A DNA stretch of 64,000 bases from Acidobacteriota bacterium (GTDB lineage Bacteria; Acidobacteriota; Polarisedimenticolia; J045). Positions within the stretch are counted from its first letter, which is position 1, and the number at the start of each line of letters is the position of its first letter. The notes beneath the pieces are model-generated. The model was not told the origin of the DNA. It ran no database searches and saw nothing but the letters and a program-made list of their open reading frames with translations. The stretch lies in NCBI GenBank assembly GCA_030949985.1, contig JAUZRX010000010.1:85148-149147 (forward strand). Reading direction: 5' to 3'. Below, in pieces: positions 1-64,000 of this stretch. The translations under genes and the position numbers were made by a program.

Positions 1-1709
<1,709 letters not shown>

Positions 1710-1710
<1 letters not shown>

Positions 1711-2210
1711 CAGTCTTCGTCCTCGTCGCCGGGGCCCCAGGCCCCATCCAGATCGTCCTGGCCCGAGCCTTCGAGCAGCGACCGTACGCTGCCAGGAGCA
1801 AACCCCGCCCGCAGCAGCCGACGCGCCAGGCGATCGCGCTCGCTCCGCTGCCGGGGAATCCGCCCCCCCGGCGCCAGCCGGGCCGCGGCGCGGCGCAGGG
1901 CCTGTTCCTCCTGCTCGGGAGGCAAGACCTCGTCCAGGACTTCTTCCACGAGATCCGGTTCCAGGTCTCTTCGGATCAGTTCCGCCCGGATGCGTCGCCG
2001 CCCCCGCCGGCTCTCGAGCGCCCGGCGGCGCGCGTGATTATAGGCGACCTGGCGGTCGTCGACTAAAGCCAGTCGCTCGAGCTTGAGAAGGACCTCCCCG
2101 ACTTCCCCCTCGTCCCACCCCGCGCGCACCAGGCGCCGGCGAATCTCGCCCCGGGTATAGGAACGCCGGGAGAGGAGATCGAGTGCCTTGTCCCACGCCG
2201 TGCCGCCCAT
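1710..2210 (-). CDS. recX: Recombination regulator RecX
   Basis: 166-aa ORF with RecX-like three-helix repeats (SYTRGEIRRRL..., RIRAELIRRDL...). Immediately upstream of alaS as in many bacteria; TGA/ATG junction with alaS. Confidence 0.7.
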
Positions 2211-2267
2211 GGGCAGAGGATAACCCGGCCGGCCGACACCGCGCTCATCGTTCTGCCGTGTCCGCGG

Positions 2268-3443
2268 TCAATCCCCCAGGCGCGTGATCTCGGGCAGGTC
2301 GGCCACGGCGACCTCCTCGACGTTCTCTCCACCCATCATCTGCTGCATCTCGTCCTGGGAAGCGGCGGCCGTCGACTGGATACCCTCCATCCGCAAGCGC
2401 AACTCGTCGCTGTTGGTCGCCCGGGCCAGGGCTTCCTCGCGGGTGATCAGGGAGCTTGCCCACAAGTCGTAGAGGGACTGGTCGAAGGTCTGCATGCCGT
2501 ACTGGGAAGTCCCCTGGGCGATGGCGTCCCGAATCATCTTCGTCTTGTCCTTGTTCTCGATGCACTCCCTGATGTACGGGGTGGCCCGCAGGATCTCCAC
2601 CGCCGGCACGCGGCCCTGGCCGTCGGCCCGCGGGATCAGGCGCATGGAGACACAGGCCTTGAGCACCGCCGCGAGTTGCAGGCGGATCTGCTTCTGGTGG
2701 TGCGGCGGGAAGACGGAGATGATGCGGTTGATGGTCTCGGTGGCATCGAGAGTGTGCAGGGTGGAGAGCACCAGGTGCCCGGTTTCCGCGGCCACCAGCG
2801 CTGTCTCGATGGTCTCGTAGTCCCGCATCTCACCCACCAGGATCACGTCGGGATCCTGCCGCAGGGCCGAACGCAGGGCATCGGCGAAAGAACTGGTGTC
2901 GACCTCCACCTCGCGCTGATTGATCAGCGACTTCTTGTCCCGGTGCAGATACTCGATGGGGTCCTCGATGGTCATGATGTGTTCGCAGCGCTGGGAATTG
3001 ATGTAGTCGATCATCGCCGCCAGGGTGGTCGACTTTCCCGAACCGGTGGAACCGGTCACGAGCACCAGGCCCCGATGTTCGTTCGCGATGGTCTCCAGCA
3101 CCGGGGGCAGAGCCAACTCCCGGATCGAAGCGACCCGGACCGGGATCATCCTCAGCACCAGGCCCACCGTGCCGCGTTGCTGGAAGACGTTGACACGAAA
3201 GCGCCCCAGGCCCGGAACCGAGTAGGCCAGGTCGATCTCGAAGTGTTCCTTGAACTTCTGCTTCTGGCGGGCACTCATGATCGAGAACGCCATGGCGATG
3301 GTGTCTTCTTGCATCATGCGGGGATGCTCGGTCATCGCCATCAGCCGCCCGTCGACCCGAATCACCGGGTAGGAACCGACCTTCAGGTGCAGATCCGATG
3401 CTCCTTTCTCGGCGGCCGACTTGAGCAGGTCGTTGATGTGCAC
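2268..3443 (-). CDS. pilT: Type IV pilus retraction ATPase PilT
   Basis: 391 aa; Walker A GSTGSGKSTT, Walker B ILVGEMRD, PilT signature YGMQTFDQSLYDL. N-terminus MHINDLLKSAAEKGASDLHL typical of PilT. Confidence 0.9.
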   Translation of the reverse strand: MHINDLLKSAAEKGASDLHLKVGSYPVIRVDGRLMAMTEHPRMMQEDTIAMAFSIMSARQKQKFKEHFEIDLAYSVPGLGRFRVNVFQQRGTVGLVLRMIPVRVASIRELALPPVLETIANEHRGLVLVTGSTGSGKSTTLAAMIDYINSQRCEHIMTIEDPIEYLHRDKKSLINQREVEVDTSSFADALRSALRQDPDVILVGEMRDYETIETALVAAETGHLVLSTLHTLDATETINRIISVFPPHHQKQIRLQLAAVLKACVSMRLIPRADGQGRVPAVEILRATPYIRECIENKDKTKMIRDAIAQGTSQYGMQTFDQSLYDLWASSLITREEALARATNSDELRLRMEGIQSTAAASQDEMQQMMGGENVEEVAVADLPEITRLGD

Positions 3444-3544
3444 GGCGGTCCTCTCTCACCCCGGGGGGTCTTGGAGCTTCTCGTAAGGCAATGTAGGCTT
3501 CTGCCCGGCGCGACGGCAAGCCGCGCCACCTGGAGGGTCGGGAG

Positions 3545-3937
3545 ATGCCCGCGTGGGTTCTTGTGCTGTCACAGGACAGCCTTTCTTCGTCTGGGCTCGA
3601 AGAAAGCGTGCGCCTGGCCGGGTTCTCACCCCGCCGGGCACCGGACCTGGCACGGACCGAGGTCCTGCTGCGCCAGGGCGAGGACCCCGCCGCCGCCGTC
3701 GTCGACCTGATCTCCACCGGCGAGGAGGGGATCGCCGTACTCCAGGCGCTGGCCGAACACACCACCCTGATCGCCATCGCCCCTGAAACCCCCTCCGACC
3801 TGGGCCTGGGCGCAGCACGCTGCGGAGCCGAAATCATCGGCCCCGACGAGGTCTCGGCAGCGCTGCCGCCGTTGCTTTCCCGGGTCGCCAAGGACGAACC
3901 AGGCCGAACGGGAACGGTACACGGCGAAGCCACCTAG
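3545..3937 (+). CDS. Hypothetical protein, possible degenerate receiver (CheY-like) domain
   Basis: 130-aa ORF with GC3-rich codon usage and GGAGGG/GGGAG RBS. Alternating beta/alpha pattern (WVLVLSQD, AAVVDLIS, LIAIAPET) reminiscent of a receiver fold, but conserved Lys not obvious. Divergent from pilT, upstream of the subtilase. Confidence 0.4.
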   Translation: MPAWVLVLSQDSLSSSGLEESVRLAGFSPRRAPDLARTEVLLRQGEDPAAAVVDLISTGEEGIAVLQALAEHTTLIAIAPETPSDLGLGAARCGAEIIGPDEVSAALPPLLSRVAKDEPGRTGTVHGEAT

Positions 3938-3995
3938 CCGGTCGACGCCAGCCGCGCCTTGCACCCGGCGCCCCGGGACAGTACTCCCTAGCCCC

Positions 3996-6900
3996 ATGAG
4001 ATGGCTCGCACACCTGCCCGGTGCGCGGCGGCCGTTTGGCGCCGCCGTGCCTTTTTTCTGTCTGCTGGTCTTTTTCGCGGGGCTGGCTCTTCCTACGCGT
4101 GCGGCGGAACGGCGCCGCCAGGGACCCGCCGGCTACCAACCCCCGGCGACCCGCCAGCGGCCGATCCGCGAACGCCCCGCGGCCCCGGCTTCGGTGAACG
4201 CCCCGCCCGGCGCGGCCATCTTTCCGGCGGACGAACCCGCCCGCCGCCAGCTCGAGCGCCTGGCCGCCCTCCGAGATTGGATCCTCTTCGATGGAGCGCG
4301 CTTCGACCCACTCCTCCATGGTCCCCCGGATCTCTCCGCCTTCGTCCCCGTCCCCCCCGGCTCGCGGAGCCTACCCGCCACCGCTCCGCGGCTGGCCGTG
4401 GTGCAGTTCGAGCAGGCTCCGGGACCGGCCCAACGAGCCCGGATCCTCGCCGCGGGAGCGGAGATCCTGTCCTACGTTCCCCACCAGGCCTACCTGGTAC
4501 GCGCCGATGCCTACGCCCTGGCGACCCTCGCGGGCAGCGCGGGGGTCCGCTGGGTCGGACGCTACGAACCCGGCTTCAAGGTCGACCGCCGCCTCGGCCG
4601 CCTGGCCCGCGGGCTGGCTCTCCAGCACCCCCTGCCAGGCGAGCGGGCCGAGTCCTTGCGGCTGGACCTGCTCTTCGCCCCCGGCGTCGATCTGGCCGGG
4701 GCCCGCGCCGCGGTCGGCCGGGCCTTGCCCGGCGTCGAAGTCCTGCAGGGCGCGGAAAGCAGCGGCGTGACGGCCCTGACCCTGGAACTGCCTCTCCGGC
4801 GGCTGGCCTTCGATCTCGGAGCGCTGGCGGCGCTCGAGGAAGTGGTGGTCGTCGAGCCTGCCGGGATGGTGGACCTGCACAACGACGATGCCGTCTGGAT
4901 CGGTCAGTCCTACGACGTCTTCGCCCGACAGAACTACTCCGCCTCGGCGACGATCTGGAAGCACGGCCTGCTCGGCGCCGGCGAGATCATCGCCATCGCC
5001 GATACCGGCGTGGACCCGGACGTGTGCTGGATGGAGGATGCCGCCGGGCTCCCTCCCGTGTCCAGCATACCGGCCTTCGGCGCCTCCCGGGGCCCCCTGC
5101 CGGTGGACGACACCCGGCGCAAGATCATCGCCTACAACCTGCTCGGCAGCCTGCAGGACTCGGCGACCGCCTACGACGTGCGCAGCGGTGACCCCCACGG
5201 CACCTGGGTCGCCATCGCGGCCGTGGGAGACAATCCGGACAATCCCGCCGACGAAAACGACCCGGTCGGACCGCACCACGACGCGAGTGACGGCATGGCC
5301 CCCCTGGCCAAGCTGGTGGTCGAGGACCTGGGCAACGACAGCGGGACCCTGGTGGGACTCGGTCTGCCCGTTCCCCGGGTGCTGGACAGGATGTTCGAGC
5401 AGGAGTACGAAGCCGGGGCGCGTATCTCCACCAACTCCTGGGGCTCGGCGGGCAACCAGTACGACCTGCTCTCCTTCTTCACGGACCGCATGGTCTGGAA
5501 CCACCCGGACTTTCTGATCGTCTTCAGCGCCGGCAACCGGGGCCCCTACGCCGGCAGCCTCGACTCGCCCGGAACGGCGAAAAACGTGGTCACCGTGGGC
5601 GCCTCCGAGGCCCGCCTTTCTCCCAGCGAGGACCTGGATCCCGACAACCTGGCGGAGTTTTCCTCGAGGGGGCCGACGGAAGATGGACGACTCAAGCCCG
5701 ATCTGGTGATCTCCGGCAAACAGCTGATCACGGGAGACTCCGACCTGGGAGAGACCGGCCGCACGTGCACGACCCGGGAAGTCAGCGGTACGTCCTTCGC
5801 CGCCCCCCTGACCGCGGGCTTCGCCGCCCTGGCCCGGGAGTACTTCCGCAAGGGCTTCTATCCCACGGGAACGGAGAACGCCGCTGACGGCTTCATCCCT
5901 TCCGCCGCCCTGCTCAAGGCCGTGCTGATCGCCGGCGCGTTGAACATGACCGGCCGCGGAGGACCCGACTACGGTCCGTGCAACATCGACACCTGCGACA
6001 CGCTCGTCGGCCTGTGCAGCAACACATTCACCACCTGCCAGGACGACGAAGAGTGCAGCCTCTGCGCAGGGAACCAGGGCCTGCAATGCCGGGACGACCG
6101 GGACTGCGACCTCTCGCTGGTACAGGACGACGCCCCCACGACAGACCAGGGCTGGGGCCGCCTGATGCTCGACGACGCCCTCTACTTCGACGGCGACAGT
6201 CGGGGCCTGGCCTTGTGGGACGTGCCCCGGAACGCGGGATTGAGCACAGGGGAGACGTGGTCGGCGGAATTTTACGTGGACTCCACCTCGAGCGACCTGA
6301 AAGTAGTGCTGACCTGGCCCGACCCGCCGTCCCTGGTGGCCTCGCCGACTTTCCTGGTCAACGACCTGGATCTTCGCCTGACCGCCCCCGACGGCACGGT
6401 GTACTGGGGCAACGCCTGGAATCCACGGGATCGATCCCCTTTCACCATCGAGTACACCCAGCCGGGTGTCCGCCCCCTCAACGATCCGGACAACGTGGAG
6501 ATGGTGCGCCTGGCGGGCTACACCCTGACTCCCGGTCTGTGGAAGGTCGAGGTGGTGGGCGAGTCCGTTCCAGGGTCCGGCTGGGCGGATCTCAGCAGCC
6601 GCCAGGACTTCGCCGTCGTCGCCACCGGACCCGTCTCCACCAGCGGGGGCACGGTGAGCTTCGACAAGCAGCGCTACCCCTGCAGCGGCGACGTGGTGAT
6701 CGAGGTTCTCGACGGCAATCGCACCATCGCGCCGACGGTCGACGTCACCACAGGCTCGGGTGACGCCGAAACCCTGACCCTCGTCGACGCGGGCGGCGGA
6801 CGTTTCACCGGCAGCCTGCCCCTGGCCGCCAACACCGCCCTGGCGACCTCCGACGGCATCCTCCAGGTGGCTGATTCCGAAACCCTGACGGTGACCTACG

Positions 6901-9794
6901 ACGACGACGATCCGCTGTTGAGCGCCACGGCGAAGGCTTCGGTGGCCTGCTCGGGAAGCGTGCAAATCGCCGCCGCGACGATCAGCGGCGGCTGCGACAA
7001 CGACGGTTACCTCGATGCGGGCGAGTCGGTGGACCTGGCGCTGACGCTGGTCAACCCCGGCCGTACGGACCTCCCCGGTGTCCAGGCCCGACTGGTCTCC
7101 TCCCTCGGTGACGTCTTCATCGAACAGGACACCAGTACCTTCGGCACGATCCCCGCCGGAGGCTCGGCGGCGGGAGTCGCCGCCTACCGCCTTTCCCTGC
7201 GAGACGGGGCCGCCCCCCGCGACACCCGCGGGCTGGAGCTGGTGGTGACCACCAGCGACTCTTCCGTCCAGCGGCGAGTGCCCCTGCCCCTGACGGTGGA
7301 GGCCGACGAGCAGCGCACCCAGGCCACCTGGAGCGAGGACTTCACCTCCGCCACGCTGCTCTGCCACGACGGCTCTTCCGACGCGCCCCTGGACTCCTGG
7401 TACTACTTCGACCTGGACCAGAACTGCTCGACCAGCGAGGAGACCTGGCAGTTCTCCTTCTGCTTCGGTGAGCCCATGGCCCTCTTCCCCTCCTGCAACG
7501 GCACCTGGCTGTCGACCAGCAACGAAAAGCACCACCGCCTGGTCTCGCCCCAGGTCGACACGGGCCCCGCGGGCTCACGCACGGTGCTCCAGCGGGTACG
7601 CTTCCTCGAGGACTACCACCTGTTGATCAACGAGGACGGCAAGCTCTGTGACCGCACGGTGGTCGACATTTTCACCAACCGCGACGGGCGGTTGATCTCG
7701 AGCGGCTACTACCGCAACCAGTCCGCCGACGGAAACGACCACCAGGTCGACCTGGACCTGAGCGAGATCGCCGAATTCGAGCTGCCACCGGTGCCCGACG
7801 CGACCCTCTTCCAGCTCATCTTCCATGCCGCCTCCAACGACACCGAAACCGGCGCCTCTTCCTGCGGGGGCTCGTCGGGGGACGAGTACCGCTGGCGGGT
7901 GGACAACGTCGAAGTCGACTACGAAAACATCCAGATCGTCGATGACGCCACGGCGGCCTGCGCTCCGGGCTGCACCCCGCCGGACACGCCCCAGGCCCTG
8001 ACCGCCACCCGGCTCGACACCGGCGGCGTCCTGGTGGCCTGGGACCCTGTCGGCGGCGCGGATCACTACGACGTCTACCGCGTCACCGGCGGCGCGCGGG
8101 TCCTCGCCGGTCGGGTCCAGGCCCCCGACGCGGCCCTGGTGGATCTGCCGGAGGATCCGGCCACCGACACGTGGGAAGTCGAGGCGGTCAGCGCCTCGGG
8201 GCTCTGCGCCTCGGCGGCGGCCTCCACGGGCCTGACCGGTCCCGCGCCCGACTGCCGCCTGGCGCCGAGCGCCCCGGCGAGCCTGGTCGCCACCGATGGC
8301 GCCGGCGCCACCTGCAGCTTGCAGCTCGACTGGGCCGCCGCGACCTCACCGTGCTCGCATCCGGTGGAATACGCGGTCTATCGCTCCACCGAGGAGAACT
8401 TCGTCACCGGGCCGGGAAACCTCCTCGCCCGCACCGCGGCCACGTCGCTGGTGGACGACGCCCTGCTCAGCGGATGGGACGATCAGGGCCAGCCCACCGG
8501 GCAGGTCTACCACTACGCGGTGCGGGCCGTGGATACGGTGACCCAGGTCGAGGGGGACGCGGTCCGGGGCCGTTTCCGCGCCGGCGGACCGCGACAGCTC
8601 GGCACGTGGCTCGACGATGCCGGCGACACTGTTCCGGCGAAGATGACCAGCACGGTCAGCGTCGACGAGAATGACGCGGGGGCGGGCTGGTCCCGCTCTC
8701 CCGTCGCGGTGCGCCACGGGGGCGACTGGTCCTACTGGACCGACGACGAGTCCCTGGGCGACGGGCGCTACCCGCCCCTGTCCTGCTTCTCCCTGGTCAG
8801 CCCCGACGTGGCGCTCGACGGTTCCGGAGGCTCGGAACTGCACCTGTGGGTCGACTACGACATCGAGTACCAGTGGGACGGCCTGGTCATCGAGATCGCC
8901 GTCGACGGCGGCGCTTTCACGCCGATCGACCCCATCGGCGGCTACCCGAGCACCTTCGCCCAGACCGTGGCCCCGCCCTGCGCCGGCGCGGGCGGCGGCA
9001 GCGGATCGTGGATCAACGGCTGTGACTATCCACCGAGCCAGGGGGCCATCACCGGACCCGACGTGGACGGCCTTTCCGGCTGGCAGGAGTTCGTCTTCGA
9101 CCTCTCCGCCTGGGCCGGCAGCGAGCTGCGCTTCCGCGCCCGCATGTCCACCGACTGCGGTACGGACGGGGGCGCGGTGCTCGACGACCTGTCCATCACG
9201 GCGGCCCTGCTGCCCACCTCCTGCCAGGCGGGAGGCTGCTACCCCGCGCCCAGCTTCGCGGGCCTGCTGGAGGCGAAGGACCCCGACCCCCAGACCGCCG
9301 GCGCCATCGAACTGAGCTGGGGCGCGGTGGAGAGCTGGGGCGGCGGCGGCCCGGGCGAGTTCGTGATCTACCGTGACGGCGAGGAGATCGCCCGCGTGGC
9401 GGCGGATCAGACCTCCTACACCGACCTCCAGGCGGAGGCCAACCGGCCCCACCTCTATCAGGTCGTCGCGCGTTCCGGAAGCGGTTGCGACCTGCCCGGC
9501 CCGGCCCCCTCCCGCATCGAGGTGACGGACTGCGGCGACCTGGAGGGTGCGGTGCAGACGGCGGCCCGCCTCGAGGTGCTGCAAGGCGTCTCGACAACCA
9601 ACCTGGTCCTGCGTTCGACGCCCATCGGGGGCGCCGCCCGCTATCGATTCCTCCACTCGGGAGATCCCGCCACCGTGGCCGGATCGACCACCTTCCTCGA
9701 AGCCCCGGCGCCCGAAGCGCGCCATGGGGTGCGGAGCGACGGCCTGAACTATTTCTACCTGGTCGAGGGGCACCCTTCCCCGGCCTGCCCGTGA
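3996..9794 (+). CDS. Giant secreted subtilisin-family (S8) serine protease, 1,932 aa, with P-domain/FN3-like/MAM-like C-terminal domains
   Basis: N-terminal signal peptide (FFCLLVFFAGLALPTRAAE). Catalytic triad motifs IAIADTGVD (Asp), HGTWVAIAAVG (His), GTSFAAPLTAGFAAL (Ser). Downstream repeated beta-rich, Cys-containing domains (e.g. ATRLDTGGVLVAWDPVGGADHYDVYRV). Confidence 0.85.
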   Translation: MRWLAHLPGARRPFGAAVPFFCLLVFFAGLALPTRAAERRRQGPAGYQPPATRQRPIRERPAAPASVNAPPGAAIFPADEPARRQLERLAALRDWILFDGARFDPLLHGPPDLSAFVPVPPGSRSLPATAPRLAVVQFEQAPGPAQRARILAAGAEILSYVPHQAYLVRADAYALATLAGSAGVRWVGRYEPGFKVDRRLGRLARGLALQHPLPGERAESLRLDLLFAPGVDLAGARAAVGRALPGVEVLQGAESSGVTALTLELPLRRLAFDLGALAALEEVVVVEPAGMVDLHNDDAVWIGQSYDVFARQNYSASATIWKHGLLGAGEIIAIADTGVDPDVCWMEDAAGLPPVSSIPAFGASRGPLPVDDTRRKIIAYNLLGSLQDSATAYDVRSGDPHGTWVAIAAVGDNPDNPADENDPVGPHHDASDGMAPLAKLVVEDLGNDSGTLVGLGLPVPRVLDRMFEQEYEAGARISTNSWGSAGNQYDLLSFFTDRMVWNHPDFLIVFSAGNRGPYAGSLDSPGTAKNVVTVGASEARLSPSEDLDPDNLAEFSSRGPTEDGRLKPDLVISGKQLITGDSDLGETGRTCTTREVSGTSFAAPLTAGFAALAREYFRKGFYPTGTENAADGFIPSAALLKAVLIAGALNMTGRGGPDYGPCNIDTCDTLVGLCSNTFTTCQDDEECSLCAGNQGLQCRDDRDCDLSLVQDDAPTTDQGWGRLMLDDALYFDGDSRGLALWDVPRNAGLSTGETWSAEFYVDSTSSDLKVVLTWPDPPSLVASPTFLVNDLDLRLTAPDGTVYWGNAWNPRDRSPFTIEYTQPGVRPLNDPDNVEMVRLAGYTLTPGLWKVEVVGESVPGSGWADLSSRQDFAVVATGPVSTSGGTVSFDKQRYPCSGDVVIEVLDGNRTIAPTVDVTTGSGDAETLTLVDAGGGRFTGSLPLAANTALATSDGILQVADSETLTVTYDDDDPLLSATAKASVACSGSVQIAAATISGGCDNDGYLDAGESVDLALTLVNPGRTDLPGVQARLVSSLGDVFIEQDTSTFGTIPAGGSAAGVAAYRLSLRDGAAPRDTRGLELVVTTSDSSVQRRVPLPLTVEADEQRTQATWSEDFTSATLLCHDGSSDAPLDSWYYFDLDQNCSTSEETWQFSFCFGEPMALFPSCNGTWLSTSNEKHHRLVSPQVDTGPAGSRTVLQRVRFLEDYHLLINEDGKLCDRTVVDIFTNRDGRLISSGYYRNQSADGNDHQVDLDLSEIAEFELPPVPDATLFQLIFHAASNDTETGASSCGGSSGDEYRWRVDNVEVDYENIQIVDDATAACAPGCTPPDTPQALTATRLDTGGVLVAWDPVGGADHYDVYRVTGGARVLAGRVQAPDAALVDLPEDPATDTWEVEAVSASGLCASAAASTGLTGPAPDCRLAPSAPASLVATDGAGATCSLQLDWAAATSPCSHPVEYAVYRSTEENFVTGPGNLLARTAATSLVDDALLSGWDDQGQPTGQVYHYAVRAVDTVTQVEGDAVRGRFRAGGPRQLGTWLDDAGDTVPAKMTSTVSVDENDAGAGWSRSPVAVRHGGDWSYWTDDESLGDGRYPPLSCFSLVSPDVALDGSGGSELHLWVDYDIEYQWDGLVIEIAVDGGAFTPIDPIGGYPSTFAQTVAPPCAGAGGGSGSWINGCDYPPSQGAITGPDVDGLSGWQEFVFDLSAWAGSELRFRARMSTDCGTDGGAVLDDLSITAALLPTSCQAGGCYPAPSFAGLLEAKDPDPQTAGAIELSWGAVESWGGGGPGEFVIYRDGEEIARVAADQTSYTDLQAEANRPHLYQVVARSGSGCDLPGPAPSRIEVTDCGDLEGAVQTAARLEVLQGVSTTNLVLRSTPIGGAARYRFLHSGDPATVAGSTTFLEAPAPEARHGVRSDGLNYFYLVEGHPSPACP

Positions 9795-9864
9795 GGCCGG
9801 CCGGCGCGGCCATTCCAGGGTTACAGGGCGGCGTGACGGGGCCGATAAGCTCTCCGGGAGAGCT

Positions 9865-12060
9865 GTGTTGAACGAACCTGGAGCGATCGGCGCCATCCTC
9901 TTCGCCCTGCCCCCGGCGATGATGGCCGGAGTGACCGTCCGACGCTGGTTGCGGGACCGGCGCAGGGGCCGCCAGGCCACGCCCCGCTGGACCCTGGCTG
10001 GACTCTGCGTATGGGCGACGATCGCGGCGGCGGCCGTCGCCATCCCCCTTCCCTGGCCCCTTCCGGGCCTGTTCGACGGTGCCGGCGAAGGCTTGGCCCG
10101 GATCCTGGGCCTCGAGGCCCTGCTCACCGTGGCCCTGGTCACCGGCTGGCTGCTGGACGACGCCGCACGCCGTCACCGCCACCTGCATCTGCTCGAATCC
10201 GCCAGCCAGCGCAGGCTGCGCCAGACCGAACGCAGCTTCGCGGCGTTGGTGGAGGCGATTCCCGAAGCGGTGATCGTGGTCTCCACCACCGGCCTGGAGA
10301 TCCTCGCCACCAACGCCTTCGCCCGCCGCTGGTTGGGTCGCGAGGAAGAGCCCCACCAACCGGTTCCTCTCGCACAGTGGCTGGCCCCCGAAGAGTCGGG
10401 CGACCTCCAGGCCCTGCTGGCGAAGGTCTGCGAACGCTCGGCCGCGCGGCCCCAGCCGCTGCGCTTTCGCCGGGCGGACGGCACGACCGTCGAAGCCGAG
10501 GTGGTGGGCGCCAGCCTGCTGTTCAGGGACCGACCGGCCATGGCGCTGGTGGCCCGCGACGTCAGCGCCGCCGAGCAGGCCCTGCGGGCGGCCCAGGCTC
10601 TGTCCCGCGCCAAGGACCGTCTGCTGACCCACGTCTCCTACGAGGTTCGCACGCCCCTCAGCGGCATCTTCGGCACCTGCGAGTTCCTCCTGGACGACGA
10701 TCCCCATCCGGCTCTCAGGGAGGGCCTGGAGACGATCCAGCGCTGTGCCGGGGACCTGCTGCTGACCGTCGACGACGTGCTCGACTTCTCTCGACTGGAA
10801 GCCGGCCAGTTCGAGCTGCTGCCCACCGTCTTCGAGCCTGCGGCCATCGTCGAAGAGGTCTGTCAGCATCTCTCCCCCCGGGCCCAGGCCAAGGGTTTGC
10901 TGCTGGTGGACATCCCCCGGCGGGACCTCCCCCGGGCCGTCCGCGCCGACGCCGCCCGGCTGCGCCAGATCCTCCTCAACGTGGTGGGCAACGCGATCCG
11001 CTTCTCCCTGCGGGGCGAGATCGTCGTGCGCGCCGAACCTGCCGGCCCGGTCCAGGCCGGAAGCCGCCGCCTGCGATTTTCCGTCAGCGACCAGGGGCCC
11101 GGCATCCCCCCGGACATGCAGGAGCGGATCTTCGAGACCCACCCCACCGATGCGGGTGAAGGAGGCGGAAGCGGCGCCCTGGGCCTGGCCCTGAGCCGGC
11201 AACTGTGCCGGGCGATGGGAGGCGAGATCCGTGTCCACTCCACGCCCGGCGAGGGATCCACCTTCACCATCGAGCTTCCCGCGGAACTCGTGGACGCAAC
11301 CCCTACTCCCGCGGCCCGGCACCTGGCCGGCCGTCCGGCGCTGGTGCTCCACCCTTCGGCGGCGGTCCGCCGTTGCCTGCGGGAGAAGCTGCTCTTCCTG
11401 GGATTGCGTTGCCGCGAGGCCGACTCGACCCAAGCCGCCATCGACCACCTCCACCAGGCCGCCCGACAGGGAGCGCCGGCCGAGCTGTTGCTGATCGACC
11501 CCGCCCTGGCCGGTGACGGCCGGATCGCCGCGGCCGCCGGGCCGAACGCTCCGCCCCTGGTCGAAGTGGGCGGAAGCGGCCTCGCCTTGCCCCTGACCCG
11601 CTCCCGGCTGAGGGAAAAACTCGACCAGCTCTGGGCTCCCGCGGCGGACCGCGACGAGGCGACGGCGTGCCCGGCGGCACGCATCCTCGTCGTGGAGGAC
11701 AACCCGGTCAATGCACGGCTGGTCACCAGCCTCCTCGAAAAAGCGGGGCACGAGGTGAGCCGGGCCGACGACGGCCAGAAGGCCCTCGATCGGCTCGAGC
11801 GGCAACCCTTCGACCTGGTTCTGATGGACATCCAGATGCCGGTGCTCGATGGCCTGGAGGCCACCCGTCGCATGCGGCGCCACCCCAAGCTGCAGGACGT
11901 GCCGGTGATCGCCCTGACGGCCCACGCCATGGCGGGGGATCGGGATCTCTGCCTGGAAGTGGGAATGAACGACTACCTGAGCAAGCCGATCCGCCGGCGG
12001 GAACTGCTCGAAACCGTCAACCGCTGCCTGCGCCGCCGACTGTCCCCCACGCTTCCCTGA
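9865..12060 (+). CDS. Hybrid sensor histidine kinase (TM/PAS-HisKA-HATPase_c-REC)
   Basis: 731 aa; HisKA H-box LTHVSYEVRTPLSGI, HATPase N/G boxes (LLNVVGNAIRFS, DQGPGIP, GSGALGLALS), C-terminal receiver (ILVVEDNPVNARL...DLVLMDIQMP...SKP). Confidence 0.85.
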   Translation: MLNEPGAIGAILFALPPAMMAGVTVRRWLRDRRRGRQATPRWTLAGLCVWATIAAAAVAIPLPWPLPGLFDGAGEGLARILGLEALLTVALVTGWLLDDAARRHRHLHLLESASQRRLRQTERSFAALVEAIPEAVIVVSTTGLEILATNAFARRWLGREEEPHQPVPLAQWLAPEESGDLQALLAKVCERSAARPQPLRFRRADGTTVEAEVVGASLLFRDRPAMALVARDVSAAEQALRAAQALSRAKDRLLTHVSYEVRTPLSGIFGTCEFLLDDDPHPALREGLETIQRCAGDLLLTVDDVLDFSRLEAGQFELLPTVFEPAAIVEEVCQHLSPRAQAKGLLLVDIPRRDLPRAVRADAARLRQILLNVVGNAIRFSLRGEIVVRAEPAGPVQAGSRRLRFSVSDQGPGIPPDMQERIFETHPTDAGEGGGSGALGLALSRQLCRAMGGEIRVHSTPGEGSTFTIELPAELVDATPTPAARHLAGRPALVLHPSAAVRRCLREKLLFLGLRCREADSTQAAIDHLHQAARQGAPAELLLIDPALAGDGRIAAAAGPNAPPLVEVGGSGLALPLTRSRLREKLDQLWAPAADRDEATACPAARILVVEDNPVNARLVTSLLEKAGHEVSRADDGQKALDRLERQPFDLVLMDIQMPVLDGLEATRRMRRHPKLQDVPVIALTAHAMAGDRDLCLEVGMNDYLSKPIRRRELLETVNRCLRRRLSPTLP

Positions 12061-12332
12061 ACCCACCCACCGTGGAGCGAAGAATGGGCACCCCGGTCCA
12101 GAGGCCCAGACGGCGCAAGCCCGCGGGGTGGGGCCGGGTTGCGTCCAGCCGCGCACCGGGGCGGCACCCGGGCCGGCTGAGCCGCGACCCGGGAGGCGGC
12201 CGATCGCCGCCGGCTGCCCTTCCCGTCCCCCCTGGAAGCCAAGCCCCACGGCCTGAGGCAAGCTTTTCGAGCCCGCCCCCCCCGGCAGCCCGGCCGGCCG
12301 GGAACCACATTGTCCGCTCCACGGTGGACGGA

Positions 12333-13514
12333 TCAGTACACGAAGCGCCGGATGTCGTAGAGCGCCGCCCGGCGGCCACATACCTCCCGCAGGGCGCCGA
12401 TCAGGTCTCGCGCCTGCCGGCGACGGTCCTCGGGATCGAGTACGGCCACGCCGGCGGGCGCGCCCACCAGGGGCGAGACGAAGACCAGATCGTCGGGGCC
12501 CAGGGGCAACCGGCGGACCAGATCCAGGCTGGCGCGGCGGTGAGCGGCTGCCAGGGGGGCGGCGAAGCCCGCCAGCAGAATCACCCCCACCTTCAGCCCG
12601 GCCTGCTTGATCCGGTGCACCATCTCCACGGCCCGGCCCGGCGGTCCCGGCTTGCCCAGCCGCTCGAGCAACTCGCCATGGCCGGTTTCGAGTCCCAGGT
12701 AGACCCCCGTCAGGCCCCCGCGGGCCAGGCGCTGCCAGAAAGCGGGGTCCTGGTCGCCGCCGGTCAGCAGGTCGGTGAAGCTGTAGATGCCGTCGGCTCG
12801 GGGACCGGGAGAGGCCTCGGGAAAGGCCTCCCGGATCAGACCCAGCCACTGTTCGATCCGGCCCGGGGGCGCGGCCAGGGCGTTGGCGTCGGCGAGGAAG
12901 ATGCTGCGGCGCAAGGTGATGCCGGCCCCGAACCCTTCCACCACCGCTTCCAGGTGAGCCCGCGCAGCCGCCGGGTCGAGGGGCCGGAACGACCGGTCCC
13001 GGTAGAAGTGGCAGAAGGTGCAGCGGTTCCAGGGGCAGCCCCTCGAAAACTGGAGCACCAGGGCGAGGTAGCGGTCCGGCGGAAGGATGGAGATCGGCCG
13101 GTAGATCCGCGAGAACGCCTCGGCATCACCGCTGCGGTCGCCGGTCATCGCCTCGAGCCGGGGCGCCATCGCGGCGGGCTCCCCGCCGAGGGCGACCAGC
13201 GCCGCCTGGAGATTCCGGGCCAGCCGCCGGGCCCGCTGGTCCCAGCGCCGGGCCTCTTCCGCCGCGCAAGGCTTCAGAACCCGCAGGCCCCGGGAGTCCA
13301 GGATTTCCAGGTACTCGCCGGCCAGGCTGCGACGCCAGCTCCGGCCCTCCCAGACGCCGGCCCAGGGGCGACCGGCCCGATCCCAGCAAACGAGGTCCCC
13401 GTCCACGGCGGCGACCACCGAGCGCGGGCTCCAGCGAAACCAACACGTGCGACCGGCGAGCTGCAGGCGGCAGGTCCCACGCGCCCGGGGCGTCGATCCG
13501 GCCATGTGCCTCAC
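12333..13514 (-). CDS. Radical SAM domain protein (non-canonical Cx4Cx2C cluster motif)
   Basis: 393 aa; SRGCPWNRCTFCHFY cysteine motif followed by a Gly-rich SAM-binding-like region. Start only 12 nt downstream of tRNA-Lys 3' end on the same strand; true start may be an internal Met. Confidence 0.7.
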   Translation of the reverse strand: MRHMAGSTPRARGTCRLQLAGRTCWFRWSPRSVVAAVDGDLVCWDRAGRPWAGVWEGRSWRRSLAGEYLEILDSRGLRVLKPCAAEEARRWDQRARRLARNLQAALVALGGEPAAMAPRLEAMTGDRSGDAEAFSRIYRPISILPPDRYLALVLQFSRGCPWNRCTFCHFYRDRSFRPLDPAAARAHLEAVVEGFGAGITLRRSIFLADANALAAPPGRIEQWLGLIREAFPEASPGPRADGIYSFTDLLTGGDQDPAFWQRLARGGLTGVYLGLETGHGELLERLGKPGPPGRAVEMVHRIKQAGLKVGVILLAGFAAPLAAAHRRASLDLVRRLPLGPDDLVFVSPLVGAPAGVAVLDPEDRRRQARDLIGALREVCGRRAALYDIRRFVY

Positions 13515-13526
13515 CGCGGAGAGAAA

Positions 13527-13602
13527 TGGTGAGCCGTCAGGGAATCGAACCCCGAACCCGCAGATTAAAAGTCTGCTGCTCTACCGATTGAGCTAACGGC
13601 CC
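13527..13602 (-). tRNA. tRNA-Lys (anticodon UUU), CCA encoded
   Basis: 76-nt cloverleaf read on minus strand: GGGCCGT/ACGGCTC acceptor (7 bp), D-arm GCTCAATCGGTAGAGC, anticodon loop CUUUUAA, T-loop TTCGATT. Near-identical in arm layout to E. coli tRNA-Lys. Confidence 0.85.
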
Positions 13603-13641
13603 ACGTGCCAGGGGAGCGGCTCGCACCGTCCCCGCTGGGAG

Positions 13642-13669
13642 ATTATTCACGGCCCCGGGCCGGGAGCAA
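13642..13669 (-). promoter_or_regulatory. Candidate sigma-70 promoter for tRNA-Lys (-35 TTGCTC, 16-nt spacer, -10 AATAAT on minus strand)
   Basis: Read on minus strand: TTGCTC-N16-AATAAT about 30 nt upstream of tRNA 5' end. Only AT-rich hexamer in this GC-rich spacer. Confidence 0.3.
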
Positions 13670-13680
13670 GCCGCTCGGCC

Positions 13681-13906
13681 CTATTCGTCTTCGATATCCT
13701 CCAGGGCGGCCTCGACTCGGGAGCCGGCGACCTCCACCGCCCACCTTCCGGGAGGCAGGTCGTGAAGGGCGGGTCCCGGCACCGCCACCCGCGCCGCGAT
13801 GCCCCGCGCGCTCAGCCGGGCCGCCAGCCGCTCAGCGCTTTCCCGATCGCCGCGGAGGGCCACGGTCACCCGACTCTCCTCGACGGGAGCCCGACTGTCC
13901 CTCATG
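13681..13906 (-). CDS. Small hypothetical protein (75 aa), translationally coupled to purA
   Basis: ATG overlaps the purA TGA stop (ATGA). Translation MRDSRAPVEESRVTVALRGDRESAERLAARLSARGIAARV...EDIEDE has protein-like composition and an acidic C-terminus. The ORF track shows it only as the tail of a longer spurious frame. Confidence 0.4.
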
Positions 13907-15218
13907 GAGTGAGTTCCACGCCGACGGCTTCCAGCAGGCTGCCCGCCGGCACGATGGTCTGGGTACGGTCCGGCCCCACTGAGACCAGGGCCAGGGGGCA
14001 CTCGGCCAGTTCCTGGACCCGGTCGAGGTAGACCCGAGCGGCGCGGGGCAGGTCTTCGAGGCGGCCGACCCCTTCGAGAGGCTCGGTCCAGCCCTCGAGG
14101 TCCTCGTAGATCACCCGGGCCCGCTCGAGGTCGGAGGCCACCGCCGGCAGGGTCTCGGTACGCTCGCCGTCGATTTCGTAGGCCACAGCGATCCGCAACC
14201 GTGGCAGTCCGCTGAGCACGTCGAACTTGGTCAGAGCCAGGCCGTCGATCCCGCTCAGGCGCACGGCGTAGCGGGCGGCGACGGCATCGAACCAGCCGCA
14301 GCGCCGGGGCCGGCCCGTGGTGGTGCCGAACTCCCGGCCCACCTTGCGCAGGTGCGCGCCGGCCTCGCCCTCGTCCTCGCTGGGAAAAGGGCCCGCACCG
14401 ACCCGGGTCAGGTAGGCCTTGGCCACGCCCACGACCCGCTCCACGCTCCGGGGCGGCACCCCGAGTCCGGCGGGGATGCCTCCGGCCACGGTGCTCGACG
14501 ACGTGACGAAGGGATAGCTGCCGTGGTCCACGTCGAGCAAGGTTCCCTGGGCGCCTTCGAAGAGGATCGTCCGTCCGTCGCGCAGCGCCTGGTGCAGCAG
14601 GTCGGTCGTATCGCAGCAGAGGGGACCGAGTTGGTCCCACCACCGCCGGGCCGCGCTTTGGATCTCCTCCTCGGACGGCATCGGCGCACCCACGGACTCG
14701 AGCCGGCCGGCCAAGCCCATGCCCAGGGCGGCCCTGTAGCGCGCCGTCACCTCTTCGGGGCGCGCCAGGTCCGCCATCCGGACCCCGAAGCGCTCCATCT
14801 TGGCCGAATAGGCCGGGCCGATGCCCCTGCGGGTGGTGCCGATGGCCTGCCCCTCGAGACGCGACTCCCAGCCCCCGTCGAGTCCCAGGTGCCAGGGCAT
14901 GATCACGTGGGCCCGCAGGGCGATGCGCAGCCGCCGGTCGACCGGGACCCCCTTTCCGACCAGCCCTTCGACTTCCTCGAGCAACCGGTCGGGGTCGACC
15001 AGGGTGCCGGGCCCGATCACCGAGATCACCCCCTCGTGGAAGATCCCGGAGGGAATGTGGTGCAGGGCGTGGGTCGCTCCGTCGAAGACGACCGTGTGCC
15101 CCGCGTTGGGCCCGCCCTGGTAACGGGCGACCACCGAGAAATGAGGGGAGAGCAGGTCGACGACCTTCCCCTTGCCCTCATCGCCCCACTGGGCGCCAAT
15201 GACCGCCAGGTGTGTCAT
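13902..15218 (-). CDS. purA: Adenylosuccinate synthetase
   Basis: MTHLAVIGAQWGDEGKGKVVD... (GDEGKGK P-loop), GPNAGHTV, and IGTTRRGIGPAY motifs. Start chosen at the conserved N-terminus (ATG 15218) rather than the upstream in-frame Met of the 456-aa track ORF. Confidence 0.9.
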   Translation of the reverse strand: MTHLAVIGAQWGDEGKGKVVDLLSPHFSVVARYQGGPNAGHTVVFDGATHALHHIPSGIFHEGVISVIGPGTLVDPDRLLEEVEGLVGKGVPVDRRLRIALRAHVIMPWHLGLDGGWESRLEGQAIGTTRRGIGPAYSAKMERFGVRMADLARPEEVTARYRAALGMGLAGRLESVGAPMPSEEEIQSAARRWWDQLGPLCCDTTDLLHQALRDGRTILFEGAQGTLLDVDHGSYPFVTSSSTVAGGIPAGLGVPPRSVERVVGVAKAYLTRVGAGPFPSEDEGEAGAHLRKVGREFGTTTGRPRRCGWFDAVAARYAVRLSGIDGLALTKFDVLSGLPRLRIAVAYEIDGERTETLPAVASDLERARVIYEDLEGWTEPLEGVGRLEDLPRAARVYLDRVQELAECPLALVSVGPDRTQTIVPAGSLLEAVGVELTP

Positions 15219-15525
15219 GTATCGACCCCGATCGCCCTCCGCACGGGAGTGCGCGAGGGTAGTTTTTCCCATGCAAACCGGCGCAGTATACCGGCGCGGG
15301 AGGAACCGTCCCAGCCCACGGGGGTGATATCCCCCGACCGCCCGGCCGTTCGGAGCCGGCCCCGGATTGACTAAACCTTTAACGGTAAGTTATTATGCCT
15401 CGGCCGAACCGAGGACCCGCAAGGGGGCTACCTAACTCGTTTGTCGGAAAAATCTTGACCTGACTGGATAATTAGGCCAAACTGCCCATTGATTTTGGAT
15501 CGTTATCCCACGTAGGGGGCCAGAG

Positions 15526-16146
15526 ATGACCTTCGCAGAAATCATCAAGTTCCACCGCGAACGTCTGGAATTGAACAAGAAGCAACTCGCCGAGAAGGTC
15601 GGCGTGACCCAGCCTTACATCGTCCAGATCGAAAACGACGGGAAGATTCCCGGCGACGGGGTCGTCCTGCGGCTGGCCGATTCCCTCGGTCTGGACCGGC
15701 GCGAGTTGCTCTTCGCGGCCTATCGGGCCCGCGCCTCCGACGATACCCGCCATTACTTCAATTCCATCTTCGACGACCTGACGCCTTCCGAGGATTTCAA
15801 CCAACCCTTCATCGAATCCCGCAAGGACCAGTTCGAATCCCCGGATTTCAGCCTGCGTCACCTGAGCACCGCCGTCGACCGCATCTACCAGGTCGCGGAA
15901 CTCAAGGCCAAATCGCCCGACGCTCGATTCTCCGCCCACGCTCACTCGGTGGCCCAGATCTTCGTCGCCGTCGACGGGCGCTTCGAGATCGAGATGAACG
16001 GTGAACGCCTGCTGCTCTCCCCCACGGATCACCCGTCGATCGAGGTGCCGGCCGGCACCGAGCACGGCATCCGCTGCCTGGAGGTGGGTCGCCTGGTCAC
16101 GGTGACCTTGGGCCCGGTGGTGCGGGCGGCGTCTTCTTCTCCCTGA
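15526..16146 (+). CDS. XRE-family HTH transcriptional regulator with C-terminal cupin domain
   Basis: 206 aa; N-terminal HTH_3 (LELNKKQLAEKVGVTQPYIVQIENDGKIP), C-terminal cupin-like beta region. Gene and its upstream intergenic region are markedly lower in GC (about 55%) than the surroundings. Confidence 0.8.
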   Translation: MTFAEIIKFHRERLELNKKQLAEKVGVTQPYIVQIENDGKIPGDGVVLRLADSLGLDRRELLFAAYRARASDDTRHYFNSIFDDLTPSEDFNQPFIESRKDQFESPDFSLRHLSTAVDRIYQVAELKAKSPDARFSAHAHSVAQIFVAVDGRFEIEMNGERLLLSPTDHPSIEVPAGTEHGIRCLEVGRLVTVTLGPVVRAASSSP

Positions 16147-16484
16147 GTACCCGCTCGACCCGGGGACGGGCCGGGGACGGGAAAAAAGCGAACGGGAGAG
16201 CCCGACCCGCAGCCCTTCGAGCCTTTCTCGACGACCACGGTCTCCCGTCCGCACGCTGCCCGGCTCTGAAAGCAACCCCCGTGCCAGCCGCGGACAGGGT
16301 CGCAACTCGCTGCAGGAAGCCCACTTACAAGCTCGTCGCGGCAGCACCCATCGGCAAATTCGAAAGACGGAAAACGAAACCGTACCTGCCGCCGCGCTCC
16401 GCCGCCCGGATGCCCTCGGCCGCATCGCGCATGGGCCTTCCGGAGGCCGGCCTCGGCGTCTGCGTCCCTGCCTGAAACGAAGAC

Positions 16485-16517
16485 GGGCGCCGTCCCCAGG
16501 GGGTGGGAACGGCGCCC
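16485..16517 (-). terminator. Hairpin terminator downstream of nrdJ (convergent with XRE regulator)
   Basis: GGGCGCCGTCCC-N7-GGGAACGGCGCCC inverted repeat 30 nt beyond the nrdJ stop. U-rich tract (GUCUUCGUUUCAGG) follows on the minus strand. Confidence 0.4.
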
Positions 16518-16547
16518 TGAACTCCTGACTCAAAGGGGGGGGAGAGA

Positions 16548-19322
16548 TCAGGAGCAGCCAGAAGTGGCCCCGCAATTGGTGCATGCGTAACACGCGCCAT
16601 TGCGGACCATGATCGTACCGCAAACGTGGCAGGCGGGGGCATCGGACTGGGCGAGAAAAACAGCTTTTTCCCGGGCTTCCATCCCCGGATCCACCTCCGT
16701 CGCCCCCGGGCTCTCCCGTCCTTCGAGATCCGCGTCGCCGGATTCCACGTCCGTGTCGAGGAACTTCAACGCCAACCAGCGGAAGAGGTAGTCGATGATG
16801 GACTTGGCGATGGGAATCTGCGGGTTGTTGGTAAAGCCCGACGGCTCGAAGCGCACGTGGGCGAACTTGTCCGCCAGGACCTTGAGCGGCACCCCATACT
16901 GGAGGGCCAGCGAGATCGCCGTGGCGAAGGAGTCCATCAAGCCGGAGACCACCGACCCCTGCTTGGCCATCACCACGAAGATCTCTCCCGGCTGGCCCGT
17001 ATCGGGATAGAGGCCCACGGTCACGTAACCCTCGTGCCCCTGCACCGAGAACTTGTGGGTGATCGCCTTCCTCTCGTCGGGCAGACGGCGGCGCTGGGGT
17101 TGGCCGGCCACCGTACCCTCGGCCCCCTCGCCCGCCGCCGCGGAAAGGGGCTGGGTCTGCTTGCAGCCATCGCGGTAGATCGCCACCGCCTTGAGCCCCA
17201 GCCGCCAGGCCTCCATGTAGGCCCGTTCCACGTCATCCACCGTGGCGTCGGCGGGCATGTTGACGGTCTTGCTGATCGCTCCGGACAGGAAAGGCTGGGC
17301 GGCAGCCATCATCCTCAGATGCCCCATCCACTCGATGGAACGGGTCCCGCGAGCCGGCCGGAACGAACAATCGAAGACCGGCAGGTGCTCCTCCTTGAGG
17401 TGGGGAGCCCCCTCGATGGTTTCGTTGGCATCGATGTAATCGATGATTTCCTGCACCTGCTCGTTGCTGTAGCCCAGCCGGCCGAGAGCCACGGGCACAG
17501 TGTTGTTGACGATCTTGATCGTCCCGCCGCCGACGAGTTTCTTGTACTTGATCAGCGCCAGGTCCGGCTCGATACCCGTGGTGTCGCAATCCATCATGAA
17601 GGCGATCGTGCCGGTGGGCGCCAGCACCGTGACCTGGGAATTGCGGAAGCCGGAACGGCGCCCCACCTGCTGCGCCTTGCGCCAGGCCGTCCGCGCAGCC
17701 CGGAGCAGGTTGCCGGGCACCAGGTCCTCGGGCAGAGATTCGGCGTGCAGACGATGCTTGGAGATCACCTCCTGCATCGACTCGGCGTTGGGATCGTAGC
17801 CGGCGAAAGGCCCCCCGTGAAGCTCGGCGATTCGGGCCGAGGTGTGGTAAGCCTCGCCGCACATCAGCGCCGTGATCGCCGCGGCGTAGGCCCGCCCACT
17901 CTCGGAATCGTAGGGCAGGCCGAGGGTCATCAGCGTAGCGCCCAGGTTGGCGTAGCCCAAGCCCAGGGGCCGGTACTTGTACGAGTTCTCGGTGATCTGG
18001 GGCGTGGGATAGCTGGCGTTGTCGACCAGGATCTCCTGGGCCAGGATCGTCATGGACACCGAGTGGCGGAACCCCTCGGCATCGAACTCGCCGTCGGTGG
18101 TGAGATACTTTTTGAGGTTGATCGACGCCAGGTTGCAGGCGGTGTCGTCAAGGAACATGTACTCCGAGCAGGGGTTCGACGCGTTGATGCGCCCCGAGGC
18201 CTTGGAGGTGTGCCAGGAGTTGATCGTGGTGTCGAACTGGATCCCCGGGTCGCCGCATTCCCAGGCCGCCTCGGCGATCTTGCGCATCAGCTCCCGGGCG
18301 CGCACCGTCTTGACCGTCTGACCGTCCATCACGGCCTTGAGATCCCAGGAACGATCTTCCGACACGGCCCGCATGAACTCATCGGAAACCCGCACCGAGT
18401 GATTGGCGTTCTGAAAGAAGACCGAATCGTAGGCCCCGCCCTGGACATTGAAAGCCGCGTCGTAACCGGCCTCGATCAGGACTCGCGCCTTGCGTTCTTC
18501 GCGCACCTTGCATTCGACGAATTCCTCGATGTCCGGGTGATCCGCGTTCAGGATCACCATCTTCGCCGCCCGGCGGGTCTTGCCGCCGGACTTGATCACC
18601 CCGGCGAAGGCGTCATAGCCGCGCATGAAGGAAACCGGCCCCGAGGCGGTGCCGCCACCGGAGAGGGGTTCCTTGGAGGACCGGAGCGCAGAAAGGTTGC
18701 TGCCGGTACCCGAGCCGAACTTGAAGAGCATCCCCTCGGTCTTGGCCAGGTCGAGAATCGAGGCCATCGAGTCCTTCACCGAATTGATGAAACAAGCGCT
18801 GACCTGGGGCTTTTCCTCGACGCCGCAGTTGAACCACACGGGCGAGTTGAAGGCCATCCGCTGATGCAGCAGCAGATAGGTCAGCTCGTCCCTGAAAGCG
18901 TCCCGATCGCTCTCCGTGGCGAAGTAGCCCCCCTCGTCGCCCCACTGCACGATGGCCCGCACCACCCGCCCGATCAACTGGCGGACGGAACTTTCGCGCT
19001 CCGCGGTTCCCGGCGTTCCCCGAAAGTACTTCTGGGCGACGATGTTGGTCGCCGTCTGCGACCAGAAGGCGGGCACCTCCACGTCGGCCTGCTCGAAGAA
19101 GACCTCTCCCTTCTCGTTGGTGATCGACGCGGTGCGTTTCTCCCACTCCACCTGCTCGAAAGGATCTTCTCCCGCCTTGGTGAAGAAACGCTCGATGGCC
19201 AGCCCCGGCCCTTCGACGAATCCGCCCCGGTTCCGGGGTGCGGAAGCCTCCGGTCCGCCGCTGGAGATCCTGGCCGGGTGGGGAGAACCAACGGGAAGCT
19301 GGGGGTTTTCCTGGACCGACAT
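16548..19322 (-). CDS. nrdJ: Adenosylcobalamin-dependent (class II) ribonucleotide reductase
   Basis: GLAIERFFT, FNSPVWFNCG, NPCSEYMFLDDTACNL (thiyl-radical Cys region), C-terminal CxxC/CxxC zinc ribbon. Start set at ATG 19322 (MSVQENPQ..., GGAGAG RBS) rather than track start 19415. Confidence 0.9.
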   Translation of the reverse strand: MSVQENPQLPVGSPHPARISSGGPEASAPRNRGGFVEGPGLAIERFFTKAGEDPFEQVEWEKRTASITNEKGEVFFEQADVEVPAFWSQTATNIVAQKYFRGTPGTAERESSVRQLIGRVVRAIVQWGDEGGYFATESDRDAFRDELTYLLLHQRMAFNSPVWFNCGVEEKPQVSACFINSVKDSMASILDLAKTEGMLFKFGSGTGSNLSALRSSKEPLSGGGTASGPVSFMRGYDAFAGVIKSGGKTRRAAKMVILNADHPDIEEFVECKVREERKARVLIEAGYDAAFNVQGGAYDSVFFQNANHSVRVSDEFMRAVSEDRSWDLKAVMDGQTVKTVRARELMRKIAEAAWECGDPGIQFDTTINSWHTSKASGRINASNPCSEYMFLDDTACNLASINLKKYLTTDGEFDAEGFRHSVSMTILAQEILVDNASYPTPQITENSYKYRPLGLGYANLGATLMTLGLPYDSESGRAYAAAITALMCGEAYHTSARIAELHGGPFAGYDPNAESMQEVISKHRLHAESLPEDLVPGNLLRAARTAWRKAQQVGRRSGFRNSQVTVLAPTGTIAFMMDCDTTGIEPDLALIKYKKLVGGGTIKIVNNTVPVALGRLGYSNEQVQEIIDYIDANETIEGAPHLKEEHLPVFDCSFRPARGTRSIEWMGHLRMMAAAQPFLSGAISKTVNMPADATVDDVERAYMEAWRLGLKAVAIYRDGCKQTQPLSAAAGEGAEGTVAGQPQRRRLPDERKAITHKFSVQGHEGYVTVGLYPDTGQPGEIFVVMAKQGSVVSGLMDSFATAISLALQYGVPLKVLADKFAHVRFEPSGFTNNPQIPIAKSIIDYLFRWLALKFLDTDVESGDADLEGRESPGATEVDPGMEAREKAVFLAQSDAPACHVCGTIMVRNGACYACTNCGATSGCS

Positions 19323-19695
19323 GCTCTCTCCGAATCTTTCCGGCTGGTGGCGCCCCGAAAAGCGCGGCAGCCGGCTCGCGACATAGCCCCGGCCACGGGC
19401 AGGCCGGATAGCCAAAGTTCAAATGTTCAACCCGGGACCTGCAGGAAAACTTCCGCGCCGCCGGCGCCGAAGTGCCCATGACTTCCCGCAAGGCCCTCCG
19501 CCCCACGGATCCGGCCTGACCGCCCCGTGTCTCCCTGGACCGGCTCCCACCGGCCGCCTGCCGCCGGCCCTCGATCCCCGGCAGCACCTCCTCGAGACCC
19601 CGCCCGAACCGCCGCTGGAAACAAGTACGGACAGTGGCGGGCCCCGATGACGCCAGCGAACCCTAGCCGAGATGGATGCCGCATGTCAACGCCAA

Positions 19696-19745
19696 AAGCA
19701 CAATATCTAGTGGCTCCCCCCTGCGATCACCCAATATATAGCATT
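19696..19745. promoter_or_regulatory. Tandem NrdR boxes (NrdR operator) upstream of nrdJ
   Basis: Two imperfect palindromes AAGCACAATATCTAGTGG (19696-19713) and CACCCAATATATAGCATT (19728-19745) match the NrdR box consensus acaCwAtATaTwGtgt. Centre-to-centre spacing 31 bp (three helical turns), in an unusually AT-rich patch 280-400 bp upstream of the nrdJ start. Confidence 0.6.
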
Positions 19746-19946
19746 TTCAAGGCTTTAGCCTGCCGGCCGGGAGAAGCGACGCCCGCTGGGGGACCGGCAA
19801 CGGGGAGCCGCCAGCCTCCCCGGGCATTGACAGCGTATCAAAGGCGAAACTGCGAATCCCCCGACACTCCGGCCGGCGCCCTGCCGGCAACAGTCTCCGG
19901 AGATTGGACAGGGAACGCGGGCCATGCTATAACCCGCCGTCCCCGT

Positions 19947-20021
19947 GGGGCGTTAACTCAGTGGTAGAGTGCCATCTTCACACGGTGGAAGTCGTAGGTT
20001 CAAATCCTACACGCCCCACCA
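19947..20021 (+). tRNA. tRNA-Val (anticodon CAC)
   Basis: GGGGCGT/ACGCCCC acceptor, D-arm ACTCAGTGGTAGAGT, anticodon stem CCATC/GGTGG with loop UUCACAC, T-loop TTCAAAT, 3' ACCA. Confidence 0.85.
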
Positions 20022-20082
20022 CGAGGATCCGGCTGTCCGGCCCGCCGCGGCGGCGCAGGCAGCGCACCCCTCTTAAGGCAGT

Positions 20083-20158
20083 GGGCCGCTAGCTCAGTTG
20101 GGAGAGCGCCGCGTTCGCAACGCGGAGGTCGAGGGTTCGAGTCCCTTGCGGTCCACCA
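20083..20158 (+). tRNA. tRNA-Ala (anticodon CGC) with G3:U70 identity pair
   Basis: GGGCCGC/GCGGTCC acceptor gives the G3:U70 wobble diagnostic of tRNA-Ala. Anticodon loop UUCGCAA, T-loop TTCGAGT, CCA encoded. Confidence 0.85.
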
Positions 20159-20374
20159 TACTCTCTCCCGCCGCCGGCTCATGCATCCTGCACCCGCTGA
20201 CACTTCGCGGCACCCCGGTGTCACGCCGCGTCACTCCATGCCGGCCAGGCTGGCACGCGCGCCAGATTGGCGCGGCCGGCGACACCTGGAGCGGACAGTT
20301 CGCCAGCCCCCGAACCCTTTCTCCTGCGATTGTTTCCATCTCGAAAGAGCCTTTCTGTGGCTTCCGAGGATACC

Positions 20375-20390
20375 TGGCATTAGGTTTGCA
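20375..20390 (+). promoter_or_regulatory. Near-consensus sigma-54 (-24/-12) promoter TGGCAT-N5-TTGCA
   Basis: TGGCATTAGGTTTGCA: GG and GC at the canonical positions 2-3 and 14-15 (consensus TGGCAC-N5-TTGCW). Predicted TSS about 20401. Confidence 0.5.
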
Positions 20391-20400
20391 CTAAAGAGGG

Positions 20401-20456
20401 GCGACTGGCTCCTTTTCCTCTACCAACTTCGACCCCCCGGCGGGGTCGTTTTTTTT
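20401..20456 (+). ncRNA. Candidate tiny sigma-54-dependent transcript (about 55 nt), C/U-rich 5' part plus intrinsic terminator
   Basis: Interval between the predicted sigma-54 TSS and the terminator T-run. No ORF. Would read GCGACUGGCUCCUUUUCCUCUACCAACUU + terminator hairpin. Confidence 0.25.
20430..20456 (+). terminator. Rho-independent terminator (CGACCCC-CCGGC-GGGGTCG + T8)
   Basis: 7-bp GC-rich stem, 5-nt loop, followed by eight consecutive T. Lies downstream of the tRNA-Val/tRNA-Ala pair and of the sigma-54 promoter. Confidence 0.7.
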
Positions 20457-20570
20457 GACCCCGCCCCCAAGGCCCTTCCCGCCGGGACTTTCCGACCCGC
20501 CCCAGGTTCCGGCCCGCCCCCCCATCCGCCGCTCCCCCTTTCTCCACCGGCCTGCACCGCCACCGCTTCA

Positions 20571-20588
20571 CTGTTGCACTCTGCAACG
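20571..20588. promoter_or_regulatory. Palindrome CTGTTGCA-CTC-TGCAACG (copy 1), 21 bp upstream of the STPK-bEBP start codon
   Basis: TGT-N11-ACA / TTGCA-N3-TGCAA dyad of the length typical for enhancer-binding-protein sites. Same motif recurs at 26086-26104. Confidence 0.45.
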
Positions 20589-20608
20589 TCGCGGGGCATA
20601 AGGGGTCC

Positions 20609-23600
20609 ATGAAAAAGCCCCGACAACCACCCTCCCCCGAAGAAGCACCCCGGATCATCGCCGGACGCTACGAAATCCTCGGACGCCTGGGAGCCGGCGC
20701 AGCCGCGCAGGTCTATCGGGTCCGCGACACCGTCGGCGGCGGGACGCTGGCTCTCAAGCTGTTGGCCGGCAGCGATGGCCGCGAGTCCCCGGCCCTGATC
20801 CGGGCCTTCCACCACGAGTTTCAGCTCCTGACCCGCCTGCGTCACCCTCACTTGGTGCAGGTCCACGACTTCGGCGTGCAGCAGCCCGGAGGCGAGGGTG
20901 TGGCGGTGCCCTGGTTCACCATGGACCTGGTTCCCGGTCATCCCGTGGACGAAGTGCTCGGAGCCTCCCCCGACTGGGCCTGCCTGGCCCGGGTCGCCGA
21001 CGCGGTGCTCGATGCCCTCGGCTCCCTCCACGCCCAGGGGCTGGTCCACCGCGACGTGACACCCGCCAACATCCTCGTCGGCCCGGAGATGGAGCGGGAT
21101 CCGCCGCCGGTGTGGCTGATGGACCTGGGGCTGGCCGAAAGCGCGGCCAGCGTCGATGCGGGCCGGATCCGCGGCACCCTGGCCACTGTCGCCCCGGAAA
21201 CCCTGCGGGGCGGAGCGGTCGATGGCCGGGCGGACCTCTACTCCCTGGGCTGTGTTCTCTTCCGCCTGGCCACCGGCGAGGACCCGTTCAGCGGCAACAC
21301 ACCCTTCGAGATCCTGCGGGCGCACCTGTCCACCCGCCCCACCCCACCGCGGCACCTCAACCCGGAGGTGCCTGCCAGCCTGGAGGCCCTGATCCTCGAA
21401 CTGCTGGCCAAGCAACCGGAGCAACGCCCGTCCACCGCCGACGAGGTGCGCCGCCGCCTGGCCGGCCTGTCCGGACGCCACCCCCAGCGCCTGCCTCCCC
21501 TGGCGGAACCCTTGACGCCGGCCCTCGCCGGTCGAGAGCGGGAGATCGAACTGTTCCGCACGGCTCTCGAAGACCTCTCCCGGGAGCGGGGCGCCGTGCT
21601 CCTGGTGGAAAGCGAGCCGGGCATGGGCCGCTCCCGACTGCTCGAGGAGTTCCGGCTGCTGGCCCGTCTTTCCGGACGGCCGGCGCTGCTGATCCGCGGA
21701 GCCGAGGCGCCCCGCCGGCCCTTCGGCCTCGCCGACACCATGCTCGCGCACCTGGCCAGCGGCGGGGGGGGGCAGGCCGACACCCTCCAGGCCCGGGACC
21801 TGGACTCCCGGGCCGAACGGTTCAGCCGCCACCTCGTGGGACGGGAGAGCGTCCTGCTGATCGACGATCTCCATGCCGCCGACGCCGCCTCGGTAACCCT
21901 GGTCGAAGACCTCGCGCGGCGCATCCCCCGGGCGGGACTCCCCTGCCTGATGGTAGCCACCGTGGCGGGCGACGGACTGCCGCTGAAAGACGTGTTGCTC
22001 GAACAGGGTCTGGCCCGGCTGCTGCGACTGCGCCCCCTGGACGAGGCGGCCACCGGCCGACTGGGCGCCACGATGCTGGGGGAGAGCCTGCTGCCCGAAC
22101 CCTGGCAGCGAGCCCTCCACCGGGCCAGCGGTGGCGTGCCCGCCGCAGCAGTGGACATGGTCACGGCCCTGGTGCGCTCGGGCAAGGCCGGGCCGGGTGC
22201 GCCCCTGCCCGAAGCCGTACCGGCAGAACTGGCCGAGGGCCGCCTGGTCTCGCCCCGTTCCACCCAGCGCCTCGATGCCCAGTGGGAGCAGTGGCCGGCC
22301 GGTAGTCGGGCCGTGCTCGCGGCCCTGGCCCTGGCCGAAGGGGAGAGCCTGGACTTCGACGAACTGGAAGCCATCGAGCCCCACTCGGCCACCCACCCCG
22401 ACGATATCGACCTGCTGGTCCGGGAGGGCCTGGTGCGCCGGGTCCGGCGAGCGGAAGGCCGGCTGGGACTCGCCCTGGCCGTCCCCGCCCTGGCCGAAGC
22501 CATCGTCGCCCGCCTGCCGGCCGGGGCGCTCGAGTCGCTCCACCTGCGCCGGGCCGAGTGCCTGGCCGGACAAGAGGGCCGCCAGCTCCAGCAGGCCAGA
22601 CACCTTCTCGCCGCCGGGCAGACCGAGAGGGGAGCCCGCCTGCTGGTGGAAGCGGCCGCCGCGGCCCTGGACGCCGGCACACCCCGGCAGGCCCTCGGCC
22701 TCTGCGACCGGGCGCTGGCCGTCCTGGGGGAGGTGGAAGACGCCTCCCTGCTCCAGCGCCTGCGGCGTATCCGGGCCTCCGCCCTGGCCGCCCTCGGTCA
22801 TCCCGAGGACGCCGCCGCCGAGTACGGCCGGGCCCTCGCCATCGTCGGGGCCGAGACTGCGGAACTCTCCCGCACCCTGCGGGCGGCCGGCACCTTCCAC
22901 GGAGAAACCGGAAAAATCGACACGGCCCTCGACCAGCTCGAACAGGCCCTGGCCCTCAGTGACGAGTTGGGGGACACGGCGGGGGGCGCGGGGGTCCTGC
23001 TGGAGATGGGACGCCTGCTGGCCGCCATGGGCCGCCTGGCGGACGCGGCCGAGCGTCTCGAGACCGGGCTGCGCCAGGCACGACGCGCGGGGCAGGCCCA
23101 CCTCGTCGCCGCCCTGCTGCTGGCCCGCGGAGACCTGGCTCTCCGCGAGGGCCAGCTCGAGCGGGCCCAGGAGTGCTACCGGGAAGCCGAACAGGAATCC
23201 CTCGGCACCGGCTCCACGGCCGGCCGCCACGCCGCCCGGCGCGGTCGCGTGCTGGCCATGGAGGCCTCGGGCCGACTGGGAGACGCCCTCGAAGCCCTCG
23301 ACGACCTGCTGGCCGACGCCCGGCGCACCGGCCACCAGGGACGAGAGGCCGAGGCCCAGGCCCTGACCGGAAGGCTGCTCGGCCGCCTCGGACGCCGTTC
23401 GGAGGCGGTCGGCCGCCTTTCCCAGGCCGCCACCCTCTATCGCAGGCTGGGACGCAGCGCCCCCGCCGCCGAGGTGCTCGCCGAGCAGGCCGAACGCCTC
23501 GGTGAACTCGGGCGCCTGCGCGTCGCCCTGACCCGGGCCGGGGAGGCCCGGGCTCTGGCCCAGGAGGCCCGTTCGGAACCCGCCGCCAACGCCGCGGCCT

Positions 23601-25861
23601 TCGCGCTGGGCACGTTGCACGCCTTCCTCGGTGACGTGGAGGCGGTGCACGAGGCCCTCTCACGCCTGGGCCGGGCCGAAGCCCCCCTTTTCCGGGCCCG
23701 GCGCTCGCTGCTGCTGGGCCGGGCGCACCTGGCGGCGGGCCAGCCCGACCGGGCCCGGGAACTGCTGCAGGAGTGCTCCTTCCTGGCTCGCCGCGTTCGC
23801 CTGTCGGAACTGGAAGTCCAGGGGCTGGTCGGGCTGGCGGAAAGTTACCTCGCCCTGCGCGACGAAGAGCGCGCCGGGCTGGCCCTGAAGAAGATTCGCG
23901 CCGAGGCGGAAAAGGGAGGCCAGGAAGAGATGGTGGCCTGCGCCCGCTTGCTGGCGGCCGAATTGGAACTGGCCCAGCCGGGAGGCGAGATGAGCCTGGC
24001 CCGGGACGAGGCGCTCGCCGCCGCCGAGGTGCTCGCGCGCCGGGAGCGCTCCGACCTGGCCTGGCGGGCCTGGGCCGCCGCCGCCACCGCCTGCCGGCGC
24101 CTGGGGGAGGTCGACGGCGCCGCCCGCTGCGAGCGGGACGCCATCGCCGGCCTCGACGCCCTGCTCGAGGGCCTCCCCGGCCCCCAACGTACCCGCTGGA
24201 GGGCGCAGCCGCGGGTGCGCTCCCTGCTGGCCGCCGCCGGTGCGGAAAACGCTGGATACCGGGCGGCCCCCGAAAGCCAGGCAGCCCCCGAGACCACCCG
24301 GCAGGTCCAGGCCCTCGAACGCCTGCTCGAGATCAACCGGGCCCTCAACTCCACTCTCGAACTCGAACGCCTGCTCGAGATCCTGGTCGATACCGCCATC
24401 GAGCTGACCGGGGCGGAGCGGGGCTTCGTCCTTCTCGAGGAAGGCGGCGACACCGCCGCGGAACTGGCCCGCCGGGAGGGGGGCGTGGACCTGGCCGGCG
24501 AGGAACGCGAGTTCAGCCGCTCGGTGGCGCGGCAGGTGATCCGCGACGACAAGCCCCTGGCCTCCCACGACGCCCAGACCGACGAACGGCTGAGCGACTC
24601 CCGCTCGATTCACGCCCTGCAGATCCACTCGATCCTGGCCCACCCCCTGCGGGTGCGCGGCAAGGTCGTCGGCGCCATCGTCACCGACTCCCGCAAGCCC
24701 ATGGCCCTCTTCGACCAGTCGAGCCAGACCTGGCTTTCCCGCCTGGCGGACCAGGCGGGCATCGCCCTGGCCAACGCCCGCCTGGTCACCCAGCTCCGCA
24801 CCCAGGCCGAGGAGATCCGCCGCCTGAACGAGCAGCTCGCCGAACAGGTGGAAGAGCAGCGCGTGGAGATCCTCGAAAAGCAGTCCAACCTGGAAGTGCG
24901 GTATCGCTACGACTGCATGATCGGCGCGTCGAACCCGATGCAGAAGGTCTACCGGGCCATCGACAAGATCCTGCCCACCGAGATCCCGGTGCTGGTCACC
25001 GGTGAATCCGGTACCGGCAAGGACCTGGTGGCCCGGGTGCTGCATTACAACGGCCCGCGCAGCGAGCAGCGCTTCGTGACCGTCAACTGCGCGGCCCTGA
25101 CCGACACCCTGCTCGAGTCGGAACTCTTCGGCCACCGCAGGGGCTCGTTCACGGGGGCCGACCGGGATCGCAAGGGCCTGTTCGAGCAGGCCCACCAGGG
25201 CACCCTCTTCCTCGACGAGATCGGTGAGATGCCCCTGCACCTGCAGCCCAAACTGCTGCGGGCGATCCAGTTCGGCGAGATCCGCCGGGTGGGGGAAGAC
25301 ACCGACCGCCGGGTGGACGTGCGTATCGTGGCGGCGACCAACCGGGACCTGTCGGAGATGGTCGCCGCGGGCAAGTTCCGCGAAGACCTCTTCTACCGCC
25401 TGGACGTGGCCCAGGTTCACATGGCTCCCCTGCGCGAGCGCCTCGAGGACCTGGGCCTGCTGGTGGGCCACTTCCTCGAGCACGCAGCGAAGAAGACGGG
25501 GCAGGCGCCGAAGTCCATCGAACCCCCCGCTCTGCGTCTTTTCCTGCGCTACGACTGGCCGGGTAACGTCCGGGAACTGGAGAACGAAGTCACCAAGCTC
25601 GCCGCCTTCACCCGGGGCGAAGTGATCACCGAGCTGGACGTGCTGGAAAACGCTGCTTTCCTCGAGCGCGCGCGGGCCCGCCAGGCCGGCCGCCCCCGGG
25701 ACGAGAGCATCAGCACTCTCGAAGCCACCGAACTCGAGCAGATCCGCCAGGCCCTGGCCACCGCCGGAGGTAACCGGACTCGCGCCGCGGAGATGCTCGG
25801 CATCGACCGCTCCACCCTCTACCGCAAGCTCAAGCGCTACGCCGATCGCCTCGACCCCTAG
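20609..25861 (+). CDS. 1,750-aa fusion: Ser/Thr protein kinase - NTPase/TPR scaffold - GAF - sigma-54 interaction (AAA+) domain - Fis-type HTH (enhancer-binding protein)
   Basis: Kinase subdomains (LAGSDGRESPALIRAFHHEF..., HRDVTPANILV, DLGLA, APE-like TVAPETLRG); P-loop-like EPGMGRSRLLEEF and long TPR/helical region; GAF (LERLLEINRALNSTLELERLLEILVDTA...); sigma-54 AAA+ with Walker A GESGTGKDLVARVLH, ESELFGH, GSFTGA (GAFTGA variant) and R-finger region; C-terminal HTH (NRTRAAEMLGIDRSTLYRKLKRY). AAGGGG RBS 7 nt before ATG. Confidence 0.85.
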   Translation: MKKPRQPPSPEEAPRIIAGRYEILGRLGAGAAAQVYRVRDTVGGGTLALKLLAGSDGRESPALIRAFHHEFQLLTRLRHPHLVQVHDFGVQQPGGEGVAVPWFTMDLVPGHPVDEVLGASPDWACLARVADAVLDALGSLHAQGLVHRDVTPANILVGPEMERDPPPVWLMDLGLAESAASVDAGRIRGTLATVAPETLRGGAVDGRADLYSLGCVLFRLATGEDPFSGNTPFEILRAHLSTRPTPPRHLNPEVPASLEALILELLAKQPEQRPSTADEVRRRLAGLSGRHPQRLPPLAEPLTPALAGREREIELFRTALEDLSRERGAVLLVESEPGMGRSRLLEEFRLLARLSGRPALLIRGAEAPRRPFGLADTMLAHLASGGGGQADTLQARDLDSRAERFSRHLVGRESVLLIDDLHAADAASVTLVEDLARRIPRAGLPCLMVATVAGDGLPLKDVLLEQGLARLLRLRPLDEAATGRLGATMLGESLLPEPWQRALHRASGGVPAAAVDMVTALVRSGKAGPGAPLPEAVPAELAEGRLVSPRSTQRLDAQWEQWPAGSRAVLAALALAEGESLDFDELEAIEPHSATHPDDIDLLVREGLVRRVRRAEGRLGLALAVPALAEAIVARLPAGALESLHLRRAECLAGQEGRQLQQARHLLAAGQTERGARLLVEAAAAALDAGTPRQALGLCDRALAVLGEVEDASLLQRLRRIRASALAALGHPEDAAAEYGRALAIVGAETAELSRTLRAAGTFHGETGKIDTALDQLEQALALSDELGDTAGGAGVLLEMGRLLAAMGRLADAAERLETGLRQARRAGQAHLVAALLLARGDLALREGQLERAQECYREAEQESLGTGSTAGRHAARRGRVLAMEASGRLGDALEALDDLLADARRTGHQGREAEAQALTGRLLGRLGRRSEAVGRLSQAATLYRRLGRSAPAAEVLAEQAERLGELGRLRVALTRAGEARALAQEARSEPAANAAAFALGTLHAFLGDVEAVHEALSRLGRAEAPLFRARRSLLLGRAHLAAGQPDRARELLQECSFLARRVRLSELEVQGLVGLAESYLALRDEERAGLALKKIRAEAEKGGQEEMVACARLLAAELELAQPGGEMSLARDEALAAAEVLARRERSDLAWRAWAAAATACRRLGEVDGAARCERDAIAGLDALLEGLPGPQRTRWRAQPRVRSLLAAAGAENAGYRAAPESQAAPETTRQVQALERLLEINRALNSTLELERLLEILVDTAIELTGAERGFVLLEEGGDTAAELARREGGVDLAGEEREFSRSVARQVIRDDKPLASHDAQTDERLSDSRSIHALQIHSILAHPLRVRGKVVGAIVTDSRKPMALFDQSSQTWLSRLADQAGIALANARLVTQLRTQAEEIRRLNEQLAEQVEEQRVEILEKQSNLEVRYRYDCMIGASNPMQKVYRAIDKILPTEIPVLVTGESGTGKDLVARVLHYNGPRSEQRFVTVNCAALTDTLLESELFGHRRGSFTGADRDRKGLFEQAHQGTLFLDEIGEMPLHLQPKLLRAIQFGEIRRVGEDTDRRVDVRIVAATNRDLSEMVAAGKFREDLFYRLDVAQVHMAPLRERLEDLGLLVGHFLEHAAKKTGQAPKSIEPPALRLFLRYDWPGNVRELENEVTKLAAFTRGEVITELDVLENAAFLERARARQAGRPRDESISTLEATELEQIRQALATAGGNRTRAAEMLGIDRSTLYRKLKRYADRLDP

Positions 25862-26085
25862 CAGCCCGCTGAAAAAGCCGACATCCCCGCCCGGGAGCCG
25901 AAGTTCGGCTTCCCGGGTCCACGGTCCGGGTTGTTGTCTTCGGCTCGCCGCCCTGTGCAAAGAAGCTCCGCAAGCGGTTCGAAACCGGCGGTTCGACCGC
26001 CAGGCCTCTCGAGCGCCGGGAGCAGCGTCTTCACCGAAGCGCTCCCGCCGCCGTGAACGCGATCCGGGGCCACCGGCTGACTGTT

Positions 26086-26104
26086 GCAAGCTGCAACAGC
26101 GGTG
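26086..26104. promoter_or_regulatory. Palindrome CTGTTGCA-AGC-TGCAACAG (copy 2; candidate enhancer/UAS) plus extra TGCAAC half-site at 26115-26120
   Basis: Perfect 8+3+8 dyad. Centre lies about 111 bp upstream of the -24 element of the sigma-54 promoter at 26205, the typical UAS-to-promoter distance for bEBPs. Confidence 0.5.
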
Positions 26105-26204
26105 GGGAGTGCAACGGTGCAGTGGAGGGAGACACAGCCCCGCATGCTGCCCGAAATTGTTCGTATTAGTTGTAAATAGGCCGTTTTCAGGCTAGCGACG
26201 AAAC

Positions 26205-26220
26205 TGGTACGGTGATTGCT
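26205..26220 (+). promoter_or_regulatory. Sigma-54 (-24/-12) promoter TGGTAC-N5-TTGCT
   Basis: TGGTACGGTGATTGCT with GG/GC at canonical positions; one mismatch to TGGCAC. Located in the lowest-GC stretch of a 600-bp ORF-free region; predicted TSS about 26231. Confidence 0.55.
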
Positions 26221-26230
26221 CTATGTCAGG

Positions 26231-26460
26231 GCGCGAAGGCGGAAAGACCCGACAAGGGGTGGCCGGAGGGTAGGAAAAACCCAGTTGCGACCCACGCAAC
26301 CGATGCAGCGCCCAGCCCGATGCCAAAGGGTCGAAAGACCCAAGCCCCCTAACCTTCGGTACCCCTTGTCGGGGCCTACTTGACAGCAAGCGCACGCCGA
26401 ACCGGCTCGAAGATAGTTTCCTTGGTACAGAAAGCCCGCCTCTCCCCCTGGCGGGCTTTT
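26231..26460 (+). ncRNA. Candidate sigma-54-dependent structured RNA (about 230 nt): sRNA or terminator-containing leader of the downstream HK operon
   Basis: No credible ORF. Long-range helix GACCCGACAAGGGG/CCCCUUGUCGGGG enclosing hairpins GUUGCG-ACCCA-CGCAAC and GGGUC-GAAA-GACCC (GNRA tetraloop); repeated GAAAGACCC motif; ends in an intrinsic terminator. Confidence 0.35.
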
Positions 26461-26463
26461 CTG
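26431..26463 (+). terminator. Rho-independent terminator (AAAGCCCGCC-loop-GGCGGGCUUU + UUUUCUGUGUG)
   Basis: 10-bp stem, 9-nt loop, T-rich tail. Sits about 50 nt upstream of the sensor kinase start codon, so could also act as an attenuator. Confidence 0.65.
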
Positions 26464-26509
26464 TGTGTTCGTAGCTGTTTCGAGGGCGCCGGAGCGCTAT
26501 CATCCGGCG

Positions 26510-29500
26510 ATGATGAACCAGCGCCCCGGCACGCGGCCTTCACCGCGCTCGGCCGTTCTCCTGCCGGCGGCCCTGGCGCTGGCCTGCGGCCTGTTGCCCT
26601 ACCGCCGGGCGGCCTGGGCGGCCGCCGCGCTGGTCCTGTGGGCGCTGGTGTTCCTGCTGGCGACCTGGAGCCGCCAGCCGCGGTCGCGCCTGCTGCCGGC
26701 GGTGCTCCTGGTGCTCGGCGGCCTGGCCACCACCCCCGAATGGCGCCCGGTTCCCGGGCCCGACCATTTCCTCGCCCCGGCCGCCGAGCAGGTGCAGCAG
26801 CGATGGCGGGAGCAGGTCGAAATCCTCGACGCGGCGGTGGCGCCGCCCCCCCCGGCCGGTGGCGACTACGCCTGGCTCGACCAGCGCCGGCAGAGCCTCG
26901 GAGAGCGTGGCGGCCTGACGGTGCTGCCCGAGGGGGGAGGCCCGCCGCTGGGCTGGTCCGGCTGGACCACGCCCCTCGCCGCCGGGGAACGAGCACGGCT
27001 CGCGGCGAGCCTCGCCCCCGGCCCGGCCCTGATGGTCCTGCGCCGCGGCCTGAGCCTGCGCCTGGTCTGCGCCCGGCGCTACACCGACCCCGCCCGCTGG
27101 CTGGTGGCCGAGATCGCACTTCCCCCGGAGCCCGCCCCGGGCCCCCTGGGCGGAGGGCTCGGGCCCCACGTGCAGGCGCGGCTGCGCTGGGAAGCCGTGG
27201 GCGAAGGCATCCAGGCCGAGATCGGCGGTACCGACGAGGGGACCGCCCCCGCCTTCTGGTCCATGATCCCCCTCCAGGCTCCCGACGGCAGCCTGATGGC
27301 CCGGGCGACCCTGACCCAGTCCCCCCCCGAGGTGATCGCCCGGGACCACGCCCGCAGGCGCCAAGGCCTCTTCGGCCTGCTCGGCACCCTGTGGCTGATC
27401 GCCACCGCCATGGCCGGCGGGCGCGGCGGCGCCCTGCGCCTGGCGGTGGCGCGAGGGGTCTGGCTGGTGGCCCAGCCGGCGCCGCTGCTGGGTCTCGGCA
27501 GCGCCGCCACGGCGCCCTGGCTCCCGGAGACGCTGCTCCCAACCCACCCATGGGCCCGCTGGCTGGCCGAAGGGCTGGTCGGCCGGCCCCTGGACGCGGC
27601 CCTGACGGGCCTGGCCCTCGCCGGCGTATCCGCCCTGGTGGGCCTGCCTCTCTCGCCCCGACGGCGCCGCGGGATCGGCATCGGCGGACTGGCCCTGGCG
27701 GGGACCGGCCTGGGCCTGGTCCATCGCCTGACCCTCGCCACGGAACTCTCCCCGGGTGCGGTGGTGCTCCCCGAAGGAGGCGGCGTGGTGGCAGCGCTGC
27801 TGATGGTCGCCCTGGCCGCACTCCCCTGGGCGGGTTTTCAGCTCGCCCTGCGCTGCCTCGGCAGCGCCGTGGGAGGTCGCACATGGCTGGCCGCGGCCCT
27901 GCTGGCGGGGCTGACGGCAGGCTCCGTCCACGCCCTGACCCTGCCCGCGGCCGGGCGCCAGAGGGCCGTGCGCGAGTTGGCACCGGAGCTGCTGCAGCGG
28001 GGATGGACCTGGGAGAACGCCCTGCTCGAAACCCTGGCCCTGGCCGTTCCTCCCGACCGCCGGCCGGTGCTGGCCCGGGAGCGGGATGCCATCGACCTGT
28101 GGTGGAACTCGCCCCTCGGCCGGATGGGCCTGGCGTCGGGGGTCTGGAAATACGACGCCCGGGGGCGCGTGGTGGACCGCTTCATCACCGGCGTTCCCCC
28201 GGTGGACCCCGAACCGCGCCTGGTGGCCGCCGACCTCGAAGACGGCCCGACCGGCCCCTTTCCCCGGCGCTTCGATGCCCCCGAAGTGGAGACCCAGCGC
28301 TTCGTCGAGGGCCAGTTCCGGCTGGTGCGGGCGGAGGTCCTGCGTCCCGACGGTGGAAGCTGGGTCGCGGCCATCCTGGCCGAGCCCGGAAACATCCCCT
28401 CCCGCCGAGCCGACGACCCTCTCGGCGCGGCGATCCGGGCCGAGACCGACAAGCCGATCCTTCCCCGCCGGGGGGCCCTCGAGCCCCGGCTCGCCTGGTT
28501 CGACCCGGCGGGACATCTTCTCCACTCGGAGTTGGAGGCCGGCCCTCCCGCGCCCCTCGCCCCCCCCACCGCTCCCCGCTGGCGCCGGATCCACGAGCCG
28601 GGCTCCCGCGGCTACGACGTCTACGAGGTGGCGGACGCCACGGGGACCCTCTGCCTGGCAGTCGTGCCGCCGGGGCTGCTGGAGATGGCGGCGATTCCCG
28701 TGGGCTGGGCGGTGAGCCTGCTGGCCGGTGCCCTGCTGACCCTCGCCCTGCACCGTATCGAGCAGGATCCCCGTGGCGCGGTGCTGGGCGTCTTCCCCCG
28801 CCTGCGGGCGGCGGCGGGGCGCTTTGGCGTGCAGGTCGGCCTGGTGCTGGTCGTCGCGGGCCTGGCTCCACTGTTGGCCCTGGCCGGGGCGGGGCGCGCG
28901 GCGGCCTCGGCCCAGGCCCATCAGCGCCTGACCTCCGACGGTCGGCGCACGGCTCACTTCGCCCGTCGCCTGGTGGAGGACTACCTGGCCCTGGGGGAAG
29001 GCGAACCCCTGGCAGCCACCGACGCGGAACCCATTGCCGCCTGGCTGGCCCGCACCCTGGGCGAGAACCTCTTTCTTTGGCGTGACGGTGCCCTCGCCGC
29101 CGGTAGCCGCAGCGACCTGGTCAGAGCCGGCCTGTGGCCCGAACGACTGCCCGGGCGCACCTGGCGCGAGCTGACCCTCGGCCGCCGTCCCCTGCTGATC
29201 CGGCGGGAGGGCCTGCTCTCGGCGGCCGCCTCGGGCGCGGCGGTGGTCTACAGTCCCTACCGGGGGCCCGACGGCAACCCCGGTGTGCTGACCATTCCTC
29301 TCGCCCGCGCAGGCCGGCGCTATGCCGAGAGCCTGGCCGACATGGACCGGGCGCTGCTGGTCAGCACGGCCCTGCTGCTGGCCCTTTCCTTCGCCCTGCT
29401 GCGTCCGGCCACCCGTCGGCTGGTCCGCCCCCTCTCCCAGCTCGAGCAGGCCACCGGCCGCCTGGCGGCCGGCCACTTCGACTCGCCGATTCCCGTGGCG

Positions 29501-30616
29501 GGCTGCGAAGAGACCCGCTCGCTGGGTCGTGCTTTTCGCCTGATGGCCCGTTCCCTCGCCCGGCAGCAACGGGGACTCGAACGTCGGCGGGCGGCGATCG
29601 AGACCATCATCGCCAGCATCCCCCTGGCCGTGATGGCCGTCACCCGGGACCGCAGGGTCTGGGCCGCCAACCCGCGGGCGGGACAGCTCCTGGGAGTCAC
29701 CCCCGCCGAAGCGCTGCGGCTCGGGAACGATCCCCTGGCCCGCACGGTGGAGCGCCTGGTCGGCCAGGGCGGCGAGCGCCGGGAGAGCCTCGAGATCGAC
29801 GAGGGGGACCGGCATCGCCACCTGCGGGTCTCCGCCCTCGACCTGCCCGGACTGGAAGAGGGACGCGGCCTGCGGCTGATCGTCATCGAGGACCTGACCG
29901 ACGCGGTGCAGTCCGAGCGGCTGGCGGCCTGGGCCGAAATGGCCCGGCGCATCGCCCACGAGATCAAGAATCCCCTGACGCCGATCAGCCTGATGGTCTC
30001 CCACGTCCAGCGCCTGCTCGAGCGCCGGGACCCCGGGCTCGAGCAGAGCCTGACCCGCGCCCTGGCCACCATCGACGAACAGGTGCAGGTGCTGCGGGAG
30101 ACCGCCCGGGAGTTCGCCGACTACTCCCACCTGCTCCACGCCAGCCTGGAACCGGTGGACCTGGCCCCCGAGGTGCGTACGTGGCTGGCGGCCTACGCCA
30201 TGGCGGAAGATGACGCCACGCCGCTGGAGATGGACGGACCCGCGAACCTGCCGCCCCTGCCCGCCGACACCCGGTTGCTGCGCCGGGCGGTGGTCAACCT
30301 GGTGGACAACGCCCGGGCGGCGGCCGCGGAGACCGGGGGCCGCGTGCGGGTCCGTTGGGGGGTACGGGATCAACCGGCGCCGGCGATCTGGATCCGCGTG
30401 GAGGACGACGGCCCGGGCATCGAACCCGGCACCCTGGGGCGTCTTTTCGAACCCGACGTCACCACCCGGGAGACGGGCAGCGGGCTGGGTCTGCCCATCG
30501 CCCGCCAGGCGGTGGAAGCCCACGGCGGCACCATCGAGGTGGACTCGAGCCCGGGCCGGGGCTCACGTTTCACGGTGGTGCTGCCCCGCCCCGCCGGGTG
30601 CGAGGAGGAGAGTTGA
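26510..30616 (+). CDS. Large membrane-anchored sensor histidine kinase (multi-TM N-terminus, HAMP/PAS, HisKA, HATPase_c)
   Basis: Start at ATGATG 26510 (MMNQRPG...) rather than the GTG 26465 of the track. Hydrophobic N-terminal segments; H-box AHEIKNPLTPISL (NtrB/AtoS-type), N/G boxes VVNLVDNARAA, DDGPGIEP, GSGLGLPIARQAVEAHGG. Confidence 0.8.
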   Translation: MMNQRPGTRPSPRSAVLLPAALALACGLLPYRRAAWAAAALVLWALVFLLATWSRQPRSRLLPAVLLVLGGLATTPEWRPVPGPDHFLAPAAEQVQQRWREQVEILDAAVAPPPPAGGDYAWLDQRRQSLGERGGLTVLPEGGGPPLGWSGWTTPLAAGERARLAASLAPGPALMVLRRGLSLRLVCARRYTDPARWLVAEIALPPEPAPGPLGGGLGPHVQARLRWEAVGEGIQAEIGGTDEGTAPAFWSMIPLQAPDGSLMARATLTQSPPEVIARDHARRRQGLFGLLGTLWLIATAMAGGRGGALRLAVARGVWLVAQPAPLLGLGSAATAPWLPETLLPTHPWARWLAEGLVGRPLDAALTGLALAGVSALVGLPLSPRRRRGIGIGGLALAGTGLGLVHRLTLATELSPGAVVLPEGGGVVAALLMVALAALPWAGFQLALRCLGSAVGGRTWLAAALLAGLTAGSVHALTLPAAGRQRAVRELAPELLQRGWTWENALLETLALAVPPDRRPVLARERDAIDLWWNSPLGRMGLASGVWKYDARGRVVDRFITGVPPVDPEPRLVAADLEDGPTGPFPRRFDAPEVETQRFVEGQFRLVRAEVLRPDGGSWVAAILAEPGNIPSRRADDPLGAAIRAETDKPILPRRGALEPRLAWFDPAGHLLHSELEAGPPAPLAPPTAPRWRRIHEPGSRGYDVYEVADATGTLCLAVVPPGLLEMAAIPVGWAVSLLAGALLTLALHRIEQDPRGAVLGVFPRLRAAAGRFGVQVGLVLVVAGLAPLLALAGAGRAAASAQAHQRLTSDGRRTAHFARRLVEDYLALGEGEPLAATDAEPIAAWLARTLGENLFLWRDGALAAGSRSDLVRAGLWPERLPGRTWRELTLGRRPLLIRREGLLSAAASGAAVVYSPYRGPDGNPGVLTIPLARAGRRYAESLADMDRALLVSTALLLALSFALLRPATRRLVRPLSQLEQATGRLAAGHFDSPIPVAGCEETRSLGRAFRLMARSLARQQRGLERRRAAIETIIASIPLAVMAVTRDRRVWAANPRAGQLLGVTPAEALRLGNDPLARTVERLVGQGGERRESLEIDEGDRHRHLRVSALDLPGLEEGRGLRLIVIEDLTDAVQSERLAAWAEMARRIAHEIKNPLTPISLMVSHVQRLLERRDPGLEQSLTRALATIDEQVQVLRETAREFADYSHLLHASLEPVDLAPEVRTWLAAYAMAEDDATPLEMDGPANLPPLPADTRLLRRAVVNLVDNARAAAAETGGRVRVRWGVRDQPAPAIWIRVEDDGPGIEPGTLGRLFEPDVTTRETGSGLGLPIARQAVEAHGGTIEVDSSPGRGSRFTVVLPRPAGCEEES

Positions 30617-30651
30617 GCCGAAACTGGATCTGGAATGCGACCTTCCCGTTG

Positions 30652-32334
30652 ATGCTGATCTGCGGCATCGCCGCCCCGGGCTGCGGGGGCCCCGGCGCCG
30701 AAGAGCCCGGGGGGCCGGTGCGGCTGGTGGTCGGCCTGGGCGCCGAGCCGGACTCCTTCAACATCTACCTCGCGCGCTCGGCAGCCTCGCTGCTGGTGGC
30801 CGACCTGGTGCTGCCCCGCCTGGCCCGGGAGGAACTGCCCTTCGAGGGACATCCCGGCGGCCTCGTTCCGGACCTCGCCGCGAGCTGGGAGATCGACGAC
30901 CAGGGCCGGCGGGTGACGTTCCACCTGGAGGATGGACACGGCTGGGATGACGGCCGGCCCGTGACCTGCGAAGACCTTCAGTTCACCCTCGCCGCTCAGA
31001 CCAGCGAGGCCGTCGCCTGGCGCGGCGCATCGATCAAGCGCCACATCCAGCGGCTCGTATGTCCCGACCCCCTGACGGCGGTCTACCACTTCGACCGGGG
31101 CTACCCGGGACAGGTCATGGACATCAACGACCTGCACGTGCTCTCCAGCAGCCTCGAGTCGATCCCTTTCGACCAGTGGCGCAAGACCGACTGGGCCCAG
31201 GCCCTGGTGGCCGGCGGCCCCTTCCGTATCGAGAGAGTGTCCGCGGGCCAGGAGATCGTCCTCACCCGCCGCACTCCCGCTGCGGCGGGAGCGATCGAGG
31301 AGATCATCCTGCGCGTCGTGCCCGACGCATCCTCCCGCACGACCCAGTTGCTCGCCGGCGACCTGGACCTGATCGAAGCCGTGGCCCCCGACCAGTTGCC
31401 GCGCCTCGAGCGCGACCCCGACGTGCGCATCGTTCGTCGCCCGGGGCACCGCTACACCTACCTGGGCTGGAACGTGCTCGACCCCCAGGCCTACGCGACC
31501 TGGCGCCGGAGCAAGGAGGACGGCTGCCGCCGGAAAGGAGACGACGCCTGCCTGGACAGCGCCGAAGAAATGGCCCGGCTCGCACGCCTGCATCCCCACC
31601 CCCTGTTCGGCGACCCCCGGGTGCGACGGGCTCTGACCCTCGCCATCGATCGCCGGACCCTGATCGACACCCTCCTCGACGGGGAAGGCTCGATCCCACC
31701 CAGCCCCATGCCTCCACCCCTCGAGGAGCACGATCCGGCCATCGAACCCTGGCCCTTCGACCCCGCCGAGGCTCGACGGCTGCTCGCGGCCGCGGGTTTC
31801 GCCGACACCGACGGCGACGGTGTGGTGGAGCGTGAAGGCCGGCCCCTGGCCTTCCGCCTGACCGTGCAGGCGGGCCGCGCCGGACGGCGCCGGGCGGCGG
31901 AGATGGTCGCCCGGCAGCTCGCTACGGTGGGGGCCCGCGTGGAACTCGACCCGGTCGAGAACGCCGCCTTCTACCCGGCCCTCGGCGCCCACCGCATCGA
32001 CGCCTGGATCGGCGGCTGGCGCACTTCGCTGCGGGTGGACATGAGCGAGATGCTCCACGCCTCGGCCTGCGCCAGCGGCGGGGCCAACTTCGGCTGCTGG
32101 AGCCACCCGGAGGCCGACGCCCTGGCGGAGCGGGCGCGGGATGAAATCGACGACGGGAAGCGGGTCGCCCTCTGGCGCCGGTGGGAAAGCCTCTTCCACC
32201 GGGAGCTGCCCTACACGCTGCTCTATGCCCCCGTCGAAGCGACCGCGGTCCGCTCCCTGTGGCAGGGCCCCGAACAGAGCATCCTCCCCGGCGCGCCCCT
32301 GGCCGGCGTGGAGCGGTGGCGGCGGGAGCCCTGA
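30652..32334 (+). CDS. ABC transporter substrate-binding protein, family 5 (DppA/OppA/NikA-like), lipoprotein
   Basis: Signal peptide with Cys (MLICGIAAPGCGG). SBP_bac_5-like sequence (VRLVVGLGAEPDSFNIYLA..., DGHGWDDGRPVTCEDLQFT). An in-frame TTG at 30613 is an alternative start. Confidence 0.8.
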   Translation: MLICGIAAPGCGGPGAEEPGGPVRLVVGLGAEPDSFNIYLARSAASLLVADLVLPRLAREELPFEGHPGGLVPDLAASWEIDDQGRRVTFHLEDGHGWDDGRPVTCEDLQFTLAAQTSEAVAWRGASIKRHIQRLVCPDPLTAVYHFDRGYPGQVMDINDLHVLSSSLESIPFDQWRKTDWAQALVAGGPFRIERVSAGQEIVLTRRTPAAAGAIEEIILRVVPDASSRTTQLLAGDLDLIEAVAPDQLPRLERDPDVRIVRRPGHRYTYLGWNVLDPQAYATWRRSKEDGCRRKGDDACLDSAEEMARLARLHPHPLFGDPRVRRALTLAIDRRTLIDTLLDGEGSIPPSPMPPPLEEHDPAIEPWPFDPAEARRLLAAAGFADTDGDGVVEREGRPLAFRLTVQAGRAGRRRAAEMVARQLATVGARVELDPVENAAFYPALGAHRIDAWIGGWRTSLRVDMSEMLHASACASGGANFGCWSHPEADALAERARDEIDDGKRVALWRRWESLFHRELPYTLLYAPVEATAVRSLWQGPEQSILPGAPLAGVERWRREP

Positions 32335-32338
32335 GGCG

Positions 32339-33304
32339 GTGCTCCGGTGGATCGCAGGCCGCGTGGCCCAGGCGGCGCTGACCCTGCTGGTGGTAGTGGC
32401 CGCAGCCTTCCTGCTGCTCGAATCTCTCCCCGGCGATCCCCTGCCCCGGGGCGACGACCCGTCGCTGACCCTGGCCGACCGCCAGCGTCTCGAAGCGGTC
32501 TACGCCCTCGACCGGCCTCCCGCCGAGCGTTTTCTCACCTTCGTGAGCCATGCCCTGCGAGGCGATTTCGGCATTTCCCTCAGCCGCCACCGACCGGTCC
32601 TCGAAGTCCTGCTGACGGCCCTGGGACCCACCCTGCTGCTGACCGGAACGGCCCTGGCCATCGCCTTCACCCTGGGCCTGACCCTCGGCACCCGGGCCGC
32701 CCTCCATCCGCGGGGGCCCAGTGGCATGGTGGTCCACCGCCTGCTCCCGGCCCTCGACGCCCTGCCTCCCTTCTGGCTCGGTCTGCTGGCGATCTGGCTC
32801 TTCGCCTGGAAGCTGGACTGGCTGCCCGCCTCTCACATGCGGCGAGCCGGAGCCCAGGGGTTCGATCTCCCCGACCTGCTGCGGCACCTGTTGCTGCCCG
32901 CCCTGGTGATCGGCGTGCCGTCGGCCGCGGCGGTGGCCCGGCACCACGCCACGCGCCTGGCAGAGAGCCTGGCCGGCGCGGCCGCCCTCGCCGGTCGCGC
33001 CATGGGTCTTCCGCGGCGCGTGCTGCTGCGCCGCGCCCTGCGGGAGTCCGCCCAGCCGGTGGTGGCCCTGGCGGGACTGGCCCTGCCGGTCACCGTCGGT
33101 GGAGCGGTGGTGGTGGAGGTGGTCTTCTCCTGGCCGGGACTGGGCCGGGTCCACCACCAGGCCCTCGAAGCCCGGGACCTGCCCCTGGTGCTCGGGGGGT
33201 TGATCCTGGTGGGGGCGGCGGTGCTGGTCGGTGGCATTCTCACCGATCTGCTCGGCGCCTGGCTCGATCCCCGCCAGCGTCTCGGCTCGGAGGAGGCGCG
33301 GTGA
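32339..33304 (+). CDS. ABC transporter permease (DppB/OppB-like)
   Basis: GTG start 5 nt after the SBP stop; N-terminus (M)LRWIAGRVAQAALTLLVVV typical of DppB; six predicted TM helices and BPD_transp_1-like core. Confidence 0.8.
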   Translation: MLRWIAGRVAQAALTLLVVVAAAFLLLESLPGDPLPRGDDPSLTLADRQRLEAVYALDRPPAERFLTFVSHALRGDFGISLSRHRPVLEVLLTALGPTLLLTGTALAIAFTLGLTLGTRAALHPRGPSGMVVHRLLPALDALPPFWLGLLAIWLFAWKLDWLPASHMRRAGAQGFDLPDLLRHLLLPALVIGVPSAAAVARHHATRLAESLAGAAALAGRAMGLPRRVLLRRALRESAQPVVALAGLALPVTVGGAVVVEVVFSWPGLGRVHHQALEARDLPLVLGGLILVGAAVLVGGILTDLLGAWLDPRQRLGSEEAR

Positions 33305-34263
33305 GGCGGGCCTGGCTACTGCTGGCCCTGCTGCCCCTGGCAGCGGCGGCGGGCCCCTGGCTGGCTCCAGCCGATCCCCTGGTCTCCCCCGACCCAGTGA
33401 ACCTCAAACTCCTGCCCCCGGTCTCCCAGGCCCGGGCGCTGGTCCGGCTGGACGGCTCCCTGCTGCCCCTGGCCCGGGACGCGGAACCGGGTTTCCGCGT
33501 GGAAGGCTCACGGGTGCGCTATCTGAGGGGTCGGCGATGGGTCGAGGTGGACCTGGCCGCCTTGCAGCGACAGCCCGGAGGAGCCCCCCGCCTGACGACC
33601 ACGTACTTCCCGCTGGGCACCGATCGCTTCGGCCGCGACCTGCTCTCCCGCCTGCTGGTCGGGGCGCGCACCTCCCTGCTGGTCGGGCTGGGAGCCGTGT
33701 TGCTGGCGGGGTGGCTCGGAGCACTGGCCGGGCTCACCGGCGGCCTGTTCGGCGGCTGGGTCGACGCGATCCTCTCCCGCCTGGGCGATGCCCTGCTGGC
33801 GGTGCCGCGCATCGTGCTGGTGATGGCCATCGCCGCGCTCTGGCGTCCGGCCCCCTGGGGTATCGCCCTGCTGGTCGGGCTGACCGGCTGGGCCCCCATC
33901 GCCCGCATGGTGCGCGCCGAAGTGCGCTCGTGGGCGGAGTCGGAACGGGTCCTCGCCGCCCGGGCCGCCGGAGCGGGCCCGGGACGTATCGCCTGGCGAC
34001 ATCTTGGGCCCCTGGCCGCTCCCACGGTGCTGGTGGCCATGAGCCTGCGGGTCGGTCCCTTCGTGCTTCTCGAGGCGGCGCTCTCCTTCCTCGGCTTCGG
34101 CATCGCCCCCCCCCTGCCCTCGTGGGGCAACATCCTGGCCGACGGCCGCGATCTGCTCTTCGAGGCGTGGTGGCTGACGGCTTTCCCCGGCCTGGCCCTG
34201 GCCCTGGCGGTGCTGCTGGCCAATGCGGGCGCCGACCGCCTGCGGGAAGGGCTGGTAGAATGA
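33301..34263 (+). CDS. ABC transporter permease (DppC/OppC-like)
   Basis: GTG overlapping the upstream TGA (GTGA coupling). DppC-like EAA-loop region (LLALLPLAAAAGPWLA..., FGTDRFGRDLLSRLLVGARTSLLVGL). Confidence 0.8.
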   Translation: MRRAWLLLALLPLAAAAGPWLAPADPLVSPDPVNLKLLPPVSQARALVRLDGSLLPLARDAEPGFRVEGSRVRYLRGRRWVEVDLAALQRQPGGAPRLTTTYFPLGTDRFGRDLLSRLLVGARTSLLVGLGAVLLAGWLGALAGLTGGLFGGWVDAILSRLGDALLAVPRIVLVMAIAALWRPAPWGIALLVGLTGWAPIARMVRAEVRSWAESERVLAARAAGAGPGRIAWRHLGPLAAPTVLVAMSLRVGPFVLLEAALSFLGFGIAPPLPSWGNILADGRDLLFEAWWLTAFPGLALALAVLLANAGADRLREGLVE

Positions 34264-34302
34264 ATCTCCGCTGGCGGGCGGATTCTCGAGGGGGCAGCAC
34301 CG

Positions 34303-35571
34303 GTGCTCGACGCCTACGTGGATACCCAGAAGCGCTACCGCATCCTCAACGAGTTGGGGACGGGAGGCTTCGCCCGGGTACTGCTCTGCCGCGACCGCAT
34401 CCGTCGCGAACTTCGGGCCGTGAAGGTGGCCAATCGCTCCGGCGACGAGTCCCTGCTGCGGGAAGCCCGGGGCCTGCGCTACCTCTCCCACCCGGGCATC
34501 GTGCGGGTCCACGAGGTCGACTGCGACGAGCGGGGCCGCCCCTTCCTGGTGATGGATTTCCTCGAGGGGCCGACCCTCCACGACTTCCTCGAGTTCCACC
34601 GCAAGCTGCCGATGGCCGTGGCGGTGCAACTGGCCGACGAGATCGCCGATGCCCTCGGAGCGATCCACGGTGAAGGCCTGGTGCACCGGGACCTGACCCC
34701 TTCGAACGTGATCCTCGACCGCCGCACCCGGCGCCCGATCCTCTGCGACTTCGGCATCGCCCGGGACCTGGGGCTGTCGACCCAGACCGGCTCGGGCGCC
34801 GGCACCCTGGCCTACATGCCCCCCGAGCAGATGCGGGGCCGCTCCACACCGAAGAGCGACATCTTCGCCCTGGGCGTGCTGCTCTACCAGATGCTCACCG
34901 GCCAGGTGCCCTGGGGCGAGGCCAAGACGGCGATCATCGCCTATCGCATCCTGCGGCTCGACCGCAAGCGCCTCTCGCGGCAGATGAGCAGCCTGCCCGA
35001 GGGCCTGCGGCCGGTCCTCCTGCGGGCCATGGCCCGGGATCCCCGCCAACGCTTCGCCTCGGCGGCGGCCCTGCGGCGAGCCTTGGCCGCACTGCGCGTG
35101 CGCCGCCGCGGCCGCAACCTCGAACAGCTCCTCGACGCCTACTACAACATCCGGCGGGTCTGCTCGGCCTGCGGCTCGGACCTGATCACCCACATGAGCT
35201 ACTGCCCCCAGTGCGCCGATCGCAAGCGCCTGACCTGGTCCGATTCCCTGCCCGGCCGCTGCCAGGAATGCGGCTGGGAAAAGGCCTCCAACTGGCACTA
35301 CTGCGCCTGGTGCGGCAACCCCTTCTCCCGCCCGCGGGGGCGCAAAGATCCCGCCATCGCCCGGGGCCACTGTCCCTCCTGCCGGCGCAGCGTGCCCCTC
35401 TACGCCCGCTTCTGCCCGCACTGCCGGGAGCGCCTGAGCTGGGACGTGGAGTTCAAGGTTCCCTGCCCGAGCTGCGCGTGGGGGGTCTCCCCCCGCTGGA
35501 ACGGCTGTCCCTGGTGCGGACGCAGGCTCCGTCGCCGCCGGGCAGGTCCCCGGCGCGCCGCTCGCCCCTAG
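34303..35571 (+). CDS. Ser/Thr protein kinase with C-terminal array of CxxC zinc-ribbon repeats
   Basis: Hanks kinase motifs (GTGGFARVLLCRD, VAVK-like AVKVA, HRDLTPSNVIL, DFGIA, AYMPPEQ). C-terminal 130 aa contains about 6 CxxC pairs (CSACG...CPQC...CQECGW...CAWCG...CPSCRR...CPHCRE...CPSCAW...CPWCG). Confidence 0.8.
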   Translation: MLDAYVDTQKRYRILNELGTGGFARVLLCRDRIRRELRAVKVANRSGDESLLREARGLRYLSHPGIVRVHEVDCDERGRPFLVMDFLEGPTLHDFLEFHRKLPMAVAVQLADEIADALGAIHGEGLVHRDLTPSNVILDRRTRRPILCDFGIARDLGLSTQTGSGAGTLAYMPPEQMRGRSTPKSDIFALGVLLYQMLTGQVPWGEAKTAIIAYRILRLDRKRLSRQMSSLPEGLRPVLLRAMARDPRQRFASAAALRRALAALRVRRRGRNLEQLLDAYYNIRRVCSACGSDLITHMSYCPQCADRKRLTWSDSLPGRCQECGWEKASNWHYCAWCGNPFSRPRGRKDPAIARGHCPSCRRSVPLYARFCPHCRERLSWDVEFKVPCPSCAWGVSPRWNGCPWCGRRLRRRRAGPRRAARP

Positions 35572-35670
35572 CAGCCCGCTCGACAAGCCTCTTCCGCGCG
35601 GGGGACCGGGCGCCCGGTATCGGCGGCAGACTCTCCCGCCGCCTGCCGATCCGGTGCCCGCGGATCCGTG

Positions 35671-36267
35671 TCAGGGATAGGCCGCCTTGTTCAGGCGGGC
35701 GGTGACCGCCATGGCGGCCTCGAGACGATCGAGATCGATGATGCCGGGGTGGCGCCAGACGGCGTCTGCGAAAAGCAGCGCGAAGGGGCGGCCCAAACGC
35801 ATGGCCGTCTCCACCCCCGCGGCGCCGTCGGGAATCTCCAGCACCAGGCGCAGGCTTCGGGAGGCCCGTTCGAGGCGACGGAAGTCGAAGGCCGTCGCGG
35901 CGCCGCTCCGGGTCGCGCGAGGCTGAACCCAGACCGCGTCCGCCGTCTCGGGGATCGCCGTCGCATCGAGCTGGTCGTGAGCCACACGCACGATGTGGCG
36001 GCGTGCCTGGAGGGGGGGACGGGTCCGGGCGGCGGTGACCACCGCGTCGGCCAGGCCCGGCGCTTCGACCCCCGACGCCGGCAGACACCACAGGTCGACC
36101 AGGGGTGGCACCGCCGCGGCGATGGCCTGCGCCGTGCGGGCATCGATGCCCACCGGCCCGGGCTCTCCCACACGCAGGACCATCCCATCGACCCCCAGGG
36201 CGGCGGCCTCGGCGGCCTGGCCGGGATCGCTGACCCCGTCGACCACGGTACGAGTGGGCAGGATCAC
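35671..36267 (-). CDS. Phosphoribosylanthranilate isomerase (TrpF/PRAI)-like TIM-barrel protein, lacking the canonical catalytic Cys
   Basis: GTG start overlapping the upstream lipoprotein stop (GTGA). Collinear similarity to TrpF blocks (GVDGMVLRV; VPPLVDLWCL vs LPPFV; SGAATAFDF vs GGSGKTFDW; RPFALLFAD...PGIIDLDRL), but N-terminus reads TRTVVDGV instead of KICGIT. Confidence 0.45.
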   Translation of the reverse strand: MILPTRTVVDGVSDPGQAAEAAALGVDGMVLRVGEPGPVGIDARTAQAIAAAVPPLVDLWCLPASGVEAPGLADAVVTAARTRPPLQARRHIVRVAHDQLDATAIPETADAVWVQPRATRSGAATAFDFRRLERASRSLRLVLEIPDGAAGVETAMRLGRPFALLFADAVWRHPGIIDLDRLEAAMAVTARLNKAAYP

Positions 36268-36878
36268 TTGATGCGGAACTTGACGAAAGTCGGCTCGGGA
36301 AGCTCCGGCGCGTCGATCCACATCTCGTAGACCCGCCCCACCAGCCGTCCTTCGGGATGGGAGAAATAGACCAGATCGCTCATCCAGGCGTGGCGGTGGA
36401 GCTGCACGCGATCCTGCACGAGACGCCGCGACCGGGCGAGGGGGAAGAACGACGAGGCGACCCGGGGCCACGGACGGTTTCGGGTTTTCCAGATGCCGAA
36501 GAAGTCCCGGCTCACCTTGACGTCGAAATCGGGAGCCACCACCGCGGCCCTCATCTCCTGCAGCGAAACCATGCCGTAGCGACGGCCGGCGTCGTCGATC
36601 AGGGTGAAGGACTCCCGGCTGAGGCTCAGCGACTTGAGGCCCAGGTTGGTCACACCGATGCCGAAGGGAATCAGCAGGTCCTTCTCCCGCTGCCGGGCCG
36701 CCTCGGTATCCACCGCGAAGGCGATCAGCCTGCCTTCTTCGAGGTAGGTGAAGGGAGTCAGCCGGGGGTGCAGTCCTTCCTCCCGGGGCAGTATGCCGCG
36801 ATAGTGGCAGCCGCCGAGCAGGACCAGCAGGAACACGGCGACGACCCAGCGGCTCATCACAAGGCGGTACGCTCTCAT
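36264..36878 (-). CDS. Hypothetical lipoprotein
   Basis: MRAYRLVMSRWVVAVFLLVLLGGCHY: signal peptide with LLGGC lipobox; GGGAGA RBS. No recognisable family. Confidence 0.5.
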   Translation of the reverse strand: MRAYRLVMSRWVVAVFLLVLLGGCHYRGILPREEGLHPRLTPFTYLEEGRLIAFAVDTEAARQREKDLLIPFGIGVTNLGLKSLSLSRESFTLIDDAGRRYGMVSLQEMRAAVVAPDFDVKVSRDFFGIWKTRNRPWPRVASSFFPLARSRRLVQDRVQLHRHAWMSDLVYFSHPEGRLVGRVYEMWIDAPELPEPTFVKFRIK

Positions 36879-37012
36879 CTTCTTTCTCCCGCCGCTGATT
36901 ATCACCGATGCCGATCGTGGGGGCGAGGAGCCCGCGAAGATCGTTGCGGGCCTGCACCCGCGAAGATTTCACCGTATACCAGGAAGGCTTCGCGCGGCAG
37001 GAGGGTATCGGG

Positions 37013-39739
37013 GTGACCAGGACCACGGCAGCGTTTTTGTTCGCGGCAGGCCTGGCCCTCGCCTTCGGGCCGGTGGCAGCCCAGGGGGTGCGGGACGACA
37101 TCCTGATCGTCGTCAACGACAATTCGACCGACTCGCCCCTGGTGGGCGAAGACTACGCCCGACAGCGCGACGTGCCGCGCACGAACATCTGCCACGTCCG
37201 CGTCACCGCCGGCTACTTCTTCACCTGGACCGAATTTCTCAACCTTCGCGACCAGATGATCCGCTGCATGCAGGACAACACCTTCGACGATCCCAACCTG
37301 GAGCCGGTGGTCTGCACGGGGACCGACTCGCCTTACTACTGCCAGGAGTCGGTGGACCAGCTCCGGCAGCACTCGAAGATCCGCTACCTGGTGATGACCC
37401 GCGGCGTGCCGACCCGGATGAAGGTCGACAACTCCAACCTGCCCTACAACGGCCCCACCTCGGCGGACAACTACCTGAAGTACTGGATCGTCCGCTATTT
37501 CACCGACGACGTGCCGTTCTCCTTCACCGAGCGACGCCATGCCTTCCTCGATGGCCGCGGGATGCGCACTGTGGATGTTCCCACCGACGGAGAGCTGATC
37601 GTCTCCCGCATCGACGGGCTGGATCTCGACCACGCCAGGGCCCTGGTCGATCGGGCCAAGGCCGCGGAAGCCACCGGCATCTACGGCAAGCTCTATGGCT
37701 CGAAGTACGGCAGCACGGGAGGCCTGGCCCGCTGGTACGACTACCAGAACAACCGCTACGTCTACGGCGACGCGAGTACATCCTGGCGGGTGCAGCTCGG
37801 CCTGGTCGGCGAGGACCGCACGGCCTGCATGGACTACCTCGATCAGCCCGCCTCCTCGGCCGCGGGCAAGGCTCCGGACGACTGCCGGGCTCGTATGACC
37901 TCGGGCAACGACCCGCCCCCGGGCCGCGCCAGCTCCCGCGAACCGAATCCTTTCGATGGCCTGTTCTATCTCGGCTCTCTCGATGGCCAGCCCACCACGG
38001 GATCCTTCAACGAATTCCGCAACTGGCGTAAGGACGACACCTGCACCAACACCCTGTGCCGGGAAGCTGCCGACCCCGCAGCTTGCCAGGCCGCCTCCAC
38101 CGACGTCTTCCGCGAGATCGACACCTCCTGCATGGGCGTGGCGGACGGCTTCTGGGGCTACAACTTCCAGTCCTACCCCGTCTCCTACTTCACCGCCTGG
38201 CCCACGGCCTGGTACCAGAACTCCGGGTCGAGCTTCACCAGCCTGGGCGGAGGCGACATGAACCGGCTGGCCTTCCCCGACGTGCGGGACACCGTCGGCC
38301 GCACCGACAGCTACAGCCTGTGGTTCGGCAACCGGGACGAGGTCGCCGACCCTCTGTGCTACGCGACGAGCGATTTCAGCGGCGCGCCGACCGAGCCCTG
38401 CCCCGACGAAGAACGGATGATGATCAACCAGCGCGTCGTCTTCACCGAGCGGGCCGTGGACACCACCAGCCCCCAGCAGTACCGCATCGGCCTGTGGTAT
38501 CGCAGTGAAGGCATGTCACCGACGCGCAACCTGCGGGTCCAGCTCTGGATCCGGGAGGTCGACGCGGGCAGCGACGCCATCGACTACGGCATCCAGACCC
38601 TCGCCACGGTCGGCGCTACCACCGATTGGACCTACGCCGCAGCGACCTTCACTCTCGATCCCGCGCTTCACACCCGCGGGGATCGACTCTACGACGGCCT
38701 GCGGATCCGCCTCGATACCAACGGTGTCTTCGGTGGCTTTCTGGCCCTCGACGATGTTTCCATCCAGGAGGTGGGAGACCCCACCGAACTGGCCGTCAAC
38801 GGCAGCTTCGACCAGGGCCACGAGCAGGTCAGCGGTGGCGACCACGCCGCCAACTTCCTCTCGCGCCTCAACGGCGCCGCCTTCTTCGGCTCCCTCAGCC
38901 ACCACGAGTCGGGGGGGCACTCCTTCGACAATCACCCCCAGGAGACCCTGCTCTACTTCTTGCGCGGCCTGCCCCTGGGCGACGCCGTATGGTGGGCCGA
39001 GCCCCACAACAGCGGCATCCTCTACGGCGATCCCCTCTACTCGCCGGTGGCCGTACGGCTCGACTACTTCAACGACGACGACCTGGCGATCGACGCTTTC
39101 GTACCGCTCTACGGCAGCGCGATCAATGGCCGCGATCCGGCACAGGTCAACACGACCTACAGCGTGGACGTCTGCCCGGGCAGCGATTTCCACGCTTGCG
39201 ACCTGGACGGGAGCTGGACGCCCACCGGCGTCACCGGTGACAGCGGCTACACCGAGCACCAGTTCCTTGGCACCTGGGACACGTCGGCCCTGGCCCAGGG
39301 GCCCTGGACCCTGCGACTGCGGGTGGAGTCGAGTCAAGTGGGCTCGAGCCGCGTACAGAGTTTCTACGACTACTACCCGGTCACCGTGGGCCTGCCCCTC
39401 GACGAGGTGCAGGACCTGCAGGTGGCAAAGGGCTTCCCCGTGGTGGTCTCCTGGACCAGTCAGGACCCCCTCTACGGGCCGGAAACCCGCTACGACCTGG
39501 TGACCGGACGGGTCGGCACGCTGCTGGCCACCGGCGACTACTCCGCCTCCGAGTGCCTGGCCGAGGACTGGCCCGACACGCCCTTCCAGGACTGGCGCAC
39601 CCCCCCGCCCGCCGGCGATGCCCACTACTACCTGGTGCGCTCCCAGAATGGCGCGGACCGCAGCTCCTTCGGCGACGGGGTGGGCATCGCCCCCGACCCG
39701 CGCAACGACCTGGACCTGGGCGGCGCGCCCTGCCAGTAG
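37013..39739 (+). CDS. Large secreted Cys-rich hypothetical protein (about 908 aa)
   Basis: GTG start with GGAGGG RBS; signal peptide TRTTAAFLFAAGLALAFGPVAAQG. Many paired Cys and beta-rich repeats; no confident family match from sequence alone. Confidence 0.7.
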   Translation: MTRTTAAFLFAAGLALAFGPVAAQGVRDDILIVVNDNSTDSPLVGEDYARQRDVPRTNICHVRVTAGYFFTWTEFLNLRDQMIRCMQDNTFDDPNLEPVVCTGTDSPYYCQESVDQLRQHSKIRYLVMTRGVPTRMKVDNSNLPYNGPTSADNYLKYWIVRYFTDDVPFSFTERRHAFLDGRGMRTVDVPTDGELIVSRIDGLDLDHARALVDRAKAAEATGIYGKLYGSKYGSTGGLARWYDYQNNRYVYGDASTSWRVQLGLVGEDRTACMDYLDQPASSAAGKAPDDCRARMTSGNDPPPGRASSREPNPFDGLFYLGSLDGQPTTGSFNEFRNWRKDDTCTNTLCREAADPAACQAASTDVFREIDTSCMGVADGFWGYNFQSYPVSYFTAWPTAWYQNSGSSFTSLGGGDMNRLAFPDVRDTVGRTDSYSLWFGNRDEVADPLCYATSDFSGAPTEPCPDEERMMINQRVVFTERAVDTTSPQQYRIGLWYRSEGMSPTRNLRVQLWIREVDAGSDAIDYGIQTLATVGATTDWTYAAATFTLDPALHTRGDRLYDGLRIRLDTNGVFGGFLALDDVSIQEVGDPTELAVNGSFDQGHEQVSGGDHAANFLSRLNGAAFFGSLSHHESGGHSFDNHPQETLLYFLRGLPLGDAVWWAEPHNSGILYGDPLYSPVAVRLDYFNDDDLAIDAFVPLYGSAINGRDPAQVNTTYSVDVCPGSDFHACDLDGSWTPTGVTGDSGYTEHQFLGTWDTSALAQGPWTLRLRVESSQVGSSRVQSFYDYYPVTVGLPLDEVQDLQVAKGFPVVVSWTSQDPLYGPETRYDLVTGRVGTLLATGDYSASECLAEDWPDTPFQDWRTPPPAGDAHYYLVRSQNGADRSSFGDGVGIAPDPRNDLDLGGAPCQ

Positions 39740-39846
39740 ACCGCCGGCGACACCGGAACCCGTTCAGGCGCCACCGGAACCATTCGCGCAGGGCCGGGCG
39801 TTCCCGTTCTCCCCCCATGGACCTGGGCCCTGCCGAAGGGGGCGGA

Positions 39847-39875
39847 TTGCAATCATAGTGATATCACATTACTAT
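39847..39875 (+). promoter_or_regulatory. Sigma-70 promoter TTGCAA-N17-TACTAT with embedded perfect palindrome GTGATATCAC (39858-39867)
   Basis: 5/6 and 5/6 matches to -35/-10 consensus with optimal 17-nt spacer. 10-bp dyad centred in the spacer is a likely operator. 40 nt upstream of the SPFH gene start. Confidence 0.5.
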
Positions 39876-39915
39876 CAACCCATGAATCCTCAACCCCATC
39901 GAATGAGGTGCAGCC

Positions 39916-40785
39916 ATGCTCCGTGAAACGATCCGAAACGGTTTGCCCGGTGTTCCCGTCCTCGTCCTGGGCATCATCGCCCTGACCGCCGCCGTCCTCG
40001 GCATGCTCCGGATGATCCTCATCCAGGCCGTCCCCGGCATCATCGCCGGCGGGGTGCTGATCGTCCTCGTGGTCTTCCTGCTGGCGGGACTGTTCATGGT
40101 GGCCCCCAACGAGGGCAAGGTGCTCCAGCTTTTCGGCGACTACCGGGGGACGGCCCGGGAGCCCGGCCTGCGCTGGGCCAACCCGTTCTACGCCAAGAAG
40201 ACGATCTCCCTGCGGGTCCGCAACTTCGAAACCGGCAAGCTGAAGGTCAACGACTCCCGCGGCAACCCGGTGGAGATCGCCGCGATCGTGGTCTGGCGAG
40301 TCGTGGACACCGCCGAGGCCGCCTTCCAGGTCGACGACTACGAGAACTACGTCCGGGTGCAGAGCGAGGCCGCCCTGCGCAACATGGCGACGGGTTACCC
40401 CTACGACGCCCACGAAGAGGGCGAGGTGGCCCTGGCCAGCCACACCGCCGAGATCTCGAGGCGCATCTGCGAGGAGACCCAGGCCCGACTGGAGAAGGCA
40501 GGTGTGCAGATCATCGAAGCCCGGATCAGCCACCTGGCCTACGCGGCGGAAATCGCCTCGGCCATGCTCAGGCGCCAGCAGGCCACCGCCGTGGTGGCCG
40601 CCCGCCAGAAAATCGTCGAAGGCGCAGTGGGTATGGTCGAGCAGGCCCTCGAACTCCTCGCCGAGCGCCATGTCCTCGAACTCGACGAGGAGCGCAAGGC
40701 GGCGATGGTCTCCAACCTCCTCGTAGTGCTCTGCGCTGAGACCGAAGCGCAGCCCGTGGTCAACACCGGGAGCCTCTACACCTAG
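39916..40785 (+). CDS. SPFH/band-7 (stomatin/prohibitin/HflK/C-like) membrane protein
   Basis: N-terminal TM helices followed by an SPFH core (NEGKVLQLFGDYRGTAREPGLRWANPFY..., IEARISHLAYAAEIASAMLRRQQA). Confidence 0.85.
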   Translation: MLRETIRNGLPGVPVLVLGIIALTAAVLGMLRMILIQAVPGIIAGGVLIVLVVFLLAGLFMVAPNEGKVLQLFGDYRGTAREPGLRWANPFYAKKTISLRVRNFETGKLKVNDSRGNPVEIAAIVVWRVVDTAEAAFQVDDYENYVRVQSEAALRNMATGYPYDAHEEGEVALASHTAEISRRICEETQARLEKAGVQIIEARISHLAYAAEIASAMLRRQQATAVVAARQKIVEGAVGMVEQALELLAERHVLELDEERKAAMVSNLLVVLCAETEAQPVVNTGSLYT

Positions 40786-40808
40786 CGCCGGCCGGGAGAC
40801 CTGGAGCC

Positions 40809-41009
40809 ATGGCCACGCGCAAGTCCCTCCTGCTGCGGATCGATCCTCGTCTCCACGAGGCGATCCGCCGCTGGGCGGACGAAGAACTCCGCAGCGTCAA
40901 CGCCCAGATCGAGTTCCTCCTGCGCGACGCCCTGGCTCGCGCCGGACGCCTGCCGAAGCCAAAGGACTCCGCCCCGGGCAAGCCGGCAGGGGACATCGAG
41001 GCGGAGTGA
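40809..41009 (+). CDS. Arc/MetJ-type ribbon-helix-helix DNA-binding protein (66 aa)
   Basis: KSLLLRIDPRLHEAIRRWADEELRSVNAQIEFLLRDAL: beta-strand followed by two helices characteristic of the Arc-like RHH domain. 23 nt after the SPFH gene. Confidence 0.6.
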   Translation: MATRKSLLLRIDPRLHEAIRRWADEELRSVNAQIEFLLRDALARAGRLPKPKDSAPGKPAGDIEAE

Positions 41010-41157
41010 TCCTGGGCCCCGGCAGCCCGACAAATCCGATATCCGCACTCACTTTACTTTTGCGTCTCAAGCTCCCCCCTTCCGCTTCCGATGAGCCTCC
41101 CGTAGGCAGCGGAAGACCCAGGTCTTCCGCCTGGCACCCCGAACGATCGAGGTTCTG

Positions 41158-42426
41158 ATGCCCGAGAGGATCGCCCGACCACGGCCGGCTTCCTGGTTTT
41201 CCGGGGGCGACGTCCGGGCATCCGTCGGCTTACTCGCGCTTGCGCTCTCGCTCACCGCGGCACAGGCGGAGACAGCCCAGCCCGGCCCCACCGTTCCGCG
41301 AAGAATCGAGTCCCTGGAGGCCACTGTCGCCCGACAGCAGGCCCTGATCCACAGCCTGCTCGAACGCATCGAAGCCCTCGAGCGCTCCGCCTGCAAGCCG
41401 GCTCCACCCACCCCGGCGACCGCGCCCACGAGCCCCGAGGCCGCAACCCTGGGCGAAGACAGCCCCCGGGAAGCATGGCCGGACGAGATGGAAATCATCG
41501 ACTCGCGCCTGGCCTTCCTCCCGGATATCTCCGGCTACTTCGACTTCGAATACCGCAACGACAACCGCAAGAACAGCCCCGGGGCCTTTCGACATCACCG
41601 CATGTCGCTTCATCTCTCCAAGGAACTCGACAGTTTCCGCCTCTTCAGTGAACTGGAATTCGAATACGGCCCCGAGTTCTCGGGATCCGGCGACACCGTC
41701 CTCGACGAGGCCCACGGCGCGATCAAGCTCGAACGCGCCTGGGTCGAATGGGTCCAATCCGATCTCTTCACCCTCCGCAGCGGAATCGTCCTGACCCCGG
41801 GTTACTGGAACGTGAACCATTACCCGAACGTGATTCTCTCTACCCGGAACCCACTGCTCGTCCACGAGATCTTCCCCAAGAGCATCACCGGGGTGATGGG
41901 CTATGGCTCGTGGTATCGCCGCCGTTTCGGCCTCCTTTACAACGCCTACATCGGAAACGGCTCCGGCGCTTTCTCCACGAAAAACGATGACAATGAGAGC
42001 AAAGCCGTCGGCGGGCACCTCTCCTTCGACCTGTCGCCGAACCGGGCCATCGACCGCCTCCGCCTGGGGATCAGCGGCTACACGGACAACCCCGCGGAAG
42101 GCCCCCGCACGCGTACCGTCGGCTACGACGCTCAATTCGCCATGGGACGCTTCAGCCTCCTGTCGGAGTACGCCCGCCGTCACTCTGCCGAAAACCGCAG
42201 CGGCCTCTACATCCAACCGAGTTGGCGATTCGACAACCGCTGGGCCACCTACCTGCGGTACGACCGCCTCGACGTCTCAGGATCCGGAAGGAGGACCGAA
42301 TATACCTGGGGACTCAACTTCCGCCCCCAGCCCCTCGTCTCCCTGAAATTCGAGATCTACCGCGCGGAAGTTCCGGACGAACCCGCTTTCTTCGGCATCG
42401 CGCCGTCGGTGGCCATGGCCTTCTAG
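41158..42426 (+). CDS. Outer-membrane beta-barrel porin (phosphate-selective porin O/P-like)
   Basis: Signal peptide, N-terminal coiled-coil segment, then alternating amphipathic beta strands. C-terminal ...VAMAF with terminal Phe typical of OM beta-barrels. Lower GC than flanks. Confidence 0.7.
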   Translation: MPERIARPRPASWFSGGDVRASVGLLALALSLTAAQAETAQPGPTVPRRIESLEATVARQQALIHSLLERIEALERSACKPAPPTPATAPTSPEAATLGEDSPREAWPDEMEIIDSRLAFLPDISGYFDFEYRNDNRKNSPGAFRHHRMSLHLSKELDSFRLFSELEFEYGPEFSGSGDTVLDEAHGAIKLERAWVEWVQSDLFTLRSGIVLTPGYWNVNHYPNVILSTRNPLLVHEIFPKSITGVMGYGSWYRRRFGLLYNAYIGNGSGAFSTKNDDNESKAVGGHLSFDLSPNRAIDRLRLGISGYTDNPAEGPRTRTVGYDAQFAMGRFSLLSEYARRHSAENRSGLYIQPSWRFDNRWATYLRYDRLDVSGSGRRTEYTWGLNFRPQPLVSLKFEIYRAEVPDEPAFFGIAPSVAMAF

Positions 42427-42430
42427 GGCG

Positions 42431-42911
42431 TTGCTCATGCGGACCCGATCGCTCGCCCTCTGCCTGCTCGCCTGCGCCGTCACCGTCGCCACGCCGGCGG
42501 CGCGCGCCGAGGACGACGCATCGACCGGAACCGACGGGCCGGTACGTATCGCGGTGGTGGTCAACCCCCTGAATCCCGTCGACAGTCTCGACCCCGCCCA
42601 ACTCGAACGCATTTTCCTGCGGCAGAAGATCAAGTGGAAAAACGGCTGGATGATCACCGTCTTCGAATGGGCGAGCGACCACCCGATACGCAGGCAGTTC
42701 TCCAGCCTGGTCCTTCGAAAGAGCCCCGAGCGTCTTGCCGAGTACTGGTTGAACCTGAAGCTCACCAGGGGCCTGAAAGGTCCTGCGATCTGCCACAGCA
42801 CAACTCTCCTCAAGAGCTATCTCCGCCGCGTCAAGGGTGGCATCGGCTATCTCTACGAAGCCGATATCGACGCGTCGCTGAAGGTGATCCACCTTCTCGA
42901 GGTGTCCCGCG

Positions 42912-42922
<11 letters not shown>
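42431..42922 (+). CDS. Small periplasmic PstS/PBP-like domain protein
   Basis: 163 aa; signal peptide; phosphate-binding-protein-like segment ([34 protein letters not shown]). Overlaps the start of the downstream hybrid kinase by 11 nt. Confidence 0.6.
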
Positions 42923-45470
<2,548 letters not shown>

Positions 45471-45532
45471 CGGAAAGCGCGGACGATCGACGCAGACGCT
45501 GGCCGGGGCGGACGGCGGGAGAAAATCGTGAA

Positions 45533-48500
45533 TCACGACAGAAGATAGTTCAGATCTTCGGCCGTCAGGCGGCGCAGCAAACCGTCGTCGGCGCGGATGA
45601 TCGACTCGGCCAGTTCGCGCTTGCTGTCCTGCAGGGCGAGCACCTTCTCTTCCACCGAACCGCGTGAGATCAGTCGATAGGCGAAGACCGGCCGGGTCTG
45701 GCCGATACGGTGGGTACGATCGATGGCTTGGGCCTCGACCGCGGGATTCCACCAGGGGTCGAGCAGGAAGACGGACTCCGCCGCCGTCAGGTTGAGGCCC
45801 AGGCCGCCGGCCTTGAGGCTGATCAGAAACACGGGGCAGGACGCGTCTTCCTGAAAGACACGCACTTTCTCTTCCCGTTTGCGGGTTCGCCCATCGAGAT
45901 AGGTGTAACCGACGCCTCGCTCGTCGAGCTGCTTGCGCACCATGGCCAGCAGGGAGGTGAACTGGGAGAAGACCAGCGACTTGTGTCCTTCCGCACTGAG
46001 TTCCTCCAAGCGGGCGAGCAGCACCTCGATCTTGCCTGAGGGCACGTTCCGCCGGGCCCGGTCCACCAGCCCCGGGTGGCAGGCCGCCTGCCGCAGGCGC
46101 AGCAGGGCCTCGAGGACTTGAATCTTCGAGCGCTCGAGGCCCCTGGTCTCGATACGGCCGGCCAGGGAGTTGCGGTAATACGCCGCCAGCTCGTCGTAGA
46201 GGCTCTGCTGGCGCCCGGACATCTCGCAGTAGATCGTCTGCTCCCGCCGGGGAGGCAATTCCCGCGCCACCTGCTCCTTGGTGCGGCGCAGGATGAACGG
46301 CGCGATGGCCCGGCGGAGGGTCTCTCGATCGCCCTCGTCACCGTCGCCGCTCCCGGAAACCCAGGCGCGAAAGGCGGAGCTGGCTCCGAGCATGCCGGGA
46401 TTGAGAAACTCGAACAGGCTCCACAGCTCGCCGAGGTGGTTTTCGATGGGAGTTCCCGAGAGAGCCAGGCGATGATCGGCCTGGAGCAGGCGGGCGGCCT
46501 TGGCGGACGCGGTGTGAGGGTTCTTGATCGCCTGGGCCTCGTCGAGAATCGCCATCTCGAAACGCAGATCCTTGAGCCAGGGGATGTCCCGCCTCAAGGT
46601 ACCGTAGGTGGTGAGCACCAGGTGCGCGCCGGCCAGATCGCCGGGAGACCGCCCTCGATCGGGGCCCGTATGCTCGAGCACCTTCAGCCGGGGGGCGAAG
46701 CGCGCCGCCTCCTGCTTCCAGTTGAAGATCAGCGTGCGGGGCACCACCACCAGGGAAGGACGCCGGGCCCCGCGGCCGCGGGCCGTACGCAGCTTCTCCA
46801 GCAGGGCCAGCACCTGGACCGTCTTGCCCAGGCCCATGTCGTCGGCCAGGCACCCCCCGAAACCGAAGTGCTGCAGGAAGAGCATCCAGCCCAGCCCCTC
46901 GCGCTGGTAGTCACGCAACTCCCCCTCGAAGGTCCGCGGTTCGGGATGGGGTGGGATACCCGCAAAACGACGCAGCCGTCGGCGGGCCTGGTCGAAGACG
47001 CGATCCACCTCGACCCGGGGCTGGGCCGCCAGCAGCGCGTCGAGCAGAGCCACCTGGGTGCGGGAAAAACGCAGGATCTCCCCTTCGACCCGGCCCAAGC
47101 CGACCAGAGGCCGCCACTGCTCGAGCCACTGGCTCGGCAGGATGCCGTAGCTGCCATCGCCGAGGCGCACGGCGGGACTGCCTTCGGCGAGGGCCGCGAT
47201 GAGAGCCGGCAGGCTGGCGGACTGATCATCGAATTCCACCTCACCCCGCACCTCGAACCAGTCGATTCCCGAAGACACCCGCAGGGAGCCGTTGCCCGCA
47301 TGGCGATATCGCTTGCCCTGGGCTTCGACCAGCCACCTCTCCTCGAGCAGGGCGGCGATCATCGGCGCCAGCAGGCGATCGTCCACGGTGCCGGTGCCCA
47401 CGCCGCGCTCCTGATCGACCATCGGCCGGTAACCCAGTGTCGCCAGGCGCCGCAGAGCCCGGCGCTCCGCCGCCGGGTCGCGCATCAGGATCTGCCGGGA
47501 ACCGGGCAAGGGCACTTCCCGGCCGGGCGTTCCGGCCAGGATCGGCCGGTCGCCATACTCGAAAAAGACCTGCAAAGGCACCGACAGGCGCTTGCGCCGC
47601 GATTCGAGCGGGGCGCGCACGGACAGCCGCGGATGCATCGACACGCTGCGTTTCTCCCAGGCCAGGTCTTCGGGCAGGGCCACCGGGGGGCGCCCCGGTC
47701 TGCCGACCAATTCCCGGGTGAAGCATGCCACCTCTTCCTCGGGTATCACCGGCATGCCGCTACCGGTGATCATGGCCACCAACCAGAGCTGGGCGGCATG
47801 ATCCTCGTAGCGGGCGATGGCATCGTCCAGCAGCAGCAAACCGTCACGGAAGAGCAGGCCGATACTCTCCGGATCGCGACGCTGGTCATCCCGGACCAGC
47901 GTTCCGCCGATCTCGGCGCCGCCGCCTTCCCGCCTCCTGACTTCGACATGGAATTCCCATGGCGGCCCCGCATCCCAGCTCAGGGGCTCTCCCACCTCTC
48001 CCCGATCGCCGTCGAGCAGGCGCAGCCGTCCGGTGGCGCACAGGGCTTCGAGCACATCGGGGACCGCCGTTTCTCCGACCAGCCACATTTCCGGCACGGC
48101 GTCGGAGTCCGGTTGGCCCATGAACCAGCGCTTGCCGGGCTCGACACTCAACCCGCCACCCCAGAGAAGGGTGAGTGCCCGGCGATCGGCCCGGGGCAGC
48201 TTCGACAGGTGGCTTCGCTGCAAGATGGCGGGCCTGAGCTTGCCCCAACGCCCACCCTTGAGTTGCCGGCGGAGACGCAGATGCACCTTCACGTCGCCGG
48301 CCAGCCGCTGGCCCGGCTCCCGGTCGAGCAGATAGACCAGTTCTTCCCGAGCCGGTGGCACGACCACCTCGGCGTCGACCACCGGCAAGCCGTCGGCGGG
48401 CTCCGGCTCGAGCTCGGCGAGGGCCTGTTGCCAGGTTCGCTCGGGCCCGCTCCGCGTGTCCTCTCCGAGGGAGAACAGACGAGCCCCCCGGGGAGGATAG

Positions 48501-48832
48501 ACATCGGCGGGACCGGCGACCTGCACCTTGCAACCGTCGCGCAGACGCTCCAGCGCCGCCCCGCTTTCTCCCTCCCGCAGGAGAGCCCAGGCATGCTTGC
48601 ACAGCCTGCCCGACAGACCATAGGGACACTCGCAACTGACCAGAAGCCGGTTTCCGCCGGCGAGGCAACGCAACCCGACCATGTACCCGCGTCCCCCGCT
48701 GCCCTCGACGACGCCCAACAGCCCCTGCTCCCAACCTCGGGCCTCGACGACCCGGCCCGCGCACAGGTAGTGCTCGCCGCGATGCCGGATCACCGCTGGA
48801 AAGGCCCCCTCGACTCGCTCCGACGGCAGCAC
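45533..48832 (-). CDS. SNF2-family helicase with N-terminal SWIM zinc finger
   Basis: SWIM CxCx9CxH (SCECPYGLSGRLCKHAWA); SNF2_N (LRDYQREGLGWMLFLQHFGFGGCLADDMGLGKTVQ, DEAQAIKN); Helicase_C (FLISLKAGGLGLNLTAAESVFLLDPWWNPAVEAQAIDRTHRIGQ). Confidence 0.85.
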   Translation of the reverse strand: MLPSERVEGAFPAVIRHRGEHYLCAGRVVEARGWEQGLLGVVEGSGGRGYMVGLRCLAGGNRLLVSCECPYGLSGRLCKHAWALLREGESGAALERLRDGCKVQVAGPADVYPPRGARLFSLGEDTRSGPERTWQQALAELEPEPADGLPVVDAEVVVPPAREELVYLLDREPGQRLAGDVKVHLRLRRQLKGGRWGKLRPAILQRSHLSKLPRADRRALTLLWGGGLSVEPGKRWFMGQPDSDAVPEMWLVGETAVPDVLEALCATGRLRLLDGDRGEVGEPLSWDAGPPWEFHVEVRRREGGGAEIGGTLVRDDQRRDPESIGLLFRDGLLLLDDAIARYEDHAAQLWLVAMITGSGMPVIPEEEVACFTRELVGRPGRPPVALPEDLAWEKRSVSMHPRLSVRAPLESRRKRLSVPLQVFFEYGDRPILAGTPGREVPLPGSRQILMRDPAAERRALRRLATLGYRPMVDQERGVGTGTVDDRLLAPMIAALLEERWLVEAQGKRYRHAGNGSLRVSSGIDWFEVRGEVEFDDQSASLPALIAALAEGSPAVRLGDGSYGILPSQWLEQWRPLVGLGRVEGEILRFSRTQVALLDALLAAQPRVEVDRVFDQARRRLRRFAGIPPHPEPRTFEGELRDYQREGLGWMLFLQHFGFGGCLADDMGLGKTVQVLALLEKLRTARGRGARRPSLVVVPRTLIFNWKQEAARFAPRLKVLEHTGPDRGRSPGDLAGAHLVLTTYGTLRRDIPWLKDLRFEMAILDEAQAIKNPHTASAKAARLLQADHRLALSGTPIENHLGELWSLFEFLNPGMLGASSAFRAWVSGSGDGDEGDRETLRRAIAPFILRRTKEQVARELPPRREQTIYCEMSGRQQSLYDELAAYYRNSLAGRIETRGLERSKIQVLEALLRLRQAACHPGLVDRARRNVPSGKIEVLLARLEELSAEGHKSLVFSQFTSLLAMVRKQLDERGVGYTYLDGRTRKREEKVRVFQEDASCPVFLISLKAGGLGLNLTAAESVFLLDPWWNPAVEAQAIDRTHRIGQTRPVFAYRLISRGSVEEKVLALQDSKRELAESIIRADDGLLRRLTAEDLNYLLS

Positions 48833-48951
48833 GCCTCGCTCCCTTTTCCACCTTGCCGCAGCCCCACCCGGGGCGGCCGGTCGTCAAACCTAACCTCGCG
48901 TCCGAGCCGGACCGAAGGAAGCGGGAGCGACACCTTCCCGGACCTGCAAAC

Positions 48952-51198
48952 CTACAGTAACTGCTGGGGATCCACGTCGAGCATCAGCCAACGCGGCAGG
49001 GCGCCGTCCCCCCGGCGCAGGGGGGCGACGGCGCGGGCGAGGGCCGTGGCCAGGCGGGAGCGCTTGCGGGCCCGGGCGAGGATCTGCACCCGCCACAAGC
49101 CTCGCAGACGCGCCAGCGGCGCGATGCCCGGGCCGACCACGGCCACCCTCCCCTCCCCCGCCTCCCGCAAACGGGCGGCCAGCGAGCCCGCCCGTTCGAG
49201 GGCCAGGGCCTGGTCCTCGTCGCGCACGATCAGGTTGGCCAGAGCCGAGTCGGGGGGATAGTGCTGGGTGCGCCGGGCGTGCCACTCCCGCTTGACGAAG
49301 GTGTCGTAGTCCTGGCGGGCGGCGGCGGCGAGCACGGGATGCGCCGGGCGAAAGGCCTGCACCACCACCTTGCCCGGCCGCTCGCCCCGGCCGGAGCGAC
49401 CCGCCACCTGGGTCAGCAGCTGAAAGGTGCGCTCGCCGGCACGGAAGTCGGGCATCTCGAGGGTCATGTCGGCGGAAAGCACCCCCACCAGGGTCACCCG
49501 GTGGAAGTCGTGCCCCTTGGCGATCATCTGGGTCCCCACCAGCACGTCGATCTCGCCCCGGGCGAAGCGGCCGAGCAACTCTCCCAGCCGCCGCGGGGAG
49601 CGGGCCACGTCCCGGTCCAGACGATCCACCCGGGCCTCGGGCACCACCTCCCGCACCGCCTCTTCGGCCCGCTGGGTGCCGTAGCCCACGTCCGCCAGGT
49701 GGGGCGAGGCGCAGGTGGGACAGGCCGCGGGCCGCGGCGCGTTGTAGCCGCAATAGTGGCAGCGCAGGCGCGCGCCGACCTGGTGCCAGGTCAGGGAGAT
49801 CGAGCAGGCCGGACAGCCCACCCCCTGCCCGCAGGCCCGGCAGTGCAGCACCCGGGTGTAGCCCCGCCGGTTGAGCAGGATCATCGCCTGCTCTCCCCGG
49901 GCCAGGGTGGCTTCCAGCGCCTCGGCCAGGCGCGCCGACAGGGGGCGATCTTCTCCCGCCCGGGCGAATTCCTTGCGCATGTCGACGATCTCGACCTCCG
50001 CCAGGCTCGCTCCTCCCACCCGTTCGGGCAGCCGATGCAGCTCGGCCTTGCCCCGCTCGCAGAGCACCCAGGCCTCCAGCGAAGGCGTGGCCGAGCCCAG
50101 CAACACCACGGCCTCCGCCTCCCGGCCCCGCACCAGGGCCAGATCACGGGCGTGGTAGCGGGGGGATTCCTCCTGCTTGTAACCCCCGTCGTGTTCCTCG
50201 TCGACGACGATCAGTCCCGGGCGCACGAGGGGCGCGAAGAGGGCCGAGCGGGCCCCGACGACGATGCGCGTTCGCCCCTGGCGGCAGCGCTGCCAGGCCT
50301 CGTGGCGCTGGCGGTCGGACAGGCCCGAGTGCAGCACGGCCAGGCCCTCGCCGAAGCGCCCGGCCAGGGCCCGGCTCAGCCCGGGAGCCAACGCGATTTC
50401 GGGCACGAGGAAGAGCACCGGGCGGCCCAGTGCCAGGCAGCGCTCGGCCACCCGCAGATAGACCTCGGTCTTGCCCGATCCGGTCACGCCGTAGAGCACT
50501 CCGGCCTGGTAACGACGAGGCTCGAGCCAGCCGCAGAAGGCATCCACGGCGCGAGCCTGCGCCTCGGACAGGTGAGGAGGCGGCTTGACGGGGAAATCCA
50601 CCGGCGGCGGGGGCGGGACCGGTACCGATTCCATCTGGGCGGTGAGGACTCCGGCCCGCAGCAACGCGGTGGCCGCCGCGGCCCCGACACCCGCCGCCCG
50701 GGCCAGTGCGGCGGCCGTGCGGGGCGGACCGGCCAGGGCCTCGGCCAGCAGCTTGCGGCGCGCGGGGGTGCGAGCGAGCCTGTCGAGAGCCGCCTGGGGG
50801 TCGGCCGCCACCTCCCCGGCCGGAACGAGCAGCTTGCGTCGCGGGGGCGCTCCGCGACCGGGAGCCACGGCCGCGGGCAGCGCGGCGCGCACCACCTCGC
50901 CCGGAGGCGCCAGGTAGTAGCGCGCGGCGTACTCCACGGTGGCCAGCAGGTCCGCAGGCAGCGCCGGCCGGTCCACCTCGTCGAGAGCCTCGAGAATCTC
51001 CCGCAGGCGGACACCCTCCGGCGGGCGGGTGGCCATACCCATCACCACACCCACCACCTGCCGGCGACCGAGAGGCACCCGCACCCGCACGCCCGGTCCC
51101 ACCCGGCCCGCCAGGACCTCGGGCACCCGGTAGGTCAAGGGTTCGGGCAGCGGTGCGGGTACGGCCACCTGCGCCAGCAGGGGGGCGGCGCGACTCAC
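48952..51198 (-). CDS. priA: Primosomal protein N' (replication restart helicase PriA)
   Basis: N-terminal 3'-DNA-binding region (LTYRVPEVLAGRVGPGVRVRVPLGRR); Walker A GVTGSGKTEVY; DEAH-like VVDEEHD; Cys-rich zinc-binding region (CRACGQGVGCPACSISLTWH...CHYCGY...CPTC). Confidence 0.9.
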   Translation of the reverse strand: MSRAAPLLAQVAVPAPLPEPLTYRVPEVLAGRVGPGVRVRVPLGRRQVVGVVMGMATRPPEGVRLREILEALDEVDRPALPADLLATVEYAARYYLAPPGEVVRAALPAAVAPGRGAPPRRKLLVPAGEVAADPQAALDRLARTPARRKLLAEALAGPPRTAAALARAAGVGAAAATALLRAGVLTAQMESVPVPPPPPVDFPVKPPPHLSEAQARAVDAFCGWLEPRRYQAGVLYGVTGSGKTEVYLRVAERCLALGRPVLFLVPEIALAPGLSRALAGRFGEGLAVLHSGLSDRQRHEAWQRCRQGRTRIVVGARSALFAPLVRPGLIVVDEEHDGGYKQEESPRYHARDLALVRGREAEAVVLLGSATPSLEAWVLCERGKAELHRLPERVGGASLAEVEIVDMRKEFARAGEDRPLSARLAEALEATLARGEQAMILLNRRGYTRVLHCRACGQGVGCPACSISLTWHQVGARLRCHYCGYNAPRPAACPTCASPHLADVGYGTQRAEEAVREVVPEARVDRLDRDVARSPRRLGELLGRFARGEIDVLVGTQMIAKGHDFHRVTLVGVLSADMTLEMPDFRAGERTFQLLTQVAGRSGRGERPGKVVVQAFRPAHPVLAAAARQDYDTFVKREWHARRTQHYPPDSALANLIVRDEDQALALERAGSLAARLREAGEGRVAVVGPGIAPLARLRGLWRVQILARARKRSRLATALARAVAPLRRGDGALPRWLMLDVDPQQLL

Positions 51199-51289
51199 GG
51201 CAGCCCCCCTCCAAGGCAGCGGGAAGCGGAACGGACCGCGGCGGCCTCGCCCTCCCGGTCCTCCCCGCGGAGCCGCACCCGCTCCCCCA

Positions 51290-53326
51290 TCACTCCTGCC
51301 GGCCGGCGGCGTCCAGCGCCCGGGCGATCAGATCGTCGTCCGCGGCTTCCGGCAAGGTGATCGTCATCCGCGGCTCGTCCTCCATCGCCCGCCGCGCCGC
51401 GAACACCGCCTCGTCATTGCGGGCCCATGCCCGGCGGGCCAGGCCGTTGGCCACGTCCCAGCAGAGCATGCGCGCCGCGCGCTCGCCGGCCGCGCGACTG
51501 CCGTCGAGCACCAGTCCGAAGCCACCGTTGATCGCCTCGCCCCAGCCCACCCCGCCGCCGTTGTGCAGGCTGACCCAGGTCGCGCCGCGGAAGGCGTCAC
51601 CGATCACGTTCTGCACGGCCATGTCGGCGCAGAAGCGGGAACCGTCGCGGATGTTGGCCGTCTCCCGCCAGGGGGAGTCGGTGCCCGAAACGTCGTGGTG
51701 ATCCCGGCCCAGCACCACCGGAGCGCGGATCCGCCCGTCGCCGACGGCGTCGTTGAAGGCCAGGGCGATGGCCCGCCGCCCCTCCCGGTCCGCGTAGAGA
51801 ATCCGGGCCTGAGAGCCGACCACCATGCGGTTGGCTCCCGCCTGGCGGATCCAGCGCAGGTTGTCGAGCATTTGCTGGCGGATCTCCGGGGGCGCTCCCT
51901 CCGCCTGGCCCGCGATGACCTCCGCCGCGATGGCGTCGGTGCGCTCGAGGTCCGCGGGGTCTCCCGAGGTGCAGACCCAGCGGAAGGGACCGAAACCGTA
52001 GTCGAAACAGACCGGCCCCATGATGTCCTCCACGTAGGAGGGGTAGCGGAACTCGGTCGCCTCACCGGCCACCCGCGCCCCGGCGTCCCGCGCACGAATC
52101 AGAAACGCGTTGCCGTAGTCCCAGAAAGCCATCCCCGCATCGGCCAGGGTGTTGATCGCCTCGACCTGCCGCCGCAGGGAAGCGTGAACCACCTCGCGAA
52201 AGCCCTCCGGATCGTCGTGCATCATCGTGCGGGCCTGCTCGAGGCTCAGCCCCACCGGGTAATACCCCCCGAAGTAGGGGTTGTGCAGGGAGGTCTGGTC
52301 CGAACCCAGATCGACGCTCACCCCCTCCCGCGCCAGTCGTTCCCAGAGATCGACCACGTTGCCGTCGTAGGCGATGGAGACCGCCTCCCGGTCACGGCGG
52401 GCTCGCTCGATGCGCGCCAGCAGGCGGTCGAGATCGGCCTCGACTTCCATCACCCAGCCCTGCGCGTGACGCTTGGCCGTGGCGGCGGGGTTGACCTCGG
52501 CCACCACGCCCACCGCCCCGGCGATCACCGCCGCCTTGGCCTGGGCGCCGCTCATCCCACCCAGCCCCGAGGAGACGAAGAGCCGGCCGGCCAATCCATC
52601 CTCTCCCGAACGCAGGTAGCGCCGACCGGCACCGAGCAGGGTGATGGTGGTGCCGTGCACGATGCCCTGGGGGCCGATGTACATGTAGCTGCCGGCCGTC
52701 ATCTGCCCGTAGGAGGTCACCCCCAGCGCATGGAGACGTTCGAACGCTTCGAGGGAGGAGTAATGGGGAATCACCATCCCGTTGGTCACCACCACCCGCG
52801 GCGCCTCGGGGTGGGAGGGGAAGAGTCCCAGGGGGTGACCGGAGTAGAGCACCAGGGTCTGCTCGTCGGTCATTCGGGCCAGGTAGGCCATGGTCAGCAG
52901 ATACTGGGCCCAGTTCTGAAACACCGCGCCGTTGCCCCCGTAAGTCACCAGCTCGTAGGGAAACTGGGCCACCGCGGGATCCAGATTGTTCTGGATCATC
53001 AACATGATCGCCGCCGCCTGGGTGCAGCGGGCGGGGTAGGCGCCGATGGGGCGAGCATGCATCGGGTAGTGGGGGCGGAAGCGATGCATGTAGATGTGGC
53101 CCCACGCCTCCAACTCCGCTGCGAATTCCGGAGCCAGAGCCTCGTGCCACGCCCGGGGGAAGTAGCGCAAGGCGTTGGCCAGGGCCAGGCGCCGACCGAC
53201 GGCATCGAGTCCCGGCTGCCTGGCCGGCGCCCGATCGACGGCCGGATCGATGGGGGGCGGGTCAGGAAGGCTCGCGGGCAGACCCCGGGCGATCTCGTCG
53301 CGGAACGTGACAGGCTCGGCGCTCAT
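51290..53326 (-). CDS. hutU: Urocanate hydratase
   Basis: 678 aa with characteristic blocks (YGGNGAVFQNW, GQMTAGSYMYIGPQGIVHGT, GLGGMSGAQ NAD-binding Gly-rich motif, LHNGGGVGWGEA). Confidence 0.9.
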   Translation of the reverse strand: MSAEPVTFRDEIARGLPASLPDPPPIDPAVDRAPARQPGLDAVGRRLALANALRYFPRAWHEALAPEFAAELEAWGHIYMHRFRPHYPMHARPIGAYPARCTQAAAIMLMIQNNLDPAVAQFPYELVTYGGNGAVFQNWAQYLLTMAYLARMTDEQTLVLYSGHPLGLFPSHPEAPRVVVTNGMVIPHYSSLEAFERLHALGVTSYGQMTAGSYMYIGPQGIVHGTTITLLGAGRRYLRSGEDGLAGRLFVSSGLGGMSGAQAKAAVIAGAVGVVAEVNPAATAKRHAQGWVMEVEADLDRLLARIERARRDREAVSIAYDGNVVDLWERLAREGVSVDLGSDQTSLHNPYFGGYYPVGLSLEQARTMMHDDPEGFREVVHASLRRQVEAINTLADAGMAFWDYGNAFLIRARDAGARVAGEATEFRYPSYVEDIMGPVCFDYGFGPFRWVCTSGDPADLERTDAIAAEVIAGQAEGAPPEIRQQMLDNLRWIRQAGANRMVVGSQARILYADREGRRAIALAFNDAVGDGRIRAPVVLGRDHHDVSGTDSPWRETANIRDGSRFCADMAVQNVIGDAFRGATWVSLHNGGGVGWGEAINGGFGLVLDGSRAAGERAARMLCWDVANGLARRAWARNDEAVFAARRAMEDEPRMTITLPEAADDDLIARALDAAGRQE

Positions 53327-53431
53327 GGCTCCCTCCAGCGTATCCCGCCCATTCTACCGGCGGGGACGGACGCGGGATAATGCGCGGGCCGGGTCGCGGC
53401 AAGGGCCTCCAGCGCCGCCGCAGACCGCGGC

Positions 53432-54127
53432 TCAGCCGACGACCACCGGCAGCCGGTGCTGCAGGCGGATCTCCCCGGGTGTGACCCGGGCCTGGTAGCA
53501 GAGGATCTCGACGCCCTCGGCGTGGGCCGCGGCCAGGGCACGGGCGTAGGCGGGATCGATGGCACCGGCGGGACGGAAATGATCGGCGTCTTCCCGCTGG
53601 ACGACGAAGAGCAACACCGCCCGGGCGCCCTCCCCCGCCAGCGCGCGCAACCGCCCGATGTGCTTGAGTCCCCGGGTGGTCACCGCGTCGGGAAAGATCG
53701 CCGCGGCGCCGTCGACCAGGGTGACGTTCTTCACCTCGACCCAGGCGGGAGGACCGGCCCCCTCGAGCAGGAAGTCGAGGCGGCTGTCGCCGATGCGCAC
53801 CTCGCGACGCCGGCGCGGGTAGCCCGCCAGTTCCGCAATCGTCCCTGTGGCGAGGGCCTCTTCCACCAGGGCGTTGGTTCGCGCGGTGTTGACCCCGGCC
53901 AGCGCCCCCACGGACTCGACGATCTCCAGGGTGCCGGGCAGCTTGCGCCGGGGATCGTCGCGGACCGAATACCAGGCCCGGCTCCCCGGCTCGGCGCAGA
54001 GGGTCATCGCTCCGGTGTTGGGCACGTGCACGGTCAGAATCCCGCCGGCGGGCAATTCCAGGTCGGCCAGAAAGCGCTTGTAGCGCCGCCGCAGCACCGC
54101 CTCGGCGAGGGGCGGGTCGAAGATCAT
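53432..54127 (-). CDS. sfsA: Sugar fermentation stimulation protein A homolog
   Basis: 231 aa starting [25 protein letters not shown] (canonical SfsA N-terminus). The 455-aa track ORF is an upstream in-frame extension with junk composition. Confidence 0.8.
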   Translation of the reverse strand: MIFDPPLAEAVLRRRYKRFLADLELPAGGILTVHVPNTGAMTLCAEPGSRAWYSVRDDPRRKLPGTLEIVESVGALAGVNTARTNALVEEALATGTIAELAGYPRRRREVRIGDSRLDFLLEGAGPPAWVEVKNVTLVDGAAAIFPDAVTTRGLKHIGRLRALAGEGARAVLLFVVQREDADHFRPAGAIDPAYARALAAAHAEGVEILCYQARVTPGEIRLQHRLPVVVG

Positions 54128-54840
54128 CGGCCCTGTCGCGGCGGCGGTGACAGCCCGAGGCGTGCGAGCACTTCTTGCATGTCCTCCCACACCGGGCGCT
54201 TGGCGGCGGGGTTGCGCAGCAGGTAGGCGGGGTGAAAGGTGGCCATCACCGGTACGCCCTTGACACGGAACCAGCGGCCCCGCGCGCGGGTGATCGACCG
54301 CACCGGCTCGCCCAGCAGGCCCTCGAGAGCCGTACGGCCCAGGGTGACGATCACCTCCGGCTGAATGATGCGAATCTGCTCGTGGAGAAACGGCAGGCAG
54401 GTCGCCGACTCGTCGGGTAGAGGCGCACGGTTTTCCGGGGGTCGGCACTTGACCACGTTGGCGATGTAGACCTCTTCGCGACTCAGGCCCATGGCGCCGA
54501 TGATCTTGTCGAGGAGCCGACCGGCCTTGCCCACGAAGGGCTCGCCCTGCCTGTCCTCGTCGGCCCCGGGCCCCTCCCCGACGAAGACCAGGCGGGCTTC
54601 CGGGTTGCCGGTACCGAAGACCAGCCGGGTCCGGCCCTTCCACAAAGCGCAACGCCGGCAATCGCCGAGGGTCTCCTCCCGCAGGCGCTCGAGGGCCTCG
54701 GCGGCGCCGCCGCTCCCGCCGCCACCGCCGGACTCCGCCACCGCAGGCCCGTGCAAAGCCACCGCCTCGACCCCCAGGTCGCGATAGAGCCGCAGCCATT
54801 CGGCAGCCTGTCGACGCGAGGCACTCACCGGCGCCACCAT
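54124..54840 (-). CDS. udg: Uracil-DNA glycosylase, family 4
   Basis: [34 protein letters not shown]...[10 protein letters not shown]...HPAYLLR: family 4 UDG Fe-S/active-site motifs. ATGA overlap with sfsA. Confidence 0.8.
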
Positions 54841-56045
54841 TTTTCCATGGCGTCGGCCAGGTGCTCGGCCACCTGCCGCTTGCTCATCTTCGGCCAGCGC
54901 TCGACGCCTCCTTGCGGGCCGATCAGGGCCACCTCGTTGGTCTCCACTTCGAAACCCGACCCCGGACGAGAAACGTCGTTGGCCAGCAGCAGGTCACAGC
55001 CCTTGCGCTCGCGCTTGGCCACGCCCTTGGCCACCGCGTCCCCGATTTCCGCCGCAAAGCCCACCAGGAGCAGTTCCGCCGGCAGACGCCCCCCGGCGCG
55101 CGCCCGCGCCAGGTCGGCGAGAATGTCCGGGTTGGCCTCCAACTCGAGGGTATAACCCGTGCCCTTGGGCAAGCTGATTTTCTCCCGTGGCGGATCCGCG
55201 GGGCGGTGATCGGCCACCGCCGCGGCCATCACCACCGCCGCCGCCCCTGCCGCCGCCTCGAAGACCGCCTGATGCATCTCGGAGGCCGTCTCCACGGACA
55301 CTCGATCGACTCCCCACGGCGGCGGCAGGCAGACCGGTCCGCTGATCAGCACGACCTCCGCGCCGCGGGCCCGTACCGCGGCGGCAATCGCGTAGCCCAT
55401 CTTCCCCGACGAGCGGTTGCCCAGGTAGCGCACCGGATCCACAGGCTCCCGGGTCGGCCCCGCCGAGACGACAATCCGGCGCCCTTCCATCGAGCGGGAG
55501 CGGCGGGCGGCGATCAGCGCCTCGGCGGTGATCCTCTGCAGGTCCGCCAGGCGTCCGGCCCCGTCGTCTCCGCAGGCCACGAACCCCTCCTCCGGCGGTA
55601 CGACCACCACGCCGCGGGCCTCGAGGCGGGCCACGTTCTCGCGAGTCTGCTCGTGTTCCCACATGCCGGGGTTCATCGCGGGCGCGAGCACCACCGGCCC
55701 GCGGAAGGCCAGGTGGATCGTCGACAGCAGATCGTCGGCCAACCCCCGGGCGAAGCGCGCCAGCAGGTTGGCCGTGGCCGGAGCCACCAGCAACACGTCG
55801 GCCCAACGGGCCAGGTCGATGTGATCGATGGCCGGCGAGGGCTGTTCGTGAAACTCGGTGGTGGCCACCGGGTTGCCCGAAAGGGTGGCCAGGGTCAGAG
55901 GTGTGACGAATTCCGCCGCCCGGCCGGTGAGCACCACCTTCACTTCGGCCCCTTCCCGGACCAGCGCCCGCACCAGTTCCGCGGCCTTGTAGGCCGCGAT
56001 GCCACCGCTGACGCCGAAGAGAACGCGGGGGGGACGACGGCTCAC
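54825..56045 (-). CDS. coaBC: Bifunctional phosphopantothenoylcysteine decarboxylase / phosphopantothenate-cysteine ligase
   Basis: Start at GTG 56045 ((M)SRRPPRVLFGVSGGIAAYK, GGAAGGGGAAGG RBS). Flavoprotein domain and CoaB domain (ISAGPTREPVDPVRYLGNRSSGKMG). Upstream track extension is junk. Confidence 0.85.
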   Translation of the reverse strand: MSRRPPRVLFGVSGGIAAYKAAELVRALVREGAEVKVVLTGRAAEFVTPLTLATLSGNPVATTEFHEQPSPAIDHIDLARWADVLLVAPATANLLARFARGLADDLLSTIHLAFRGPVVLAPAMNPGMWEHEQTRENVARLEARGVVVVPPEEGFVACGDDGAGRLADLQRITAEALIAARRSRSMEGRRIVVSAGPTREPVDPVRYLGNRSSGKMGYAIAAAVRARGAEVVLISGPVCLPPPWGVDRVSVETASEMHQAVFEAAAGAAAVVMAAAVADHRPADPPREKISLPKGTGYTLELEANPDILADLARARAGGRLPAELLLVGFAAEIGDAVAKGVAKRERKGCDLLLANDVSRPGSGFEVETNEVALIGPQGGVERWPKMSKRQVAEHLADAMEKWWRR

Positions 56046-56686
56046 GACCCTTCCCCTTCCCCGGTCCCCTCCACCGGAAAGCCATCGACGATCCGGGACG
56101 CCTGCTCCACGCGGCGCTCGCGCCGGCAGCGGGCGGCGAGAACGATGCCGCACAGCTCTCCCGCGGCCCGCTCCAGGTCGTCGTTGATCACCAGAAAATC
56201 GAAGTCCCGCCAGCGCAGGAGTTCCTGGCGCGCTCCCCGCAGGCGCCGTTCGATCACCTCCTGCGCATCGGTGCCCCGGGCGACCAGCCGCCGACGCAAA
56301 GTCTCGAAGTCCGGCGGCAAGATGAAGATCGTCCGGCAATCCCCGACGGCCCGCCGCACCTGTTCGGCGCCCTGCACGTCGATGTCGAGTATCACGTCCG
56401 CACCGGCGGCGCGCAGGGCCTCGATCTGCCGCCGGGAGGTGCCGTAGTACTCACCGTGCACCACCGCCCACTCGAGGAACTCGCCCCGTCCCATCATCTC
56501 GCGAAAGGTGGGAATGTCGGTGAAATGATATTCCCGCCCGTCCTGTTCCCCCGGGCGCGGCGACCGTGTCGTCCACGAGACGGAAAAGCGCAGCCCCTCG
56601 ATCCGGGCGACGAGTTCCCCGATCAGGGTGCTCTTGCCCGCCCCCGAGGGGGCCGACACCACGAAGAGATCACCTCGCCCTGTCAT
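56042..56686 (-). CDS. gmk: Guanylate kinase
   Basis: LFVVSAPSGAGKSTL P-loop, SVSWTTRSPRPGEQDGREYHF; GTGA overlap with coaBC. Confidence 0.9.
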   Translation of the reverse strand: MTGRGDLFVVSAPSGAGKSTLIGELVARIEGLRFSVSWTTRSPRPGEQDGREYHFTDIPTFREMMGRGEFLEWAVVHGEYYGTSRRQIEALRAAGADVILDIDVQGAEQVRRAVGDCRTIFILPPDFETLRRRLVARGTDAQEVIERRLRGARQELLRWRDFDFLVINDDLERAAGELCGIVLAARCRRERRVEQASRIVDGFPVEGTGEGEGS

Positions 56687-56702
56687 CCCGTTCTCGCTCT
56701 CC

Positions 56703-57587
56703 CTACTCCAGGTTGGCGGCCTGCTCGCGAATCTTCTCCAGCTCGCCCTTGATGCGCAGCACCTGCTCGTCGACGGCCGGATCGGAGGCCTTCGAGCCGA
56801 TGGTGTTCACCTCCCGGCGGATCTCCTGGACGAGGAACTCCGCCGCCCGGCCGATCTCGCCGGTGGAGCCGGAGAAGAGTTCCTCGAGCCGGTCGAGGTG
56901 AGCCGCCAGGCGCACCAGCTCTTCGGTGACGTCCGCCCGCTGGGCCAGCAGCGCCGCCTCCTGGGCCACCCGGGCCGGGTCCACGGCGGTCTCCCCGAGC
57001 AGTTCTTCGACCCGGCGCCGCAACTCCGCGGCCAGTCTTGCGGGCACCGGGCCCGCCAGCTTCCGCACCCGGGCCACCGCATCGCGCACGGCGCGCTCCC
57101 GCAGCCGCAAGTCGGCCAGCAACGTCTCGCCTTCCCGGCGCCGGCTGGCGTCGAAGGCCGCCAGGGCATCGACCAGGGCCCGGTCCACCAGGGAGAAGAG
57201 CTCTTCGACCTGCTCTTCTTCGATGGTCGCCGACTCGAGCACACCGGGCAGGCGCAACAGCACCTCGGCCCGGGGACCGCCGTCGAGATCGAACTCCTCT
57301 TCCAGCCGGCGCCAGGCCTGCACCAGCTCCCCGGCCACGACCAGGTTCAGCTTCAGGCGGCTGGCGGCGGCCCGCTCGCCCTCGAGGGCCACCATCACGT
57401 CCACCCGGCCCCGGGCGACCGTCTCCTGCACCTGTTCGCGCCAGCGGCTCTCACCGGCCAGCAGCACCTGGGGCAAGCGGAACCGCACCTCCCGCTGGCG
57501 GGAGTTGACCGAGCGAATCTCCACCGTCGCGGTCATCGCGTCGGCCCCGGCCCGCGCCCTGCCGTAGCCCGTCATGCTACGCATCAT
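56703..57587 (-). CDS. yicC: YicC-family stress-induced protein (endoribonuclease YicC)
   Basis: MMRSMTGYGRA N-terminus diagnostic of the YicC family; long coiled-coil middle; C-terminal EIRREVNTIGSKA. Confidence 0.85.
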   Translation of the reverse strand: MMRSMTGYGRARAGADAMTATVEIRSVNSRQREVRFRLPQVLLAGESRWREQVQETVARGRVDVMVALEGERAAASRLKLNLVVAGELVQAWRRLEEEFDLDGGPRAEVLLRLPGVLESATIEEEQVEELFSLVDRALVDALAAFDASRRREGETLLADLRLRERAVRDAVARVRKLAGPVPARLAAELRRRVEELLGETAVDPARVAQEAALLAQRADVTEELVRLAAHLDRLEELFSGSTGEIGRAAEFLVQEIRREVNTIGSKASDPAVDEQVLRIKGELEKIREQAANLE

Positions 57588-58759
57588 CTGCCGTCTCGCT
57601 CCTCCCGCGCCGGGCGGGTCGTGGCCCGTAACTCCCCGATCAGCACCTGGGCCGCACGCCGGTAGGCCCCCGGCTCACCCAGGCGTCGCCGCACATCGGC
57701 CAGCCCCTCGAGCATCGCCCGCCGGGCCGGCCCCTCGTCCAGCAGGGGCAGCAGCGCCGCCGCCGCCCGCCGGGCGGTGAATCTTTCCTGCAACAGTTCG
57801 GGCACCACCTCCCGCCCGGCCACCAGGTTGACCAGGCTGACGTGGTCGATATCGAGAGCCATTCTACCCACCGTCGCGGTGAGCCAGGAGGTGCGGTAGA
57901 CCACCACCTCGGGTACGCCCCTGACAGCCACCTCGAGGCTGGCGGTTCCCGAGGCCACCAGCGCCCCGTCACAGGCCTCGACCGCGGCGGCGAAATCGCC
58001 CGCCACCACCTTCACCGGCAGGGCCGAAGCCGCCACCCGGGCGGTGACGGCCTCGGCGTCGAGACCGGCGGCCAGGGGCAGCACGAAGCGCGTATGGGGT
58101 CGGCGGTCGCGGAGGAGCCGCCCGGCTTCCAGCATCGGCGCCAGGTGACGCCTCAACTCCCCGGGACGAGAGCCGGGGAGCAGGCCGAGCACCTCGCCCT
58201 CCGGCTCGATCCCCAGGGCCCGGCGGGCGGCGGCCGCGTCGGGATGATGCCGGTGGTCGTCGGCCAGGGGGTGGCCCACGAAGCTCACCGGCACGCCGTG
58301 GTCGCGGTAGAAGCTCTCCTCGAAGGGAAAGAAGACGATCATCCGCCGCACCAGTTTCTCGAGGATCTTCACCCGCCGCCGGCGCCAGGCCCAGAGCTGG
58401 GGGCTGATGTAGTAGAGCACCGGCACGCCCAACCTCCGGGCCGTACGGGCGAGCATCAGGTTGAAATCGGGGAAGTCCACCAGCAGCAGCAGGTCCGGAG
58501 GACTTTCCCGCAGGCGGCGGCGCAAATCCCCGAGCGCGGCCCGCAGGGCCGGCAGTCGGGCGAAGACCTCGGTGATCCCCACCACCGAGAGCCGCTCCAC
58601 CCGGTGGAAGAGTCGCACACCCTCCGCCTCGAGCCCATCGCCGCCGGTACCCTCGAAACGCAGGGAGGGGTCGAGCAGCCGCGCCTGACGCACCAGCCCC
58701 GCCGCATGGGCGTCGCCGGAAGCCTCGCCGGCGATCACCATCACCCGCGGTGCGCTCAC
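57584..58759 (-). CDS. lpxB: Lipid-A-disaccharide synthase
   Basis: MVIAGEASGDAHAAGLV...FEGTGG N-terminus; PGSR motif (LGLLPGSRPGE); GT19 family layout. Confidence 0.85.
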   Translation of the reverse strand: MSAPRVMVIAGEASGDAHAAGLVRQARLLDPSLRFEGTGGDGLEAEGVRLFHRVERLSVVGITEVFARLPALRAALGDLRRRLRESPPDLLLLVDFPDFNLMLARTARRLGVPVLYYISPQLWAWRRRRVKILEKLVRRMIVFFPFEESFYRDHGVPVSFVGHPLADDHRHHPDAAAARRALGIEPEGEVLGLLPGSRPGELRRHLAPMLEAGRLLRDRRPHTRFVLPLAAGLDAEAVTARVAASALPVKVVAGDFAAAVEACDGALVASGTASLEVAVRGVPEVVVYRTSWLTATVGRMALDIDHVSLVNLVAGREVVPELLQERFTARRAAAALLPLLDEGPARRAMLEGLADVRRRLGEPGAYRRAAQVLIGELRATTRPAREERDGR

Positions 58760-59451
58760 AACGGCCTCCCCACACCGGGATCGGCGGCGTGCTCGGCGGC
58801 GAAGGCCTCCAGGCGATTGAGAGCCTGTTCCACCCGCCGGCCCGCGACCTCCAGGTCCTCACCCGGGGCGATCTCGAGAGGCTCGCCGTAGGCCATCAGG
58901 CCCCGGCTGCCCGGACGGGGAATCATGAAACGGTCCCAGGAGTTCAGGCGCCATGCCCGGTCGTAACCCACGGCCACGGGAATGATCGGCACCCGACCCA
59001 GCCGCGCGGCGATCACGCATCCGGGCTGCACCTTGCGGGCCGGCCCCCGAGGGCCGTCGGGGGTGAAGCCGATGTCGCTACCTTGCTTCAGGTGCCGCAG
59101 CATGCCCCGCAGGGCCGCCGCGCCACCGCGGCTGCTCGAGCCGCGGGCGGGCACGTAACCGAATCGCTCCACCGTGCGCGCGATCATCTCGCCGTCCCTG
59201 TGGCGGCTGATCATGAACACCAGTTGCGGGCCCACGTAGCTGTAGACCATCAACAGCAGGTGCGCGTGCCAGAAAACATGGACATAGCGCCGATTCCGGG
59301 CCGCGAACTCCTCGACGATCTCCCGGCCGTGGCAACGCAGCCGCACGCCGGCGCGCAACACGCGAATCACCCCCGCCGCCAACGGAGGGACGAGGGTGCG
59401 GACCAGGGGGGAGAGCTCTCCCCTGGAAGAGCCGACGGATTCCGCGCTCAC
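58756..59451 (-). CDS. Lysophospholipid acyltransferase-like protein (DUF374/LPLAT family)
   Basis: HVFWHAHLLLMV...ISRHRDGE...GFTPDGPRGP blocks typical of the DUF374 family that accompanies lpxB/kdtA. ATGA overlap with lpxB. Confidence 0.65.
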   Translation of the reverse strand: MSAESVGSSRGELSPLVRTLVPPLAAGVIRVLRAGVRLRCHGREIVEEFAARNRRYVHVFWHAHLLLMVYSYVGPQLVFMISRHRDGEMIARTVERFGYVPARGSSSRGGAAALRGMLRHLKQGSDIGFTPDGPRGPARKVQPGCVIAARLGRVPIIPVAVGYDRAWRLNSWDRFMIPRPGSRGLMAYGEPLEIAPGEDLEVAGRRVEQALNRLEAFAAEHAADPGVGRPL

Positions 59452-59921
59452 GACTCTCCGGCGTCGATCGCCCGGGCCTCACACAGGGCGCGCAAGGCCT
59501 CGCCCTCGGCTGCGTGCAGGGCCAGGCCGATGTTCTCGGTGCCGGCGGGCAACTCCACCCGGCGGGTCAGCTCCAGCGATCCGCCTGCATCGATCAAGCC
59601 TGCCAAGTCGAGTTCGACGGGGACCCGGCCGAGTTCGGCGCCGTCCTCTCCCGCGGCCTTGAAGATCACGTCCACCGTCAGGCAGTCGAGAGCCAGGGGC
59701 GAGCCCGTATCGGTCACCCGCAGGGAAACCACCCCGAAAACATGCTCGACGCCCTGGTCGTCGGTTTCGGGCGTACCCATGACCCACGACAGGGCCTCGA
59801 TCTCGTGGGCCGCCCGGGCCCGGGCCAGGGTCGCGAGAGGATCCTGAGGTCCACAGGCCACCCCAAGCACGGCCACGACGACCAGGGGCGGGAGGAGTCG
59901 GGGGAGATTCCATCTGAACAT
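59448..59921 (-). CDS. Small hypothetical lipoprotein (157 aa)
   Basis: MFRWNLPRLLPPLVVVAVLGVACGP signal/lipobox; GAGGAGG RBS; overlaps DUF374 start. Track ORF extends further upstream in junk sequence. Confidence 0.5.
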   Translation of the reverse strand: MFRWNLPRLLPPLVVVAVLGVACGPQDPLATLARARAAHEIEALSWVMGTPETDDQGVEHVFGVVSLRVTDTGSPLALDCLTVDVIFKAAGEDGAELGRVPVELDLAGLIDAGGSLELTRRVELPAGTENIGLALHAAEGEALRALCEARAIDAGES

Positions 59922-59968
59922 CGCTAGCCTCCTCGGGGCGGGTTCGAAAACGCGCCGCCGCCATTTTG

Positions 59969-61068
59969 TCACTTCTCGCGGGGACGGAACGCTTCCAGGC
60001 GCCGGTGCCCCTCCCGGTCGCCGAAGCGCAGTACCCGCCCGACCCATCCCGCCATGGCGCCCAGGCGCTGGGCCCGCCCATCGAGCATCAGAAAGCTCAA
60101 CACGAGTTGTCGGCGCCGGCGCTGCCAGCCATCGAGAAGGGCCACCGGATCGGCGCTGCGGAAGCGCCGCTCGATGCGTACGGCGGGCCGGTAGTCCGCG
60201 GCCCAACGACGATAGGCCTCGGTCAGACAGCCGGGATAGACCTTCTCCACCTGCAGACAGGACAGGGCCAGGGGACGCAGCATGCCCCACTGCCGGGCCC
60301 GCTCGAGCACCGGCTCGAGGGGGGGAGGATCCCGGTGCAGCAGGGCCAGGTCATGGACCCAGATCAGCTTGGGCTGGAAGAAGTGGTAGGAGTGATGCAG
60401 GGCCTGGTGCAGCAGCAGGTCCACCGGCGAGAGCACACGCCCCACCCCGGCAGGCAAGCTCACCGCCCGCCGGAGCAGCCCGGCCACCGCCACCGGATGG
60501 CGGTCGGGCTGCGAGATCGACCAGTGCATCTCGATCTGCACGCTGCCGCGACCGGTCCACTCCACCGGCAGGTTGTAGTAGGCCCGGCGCCAGAAATCGA
60601 CATCCTCCTCCGGCGGCACGCGCATTCCCGCGCGGGCCAGCGCCGCCAGCGCCCCGGCGAGCCGGCCGGCATCGATCAGCAGATCCACGTCGCTCATCGG
60701 CCTGAGGTGGGGCTCGGCGTAGACCGTTCGCCCGAGGGCGGCGCCTTTGAGCAGAACGGGGACGATCCCGGCCTCGGCCAGGGCCGCCACTGCCGCATCG
60801 GCCGCTTCATCGAGGGTGGCGCGCTGGCGCTGGACTTCCATCAGTCGCAGCCGCCACCGCTGGCGCCGGTCTTCGGGCAGCGAGGCCAGGGCCCCGGCTG
60901 CGCCGAGTTCACGGGCCACCAGGCCGACCACCAGGTGCTCGAGAGCCAGGTCGAGGCCCCGGGGTGAGGCGGCCACCGCCCCCAGCGCCTCGACATCCGG
61001 CCTGGCGGGGTGCAACCCCCGACACAGGGCCTCGACCAGGGCGGCATCGTCGGCCGGCCGCCCCCTCA
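59969..61068 (-). CDS. Uncharacterised nucleotidyltransferase-family protein (NTP_transf_5-like)
   Basis: GTG start overlapping the stop of the upstream glycosyltransferase (GTGA). Core VPVLLKGAALGRTVYAEPHLRPMSDVDLLI (hG[GS]...DhD nucleotidyltransferase motif). N-terminal 250 aa of the track ORF is a GC artefact overlapping the next gene. Confidence 0.5.
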
Positions 61069-62130
61069 CCGGTGGTCTCCGGCGGAAGTCGCCCGGACCT
61101 GTGAACGGAAATATCCCAGCCGCCGGGTCACCTCCAGGGCGAGCCCTCCGGCCGGCAGCAACGGTGCCAGGCGCCAGGGAGCCGGCAGCAGCTCGCTGGT
61201 CAGGCCCAGCACGGCGAAGGCCGACCCCAACGCGGCCAGCAGCAGCACCGCCCGGGTCTGCCCGTGGCCCCCATCGAGCAGCCGGTGGTGCAGGTGTCCG
61301 CGGTCCGCGGACAGCGGCGAGCGTCCCTGGCGCAGACGCCGGGCCACCGCCAGCACGATGTCCAGCAACGGCACGCCGACCGCCAGCACGGGCAACACGG
61401 GATTGAGCCCCGCACGACCTTGCACGGTGCCCACCGCCAGGGCGGCCAGGACCAGCCCCAGAGGGAGGGCGCCGCAGGAGCCGAGAAACTGCCGTGCGGG
61501 GTGAAAGTTGTGCACCAGAAAGCCCACGGTCGCTCCCGCCAGGGCCACCGACAGGGTGCCCGCCACCGCGCCCCGGTGCAGCAGGGAGTGGATCAGCAAC
61601 GCCCCCAGAGCGATCAGGGCCTGGGAGGCCGCCAGGCCGTCCAGCCCATCGATCAGGTTCAGGGCGTTCATCATCGTCACGAACCACAACAAACTCACCG
61701 GCAGGGCCAGCACGCCCAGGCCGAAGGAAGCGAAGCCCAGGTCGAGCACCTCGATCCGAAAGCCGGCCCAGAAGGCCAGGCCGCCGGCGATCCATTCGGC
61801 CGCCAGCTTGGGCCACGGACCCAGGTTGTGGATGTCGTCCACGATGCCCACCAGGGCCACCACCAGCCCGGCCAGGGCGAGTCGCAGCACGGGCTGGGGA
61901 AACTCCCGGATCAGATCACCGCCGGGGGTGCCGATCCAGGCCGCGAAGATCACCGCCACCCCCGCCGCCGCCGCCAGGGCCAGTCCGCCCAGGCGGGGCA
62001 TGGAACGGTCATGAATCTTGCGGGAGGGGCCGGGACGATCCTCCGCCCCCAGGCGCAGGGCCAGCGCGCGAGCCAGGGGCGCGAGCCCCGAGGCCGCCAG
62101 GGCGGCGATGAGGAAGACGAGGATCTTCAT
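61066..62130 (-). CDS. Glycosyltransferase family 4, polyprenyl-phosphate sugar-1-phosphate transferase (WecA/MraY-like)
   Basis: Start at MKILVFLIAALAAS. Multi-TM, conserved DD motif (IVDDIHNLG) and NALNLIDGLDGLA motif of the MraY/WecA superfamily. Confidence 0.8.
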   Translation of the reverse strand: MKILVFLIAALAASGLAPLARALALRLGAEDRPGPSRKIHDRSMPRLGGLALAAAAGVAVIFAAWIGTPGGDLIREFPQPVLRLALAGLVVALVGIVDDIHNLGPWPKLAAEWIAGGLAFWAGFRIEVLDLGFASFGLGVLALPVSLLWFVTMMNALNLIDGLDGLAASQALIALGALLIHSLLHRGAVAGTLSVALAGATVGFLVHNFHPARQFLGSCGALPLGLVLAALAVGTVQGRAGLNPVLPVLAVGVPLLDIVLAVARRLRQGRSPLSADRGHLHHRLLDGGHGQTRAVLLLAALGSAFAVLGLTSELLPAPWRLAPLLPAGGLALEVTRRLGYFRSQVRATSAGDHR

Positions 62131-62198
62131 CCGAACCCCTGAAGAACCCGGAGGGTGCCAAGCGGGAAGGGCCCATCCTACCGAGCCCCCACGACTCG

Positions 62199-63383
62199 TC
62201 AATCAGGAGCCGCGCGGCGGGTGGAGTCGGGAACCTCCCAGGTGGCCTGGGCCCGGCCACGCAGGCCACGCCACAGCCCGGCGGCCGCCGCCAGGTTGAC
62301 GGTGACCAGGTAGAGGGGGAGCTTGAACACCTTACCCGGCACACCGGGCCAGGGCAGCAACCCCAGAGGAGCAGTCAACAGGGGGGCGGCCAGCAGGGCC
62401 GCGGCCACCGCGCCGGCCACCGAGCCGAGGGCGGCCGCCGCCAGGCCCGCGATCAGGCCCAGCGCCCCGATCGGCGCCACGAGGTAACGCAGCAGCTTGT
62501 GGGAGAGATAGGCCCAGGCGATGCGGACAGGCAGTCCCGGCAAGCCGATCCATCGGGCACAGGCCACTTGCTGGGCGATGATCCGCGCCTTGCGCTGGAA
62601 CTCCTCCCGGTGGGAATCCGCCGCCCGCTCGTACGCCAGGGCGCCTTCGGCGACGACGGTCCGGTAGCCCGCGCGAGCCGCCAGCAGGGGCTCGGCGGCG
62701 TCCCCCGAGATGAAGGCCGGCAGGGGCTGCCAGAGATCCCGGCGCAGGGCGTAGATCCCCCCGTTGGCCACCGCCAGCAGACCGCGCTCGGCCTCCATGC
62801 GCTTGGTCCAGTTCTCAAAGCGCCAGTACAGGCCCTCGCCCGCAGCCACCAGGGGATCGTCCTCGTTGGTAAAGCGCACCCGGCCGATGGCCACCCCCAC
62901 CTCGGGCGGTGTCAACGCTTCCACCAGGGCCCGCACGGCACCGGGAGCGAAGATGACGTTGGCGTCGGTCTGGATGAAGATCTCCCCCCGGGCCTCCCGG
63001 GCCAGGCGGTTGATCCCCGCGGTCTTGCCCTCCCGCGGCTCCTGGCGCAACAGCCGCACGCGCGGATCGGCCACTTCTTCGACGAGACCATCGGTGCCAT
63101 CGTCGCTGGCGTCGGAGACCACCAGCACCTCGAGCGGTCCGGGATATTCCTGTTCGAGCAGGTTGTCGATGCGTCGGCGGATCACCCGCGCCTCGTTGCG
63201 GGCCGCGATGAAAACGCTCACCGCCGGCCAGGCGACGGGCGGCGCCGCCCGGGCCAGGGGTCTGCGCCGCACCAGCCACGCGGCCAGCAGCGGATAGCCC
63301 GCGTAGGCGTAGAGAGCCGCGGCGATGGCCAGCCAGGCGACACCCGCCAGCACCCCGGCTCCGATGGTCTCCGGCATCGGCAT
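62199..63383 (-). CDS. Glycosyltransferase family 2 (membrane-anchored)
   Basis: Start at MPMPETIGAG (TM helix). GT2 signatures VSVFIAARNEARVI, VLVVSDASDDGT, FIQTDANV. C-terminal TM helices. Confidence 0.75.
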   Translation of the reverse strand: MPMPETIGAGVLAGVAWLAIAAALYAYAGYPLLAAWLVRRRPLARAAPPVAWPAVSVFIAARNEARVIRRRIDNLLEQEYPGPLEVLVVSDASDDGTDGLVEEVADPRVRLLRQEPREGKTAGINRLAREARGEIFIQTDANVIFAPGAVRALVEALTPPEVGVAIGRVRFTNEDDPLVAAGEGLYWRFENWTKRMEAERGLLAVANGGIYALRRDLWQPLPAFISGDAAEPLLAARAGYRTVVAEGALAYERAADSHREEFQRKARIIAQQVACARWIGLPGLPVRIAWAYLSHKLLRYLVAPIGALGLIAGLAAAALGSVAGAVAAALLAAPLLTAPLGLLPWPGVPGKVFKLPLYLVTVNLAAAAGLWRGLRGRAQATWEVPDSTRRAAPD

Positions 63384-63640
63384 GGCGGTCAATCTACCTT
63401 CCCCCCGCCACACCCGCACCCACCCGGCGGTGCGAGCCGGAACAGCGGGAGGCCCACACCCGCCCCCCCACCGCCGGATCGCCCGATCCCGCCGGGGCGC
63501 GTCCTCCACACCCTCTCCCCACCTCCTCGCCGCGCCCCCGGCCAGGCCGCCAGGCGCCCACCCCGGGGAGGATGCCGGGCCACACGAACCGGGCCGGGTG
63601 AGCCGCGGCGGGGGCGGCGAGGGGGCCGCCGGTGATGCCC

Positions 63641-63669
63641 ATGGACCCGGGCGGGCGTCCACGATATAA
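63641..63669 (+). promoter_or_regulatory. Candidate sigma-70 promoter TGGACC-N17-TATAAA for the O-antigen-ligase-like gene
   Basis: Only AT-rich hexamer (TATAAA) in a very C-rich 330-bp divergent intergenic region; correct 17-nt spacing to a TTGACA-like element; 45 nt upstream of the start codon. Confidence 0.3.
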
Positions 63670-63714
63670 AACGGCTTTCTCGGGCCGGGGGATTCCGGCC
63701 GGGCGGGAGGAGTC

Positions 63715-64000
63715 ATGTCTTTCCATGGCCGCAGCGCGGCCCTGCTCCTGGCCGTCGCTCTCGCGCTCGTCGCCCCCCTGCCCTTCGGCGGCACGCCCCC
63801 GATGGCGGTCATCCTGCTGGCCCTGGCCACGGCCACCGGCCTGGCCCTGCTCTGGACCGACCGCAGCCGCCTGGCCCGCCCGCCCGCCGCCTTCGCCCTG
63901 CTGATCACCGTCACCGGGGCCTGGATCGGCTTCCAGTTCGTCCCCCTGCCCCCCACGGCGGTGGACTGGCTCTCACCACGGCTGGCCGCCGAGGCCCGGG
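63715..64000 (+). CDS. Polytopic membrane protein, O-antigen ligase (WaaL)-like N-terminus; 3' end beyond window
   Basis: AGGAG RBS, ATG 63715. MSFHGRSAALLLAVALALVAPLPFGGTPPMAVILLALATATGLALLW: the 'LP-FGG' N-terminal TM pattern typical of O-antigen ligase family proteins. Open to the window end, hence absent from the track. Confidence 0.4.
   Translation, partial: MSFHGRSAALLLAVALALVAPLPFGGTPPMAVILLALATATGLALLWTDRSRLARPPAAFALLITVTGAWIGFQFVPLPPTAVDWLSPRLAAEAR

Follow-up and report, generated by a model that had tools for sequence, protein, structure and literature searches.

The window analysed here, a 64-kb stretch of DNA, was compared computationally with approximately 12 related Acidobacteriota loci, all from metagenome-assembled genomes, with activator identities of 36–88%. 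Its tRNA operon contains tRNA-Val(CAC) (19947–20021, +) and tRNA-Ala(CGC) (20083–20158, +), both identified with ARAGORN and Rfam, downstream of a promoter read in the sequence as TTGGAC-N18-TATAAC (19904–19933, +); L001 is arranged likewise. Because this promoter is sigma-70-like, the sigma-70-type consensus applies in the source organism. Farther downstream, at 20609–25861 (+), lies the gene for a 1750-aa Ser/Thr-kinase sigma-54 activator, with full-length homologues that are 36–88% identical to it. Its Pfam domains are, in order, Pkinase, AAA_16 (STAND), TPR, GAF, Sigma54_activat (E = 1e-69), and HTH_8, and it carries a GSFTGA loop and the Walker A motif GESGTGKD. The gene order ribonucleotide reductase, tRNA-Val, tRNA-Ala, sRNA1, activator, sRNA2, and histidine kinase is conserved, sRNA1 and sRNA2 being two predicted sigma-54-dependent RNAs; the two tRNA genes are conserved neighbours of sRNA1, and the activator gene and sRNA1 are adjacent in every locus. 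Alignment of the loci resolved the interval between tRNA-Ala and the activator gene into four conserved islands, namely a dyad-like upstream element, a −24/−12 promoter, a transcript of approximately 56 nt, and a palindrome with GCATAAG.

The promoter island, TGGCATTAGGTTTGCA (20375–20390, +), matches the sigma-54 consensus TGGCAC-N5-TTGCW exactly, which bears out the preliminary description, in which a sigma-54 promoter was placed between tRNA-Ala and the gene for the kinase-fused activator. Exact matches to TGGCAY-N5-TTGCW occur twice in the 64-kb window, where 0.04 are expected (a 50-fold excess). The exactness of the match thus stands, but its ranking as the best sigma-54 match in the window is arguable, because the other one, TGGCACGGGGGTTGCT (16286–16271, −), is at least equally canonical. 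The GG and GC of the sRNA1 promoter are kept at fixed spacing in all 13 distinct copies, and the N5 spacer and positions −11 to −1 vary.

With the transcription start inferred at 12 nt past the C of the −12 GC, sRNA1 would be a C/U-rich RNA of approximately 56 nt (20401–20456, +), and conservation covers it from its predicted first nucleotide to the T-run. Among loci whose activators are at least 51% identical (the close family), the onset of conservation coincides with the predicted +1 (G[C/U]GA[A/C]U...). The C/U-rich core, CUCCUUUUCCUCUACCAACU (20409–20428, +), a putative seed, is predicted to be unpaired, and this single-stranded part of the transcript, CUCCUUUUCCUCUACCA, is invariant in 10 of the 11 aligned copies. 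It is followed by an intrinsic terminator (20430–20456, +) made up of the 7-bp stem CGACCCC/GGGGTCG (20430–20448), with six GC pairs, and T8 (20449–20456). The terminator starts 39 nt past the promoter, in agreement with the strong terminator within 40 nt and the C/U-rich transcript of approximately 55 nt that had been proposed earlier. The stem is paired in both clades despite sequence change (CGACCCC/GGGGUCG versus GGCCCUC/GAGGGCC), with a U-A to U-G change in L022; strict column-wise compensation occurs at one pair only. Reading the 56-nt stretch by eye revealed no ATG- or GTG-initiated frame on either strand. A minus-strand reading, in which the complement contains GAGGAAAAGGAG, which strongly resembles a Shine–Dalgarno sequence, was rejected, given that in none of the lineages does a start codon follow closely enough to be used and that the promoter and terminator are both oriented in the opposite direction.

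The succession of −24/−12 promoter, CU-rich RNA, and terminator hairpin was found in every locus with upstream sequence, and the T-run after the hairpin in all of these except L040. This recurrence, with conservation of the transcript from its predicted +1, favours the earlier suggestion of a tiny sRNA. A covariance model (R1) scored sRNA1 at 65.8 bits (E = 8.5e-15), with one strong match per locus. In L037, L038, and L040, with activators that are 36–37% identical, the predicted RNA is longer (approximately 95–110 nt), and nothing beyond the CU-rich motif can be recognised as shared.

Among the Rfam 15 families, including Qrr, GlmY/Z, CrcZ, mmgR, and Acido-1, only tRNAs passed the gathering threshold in the window. 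The best sub-threshold match of sRNA1 was to suhB/mmgR (18.1 bits against a gathering score of 41 bits; E = 0.51), and because it falls below the threshold, sRNA1 was not assigned to that family. For both sRNA1 and sRNA2, permissive thresholds added nothing above chance level. In pattern scans, the core, promoter, and terminator occurred together only in Acidobacteriota. A seed scan of species-representative genomes gave 15 matches, 10 of which were real; these were all in Acidobacteriota, with one locus per genome. L017 and L018 come from one metagenome-assembled genome; each is located at the end of a contig, and they appear to be a single locus. The remaining matches were rejected as chance occurrences inside genes of other phyla or genera, as was the match in L023, a Sulfomarinibacter, although it is acidobacterial. 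Among metagenome contigs, the seed scan returned a single real match, identical to L003. Literature searches found no description of the Acidobacteriota RNAs sRNA1 and sRNA2 or of the kinase-fused activator family.

The fourth island contains the palindrome CTGTTGCAC-TC-TGCAACG (20571–20589), which is present in all 14 loci. In 14 of 14 loci it lies 8 nt before GCATAAG, after which the start codon follows within 6–7 nt. The sequence TGTTGCA-N3-TGCAAC occurs at 20572–20587, where it ends 21 bp before the activator ATG at 20609, as the preliminary description had stated, and again at 26082–26097, against an expectation of 0.44 matches with no more than two mismatches. Copy 1 overlaps a sigma-70-like activator promoter (20574–20611, +) composed of TTGCAC (20574–20579), N17, and CATAAG (20597–20602), 6 nt before the ATG; the spacing TTGCAC-N17-CATAAG is kept in the window, L001–L005, L007–L009, L016, and L039. 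In near relatives, GCATAAGG(G/A)G is also readable as a close-spaced Shine–Dalgarno sequence instead of a −10 element. The left arm of the palindrome contains the −35 element TTGCAC, and occupancy of the dyad by a protein would repress the activator promoter. This and the position of the palindrome, conserved across loci, fit the earlier proposal that it is an operator of the activator gene. In L002, which has neither sRNA2 nor the kinase gene downstream, the palindrome is still found at the promoter of the activator gene. The −10 element of distant relatives reads TATAAG or TATATG, with no Shine–Dalgarno-like sequence. With only 6 nt between CATAAG and the ATG, the mRNA of the activator appears to be leaderless, and so does the histidine kinase mRNA (TATCAT-N6-ATG).

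Both dyads that had been described as bracketing the activator gene are conserved. Copy 2, CTGTTGCAAGCTGCAACAG (26081–26099), a dyad of 7-N3-7 form, and an extra TGCAAC half-site (26110–26115) form a candidate upstream activating sequence (26081–26115). Copy 2 is centred approximately 115 bp before a second sigma-54 promoter (104–128 bp in all but one of 11 loci, the exception being L037 with 170 bp) and is in helical phase with it (R = 0.64, p = 0.008), although the phasing p-values in this study are optimistic because the tested loci are phylogenetically related. This promoter, TGGTACGGTGATTGCT (26205–26220, +), has one mismatch to the consensus, and its orthologues are canonical (TGGCAC/T-N5-(T/G)TGCT). 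It would drive sRNA2 (26231–26466, +), a predicted structured RNA of approximately 235 nt with a terminator at 26431–26460 and a folding z-score of −4.24, in which 11 of 35 pairs show compensatory changes in a nine-sequence alignment; no Rfam family matched it. The 3' part of sRNA2 carries GAA-N3-CUCCUUUU(C/U)C in L003–L005 and L007–L009 and has diverged in the window. The CU-rich motif of sRNA1 recurs in the sRNA2 of most relatives and has been lost from that of the window. On this sequence evidence, sRNA2 is the predicted sibling of sRNA1, the two flanking the activator gene. In the simplest model, the kinase-fused activator would bind GTTGCA-N3-TGCAAC, activate the large RNA sRNA2, and repress its own gene. 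Alignment of the C-terminal HTH of close and distant homologues showed a family-generic helix that does not discriminate which site is bound.

The remaining island, at 20244–20291, is a candidate enhancer for sRNA1. In the window it reads GCCAGGCTGGC (20244–20254), GCCAGATTGGC (20261–20271), and GACACCTGGAG (20281–20291), and in relatives it forms a cleaner dyad, GCCAGnnTGAC-N7-GTCAnnCTGGC; it is degenerate in the clade of the window, including L001. In 11 lineages, its right end is separated from the downstream T of TGGCAC by 63, 65, 75–78, or 84–86 bp, and it is helically phased to the sRNA1 promoter (R = 0.69, p = 0.003, likewise optimistic for these related loci). A search for the upstream dyad elsewhere in the window and loci gave nothing informative. 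The enhancer of sRNA1 is more probably this phased upstream element, approximately 65–105 bp before the promoter, than the palindrome. As the sequence of this element differs from that of the palindrome, a different or additional regulator is implied.

It is possible, though doubtful, that the neighbouring activator drives sRNA1 from the downstream palindrome, in which case the dyad would both repress the sigma-70 promoter and activate sRNA1 by looping from approximately +180. Enhancer-binding proteins are established to act from downstream or distant sites, as in the cases of NtrC, the RocR downstream activating sequence, and FlrC. Copy 1 is the only palindrome-type site near the sRNA1 promoter and always lies downstream of it, sRNA1 and the activator gene are adjacent in all cases, and the second, tandem copy of sRNA1 in L039 lacks an upstream element of its own. 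Furthermore, PexR is a dual repressor–activator of the same protein class (PMC12754779). On the other hand, the distance of the palindrome from the sRNA1 promoter varies from +163 to +314 without phasing (R = 0.05, p = 0.97), phasing of this dyad is seen with the sRNA2 promoter instead, and the classical upstream enhancer position is held by a different conserved and phased element. These distances weaken the implication of the preliminary description that the sRNA1 promoter belongs to the palindrome regulon.

As for its mode of action, RNA polymerase with sigma-54 would occupy the −24/−12 element, and an AAA+ enhancer-binding protein would open the promoter. The RNA would start near 20401 and end at the GC hairpin and U8, leaving an unstructured C/U-rich 5' arm of approximately 30 nt on a terminator hairpin. 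This arm could act in trans by pairing with purine-rich, Shine–Dalgarno-like mRNA sites of the AAAAGGAG type, and trans base-pairing with mRNAs is the most likely function of sRNA1. No near-complement of the 16-nt core (three mismatches or fewer) occurs in the 64-kb window. An RNAduplex target scan of both strands of the window gave only GC-driven matches unlinked to start codons, GC-rich DNA being uninformative in this respect, and pairing with the 5' ends of the activator or kinase genes, judged by eye, was not conserved.

The lack of a target within the window would also fit an sRNA1 that is real but does not pair with mRNAs and instead titrates a C/U-binding protein or acts on the large sibling RNA. 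The exact conservation of the core exceeds the usual needs of short seed pairing, and the sigma-54-dependent CrcZ and CrcY work by protein sequestration (PMC6296734). We nevertheless consider such a role unlikely, as sRNA1 contains one short motif and not a series of protein-binding repeats, an unstructured arm with a terminator is the typical architecture of a base-pairing sRNA, and the target search space covered only 64 kb. A bolder form of pairing, which we regard as very unlikely, is that sRNA1 mimics the anti-Shine–Dalgarno tail of 16S rRNA and, when induced through sigma-54, broadly masks Shine–Dalgarno sites, so that Shine–Dalgarno-led mRNAs would lose translation while leaderless mRNAs, such as those apparent for the activator and the histidine kinase, would be spared. 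In several lineages sRNA1 reads GAAUCACUCCUUUUCCUCU, and the general bacterial 16S 3' end is GGAUCACCUCCUUUCU. If this were true, sRNA1 would be a global translation-mode switch and not a gene-specific regulator.

The preliminary description had also raised the idea that the hairpin and T8 mainly end the tRNA-Val/tRNA-Ala operon, with the sigma-54 promoter driving the activator gene through attenuation or antitermination and no stable sRNA being made. The promoter, terminator, and activator gene do share one strand, and between tRNA-Ala and 20430 the window has no strong terminator, only a weak 5-bp candidate (20298–20315). We give this reading very little credence, because L003, L004, and L005 have a separate hairpin and T-run for the tRNA operon itself immediately after tRNA-Ala, and in L040 the tRNAs are inverted on the opposite strand, yet still adjoin a persisting sRNA module. 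Past the terminator, the 100–230 nt leading up to the activator gene are unconserved in the footprint alignment, and the activator's own sigma-70-like promoter abuts its start codon. Moreover, termination of the tRNA operon leaves the invariant 17-nt core unexplained, and in L039 the whole promoter–RNA–terminator unit is duplicated in tandem, with its own promoter and terminator. Finally, a chance juxtaposition of functionless consensus-like motifs is scarcely credible: consensus scans alone are weak, terminator-like sites in the region reaching just 1.6 times the shuffled expectation, but the composite is kept as discrete islands where the flanking protein is only 36–58% identical, and the exact promoter matches far exceed expectation.

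Taken together, these comparisons lead us to conclude, with moderate confidence, that 20375–20456 is a free-standing gene for a sigma-54-dependent sRNA of approximately 56 nt, the upstream element being its probable enhancer. The palindrome approximately 180 bp downstream would not be part of the sRNA1 gene and is the putative operator of the kinase-fused activator gene. The phylum Acidobacteriota is abundant, most of its members are uncultured, and to our knowledge, essentially nothing has been established about their RNA regulators. The locus presents two undescribed, conserved, predicted sigma-54-dependent RNAs with clear promoter, terminator, and operator anatomy, and ties them to an unusual one-component sensor in which a eukaryote-like kinase, STAND ATPase, TPR, and GAF domains are fused to a sigma-54 activator. 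It would offer a natural case in which to ask how a single dyad can mediate repression at a sigma-70 promoter as well as activation at a sigma-54 promoter, in a module compact enough for reconstitution in Escherichia coli.

The proposed circuit is of a kind already known, although none appears to be known in this phylum. The mmgR/alpha-r8 family and RsaE/RoxS resemble sRNA1 in having a C/U-rich pairing region that is unstructured and precedes a terminator, but differ in phylum, promoter type, and length. In the GlrK–GlrR/GlmY system of Enterobacteria, the operon encoding the regulator is directly preceded, in the same orientation, by a sigma-54-dependent sRNA gene, and GlmY, an RNA of approximately 150–180 nt with a homologous sibling sRNA, acts by protein mimicry. 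sRNA1 is likewise upstream of and co-oriented with the activator gene and has a sibling RNA, but at approximately 56 nt it is much shorter than GlmY, and it has no Rfam match. PexR of Myxococcus, a GAF-domain activator, works through dyads both to activate sigma-54 promoters and to repress a sigma-A promoter (PMC12754779), the same pair of functions that we propose for the palindrome. However, PexR controls peroxide-defence protein genes rather than sRNAs and has a much smaller architecture.

The position of sRNA2 recalls the NtrC/NrsZ and CbrB/CrcZ systems of Pseudomonas, in which a sigma-54-dependent non-coding RNA with its own upstream sites lies directly downstream of the activator gene: NrsZ is RpoN-dependent and located downstream of ntrBC (PMC9731577), and CbrB activates CrcZ from multiple subsites (PMC6296734). 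The RNAs themselves are different, as CrcZ sequesters a protein and NrsZ consists of repeated modules; their activators are two-component response regulators, and the activator gene described here is additionally preceded by a second, very small RNA. In Vibrio quorum sensing, LuxO switches on the Qrr sRNAs while repressing its own gene (PMC3130561). The arrangement inferred here from sequence is similar, with an NtrC-family activator, sibling sRNAs sharing a conserved pairing region, one sRNA gene adjoining the activator gene, and proposed self-repression. Nevertheless, sRNA1 has no sequence or structural similarity to Qrr and no Qrr match in Rfam, is approximately half as long, and is co-oriented upstream of the activator gene rather than divergent from it. 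The activator lacks a receiver domain and instead has a Ser/Thr kinase, STAND ATPase, TPR, and GAF domains. Feedback of sRNA1 on the activator mRNA is not evident, because this mRNA is apparently leaderless and no complementarity was seen. If the model holds, the LuxO/Qrr-type design of an activator, sibling sRNAs, and autorepression would reach a phylum and a sensor class that are both new to it.

Between tRNA-Ala and the gene of the kinase-fused sigma-54 activator (20609–25861, + strand) lies a predicted RNA gene of about 56 nt (20401–20456, +), preceded by the sigma-54 promoter TGGCATTAGGTTTGCA at 20375–20390. Exact matches to TGGCAY-N5-TTGCW numbered two in the 64 kb, against 0.04 expected from shuffled sequences. 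A 7-bp GC stem (20430–20448) and a T8 run (20449–20456) follow, starting 39 nt past the promoter. The preliminary description was accurate on the flanking genes (tRNA-Val and tRNA-Ala upstream, the activator downstream) and on a terminator within 40 nt of the promoter; its promoter is an exact match, but the rank of best sigma-54 match in the window is arguable, as the other exact match, a third sigma-54 promoter (TGGCACGGGGGTTGCT at 16286–16271, –), is at least as canonical. The latter site falls in the gap separating the ribonucleotide reductase stop from a convergent HTH-cupin gene (region 16286–16183, –). It is followed by a hairpin RNA of ~75 nt whose end reads UUCGCUUUUUU (folding energy −39.8 kcal/mol, z = −2.3); the short gap at the orthologous position in locus L006 showed no counterpart. 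The small RNA is predicted to fold into a C/U-rich unstructured arm of ~30 nt plus the terminator hairpin, the standard design of a base-pairing sRNA, and ribosome-binding sites of the AAAAGGAG type are exactly complementary to its core. No targets were found within the 64-kb window. In several lineages (L007, L008, L009, and L016), the 5′ arm (window counterpart, 20401–20428) reads GAAUCACUCCUUUUCCUCU and is similar to GGAUCACCUCCUUUCU, the general bacterial 3′ tail of 16S rRNA.

Loci encoding activator homologues were fetched and compared, comprising close relatives (activator 51–88% identical; L001–L009, L016, and L039) and a sister family (36–37% identical; L037, L038, and L040). The order ribonucleotide reductase, tRNA-Val, tRNA-Ala, activator, and HAMP/HisKA histidine kinase was conserved, and the promoter–RNA–terminator unit recurred in every locus with upstream sequence, in line with the tiny sRNA considered at the outset. 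The GG and GC of the −24/−12 promoter were invariant, and the N5 spacer and the −11 to −1 stretch were variable. In the close family, conservation began at the predicted +1, with G(C/U)GA(A/C)U(G/C)(G/A)CUCCUUUUCCUCUACCA(A/G)CU, and the unit ended in a terminator hairpin and a T7–9 run. The terminator stem was CGACCCC/GGGGUCG in the window clade versus GGCCCUC/GAGGGCC elsewhere, with a U-A to U-G change in L022 and strict column-wise compensation at one pair. The alignment from the tRNAs to the activator start contained only four conserved islands: an element upstream of the promoter, the promoter itself, the predicted ~56-nt transcript, and a last island made up of the palindrome, GCATAAG, and the start codon. 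The RNA of the sister family was longer (about 95–110 nt) and carried related CU-rich motifs (GACUGGCUCCUUUCC in L037 and CCCUUUUCCCUUACCAGC in L040). A covariance model built on 11 copies gave one strong match per locus (window: 65.8 bits, E 8.5e-15) and no second copy in the window. L039 carried two tandem copies (2732–2813 and 2846–2919), both equipped with a promoter and a terminator of their own, a duplication in one lineage in which the second copy was shortened and its core had diverged to GACUCUAUUUUCCUU. Exact-seed scans of species-representative genomes and metagenome contigs restricted the unit to Acidobacteriota. No Rfam family matched, and literature searches found no description of these RNAs; by its sequence, the small RNA falls outside the compared RNA families and represents a new family within a known kind. 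We infer its transcription, its sigma-54 dependence, and all protein–DNA assignments.

The conserved upstream element, GCCAGnnTGAC-N7-GTCAnnCTGGC, is distinct from the palindrome (GTTGCA-N3-TGCAAC) and occupies the classical enhancer position. In the sister family it takes the form of TTTGGCAC-type repeats, and the window's version (20244–20291) is degenerate. The right end of the element lies 63, 65, 75–78, or 84–86 bp before the small RNA promoter, spacings that fit whole turns of the helix (R = 0.69, p = 0.003), whereas the palindrome, 163–314 bp downstream of this promoter, is unphased (R = 0.05, p = 0.97); the loci in both tests are phylogenetically related, making the p-values optimistic. 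For these reasons, a putative upstream enhancer of its own ranks first for the small RNA. Activation by the neighboring activator from the downstream dyad is plausible, given the known cases of enhancer-binding proteins working from downstream sites, but the lack of phasing weighs against it.

The activator (1750 aa; Pkinase, AAA_16, TPR, GAF, Sigma54_activat, and HTH_8) contains GSFTGA and Walker A motifs and is 100% identical to a protein of an Acidobacteriota MAG. TGTTGCA-N3-TGCAAC occurs at 20572–20587 and 26082–26097, with 0.44 matches expected at up to two mismatches. The layout dyad-8 nt-(G/T)CATAAG-6–7 nt-ATG/GTG was found in all 14 loci, with L006 a partial exception (dyad and GCATATG present, no start codon at the usual spacing, and the called start ~85 nt downstream). 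In the window, TTGCAC (20574–20579), a 17-nt spacer, and CATAAG (20597–20602), 6 nt before the ATG at 20609, would form a sigma-70-type promoter whose start site falls on the start codon, so that the activator mRNA is apparently leaderless. The tRNA operon promoter, TTGGAC-N18-TATAAC, indicates that the sigma-70 consensus is valid in this organism. In near relatives, AAGGGG could instead be a close-spaced Shine–Dalgarno sequence, but the sister family has TATAAG or TATATG at this element and nothing Shine–Dalgarno-like, which favors the −10 reading. On this putative promoter, the dyad overlaps the −35 and the spacer, a repressing position, and its retention in L002, where the downstream RNA and kinase are lost, fits activator autoregulation. 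The preliminary description, in which two dyads bracket the gene and the first is an autoregulatory operator, thus gains support, but its alternative that the terminator mainly serves the tRNAs or that the promoter acts by attenuation is not supported, given a separate hairpin and T-run directly after tRNA-Ala in L003, L004, and L005, tRNAs on the opposite strand in L040, an unconserved terminator-to-activator stretch of variable length, and the activator gene's own promoter. Further upstream, two AT-rich boxes (19699–19745; ACAATATCTAGTGG and CCAATATATAGCATT) that look like NrdR boxes precede the class II ribonucleotide reductase gene (– strand) and are kept in L001 and L003.

Two helical turns beyond palindrome copy 2 (26081–26099) lies an additional TGCAAC half-site. 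In 10 of 11 loci, the center of copy 2 is 104–128 bp upstream of the second sigma-54 promoter, and in L037 it is 170 bp upstream; the distances step by ~10–11 bp (Rayleigh R = 0.64, p = 0.008, optimistic for phylogenetically related loci). This promoter (26205–26220, +; TGGTACGGTGATTGCT), canonical in relatives, precedes a predicted RNA of ~235 nt (about 26231–26466, +) between the activator and the histidine kinase. The large RNA is conserved from its +1, has a folding z of −4.24 and compensatory changes at 11 of 35 predicted pairs (nine-sequence alignment), and contains loops that are invariant (GCGAAGGCGGAAAG and CAGCGCCCAGCCCGAUGCC), a stem formed over a long range by CCCGACAAGGGG and CCCCUUGUCGGG, and its own terminator; it had no match in Rfam. 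In L003–L005 and L007–L009, its 3′ part carries (C/U)GAA-N3-CUCCUUUU(C/U)C, which occurs 15 times across ~200 kb of loci, only in the two RNAs, and these sites are the next-best matches of the small RNA covariance model, making the two RNAs siblings that share a C/U-rich motif. The copy in the window's large RNA has diverged, whereas that of the small RNA is invariant everywhere.

In L002 (GCA_024763475.1; 5283–6941), a sulfatase gene directly follows the activator gene, and the large RNA and histidine kinase are absent, implying that this lineage can dispense with the module's downstream half or has it elsewhere. In the sister family, an ORF of 142–147 aa with no hit in Pfam separates the large RNA from the kinase (L037 8961–9392, L038 8914–9357, and L040 8341–8769), overlapping the kinase start by 4 nt. 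The kinase start in the window (26498–26512, +) reads TATCAT-CCGGCG-ATG, and TATCATCC-N4/5-ATG is conserved there in relatives; this looks like a −10 box 6 nt before the start codon and would make the kinase a second leaderless regulator gene, right after the large RNA terminator.

Among known systems, GlrR/GlmY is one of those closest to the window locus, which stands out for the very small size of its RNA, the pairing of this RNA with a large structured sibling, the fusion of the activator to kinase/STAND/GAF, and the apparently leaderless regulator genes. LuxO/Qrr (PMC3130561), NtrC/NrsZ (PMC9731577), and CbrB/CrcZ (PMC6296734) are also among the closest. The enhancer-binding protein PexR, which uses dyads both to activate sigma-54 promoters and to repress a sigma-A promoter (PMC12754779), is a precedent for the dual activator/repressor action proposed here.

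Follow-up and report, generated by a model that had tools for sequence, protein, structure and literature searches.

A sigma-54 activator with N-terminal kinase-like and STAND modules, and its predicted regulon, in an Acidobacteriota genome

Enhancer-binding proteins that activate sigma-54 promoters are usually switched by a receiver, PAS, GAF or V4R domain. A 64,000-nucleotide stretch of an Acidobacteriota contig (the window) contains a gene whose product places a protein-kinase-like domain ahead of such an activator, which raises the questions of what gates this protein, what it controls, and whether its kinase domain is a kinase at all. Our overall reading, held with moderate confidence, is of a receiver-less GAF-AAA+-HTH activator to which kinase and STAND modules have been added, controlling an RNA/kinase operon at promoter P2 (below) by way of a palindrome. 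Its targets are probably, judging by the surrounding sequence, the neighbouring structured RNA/histidine-kinase operon and its own gene. The gene and the parts of its product are these:

20609..25861, forward strand: activator fusion gene, ATG start, 1750 aa, with kinase-like, STAND NOD, TPR, GAF, sigma-54 AAA+ and HTH_8 parts in that order
20669..21442, forward strand: PknB-like protein-kinase domain, aa 21-278 (Pfam Pkinase, E 8.5e-32)
21524..22519, forward strand: STAND NOD, aa ~306-637 (from AAA_16, AlphaFold2 secondary structure, the Foldseek match to 6mfv_A, and motifs)
22520..24208, forward strand: TPR superhelix of ~27 helices, aa ~638-1200 (TPR_12, TPR_19, TPR_MalT; AlphaFold2 pLDDT ~90-97)
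24356..24775, forward strand: GAF domain, aa 1250-1389 (GAF, GAF_2 and GAF_3 matches, E 1e-16 to 1e-18)
24917..25648, forward strand: sigma-54 AAA+ module and lid, aa 1437-1680 (GESGTGKD, GSFTGA, FLDEIGE)
25715..25840, forward strand: Fis-type HTH_8, aa 1703-1744, recognition helix IDRSTLYRKLK (E 1.7e-15)

The unusual length of this ORF and its origin in a metagenome-assembled genome (MAG), though nothing more, could suggest that assembly or annotation has fused two genes. We consider this hardly conceivable. The 1,750 codons contain no internal stop, the product matches an Acidobacteriota MAG protein at NCBI (P0001) residue for residue from end to end, and it aligns collinearly with 12 orthologues at 99% coverage and 51-58% identity, a collinearity that holds at this coverage for 13 orthologues from independent assemblies. 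More distant full-length homologues (35-37% identity) are likewise collinear at 99% coverage in eight cases of nine, the ninth aligning over 75%, and the architecture is common to all 28 distant representatives sampled. The identical MAG protein and the collinear homologues thus exclude a frameshift or an assembly chimera. An AlphaFold2 model of residues 1-1200 (mean pLDDT 86.7) is confident over the domain junctions. In it a kinase fold is accompanied by a P-loop domain of five strands, a helical domain bearing a winged-helix hairpin, and ~27 TPR helices. With Pfam matches to Pkinase, AAA_16/TPR, GAF, Sigma54_activat and HTH_8, the single polypeptide proposed in an earlier note on this DNA is borne out in each of its named domains. 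Domain composition and motif states are direct readings of the sequence and of its comparison with homologues.

By Pfam, the C-terminal part makes up an entire sigma-54 activator of the GAF-AAA+-HTH kind and lacks a receiver domain, just as had been proposed. Sigma54_activat (PF00158) matches residues 1437-1603 (E 1.2e-69) over profile positions 1-167 of 168, AAA_lid_14 matches residues 1609-1680, and the module matches the structures of ZraR, NifA and FleQ with E from 1e-81 to 1e-68. Both Walker motifs of an AAA+ activator are present (A as GESGTGKD, B as FLDEIGE). In the loop that contacts sigma-54 the window has GSFTGA where the orthologue consensus has GAFTGA; F1514, G1516 and A1517 are invariant and T1515 is nearly so. 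The recognition helix of the HTH is nearly identical between clade 1 and a second clade at 36% identity (clade 2), as is the palindrome described below. Sigma-54 itself is assumed, since rpoN was not found among the window ORFs scanned.

Between the kinase-like and GAF domains lies a STAND module. The AAA_16 match (residues 306-448, E 2.8e-12) opens a NOD in the order P-loop NBD (Walker A GMGRS, Walker B LLIDD), helical domain and winged helix; in the model, five parallel strands and the helical domain are followed by a beta-hairpin (609-623) and the TPRs (638-1199), as expected of a STAND NOD with a repeat sensor. Foldseek matches it to a solved STAND-TPR structure (6mfv_A) over 767 columns (E 2.8e-11). 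The protein has ~13 TPRs, presumed to act as a sensor or scaffold; TPR_12 matches at ~720-860, where TPR_MalT falls below its cut-off. Walker B is kept, but the P-loop departs from the canonical GxxxxGK[ST]: of the 14 clade sequences (P0001-P0014), 13 read GxGR[ST] and not GxGK[ST], and P0009 has Leu in place of the Lys. Clade 2 has the Lys.

The kinase-like domain presents a similar mixture. It matches PknB closely (PDB sequence match E 7e-41; Foldseek TM 0.90 on the target), and the Hanks-type residues for ATP, Mg and catalysis (K50, E70, D149, N154, D172 as part of DLG, and APE) are invariant in 13 orthologues. The catalytic loop, however, reads HRDVTPAN; the Lys of HRDxKxxN that contacts the gamma-phosphate is replaced by Thr (T151) in 13 of 13 orthologues, several of which also have Gly or Ala for the HRD Arg. 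What had been called a complete Hanks-type kinase therefore keeps most of its signature residues and lacks the catalytic-loop Lys, often together with the Arg. Since Lys-to-Thr here is matched by Lys-to-Arg in the STAND Walker A, both modules are non-canonical; and since clade 2 and the wider family have Lys in the catalytic loop, with a wider consensus of HxDxKPxN and GxGK, the state of this clade is derived.

Both N-terminal enzymes may have lost turnover through these two changes. On that reading the kinase would be a pseudokinase or ATP-binding sensor and the STAND P-loop a non-hydrolysing latch, leaving a ligand- or nucleotide-gated activator to which phosphorylation is irrelevant. We regard this as a serious possibility that falls somewhat short of probable. 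It fits the invariant Thr, the frequent loss of the HRD Arg, the GxGR[ST] loop and their derived nature, and no conserved phospho-acceptor Ser or Thr is evident in the activation loop of the orthologue alignment. It must nevertheless accommodate the invariance of the remaining kinase residues and the apparent purifying selection on the domain, which exceeds the NBD and TPR regions in conservation and about equals the GAF domain (against clade 1 and clade 2, identity is 60% and 44% for the kinase domain, 63% and 43% for GAF). Atypical kinases of the Bud32 and RIO types, moreover, have Ser or Thr at this position and yet hydrolyse ATP, and Ser or Thr recurs there among related Pkinase-AAA_16 proteins. 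The statement in the earlier note that Ser/Thr phosphorylation is "hard-wired" to open-complex formation is one that we would put conditionally.

Such fusions had been described as rare and perhaps confined to Myxococcota-like lineages, and neither description survives: the architecture is widespread. When a library of 1.8 billion proteins is searched, about half of the closest 150 protein families appear to share it (~81 of the best 150 clusters at 50% identity, as counted from listed protein lengths of 1480-2180 aa), and all 28 sampled carry Pkinase, GAF and Sigma54_activat. The window itself comes from an Acidobacteriota MAG, and named sources of homologues include Acidobacteriota, Myxococcota, Planctomycetota and Eisenbacteria. 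The same N-terminal Pkinase-AAA_16-TPR-GAF arrangement is also found with HisKA/HATPase_c output (P0066, P0067, P0085, P0101, P0114), and homologues with other outputs carry GGDEF (P0069, P0071, P0103) or SpoIIE (P0099); we know of no worked-out mechanism for the dual Ser/Thr-His kinase, GGDEF or SpoIIE variants. The description of such proteins as functionally uncharacterised holds, in that the searchable literature yielded no experimental study of one and no described Pkinase-sigma-54 activator fusion. Myxobacterial genome and kinome surveys are said to have noted them.

What the activator might control is suggested by the DNA on either side of its gene, where the following features lie:

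20198..20233, unstranded: two degenerate TGAC-N7-GTCA inverted repeats upstream of P1, different in motif from the palindrome
20375..20389, forward strand: sigma-54-type promoter P1, TGGCATTAGGTTTGC, TGGCAT-N5-TTGC, found in all 10 loci that include the region
20400..20457, forward strand: predicted sRNA1, ~58 nt, a seed followed by an intrinsic terminator
20572..20588, unstranded: palindrome 1, TGTTGCActcTGCAACg, candidate operator 37 nt before the ATG
26082..26098, unstranded: palindrome 2, TGTTGCAagcTGCAACA, candidate enhancer (UAS) for P2
26110..26115, forward strand: extra half-site TGCAAC, 12 nt downstream of palindrome 2
26205..26219, forward strand: sigma-54-type promoter P2, TGGTACGGTGATTGC, TGGTAC-N5-TTGC
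26229..26470, forward strand: RNA#2: structured 5' domain (conserved), C/U-rich stretch, GC hairpin
26510..30616, forward strand: histidine kinase (HAMP-HisKA-HATPase_c, 1368 aa), conserved together with the activator gene

The motif TGTTGCA-N3-TGCAAC occurs at just these two sites in the 64-kb window, 20572-20587 and 26082-26097 (each matched on both strands, hence 4 matches with 0.44 expected), and none of the shuffled sequences had as many as 4. Both promoters and both palindromes have counterparts in the same places in those related loci whose sequence includes them (10 syntenic loci from the two clades, 36% identical to each other), and the recurrence of all four elements is far beyond chance. 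Palindrome 1 lies at -37 or -38 from the start codon in eight of 10 further loci and at -28 and -97 in the other two; in L087, where the start looks misannotated, it is consistent with -37. Palindrome 2 lies 112-134 bp upstream of P2, a -24/-12 promoter with the consensus TGGCAC-N5-TTGCT over 11 loci, in 10 of those 11; the exception, L116, has it at 178 bp and a second copy at 118 bp. This spacing, with a C-terminal HTH in the activator, is that of an enhancer-binding protein and its predicted site, for which ~100-150 bp from the promoter is usual. The extra half-site occupies the corresponding position in 9 of 9 aligned clade-1 loci (one as TGCCAC) and also in L111 and L117. Where genes are inserted between activator and kinase (a sulfatase, a TPR gene, a 497-aa ORF, MurJ), palindrome 2 and P2 remain beside the RNA/kinase unit. 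Conservation and geometry of the sites, and of the RNAs, are matters of comparison; the assignment of the palindrome to the HTH of the fusion we infer from proximity and co-conservation, and with it which protein binds which site and the direction of autoregulation. Palindrome 1 is most likely, from its placement, an autoregulatory operator of the fusion gene, and possibly a downstream enhancer as well. By eye, it overlaps a sigma-70-like -35/-10 arrangement that would permit a leaderless reading; a consensus sigma-70 promoter scan of 19400-26700 found none.

The two flanks had been taken to carry sigma-54 promoters and copies of one palindrome alike. That much is so, but they are not equivalent, since P1 is predicted to drive the terminated ~58-nt sRNA1 and has repeats of its own, palindrome 1 stands where an operator would, and only the downstream palindrome has canonical enhancer geometry. 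The TGAC-N7-GTCA repeats lie at -156 and -177 from P1 in the window, and seven other clade-1 loci have at least one copy at -88 to -143; clade 2 has none, and P2 has practically none upstream of it (two matches with one mismatch each, at unrelated positions). They are candidate enhancers for another activator. A 143-aa ORF at 20181-20612, overlapping sRNA1, we judge to be spurious because it fails the codon-position GC test and spans both promoter and terminator.

These repeats bear on whether the palindrome belongs to the fusion at all. An unlinked NtrC-type response regulator, for instance the partner of the histidine kinase encoded downstream, could bind it instead, in which case the fusion would act at P1 through TGAC-N7-GTCA or from solution. 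The repeats do lie at canonical enhancer distance from P1, the histidine kinase has AtoS as its best NCBIfam similarity, the partner of AtoS, AtoC, is a sigma-54 activator, and autoregulation is common in two-component operons. We nonetheless think this arrangement improbable: clade 2 lacks the TGAC repeats while recognition helix and palindrome are kept across clades, palindrome 1 is anchored to the start codon of the fusion gene in both clades, and the histidine-kinase operon has no response-regulator gene. Synteny of activator and histidine kinase extends to the 10 related loci with enough downstream sequence, clade 2 included, and SBP_bac_5/permease ABC transporter genes follow the kinase gene.

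P2 would deliver RNA#2, whose 5' domain (26229-26374, ~146 nt) is closed by the helix CCCGACAAGGGG/CCCCUUGUCGGG and followed by the GC hairpin at 26432-26458. Its MFE z-score is -3.9 and the alignments hold compensatory pairs, although RNAalifold retains the closing helix and two small helices only. A second helix co-varies by eye (CCGGAGG/CCUUCGG, CCGGAGG/CCUCCGG, CGGGG/CCUCG, UUGAGG/CCUCGG). A metagenome scan with a 21-nt core of RNA#2 gave 26 loci, of which 23 were chance matches, mostly in GC-rich coding sequence, and three (L104, L108, L111) were real. Neither RNA#2 nor sRNA1 has an Rfam family even at permissive thresholds (best 18-19 bits, gathering 41-55), sRNA1 resembling the anti-Shine-Dalgarno sRNAs tsRNA and mmgR only below threshold. 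From its sequence RNA#2 could be an sRNA in its own right or else form the 5' leader of the histidine-kinase operon. In the window a U-rich tract follows its hairpin; in L086, L087, L088 and L089 there is none, which would allow read-through into the kinase gene.

It is possible, if on the unlikely side, that both sigma-54 transcripts are trans-acting anti-Shine-Dalgarno sRNAs, so that the output is post-transcriptional (as with LuxO/Qrr or CbrB/CrcZ) and the histidine kinase has a promoter of its own. In sRNA1, the anti-Shine-Dalgarno-like seed CUCCUUUUCCUCUACC (20409-20424) is invariant in 8 of 8 aligned clade-1 loci (the first of two tandem copies being counted in L089) and extended by A at 20425 in seven of them, and a strong terminator, in the window a stem at 20430-20448 with a U8 run, follows in every one. 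In RNA#2 the hairpin is preceded by CUCCUUUUCC in five of nine clade-1 loci and by CUCCUUUUUCC in one more, and clade 2 has stretches of the CUCCUU or CUCCUC type; the U-rich tract in the window and a conserved TATCATCC..GCGATG at the kinase start also suit this reading. Yet the window and L081 have a diverged RNA#2 seed, UUUCCUUGG or UCUCCUUGG, the four loci without a U-tract speak for read-through, and P1 may be served by another activator. Among the 28 translation-initiation regions of the window, moreover, no target of sRNA1 rises above background (best duplex -24.9 against a 1% tail of -26.5 kcal/mol), and the exact complement of its seed occurs nowhere else in the window.

The preferred reading, with the fusion acting on both palindromes, would work as follows. 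The fusion would be a cytoplasmic enhancer-binding protein of the NifA/NorR-like class, with a PknB-like kinase and a STAND NOD-TPR added N-terminally, whose Fis-type HTH binds the 7-3-7 palindrome TGTTGCA-N3-TGCAACA. From palindrome 2 and the half-site, ~120 bp upstream of P2, the assembled AAA+ ring, acting with ATP through its GSFTGA loop, would open the sigma-54 closed complex, giving a structured RNA with a terminal C/U-rich stretch and hairpin and, by read-through beyond RNA#2, the operon of the HAMP histidine kinase and ABC transporter. Palindrome 1, 37 nt before the start codon, would serve as an autoregulatory operator. Gating would lie upstream of the ring: GAF would keep it repressed as long as no ligand or signal is present, the STAND NOD-TPR would govern the self-association that hexamer formation requires, and the kinase-like domain would be an ATP-dependent input, whether by auto- or trans-phosphorylation or by nucleotide-dependent switching. 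A bolder version, which we think doubtful, has the STAND switch directly templating the sigma-54 ring, a kinase-like domain with a Bud32/RIO-like Thr as its ATP-driven input, conformational or autophosphorylating, and a pair of anti-Shine-Dalgarno RNAs, one of them perhaps able to bind a ligand or protein, reprogramming translation and the expression of a giant histidine kinase.

In soil and sediment bacteria such as Acidobacteriota and Myxococcota, proteins of this kind would offer a common, unstudied route from eukaryote-like signalling to sigma-54. The locus is a compact and conserved predicted regulon (a two-site motif, one enhancer-spaced promoter, one structured RNA, one histidine kinase), on which the function of the protein is directly testable in vitro; where the clades differ, one having the canonical Lys and the other Thr and Arg, natural mutants come ready-made, and sRNA1 and RNA#2 are candidates for new RNA families. 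The regulon model applies only to the Acidobacteriota clades, because nothing comparable to the palindrome/sigma-54 arrangement was seen at the flanks of the Myxococcota relatives L001, L002 and L004. These were the only full-length relatives from an alignment-based contig scan, which used generic activator peptides (FLDEIGEM, WPGNVREL) and returned mostly unrelated activators.

Among known systems, the genes of GlrR (GlmY/GlmZ), CbrB (CrcZ), LuxO (Qrr) and NtrC (NrsZ) adjoin their sigma-54-dependent RNAs, and there, as predicted here, a sigma-54 promoter with an upstream enhancer yields a short non-coding RNA. In those systems histidine kinases phosphorylate the activator, a response regulator; the two RNAs here, each kept with promoter and hairpin in 8-11 loci, are predicted transcripts outside Rfam. 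The glmY gene is sigma-54-dependent (PMC3162934). FHA-domain enhancer-binding proteins of Myxococcus xanthus are described, in the part of PMC12288465 that cites Jelsbak et al. 2005, as coupling Ser/Thr-kinase signalling to sigma-54 activation; their kinase acts in trans through a phosphothreonine-binding FHA domain, whereas the fusion lacks FHA and has its kinase-like domain in cis. NifA, NorR and FhlA likewise combine GAF, a sigma-54 AAA+ with a GAFTGA-type loop and a Fis-type HTH, with no receiver. NorR (360 bits) and NifA (349 bits) are the best NCBIfam similarities, both below the equivalog cut-offs (359.9 against 476 and 348.6 against 528.85), and the NifA structure matches at E 4e-72; the fusion differs in ~1,240 extra N-terminal residues and in its 7-3-7 palindromic DNA site. 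STAND proteins, MalT and PknK among them, combine a NOD (NBD-HD-WHD) with a repeat sensor, have effectors at either end, and multimerise when driven by an inducer (PMC4381067). MalT of E. coli and PknK of M. tuberculosis follow the order seen in the fusion, NOD and then TPR/SUPR sensor with effectors at the ends, and PknK also begins with a Ser/Thr kinase (PMC4381067, PMC1262709). MalT recruits sigma-70 polymerase through its effector, a LuxR-type HTH, and PknK lacks a DNA-binding output; the fusion ends instead in a sigma-54 AAA+ ring, a second ATPase, and in its clade the Walker-A Lys is Arg. Dual Ser/Thr-His kinases share the same N-terminal Pkinase-AAA_16-TPR-GAF module, to which the fusion attaches a transcription activator instead; cyanobacterial "dual kinases" that join kinase, GAF and HisK are on record (PMC1262709).

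The open reading frame at window positions 20609-25861 (forward strand) runs for 1750 codons from an ATG start with zero internal stops, according to both the ORF listing and the translation, and its product gives the following Pfam matches.

Residues 21-278, Pkinase
Residues 306-448, AAA_16
Residues ~720-860, TPR repeats
Residues 1250-1389, GAF
Residues 1437-1603, Sigma54_activat, full-length (E 1.2e-69)
Residues 1609-1680, lid of the sigma-54 AAA+ module
Residues 1703-1744, HTH_8

A deposited Acidobacteriota MAG protein is identical to this fusion protein. Twelve orthologues (51-58% identity) are collinear with it at 99% coverage, as are eight of nine further full-length homologues (35-37% identity), the ninth aligning over 75%. 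The stop-free frame and the collinear homologues rule out a frameshift or an assembly chimera, and an artefact is refuted as an explanation of the fusion. The earlier note's observation, a single 1,750-aa polypeptide with all of these domains, is confirmed by the intact frame, the Pfam matches and the collinear orthologues; its interpretation is partly supported.

An AlphaFold2 model of residues 1-1200 only, built on 22 sequences (mean pLDDT 86.7), shows a kinase fold and a P-loop domain with five strands, as well as a helical domain, the hairpin of a winged helix (609-623) and some 27 helices of TPR type. Foldseek matches the model to PknB (TM 0.90 on target) and, over 767 columns, to the solved STAND-TPR protein 6mfv_A. 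As modelled, the fusion protein has the layout published for STAND proteins: a NOD, a sensor, and effectors at the termini (PMC4381067, which names MalT and the kinase PknK as examples). By fold it qualifies both as a Hanks kinase and as a STAND NTPase, but each of the two modules lacks one canonical catalytic residue. Across 13 orthologues the kinase residues K50, E70, D149, N154, D172 (as DLG) and APE are kept, the HRD Arg is often lost, and Thr invariably replaces the catalytic-loop Lys (H[RGA]D[VI]TxxN), which means that the kinase was not "complete" as the earlier note had it. In 13 of 14 clade sequences the Walker A motif of the STAND domain is GxGR[ST] where GxGK[ST] would be canonical. 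Because the sister clade (36% identity) and the wider family have the canonical Lys at both sites, the window clade is the derived one.

Identity in the kinase domain is 60% to clade 1 (the orthologues) and 44% to clade 2 (the sister clade), versus 63% and 43% for GAF; the NBD (42% and 26%) and the TPR region (47% and 28%) are both less conserved. As conserved as GAF, and more so than NBD or TPR, the kinase domain is evidently under selection and not decaying. In kinases of the Bud32 and RIO types, which act as ATPases, the position of the catalytic-loop Lys is occupied by Ser or Thr. We infer that the kinase-like domain is an ATP-dependent input of some kind, with phosphotransfer putative. 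Given the invariant Thr on the one hand and the retained residues on the other, a pseudokinase or nucleotide latch has, in our estimate, somewhat less than an even chance; it is compatible with the regulatory model that we favor.

The activator module was also called complete, and here the description holds: its motifs (GESGTGKD, GSFTGA, FLDEIGE) are fully canonical. A structure-database match likens it to the ZraR, NifA and FleQ structures, and NorR and NifA are its closest NCBIfam models, both under cut-off. By every feature that can be tested in sequence, the fusion protein belongs to the enhancer-binding protein family.

Such fusions are not rare, contrary to what had been proposed. Residues 1001-1750 were used to search a set of 1.84 billion representatives clustered at 50% identity; of the 150 best clusters, about 81 (manual count from listed lengths) are proteins of 1480-2180 aa matched at the C-terminus. 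Pfam scanning of 28 of those clusters finds Pkinase, GAF and Sigma54_activat in 28/28, HTH_8 in 27/28 and AAA_16 in 23/28, and at 90% identity 66 of the top 120 clusters carry both PF00069 and PF00158 (manual count). Named sources include Acidobacteriota, Myxococcales, Polyangiales, Sandaracinaceae, Planctomycetota, Eisenbacteria and Vicinamibacterales. The Pkinase-AAA_16-TPR-GAF module is a reusable sensor cassette, found joined also to HisKA/HATPase_c, GGDEF or SpoIIE outputs. The searchable literature returned no paper describing the kinase-activator fusion, and the architecture is already in databases under generic names. New here are a conserved predicted regulon, a pair of RNAs, and catalytic substitutions specific to the clade.

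The loci compared are nine with orthologues (L081-L089, two being near-identical places for one protein), two from the sister clade (L116, L117), and L111, a fragment of a third lineage. Wherever sequence extends far enough upstream, clade-1 gene order is conserved, as follows.

1, HTH_3 regulator gene (HTH_3/cupin in some loci)
2, class II ribonucleotide reductase, minus strand (absent in L089)
3, tRNA-Val(CAC) and tRNA-Ala(CGC)
4-6, fusion gene, ~1,300-aa HAMP-HisKA-HATPase_c histidine kinase, SBP_bac_5 ABC transporter

Fusion gene and histidine kinase remain paired in clade 2, where an ORF of 143-147 aa without Pfam hit, with no window counterpart, separates the P2 RNA from the histidine kinase (L116 10961-11392, L117 10914-11357). 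The tRNA pair (window 19947-20158) is directly 5' of the P1/sRNA1 unit in the window and in 6/6 orthologous loci scanned for tRNAs (L082, L083, L085, L086, L088, L089). On the 3' side of the ABC transporter genes is another Ser/Thr kinase gene, this one conventional (34303-35571, forward strand; Pkinase E 9e-43), whose product ends in double zinc ribbons.

Several further elements surround the ribonucleotide reductase gene. On its 5' side (window ~19695-19745) are the AT-rich boxes acaatatctagtg and ccaatatatagca, ~32 bp apart, which resemble tandem NrdR boxes. A C-rich paired-hairpin region at its end (16476-16624, minus strand) overlaps the stop codon and has weak sub-threshold Rfam hits to 6C RNA (32.6 bits vs 47) and ncS035. 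Just 3' of the gene, at window 16286-16175 (minus strand) and at L082 2055-2041, L083 1885-1871 and L085 1838-1824, a perfect TGGCACGGGGGTTGC forms another promoter of sigma-54 type, the third at this locus, and precedes a conserved ~70-nt long hairpin RNA (GCGGACGGGAGACCG...CGGGUCGGGCUCUCCCGUYCGC) with a U-run in the window. There is no TGTTGCA palindrome near this promoter, which implies another activator.

A regex survey of the related loci yields four conserved non-coding elements around the fusion gene, with window positions as follows.

20375-20389, P1, sigma-54-type promoter, TGGCAY-N5-TTGC
20572-20588, palindrome 1, YGTTGCR-N3-TGCRACR
26082-26098, palindrome 2, plus a TGCAAC half-site 12 nt downstream
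26205-26219, P2, sigma-54-type promoter, TGGCAC-N5-TTGCT

Behind P1 lies the candidate sRNA1 (~58 nt, window 20400-20457), whose single-stranded core CUCCUUUUCCUCUACC is invariant in 8/8 clade-1 loci aligned and complementary to AGGAG-type Shine-Dalgarno sequences, and whose 3' end is a GC hairpin with a U7-8 run. No Rfam family matches it; its resemblance to two anti-SD sRNAs stays below threshold. In L089 the P1-sRNA1 unit occurs in two tandem copies (5732-5815 and 5846-5920); in the window a stretch of ~60 nt (~20316-20374) that separates P1 from the TGAC repeats aligns where other loci have P1 and is perhaps a decayed duplicate of this unit.

RNA#2 (~240 nt, window 26229-26470) lies behind P2. 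Its first ~146 nt (26229-26374) hold the invariant stretches GCGAAGGCGGAA, CCCGAC and GCGCCCAGCCC-AUGCC, compensatory changes from A-U to G-C are seen in the closing helix CCCGACAAGGGG/CCCCUUGUCGGG, and the window RNA has a fold z-score of -3.9. Rfam has no family match for it, and L111 carries a divergent copy beside an activator fragment only 38% identical. The 3' part includes CUCCUUUUCC in 5/9 clade-1 loci, with a one-base variant in a sixth and UUUCCUUGG in the window, then a GC hairpin. Since a U-rich tract follows this hairpin in the window and none does in L086-L089, RNA#2 may act as an sRNA, as a leader whose transcript runs on into the kinase gene, or in both ways. A purely sRNA output, to which the terminator-like end of sRNA1 is congenial and the loci without the tract less so, seems rather unlikely and overlaps our model in part. 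In clade 2 the P2 RNA is about as long and contains stretches of the CUCCUU or CUCCUC type, but its 5' sequence differs.

That sigma-54 promoters and palindromes occur on both flanks, as had been noted, is borne out by their conservation; the two flanks are not equivalent, P1 having repeats of its own. Inverted TGAC-N7/8-GTCA repeats, a motif differing from the palindrome, lie upstream of P1 in 8/8 clade-1 loci (one or more copies at -88 to -143 in the seven others, degenerate copies at 20198-20233 in the window), with essentially none upstream of P2 and none in clade 2. The palindrome matches the window at two sites only, each on both strands (4 matches vs 0.44 expected). Palindrome 2 is 112-134 bp upstream of P2 in 10/11 loci, begins just 3-9 nt past the fusion gene stop codon in three, and remains with P2 and the histidine kinase where genes are inserted (L081, L087, L088, L089). 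Palindrome 1 varies in distance from P1 (118-306 bp); nine loci have it 37-38 nt upstream of the start codon, two others have it at -28 and -97, and its place in L087, where the annotated start looks wrong, is consistent with -37. From this fixed place relative to the start codon palindrome 1 is best read as a candidate autoregulatory operator, and it may serve as an additional downstream enhancer for P1. By eye, TTGCAC-17 bp-CATAAG-6 nt-ATG overlaps palindrome 1 and could be a sigma-70 promoter giving a leaderless mRNA; a consensus promoter scan found nothing at palindrome 1. Conserved -10-like hexamers stand six nt before the start codons of the fusion gene (CATAAG...ATG, 20590-20611) and of the histidine kinase (TATCAT...ATG, 26496-26512), the latter without clear Shine-Dalgarno, and both mRNAs may be leaderless.

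The HTH recognition helix is nearly unchanged between clades (IDRSTLYRKLK vs INRATLFRKLK). Because helix and palindrome are conserved across clades and the TGAC repeats are not, we assign the palindrome to the fusion protein and the repeats to another activator; that the palindrome belongs to a different regulator is improbable. The fusion protein would bind the palindrome, activate P2 from palindrome 2, giving RNA#2 as well as read-through expression of the kinase/ABC transporter operon, and autoregulate via palindrome 1. This joint model is the most likely, at slightly better than an even chance. Enhancer-binding proteins must oligomerise to act. By analogy with the component families, the STAND NOD would drive self-association on inducer, as STAND NODs multimerise upon inducer binding (PMC4381067), and the GAF domain would repress the AAA+ ring, as PMC2941729 describes for NorR.

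The fusion alone would not astonish a specialist. The locus, though, makes a large unstudied class of sigma-54 regulators directly testable, and yields two candidate new RNA families, behind P1 and P2. It would appear that the fusion protein works like NifA/NorR-type activators and MalT/PknK-type STAND proteins at once. In GlrR-GlmY, CbrB-CrcZ and LuxO-Qrr the activator gene is adjacent to an RNA gene, and the fusion locus is like them in combining an activator gene with adjacent sigma-54 RNAs; GlrR, CbrB and LuxO are response regulators, unlike the fusion protein.

Follow-up and report, generated by a model that had tools for sequence, protein, structure and literature searches.

The stretch of DNA analysed here (64 kb, referred to as the window) carries on its plus strand a gene for a large activator protein (bEBP) and, downstream of it, a sensor kinase-ABC transporter-STPK operon. 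Between the two lie a perfect dyad, a sigma-54 -24/-12 element and a predicted RNA of ~230 nt ending in an intrinsic terminator. A shorter RNA locus, termed the sibling, is located upstream of the bEBP gene (Table 1). A preliminary description of this DNA had read the region as an enhancer followed by a sigma-54 promoter and a structured, terminator-ended RNA of ~230 nt. Comparison with related loci supports that reading: 15 loci (the window and 14 others) share enhancer, promoter, RNA and terminator as one conserved unit, in the same order. The members are distinct and all are Acidobacteriota MAG loci; L001 is given as from a closed genome. They were recovered via orthologues of the flanking proteins and with a two-anchor DNA pattern.

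Table 1. Positions of the features of the locus within the window.
Feature	Position	Strand	Basis
Sibling small RNA locus, upstream of the bEBP gene	20375..20457	+	sequence read, fold, shared motif
Sibling sigma-54 promoter TGGCATtaggtTTGCA	20375-20390	+	
Sibling predicted transcript, ~58 nt, with terminator carrying U8	20400-20457	+	
Unpaired CUCCUUUUCCUCUACCA of the sibling	20409-20425	+	
Second dyad copy CTGTTGCA-CTC-TGCAACGT, 20 nt before the bEBP start codon	20571..20589	.	dyad search, <=3 mismatches
Candidate cognate activator, 1750 aa: Pkinase, AAA_16, TPR, GAF, Sigma54_activat, HTH_8	20609..25861	+	Pfam domains
Upstream activating sequence, perfect dyad CTGTTGCA-AGC-TGCAACAG (core GTTGCA-N3-TGCAAC)	26081..26099	.	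sequence read
Additional half-site TGCAAC	26110..26115	.	sequence read
AT-rich enhancer-promoter spacer with recurring elements CCGAAAnnGTTCG and GTTTTC	26150..26189	.	GC content
Sigma-54 -24/-12 element TGGTACGgtgaTTGCT	26205..26220	+	GG 26206-07, GC 26218-19
Predicted transcript, ~230 nt	26231..26463	+	5' end from promoter geometry, 3' end from terminator
Conserved 5' domain: P0 mini-hairpin, invariant single strand GGAAAG, coaxial P1/P2/P2b, P3, P4	26230..26375	+	
P1 long-range helix, CCCGACAAGGGGUG paired with UACCCCUUGUCGGG	26248-26261/26360-26373	+	
P2	26263-69/26353-59	+	
P2b, closes the multiloop	26271-74/26348-51	+	
P3, GUUGCG/CGCAAC hairpin	26284-26300 (26284-89/26295-300)	+	
Invariant stretch GCAGCGCCCAGCCCGAUGCC	26305-24	+	
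P4, GGGUC-GAAA-GACCC hairpin	26328-26341	+	
CU-rich tail motif UUUCCUUGG, candidate anti-Shine-Dalgarno seed	26417..26425	+	tail alignment
Intrinsic terminator / 3' hairpin CAGAAAGCCCGCC-loop-GGCGGGCUUUUCUG, C-rich loop, then UUUUCUGUGUG	26428..26463	+	fold
TATCAT, 6 nt before the histidine-kinase ATG (26510), no Shine-Dalgarno	26498..26503	+	
Sensor kinase, 1368 aa, HAMP/PAS/HisKA/HATPase; then SBP_bac_5, permease, STPK with double zinc ribbon	26510..30616	+	domains

Enhancer dyad and sigma-54 promoter

When up to three mismatches were allowed, two matches to the dyad were found in the 64-kb window against 0.10 expected. The dyad of the preliminary description is thus present, although the start given for it, 26086, falls inside the element; the third half-site, TGCAAC, was read downstream of it as described. 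Within 200 nt ahead of the RNA, 14 of the 15 loci have two or three TGCAAC half-sites.

The distance from the dyad centre to the GG of the -24 element is 116 bp in the window. The same value was obtained in 9 of the 15 loci, and the others have 113, 114, 117, 105, 127 and 127 bp. The spacings of 105 or 127 bp, found in three loci, are 11 bp off either way and thus represent an offset of one helical turn. Activator sites of this kind lie ~80-150 bp from the promoter and act in a manner dependent on the helical face; the dyad is placed within these limits (105-127 bp) in all the 15 loci. These distances support a dyad-promoter spacing that keeps helical phase, and the geometry fits looping-dependent activation. 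The spacer between dyad and promoter has a GC content of 0.50-0.56, compared to ~0.7 in the flanks. Strings resembling CCGAAAnnGTTCG and GTTTTC are seen, as judged by eye, upstream of the RNA in other loci, and the AT-rich spacer may be a site of DNA bending.

The sigma-54 element TGGTACGgtgaTTGCT has GG at -24 and GC at -12 with the fixed 10-nt spacing of the TGGCAC-N5-TTGC type of promoter. The pattern TGGYACG-N4-TTGCW occurs twice in the window, with 0.01 matches expected, and TGGCAY-N5-(T/G)TGCW was found in all 15 loci, in agreement with the earlier placing of such an element downstream of the dyad. From the -12 GC to an invariant GCGAAGG the distance is 13 nt in 13 of the 15 loci.

The candidate activator

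The Sigma54_activat domain of the bEBP was recognized with E = 1e-69 (Pfam). The protein has Walker A and B motifs, an arginine finger and a variant loop, GSFTGA in place of GAFTGA. Together with HTH_8, an HTH of the Fis type, it thus combines the loop, in variant form, with the DNA-binding domain that characterizes AAA+ activators of sigma-54. Orthologues adjoining the RNA are 51-91% identical. In a related clade the bEBP is only 36% identical, and the dyad is placed as in the main clade. At the L001 locus, the nearby bEBP is only a 137-aa C-terminal remnant.

The dyad at the start region of the bEBP gene is kept in every locus that includes the bEBP start, in both the clades. In the longer loci (16-25 kb), the dyad is confined to two places, one ahead of the RNA promoter and one shortly before the start of the bEBP gene, which points to the bEBP as the probable cognate activator. 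Thus, the choice of the neighbouring bEBP as the activator in the preliminary description is backed by the comparison, with the same dyad at the bEBP's own start. The gene had been taken as possibly divergent; it lies upstream, on the same strand as the RNA. The 1750-aa STPK-STAND-GAF-AAA+ protein is probably the activator that binds the dyad, and the copy at its own start is probably an autoregulation site.

Fold and conservation of the RNA

The 145-nt core of the RNA folds with -70.3 kcal/mol (z = -4.85), and 0 of 200 shuffled sequences folded equally well. The long-range helix, the GNRA-tetraloop hairpin and the GUUGCG/CGCAAC hairpin noted earlier are all in the sequence, as P1, P4 and P3 respectively. 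The repeated GAAAGACCC is not borne out as a motif and is put down to coincidence: what looks like a second copy is formed by the loop plus the 3' strand of a hairpin that varies and can be dispensed with, and the sequence is unrepeated in other members.

A search of relatives with a covariance model had been suggested as a check on conservation. The model scored the 5' domain of the RNA in the window at 136 bits on the plus strand compared to 24 bits on the minus strand. All 15 members, in which palindrome, promoter and structure are kept, scored 102-142 bits, against a maximum of 24 bits on the reverse strand and of 17 bits for chance matches to the DNA pattern. Such chance matches, rejected by the covariance model, made up 3 of 17 pattern matches in genomes and 4 of 5 in metagenomes; they were in coding DNA of unrelated bacteria or on contigs of uncertain origin. 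The model gave no match to the downstream RNA of the clade with the 36% identical bEBP, and this RNA was treated as analogous or diverged beyond recognition.

Compensatory changes, which indicate a conserved structure, were found in P1, P2, P2b and P4. In P1 and P2, 91.7% of the positions are paired, compared to 37-55% when the partners were slid. Double-change cells in these two helices numbered 23 against 8.9 in shuffles (0 of 500 shuffles reached 23), and six pairs have changed on both sides, although the 15 sequences amount to ~5 clades and the number of independent covariation events is therefore modest. P2b alternates between A-U, C-G and U-A across members. P4 occurs in the compensatory variants GAGUC/GACUC and GGGCC/GGCCC, and the length of the helix varies.

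About 45 positions are invariant, and they are concentrated in the unpaired junction strands GCGAAGGCGGAAAG, AAACCC and GCAGCGCCCAGCCC. Across these loci, the helices show variation, and identity of the flanking kinase is no more than ~40-55%. The multi-helix junction architecture is retained in all members. A GGCG/CGCC pseudoknot, formed by the 5' strand with GCGCCCAG, is possible; every position of it is invariant, hence no covariation signal is seen. Some minimum-energy folds paired the 5' GGAAAG to the CU-rich tail; by eye, this long-range pairing is not kept across clades, and it was discarded.

No ORF stays open across the members in any frame. The indels in the RNA alignment are of 1, 2, 5 and 14 nt, none of them a multiple of three. 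By its reading frames and indel lengths across members, the RNA is non-coding.

Terminator, tail motif and sibling RNA

The terminator hairpin (-24.8 kcal/mol, z = -6.2) is as strong as had been claimed. In the window it has the GC-rich stem and U-run of a Rho-independent terminator. A hairpin of the form CCCGC(C)...G(G)CGGG is found in 15 of 15 loci, with a poor U-tract in L007 and L015. A simple terminator scanner overlooked it because the loop is of 9 nt and the limit of the scanner is 8.

Ahead of this hairpin, the tail carries the CU-rich candidate seed. In other clades it reads CGAA-N3-CUCCUUUUCC; in the window's own clade it is reduced to UCCUUGG, without the full shared decamer. Its predicted accessibility is partial (0.24-0.98). 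Each locus has exactly two copies of the decamer, CTCCTTTTCC / CUCCUUUUCC, one in the tail of the large RNA and the other in the short sigma-54 RNA upstream of the bEBP. The likeness between the two RNAs extends to CGAA-N3-CUCCUUUUCC in most clades, and on account of this common tail motif the ~58-nt RNA is regarded as a sibling of the large one. The sibling is conserved in L002, L004, L005, L006, L007 and L014, and its upstream palindrome differs from the dyad of the large RNA. As the sibling shares only the tail with the large RNA, the tail may be their common working part. Three putative sigma-54-driven small RNAs are located within 10 kb.

Perfect complements of the shared decamer were searched for in 7 loci, with no matches except the small RNAs themselves. 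Three conserved single strands were also compared by RNAduplex with the starts of the bEBP, kinase, binding-protein, permease and STPK genes in 5 loci; no consistent z-score was obtained, and feedback on the bEBP mRNA of the Qrr/luxO kind is therefore not supported.

Small RNA or leader of the kinase operon

The preliminary description had left two alternatives, a small RNA or a leader, and the evidence leans to the former. We favour a stand-alone trans-acting small RNA over a leader of the kinase operon because of the gene context in L011 and L004, the break in synteny after the terminator, the motif shared with the sibling and the sigma-70 promoter of the related clade. That the region is a separate gene, transcribed with sigma-54 and activated by the bEBP, for a regulatory small RNA of ~230 nt acting in trans is a reading we hold as fairly probable.

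We consider it unlikely that the RNA acts in cis, with the sigma-54 promoter serving the kinase-ABC transporter-STPK operon, the RNA being its 5' UTR and the hairpin a regulated attenuator. The short terminated product would then be a by-product or have a second function. The position of the operon favours this explanation, as the kinase, or another same-strand gene followed by the kinase, begins 30-95 nt past the terminator in 12 of the 15 loci, and a sigma-70 scanner found no consensus sigma-70 promoter in 25800-26600. In L013 a Shine-Dalgarno sequence for the kinase is located ~40 nt past the terminator and leaves no space for a promoter, so that read-through, and hence a leader role, is likely at least at this locus. 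Like leaders of the riboswitch or attenuator type, the RNA has a structured domain, a terminator a short way before an operon and invariant junction nucleotides, which are typical of sensing leaders.

However, the strand of the RNA carries no gene over more than 1.5 kb downstream in L011; the next real gene there encodes a convergent methyltransferase, and no kinase is present. In L004 synteny stops right after the terminator and no kinase match was found downstream, and in L001 a different gene follows the RNA. Most kinase starts lack a Shine-Dalgarno sequence. In 9 loci, TATCAT or TATGAT is found 6-8 nt ahead of such an ATG, placed as for a leaderless mRNA, and in the window the TATCAT may serve as the -10 element for a kinase mRNA of this leaderless kind. 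The related clade has a conserved sigma-70 promoter, GTTTGACA-N17/18-TACGAT, directly past the terminator, ahead of the next gene. Riboswitches and attenuators always act in cis and have a platform that competes with the aptamer. The RNA does not conform to this, since L011 and L004 have no downstream kinase, the terminator and P1 are 55-90 nt apart without any overlap, and no antiterminator or other alternative pairing supported by variation was found in the tails and folds of the family. It also differs from such leaders in its dedicated enhancer-dependent promoter, and no aptamer match was obtained.

Less likely again is an RNA that works mainly by binding a protein or ligand through its conserved 5' domain, as a sensor or aptamer, as a decoy titrating an RNA-binding protein or as a scaffold on which signalling proteins of the locus assemble, with pairing by the tail secondary or absent. 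The most conserved unpaired nucleotides are in the 5' domain, in a junction common to all members, and simple seed pairing by the tail leaves them unexplained. Against this, there is no match to a known aptamer or protein-binding RNA family, the alignment lacks repeated GGA-type motifs in the numbers found in CsrB-like sponges, and the part common to the sibling is the tail. Finally, there might be no functional RNA at all, the motifs having come together by chance in intergenic DNA of high GC content or the region hiding a gene for a small protein. DNA rich in GC readily folds and has long open frames, and a 103-aa minus-strand ORF overlaps the region, but this reading is highly improbable given a whole unit present in 15 loci, its compensatory changes, strand-specific model scores and fixed promoter geometry, and the frames and indels described above.

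Proposed mechanism

For the trans-acting small RNA, the following mechanism can be proposed from the sequence. The bEBP would bind the dyad and the extra half-sites, centred ~116 bp upstream of the -24 element, and would reach the closed promoter complex via DNA looping, leading to open-complex formation. It would also bind the dyad copy over its own promoter/start region and regulate its own gene. The RNA is expected to begin 1-3 nt before the invariant GCGAAGGCGGAAAG and to fold into the 145-nt domain, whose long coaxial stem encloses a multiloop with highly conserved unpaired C-rich strands. A loosely structured tail with the CU-rich anti-Shine-Dalgarno-like motif would follow, leading to the strong hairpin and U-run. 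The CU- and C-rich single strands would pair in trans with purine-rich ribosome-binding regions of mRNAs, the large RNA acting together with the short sibling, whose locus flanks the activator gene upstream.

An extension of this scheme, which we rate as more doubtful than either the leader or the binding RNA, is that the 145-nt 5' domain is a sensor. A small molecule or protein at the junction strands would then gate the exposure of the 3' anti-Shine-Dalgarno module, in this scheme a copy of the short sibling RNA.

Comparison with known regulatory RNAs

At the gathering threshold, Rfam 15 returned only tRNAs from the whole window; the region itself gave sub-threshold, terminator-like matches at E <= 10. 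Sub-threshold scores were 17.5 bits for ar14 (gathering score 58.8) with the large RNA and 18 bits for suhB/MmgR (gathering score 41) with the sibling, which had no Rfam match at gathering score. The covariance models of Qrr, GlmY and GlmZ gave no match at the gathering threshold or at E <= 10. A literature search found no paper describing this RNA or any sigma-54-dependent small RNA in Acidobacteriota.

The preliminary description had likened the locus to Qrr/LuxO or to Pxr. The likeness holds for the regulatory logic; at the sequence level there is none, as no Rfam match was obtained at E <= 10. RNAs of the Qrr family are about 100 nt long, with four stem-loops and a conserved seed. Transcription of qrr1 in Vibrio is sigma-54-dependent and is activated by bEBPs (PMC10162802). 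The Acidobacteriota locus has in common with Qrr/LuxO a -24/-12 promoter, an upstream bEBP site, a neighbouring activator gene, apparent feedback control of the activator and seed-sharing siblings. The RNAs differ in sequence and structure: the present one has ~230 nt, of which 145 make up a branched 5' domain, compared to ~100 nt for Qrr. The activator here has no receiver domain, the sensor being a kinase-like/STAND/TPR/GAF region. The RNA is co-directional with and downstream of the activator gene instead of divergent from it, the palindrome of the sibling is a different one, and no pairing was found between the RNA and the bEBP mRNA.

GlmY and GlmZ of Enterobacteriaceae, with GlrR (QseF), are sigma-54/bEBP-dependent small RNAs with upstream activator sites (PMC7073468, PMC4152352). 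Common to both systems are a related pair of small RNAs in one circuit and one partner that could plausibly work via protein binding. However, the sequences are unrelated, the two RNAs here share only ~18 nt and differ fourfold in length, and no RapZ-like partner is known.

Pxr of Myxococcus is a developmental regulatory small RNA with a sigma-54-type promoter, from a phylum with many Ser/Thr kinases and bEBPs. It differs in phylum and size; no Rfam model matched the region at E <= 10, although a Pxr model is perhaps outside the library. To our knowledge, Pxr has no adjacent dedicated activator with a site like that at the Acidobacteriota locus.

Several copies of unpaired C- or CU-rich motifs that can pair with ribosome-binding sites are found in each of MmgR (suhB, alpha-r8), the CcsR 'cuckoo' RNAs and RsaE/RoxS. 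With these anti-Shine-Dalgarno RNAs the RNA of this locus has its unpaired C/CU-rich motifs in common, whereas promoter type and architecture differ.

Significance

The conserved enhancer, promoter, fold and terminator in 15 uncultured Acidobacteriota point to a further case of a regulatory small RNA linked to an activator, predicted to be the product of a previously undescribed RNA gene. Acidobacteriota abound in soils and sediments and for the most part are uncultured. At this locus a circuit can be read from the sequence, comprising an operator, a phased enhancer-dependent promoter, an unusual activator and at least two small RNAs that share a motif. The activator is unusual in having a kinase-like/STAND/GAF region as its sensor instead of a receiver domain. 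The covariance model together with the sequence anchors can be used for annotating the RNA in metagenomes, and the dyad is a predicted binding site with which the regulon of the activator could be mapped. If the 5' domain is indeed a sensor, the gated small RNA would combine a transcriptional signal, through the STPK/GAF activator and sigma-54, with a second signal at the RNA level. It would be a riboswitch-like gated small RNA in a phylum for which the literature searches found no description of a regulatory RNA circuit. The presence of three putative sigma-54-driven small RNAs in 10 kb suggests that riboregulation through sigma-54 may be common in this lineage.

Elements at the large RNA locus

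The large RNA, a predicted ~230-nt sigma-54-driven transcript (26231-26463, plus strand), lies between a sigma-54 activator (bEBP) gene and a kinase gene; the proteins on either side are both 100% identical to NCBI MAG entries. The window itself derives from an Acidobacteriota MAG. The dyad, half-site, sigma-54 element, structured stretch and terminator listed in the preliminary description were read in the sequence as described. The bEBP gene, taken there to be divergent or adjacent, is adjacent but co-directional on the same strand. Over the whole window, the strict sigma-54 pattern matched twice (0.01 expected), as did the dyad with ≤3 mismatches (0.10 expected). The 145-nt core of the large RNA has a folding energy of -70.3 kcal/mol (z = -4.85). 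No sigma-70-like promoter was found in 25800-26600. Rfam gave no family at the gathering threshold, nor at E ≤ 10 for the large RNA region.

Features of the locus and its surroundings (window coordinates)
Feature	Position	Strand	Remarks
Third sigma-54 element TGGCACGggggTTGCT and predicted ~90-nt RNA	16286-16170	-
NrdR-box-like palindromes (presumed), TATATATTGGGTG and CCACTAGATATTGTGC	19700-19760	-	upstream of class II ribonucleotide reductase gene
Palindromes upstream of sibling	20196-20236
Sibling sigma-54 element TGGCATtaggtTTGCA	20375-20390	+	between two tRNA genes and bEBP gene
Sibling, predicted ~58-nt RNA	20400-20457	+	unpaired CUCCUUUUCCUCUACCA; terminator with U8
Second dyad copy	20571-20589
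bEBP, 1750 aa	20609-25861	+	Pkinase, AAA_16, TPR, GAF, Sigma54_activat (E = 1e-69), AAA_lid_14, HTH_8
Perfect dyad CTGTTGCA-AGC-TGCAACAG	26081-26099
Third half-site TGCAAC	26110-26115
AT-rich patch	26150-26189		GC 0.50-0.56 vs ~0.7 nearby
Sigma-54 element TGGTACGgtgaTTGCT	26205-26220		GG and GC 12 nt apart
Structured stretch	~26231-26375
Tail motif UCCUUGG (UUUCCUUGG)	26417-26425
Terminator hairpin	26428-26463		-24.8 kcal/mol, z = -6.2
Possible -10 box (CTATCATCC or TATGATCC)	26498-26503
Kinase, 1368 aa	26510-30616		HAMP/PAS/HisKA/HATPase; downstream of large RNA

The bEBP carries Walker A and B motifs, ESELFGH, an arginine finger and a GSFTGA variant of the GAFTGA loop. Its residues 1-300 (20609-21500) form a kinase-like domain, possibly an atypical kinase or pseudokinase, with HRDVTPAN for HRDLKPxN and DLG for DFG. 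The genes 3' of the kinase encode an SBP_bac_5 protein, a permease and a double-zinc-ribbon STPK.

Conservation of the large RNA

Related loci were gathered through orthologues of the flanking proteins and with a two-anchor DNA pattern (GGCGGAARGNCCCGA-N38-68-GYGCCCAGCC), which was derived from the first five copies and searched against species-representative genomes and metagenomes. Both routes together yielded 15 distinct copies; every one comes from an Acidobacteriota MAG, and cultured strains contributed none. A covariance model (R1) built from the alignment scored these copies at 102-142 bits and the reverse strands at ≤24 bits, with a single copy per locus. Seven pattern matches in unrelated bacteria or metagenome contigs (≤17 bits) were discarded as chance. 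The neighboring kinases are ~40-55% identical across clades, and the RNA still has ~45 invariant positions. The large RNA is a real and conserved feature, previously undescribed; no paper on sigma-54-dependent sRNAs in Acidobacteria was found in a literature search.

In a distant clade with a ~36% identical bEBP (loci L008/L009, 15431-15965; L010, 15446-15920; L033, 10596-11050; L034, 11365-11830), the whole module is retained, in the order dyad, sigma-54 promoter, ~250-nt RNA, terminator, sigma-70 promoter, 143-aa ORF and kinase. This RNA differs in sequence, with CGGA..GGACCCCCUCC and C-rich strands conserved, and model R1 does not detect it. At L001 (5314-5727; CP070706.1), the one locus in a closed genome, the upstream region holds no more of the bEBP than a 137-aa C-terminal piece (AAA lid and HTH_8); between this piece and the large RNA stand two unrelated genes, and the dyad of the RNA is degenerate (GTGGCAAGTTGCAAC).

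Structure and covariation

The 5' domain comprises P0, a 3-4 bp hairpin ((U/C)GC-GAAG-GCG) followed by an invariant GGAAAG single strand; P1 (10-14 bp, CCCGACARGGGG / CCCCUUGUCGGG) and P2 (5-9 bp), which together with P2b (3-4 bp) stack coaxially and close a multiloop; the multiloop strand AAACCC; P3, GUUGC paired with GCAAC or GCAGC; a further multiloop strand, the invariant GCAGCGCCCAGCCCGAUGCC; and P4, a variable hairpin missing in two loci (L017, L011).

In an unbiased MAFFT alignment, P0, P1 and P2 were 91.7% paired, compared with 37-55% when the partners were slid. Cells changed on both sides numbered 23, against 8.9 in shuffles (0/500 reached 23), although independent covariation events are limited because the sequences form about five clades. 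Column pair 35-136 occurs as CG, GC, UA and AU, P2b pairs as A-U, C-G and U-A, and P4 as GGGUC/GACCC, GAGUC/GACUC or GGGCC/GGCCC with differing extensions. No reading frame is open across the family members, and alignment indels are not multiples of three.

Promoter, enhancer and proposed activator

The sigma-54 element TGGCAY-N5-(T/G)TGCW is found in 15/15 copies. Conservation begins at the predicted start site, because the -12 GC lies 13 nt before the invariant GCGAAGG (13/15 copies). All 15 copies also carry the dyad GTTGCA-N3-TGCAAC; the distance from its center to the -24 GG is 116 bp in nine loci, 113, 114 or 117 bp in three, 105 bp in one and 127 bp in two. The 105- and 127-bp spacings are whole helical turns off, as expected for face-of-helix looping.

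In the longer loci (16-25 kb), the only other dyad site precedes the start codon of the bEBP by ~10-20 nt (equivalent place in L002, L004-L008, L010, L033 and L034), and the dyad is limited to these two sites in both the main and the distant clade. Because of this distribution, the dyad is assigned to the adjoining bEBP as its putative binding site, and autoregulation through the second copy is proposed. That copy overlaps a would-be -35 region, with a putative -10 (CATAAG) 6-7 nt before the start codon, which suggests bEBP autorepression and a leaderless bEBP mRNA.

Other predicted sigma-54-driven RNAs

The sibling, 5' of the bEBP gene, is conserved in six other loci (L002, L004, L005, L006, L007, L014), and the distant clade has a changed version of it. 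Each locus contains exactly two copies of the decamer CTCCTTTTCC, one in the large RNA and one in the sibling, and the similarity of the sibling to the tail of the large RNA reaches CGAA-N3-CUCCUUUUCC. The best Rfam match of the sibling, suhB/MmgR, was below threshold (18 bits; gathering score 41). Its upstream palindromes (TGACA-N-TGTCA / GTGAC-N-GTCAC type; also L004 ~9700-9735, L006 ~1425-1445) would form an enhancer other than the dyad, so the sibling is probably under a different activator.

The predicted ~90-nt RNA lies in the gap between two convergent genes, HTH_3/Cupin and class II ribonucleotide reductase; it folds as a long, imperfect hairpin (GCGGACGGGAGACCG...CGGGUCGGGCUCUCCCGU) and has a U-run. 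Conservation of both its promoter and this hairpin extends to L002, L004 and L005; it has no Rfam match.

Role of the large RNA

The large RNA is probably a stand-alone trans-acting sRNA. At L011 no kinase is present, and a convergent methyltransferase gene comes next; at L004 similarity to close relatives stops right after the hairpin; at L001 another gene lies 3' of it. The distant clade has a conserved promoter (GTTTGACA-N17/18-TACGAT or TATCCT) after the terminator. In nine loci the kinase ATG lacks a Shine-Dalgarno and has TATCAT or TATGAT, a candidate -10 box, 6-8 nt upstream, which fits a leaderless kinase mRNA; the bEBP start is arranged likewise. All these arrangements argue for an independent sRNA. 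The large RNA is unlikely to be a leader or attenuator, for which speak the short kinase gap in 12/15 loci, the lack of a detected consensus promoter before the kinase in the window, and a Shine-Dalgarno ~40 nt after the hairpin at L013. A protein- or ligand-binding role of its 5' domain is likewise unlikely. The three roles are not mutually exclusive.

CTATCATCC or TATGATCC, which may be the -10 box of leaderless transcripts, stands 6-8 nt before Shine-Dalgarno-less start codons in L002 (15600-15611, 19565-19583), including that of the SBP gene (CTATCAATCC). Other nearby genes, such as HTH_3/Cupin at 15526, have a Shine-Dalgarno. Directly 3' of the L011 terminator (~2250-2330), three tandem GGGGACAGGCGACTTAG are followed by an inverted copy, GGGTGCCTGTCCCCC.

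The linker 3' of P1 (55-90 nt) is poorly conserved. It always contains a CU-rich motif, CGAA-N3-CUCCUUUUCC in most clades and UCCUUGG in the window's, followed by the hairpin CCCGC(C)-[C-rich loop]-G(G)CGGG. The motif, which resembles the 16S rRNA 3' end, has a predicted unpaired probability of 0.24-0.98 and would pair with AAGGAG-type ribosome-binding sites.

Membership of the Qrr or GlmY/GlmZ families was rejected, because the Rfam models tested gave no match. Compared with Qrr/LuxO and GlmY-GlmZ/GlrR, the large RNA has a big conserved 5' domain, its putative activator has a kinase-like/STAND/GAF region as sensor, its gene is co-directional with that of the activator, and the siblings appear to have different enhancers. 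The logic shared with both systems is that of an enhancer-dependent sRNA gene beside its activator, with sibling sRNAs.
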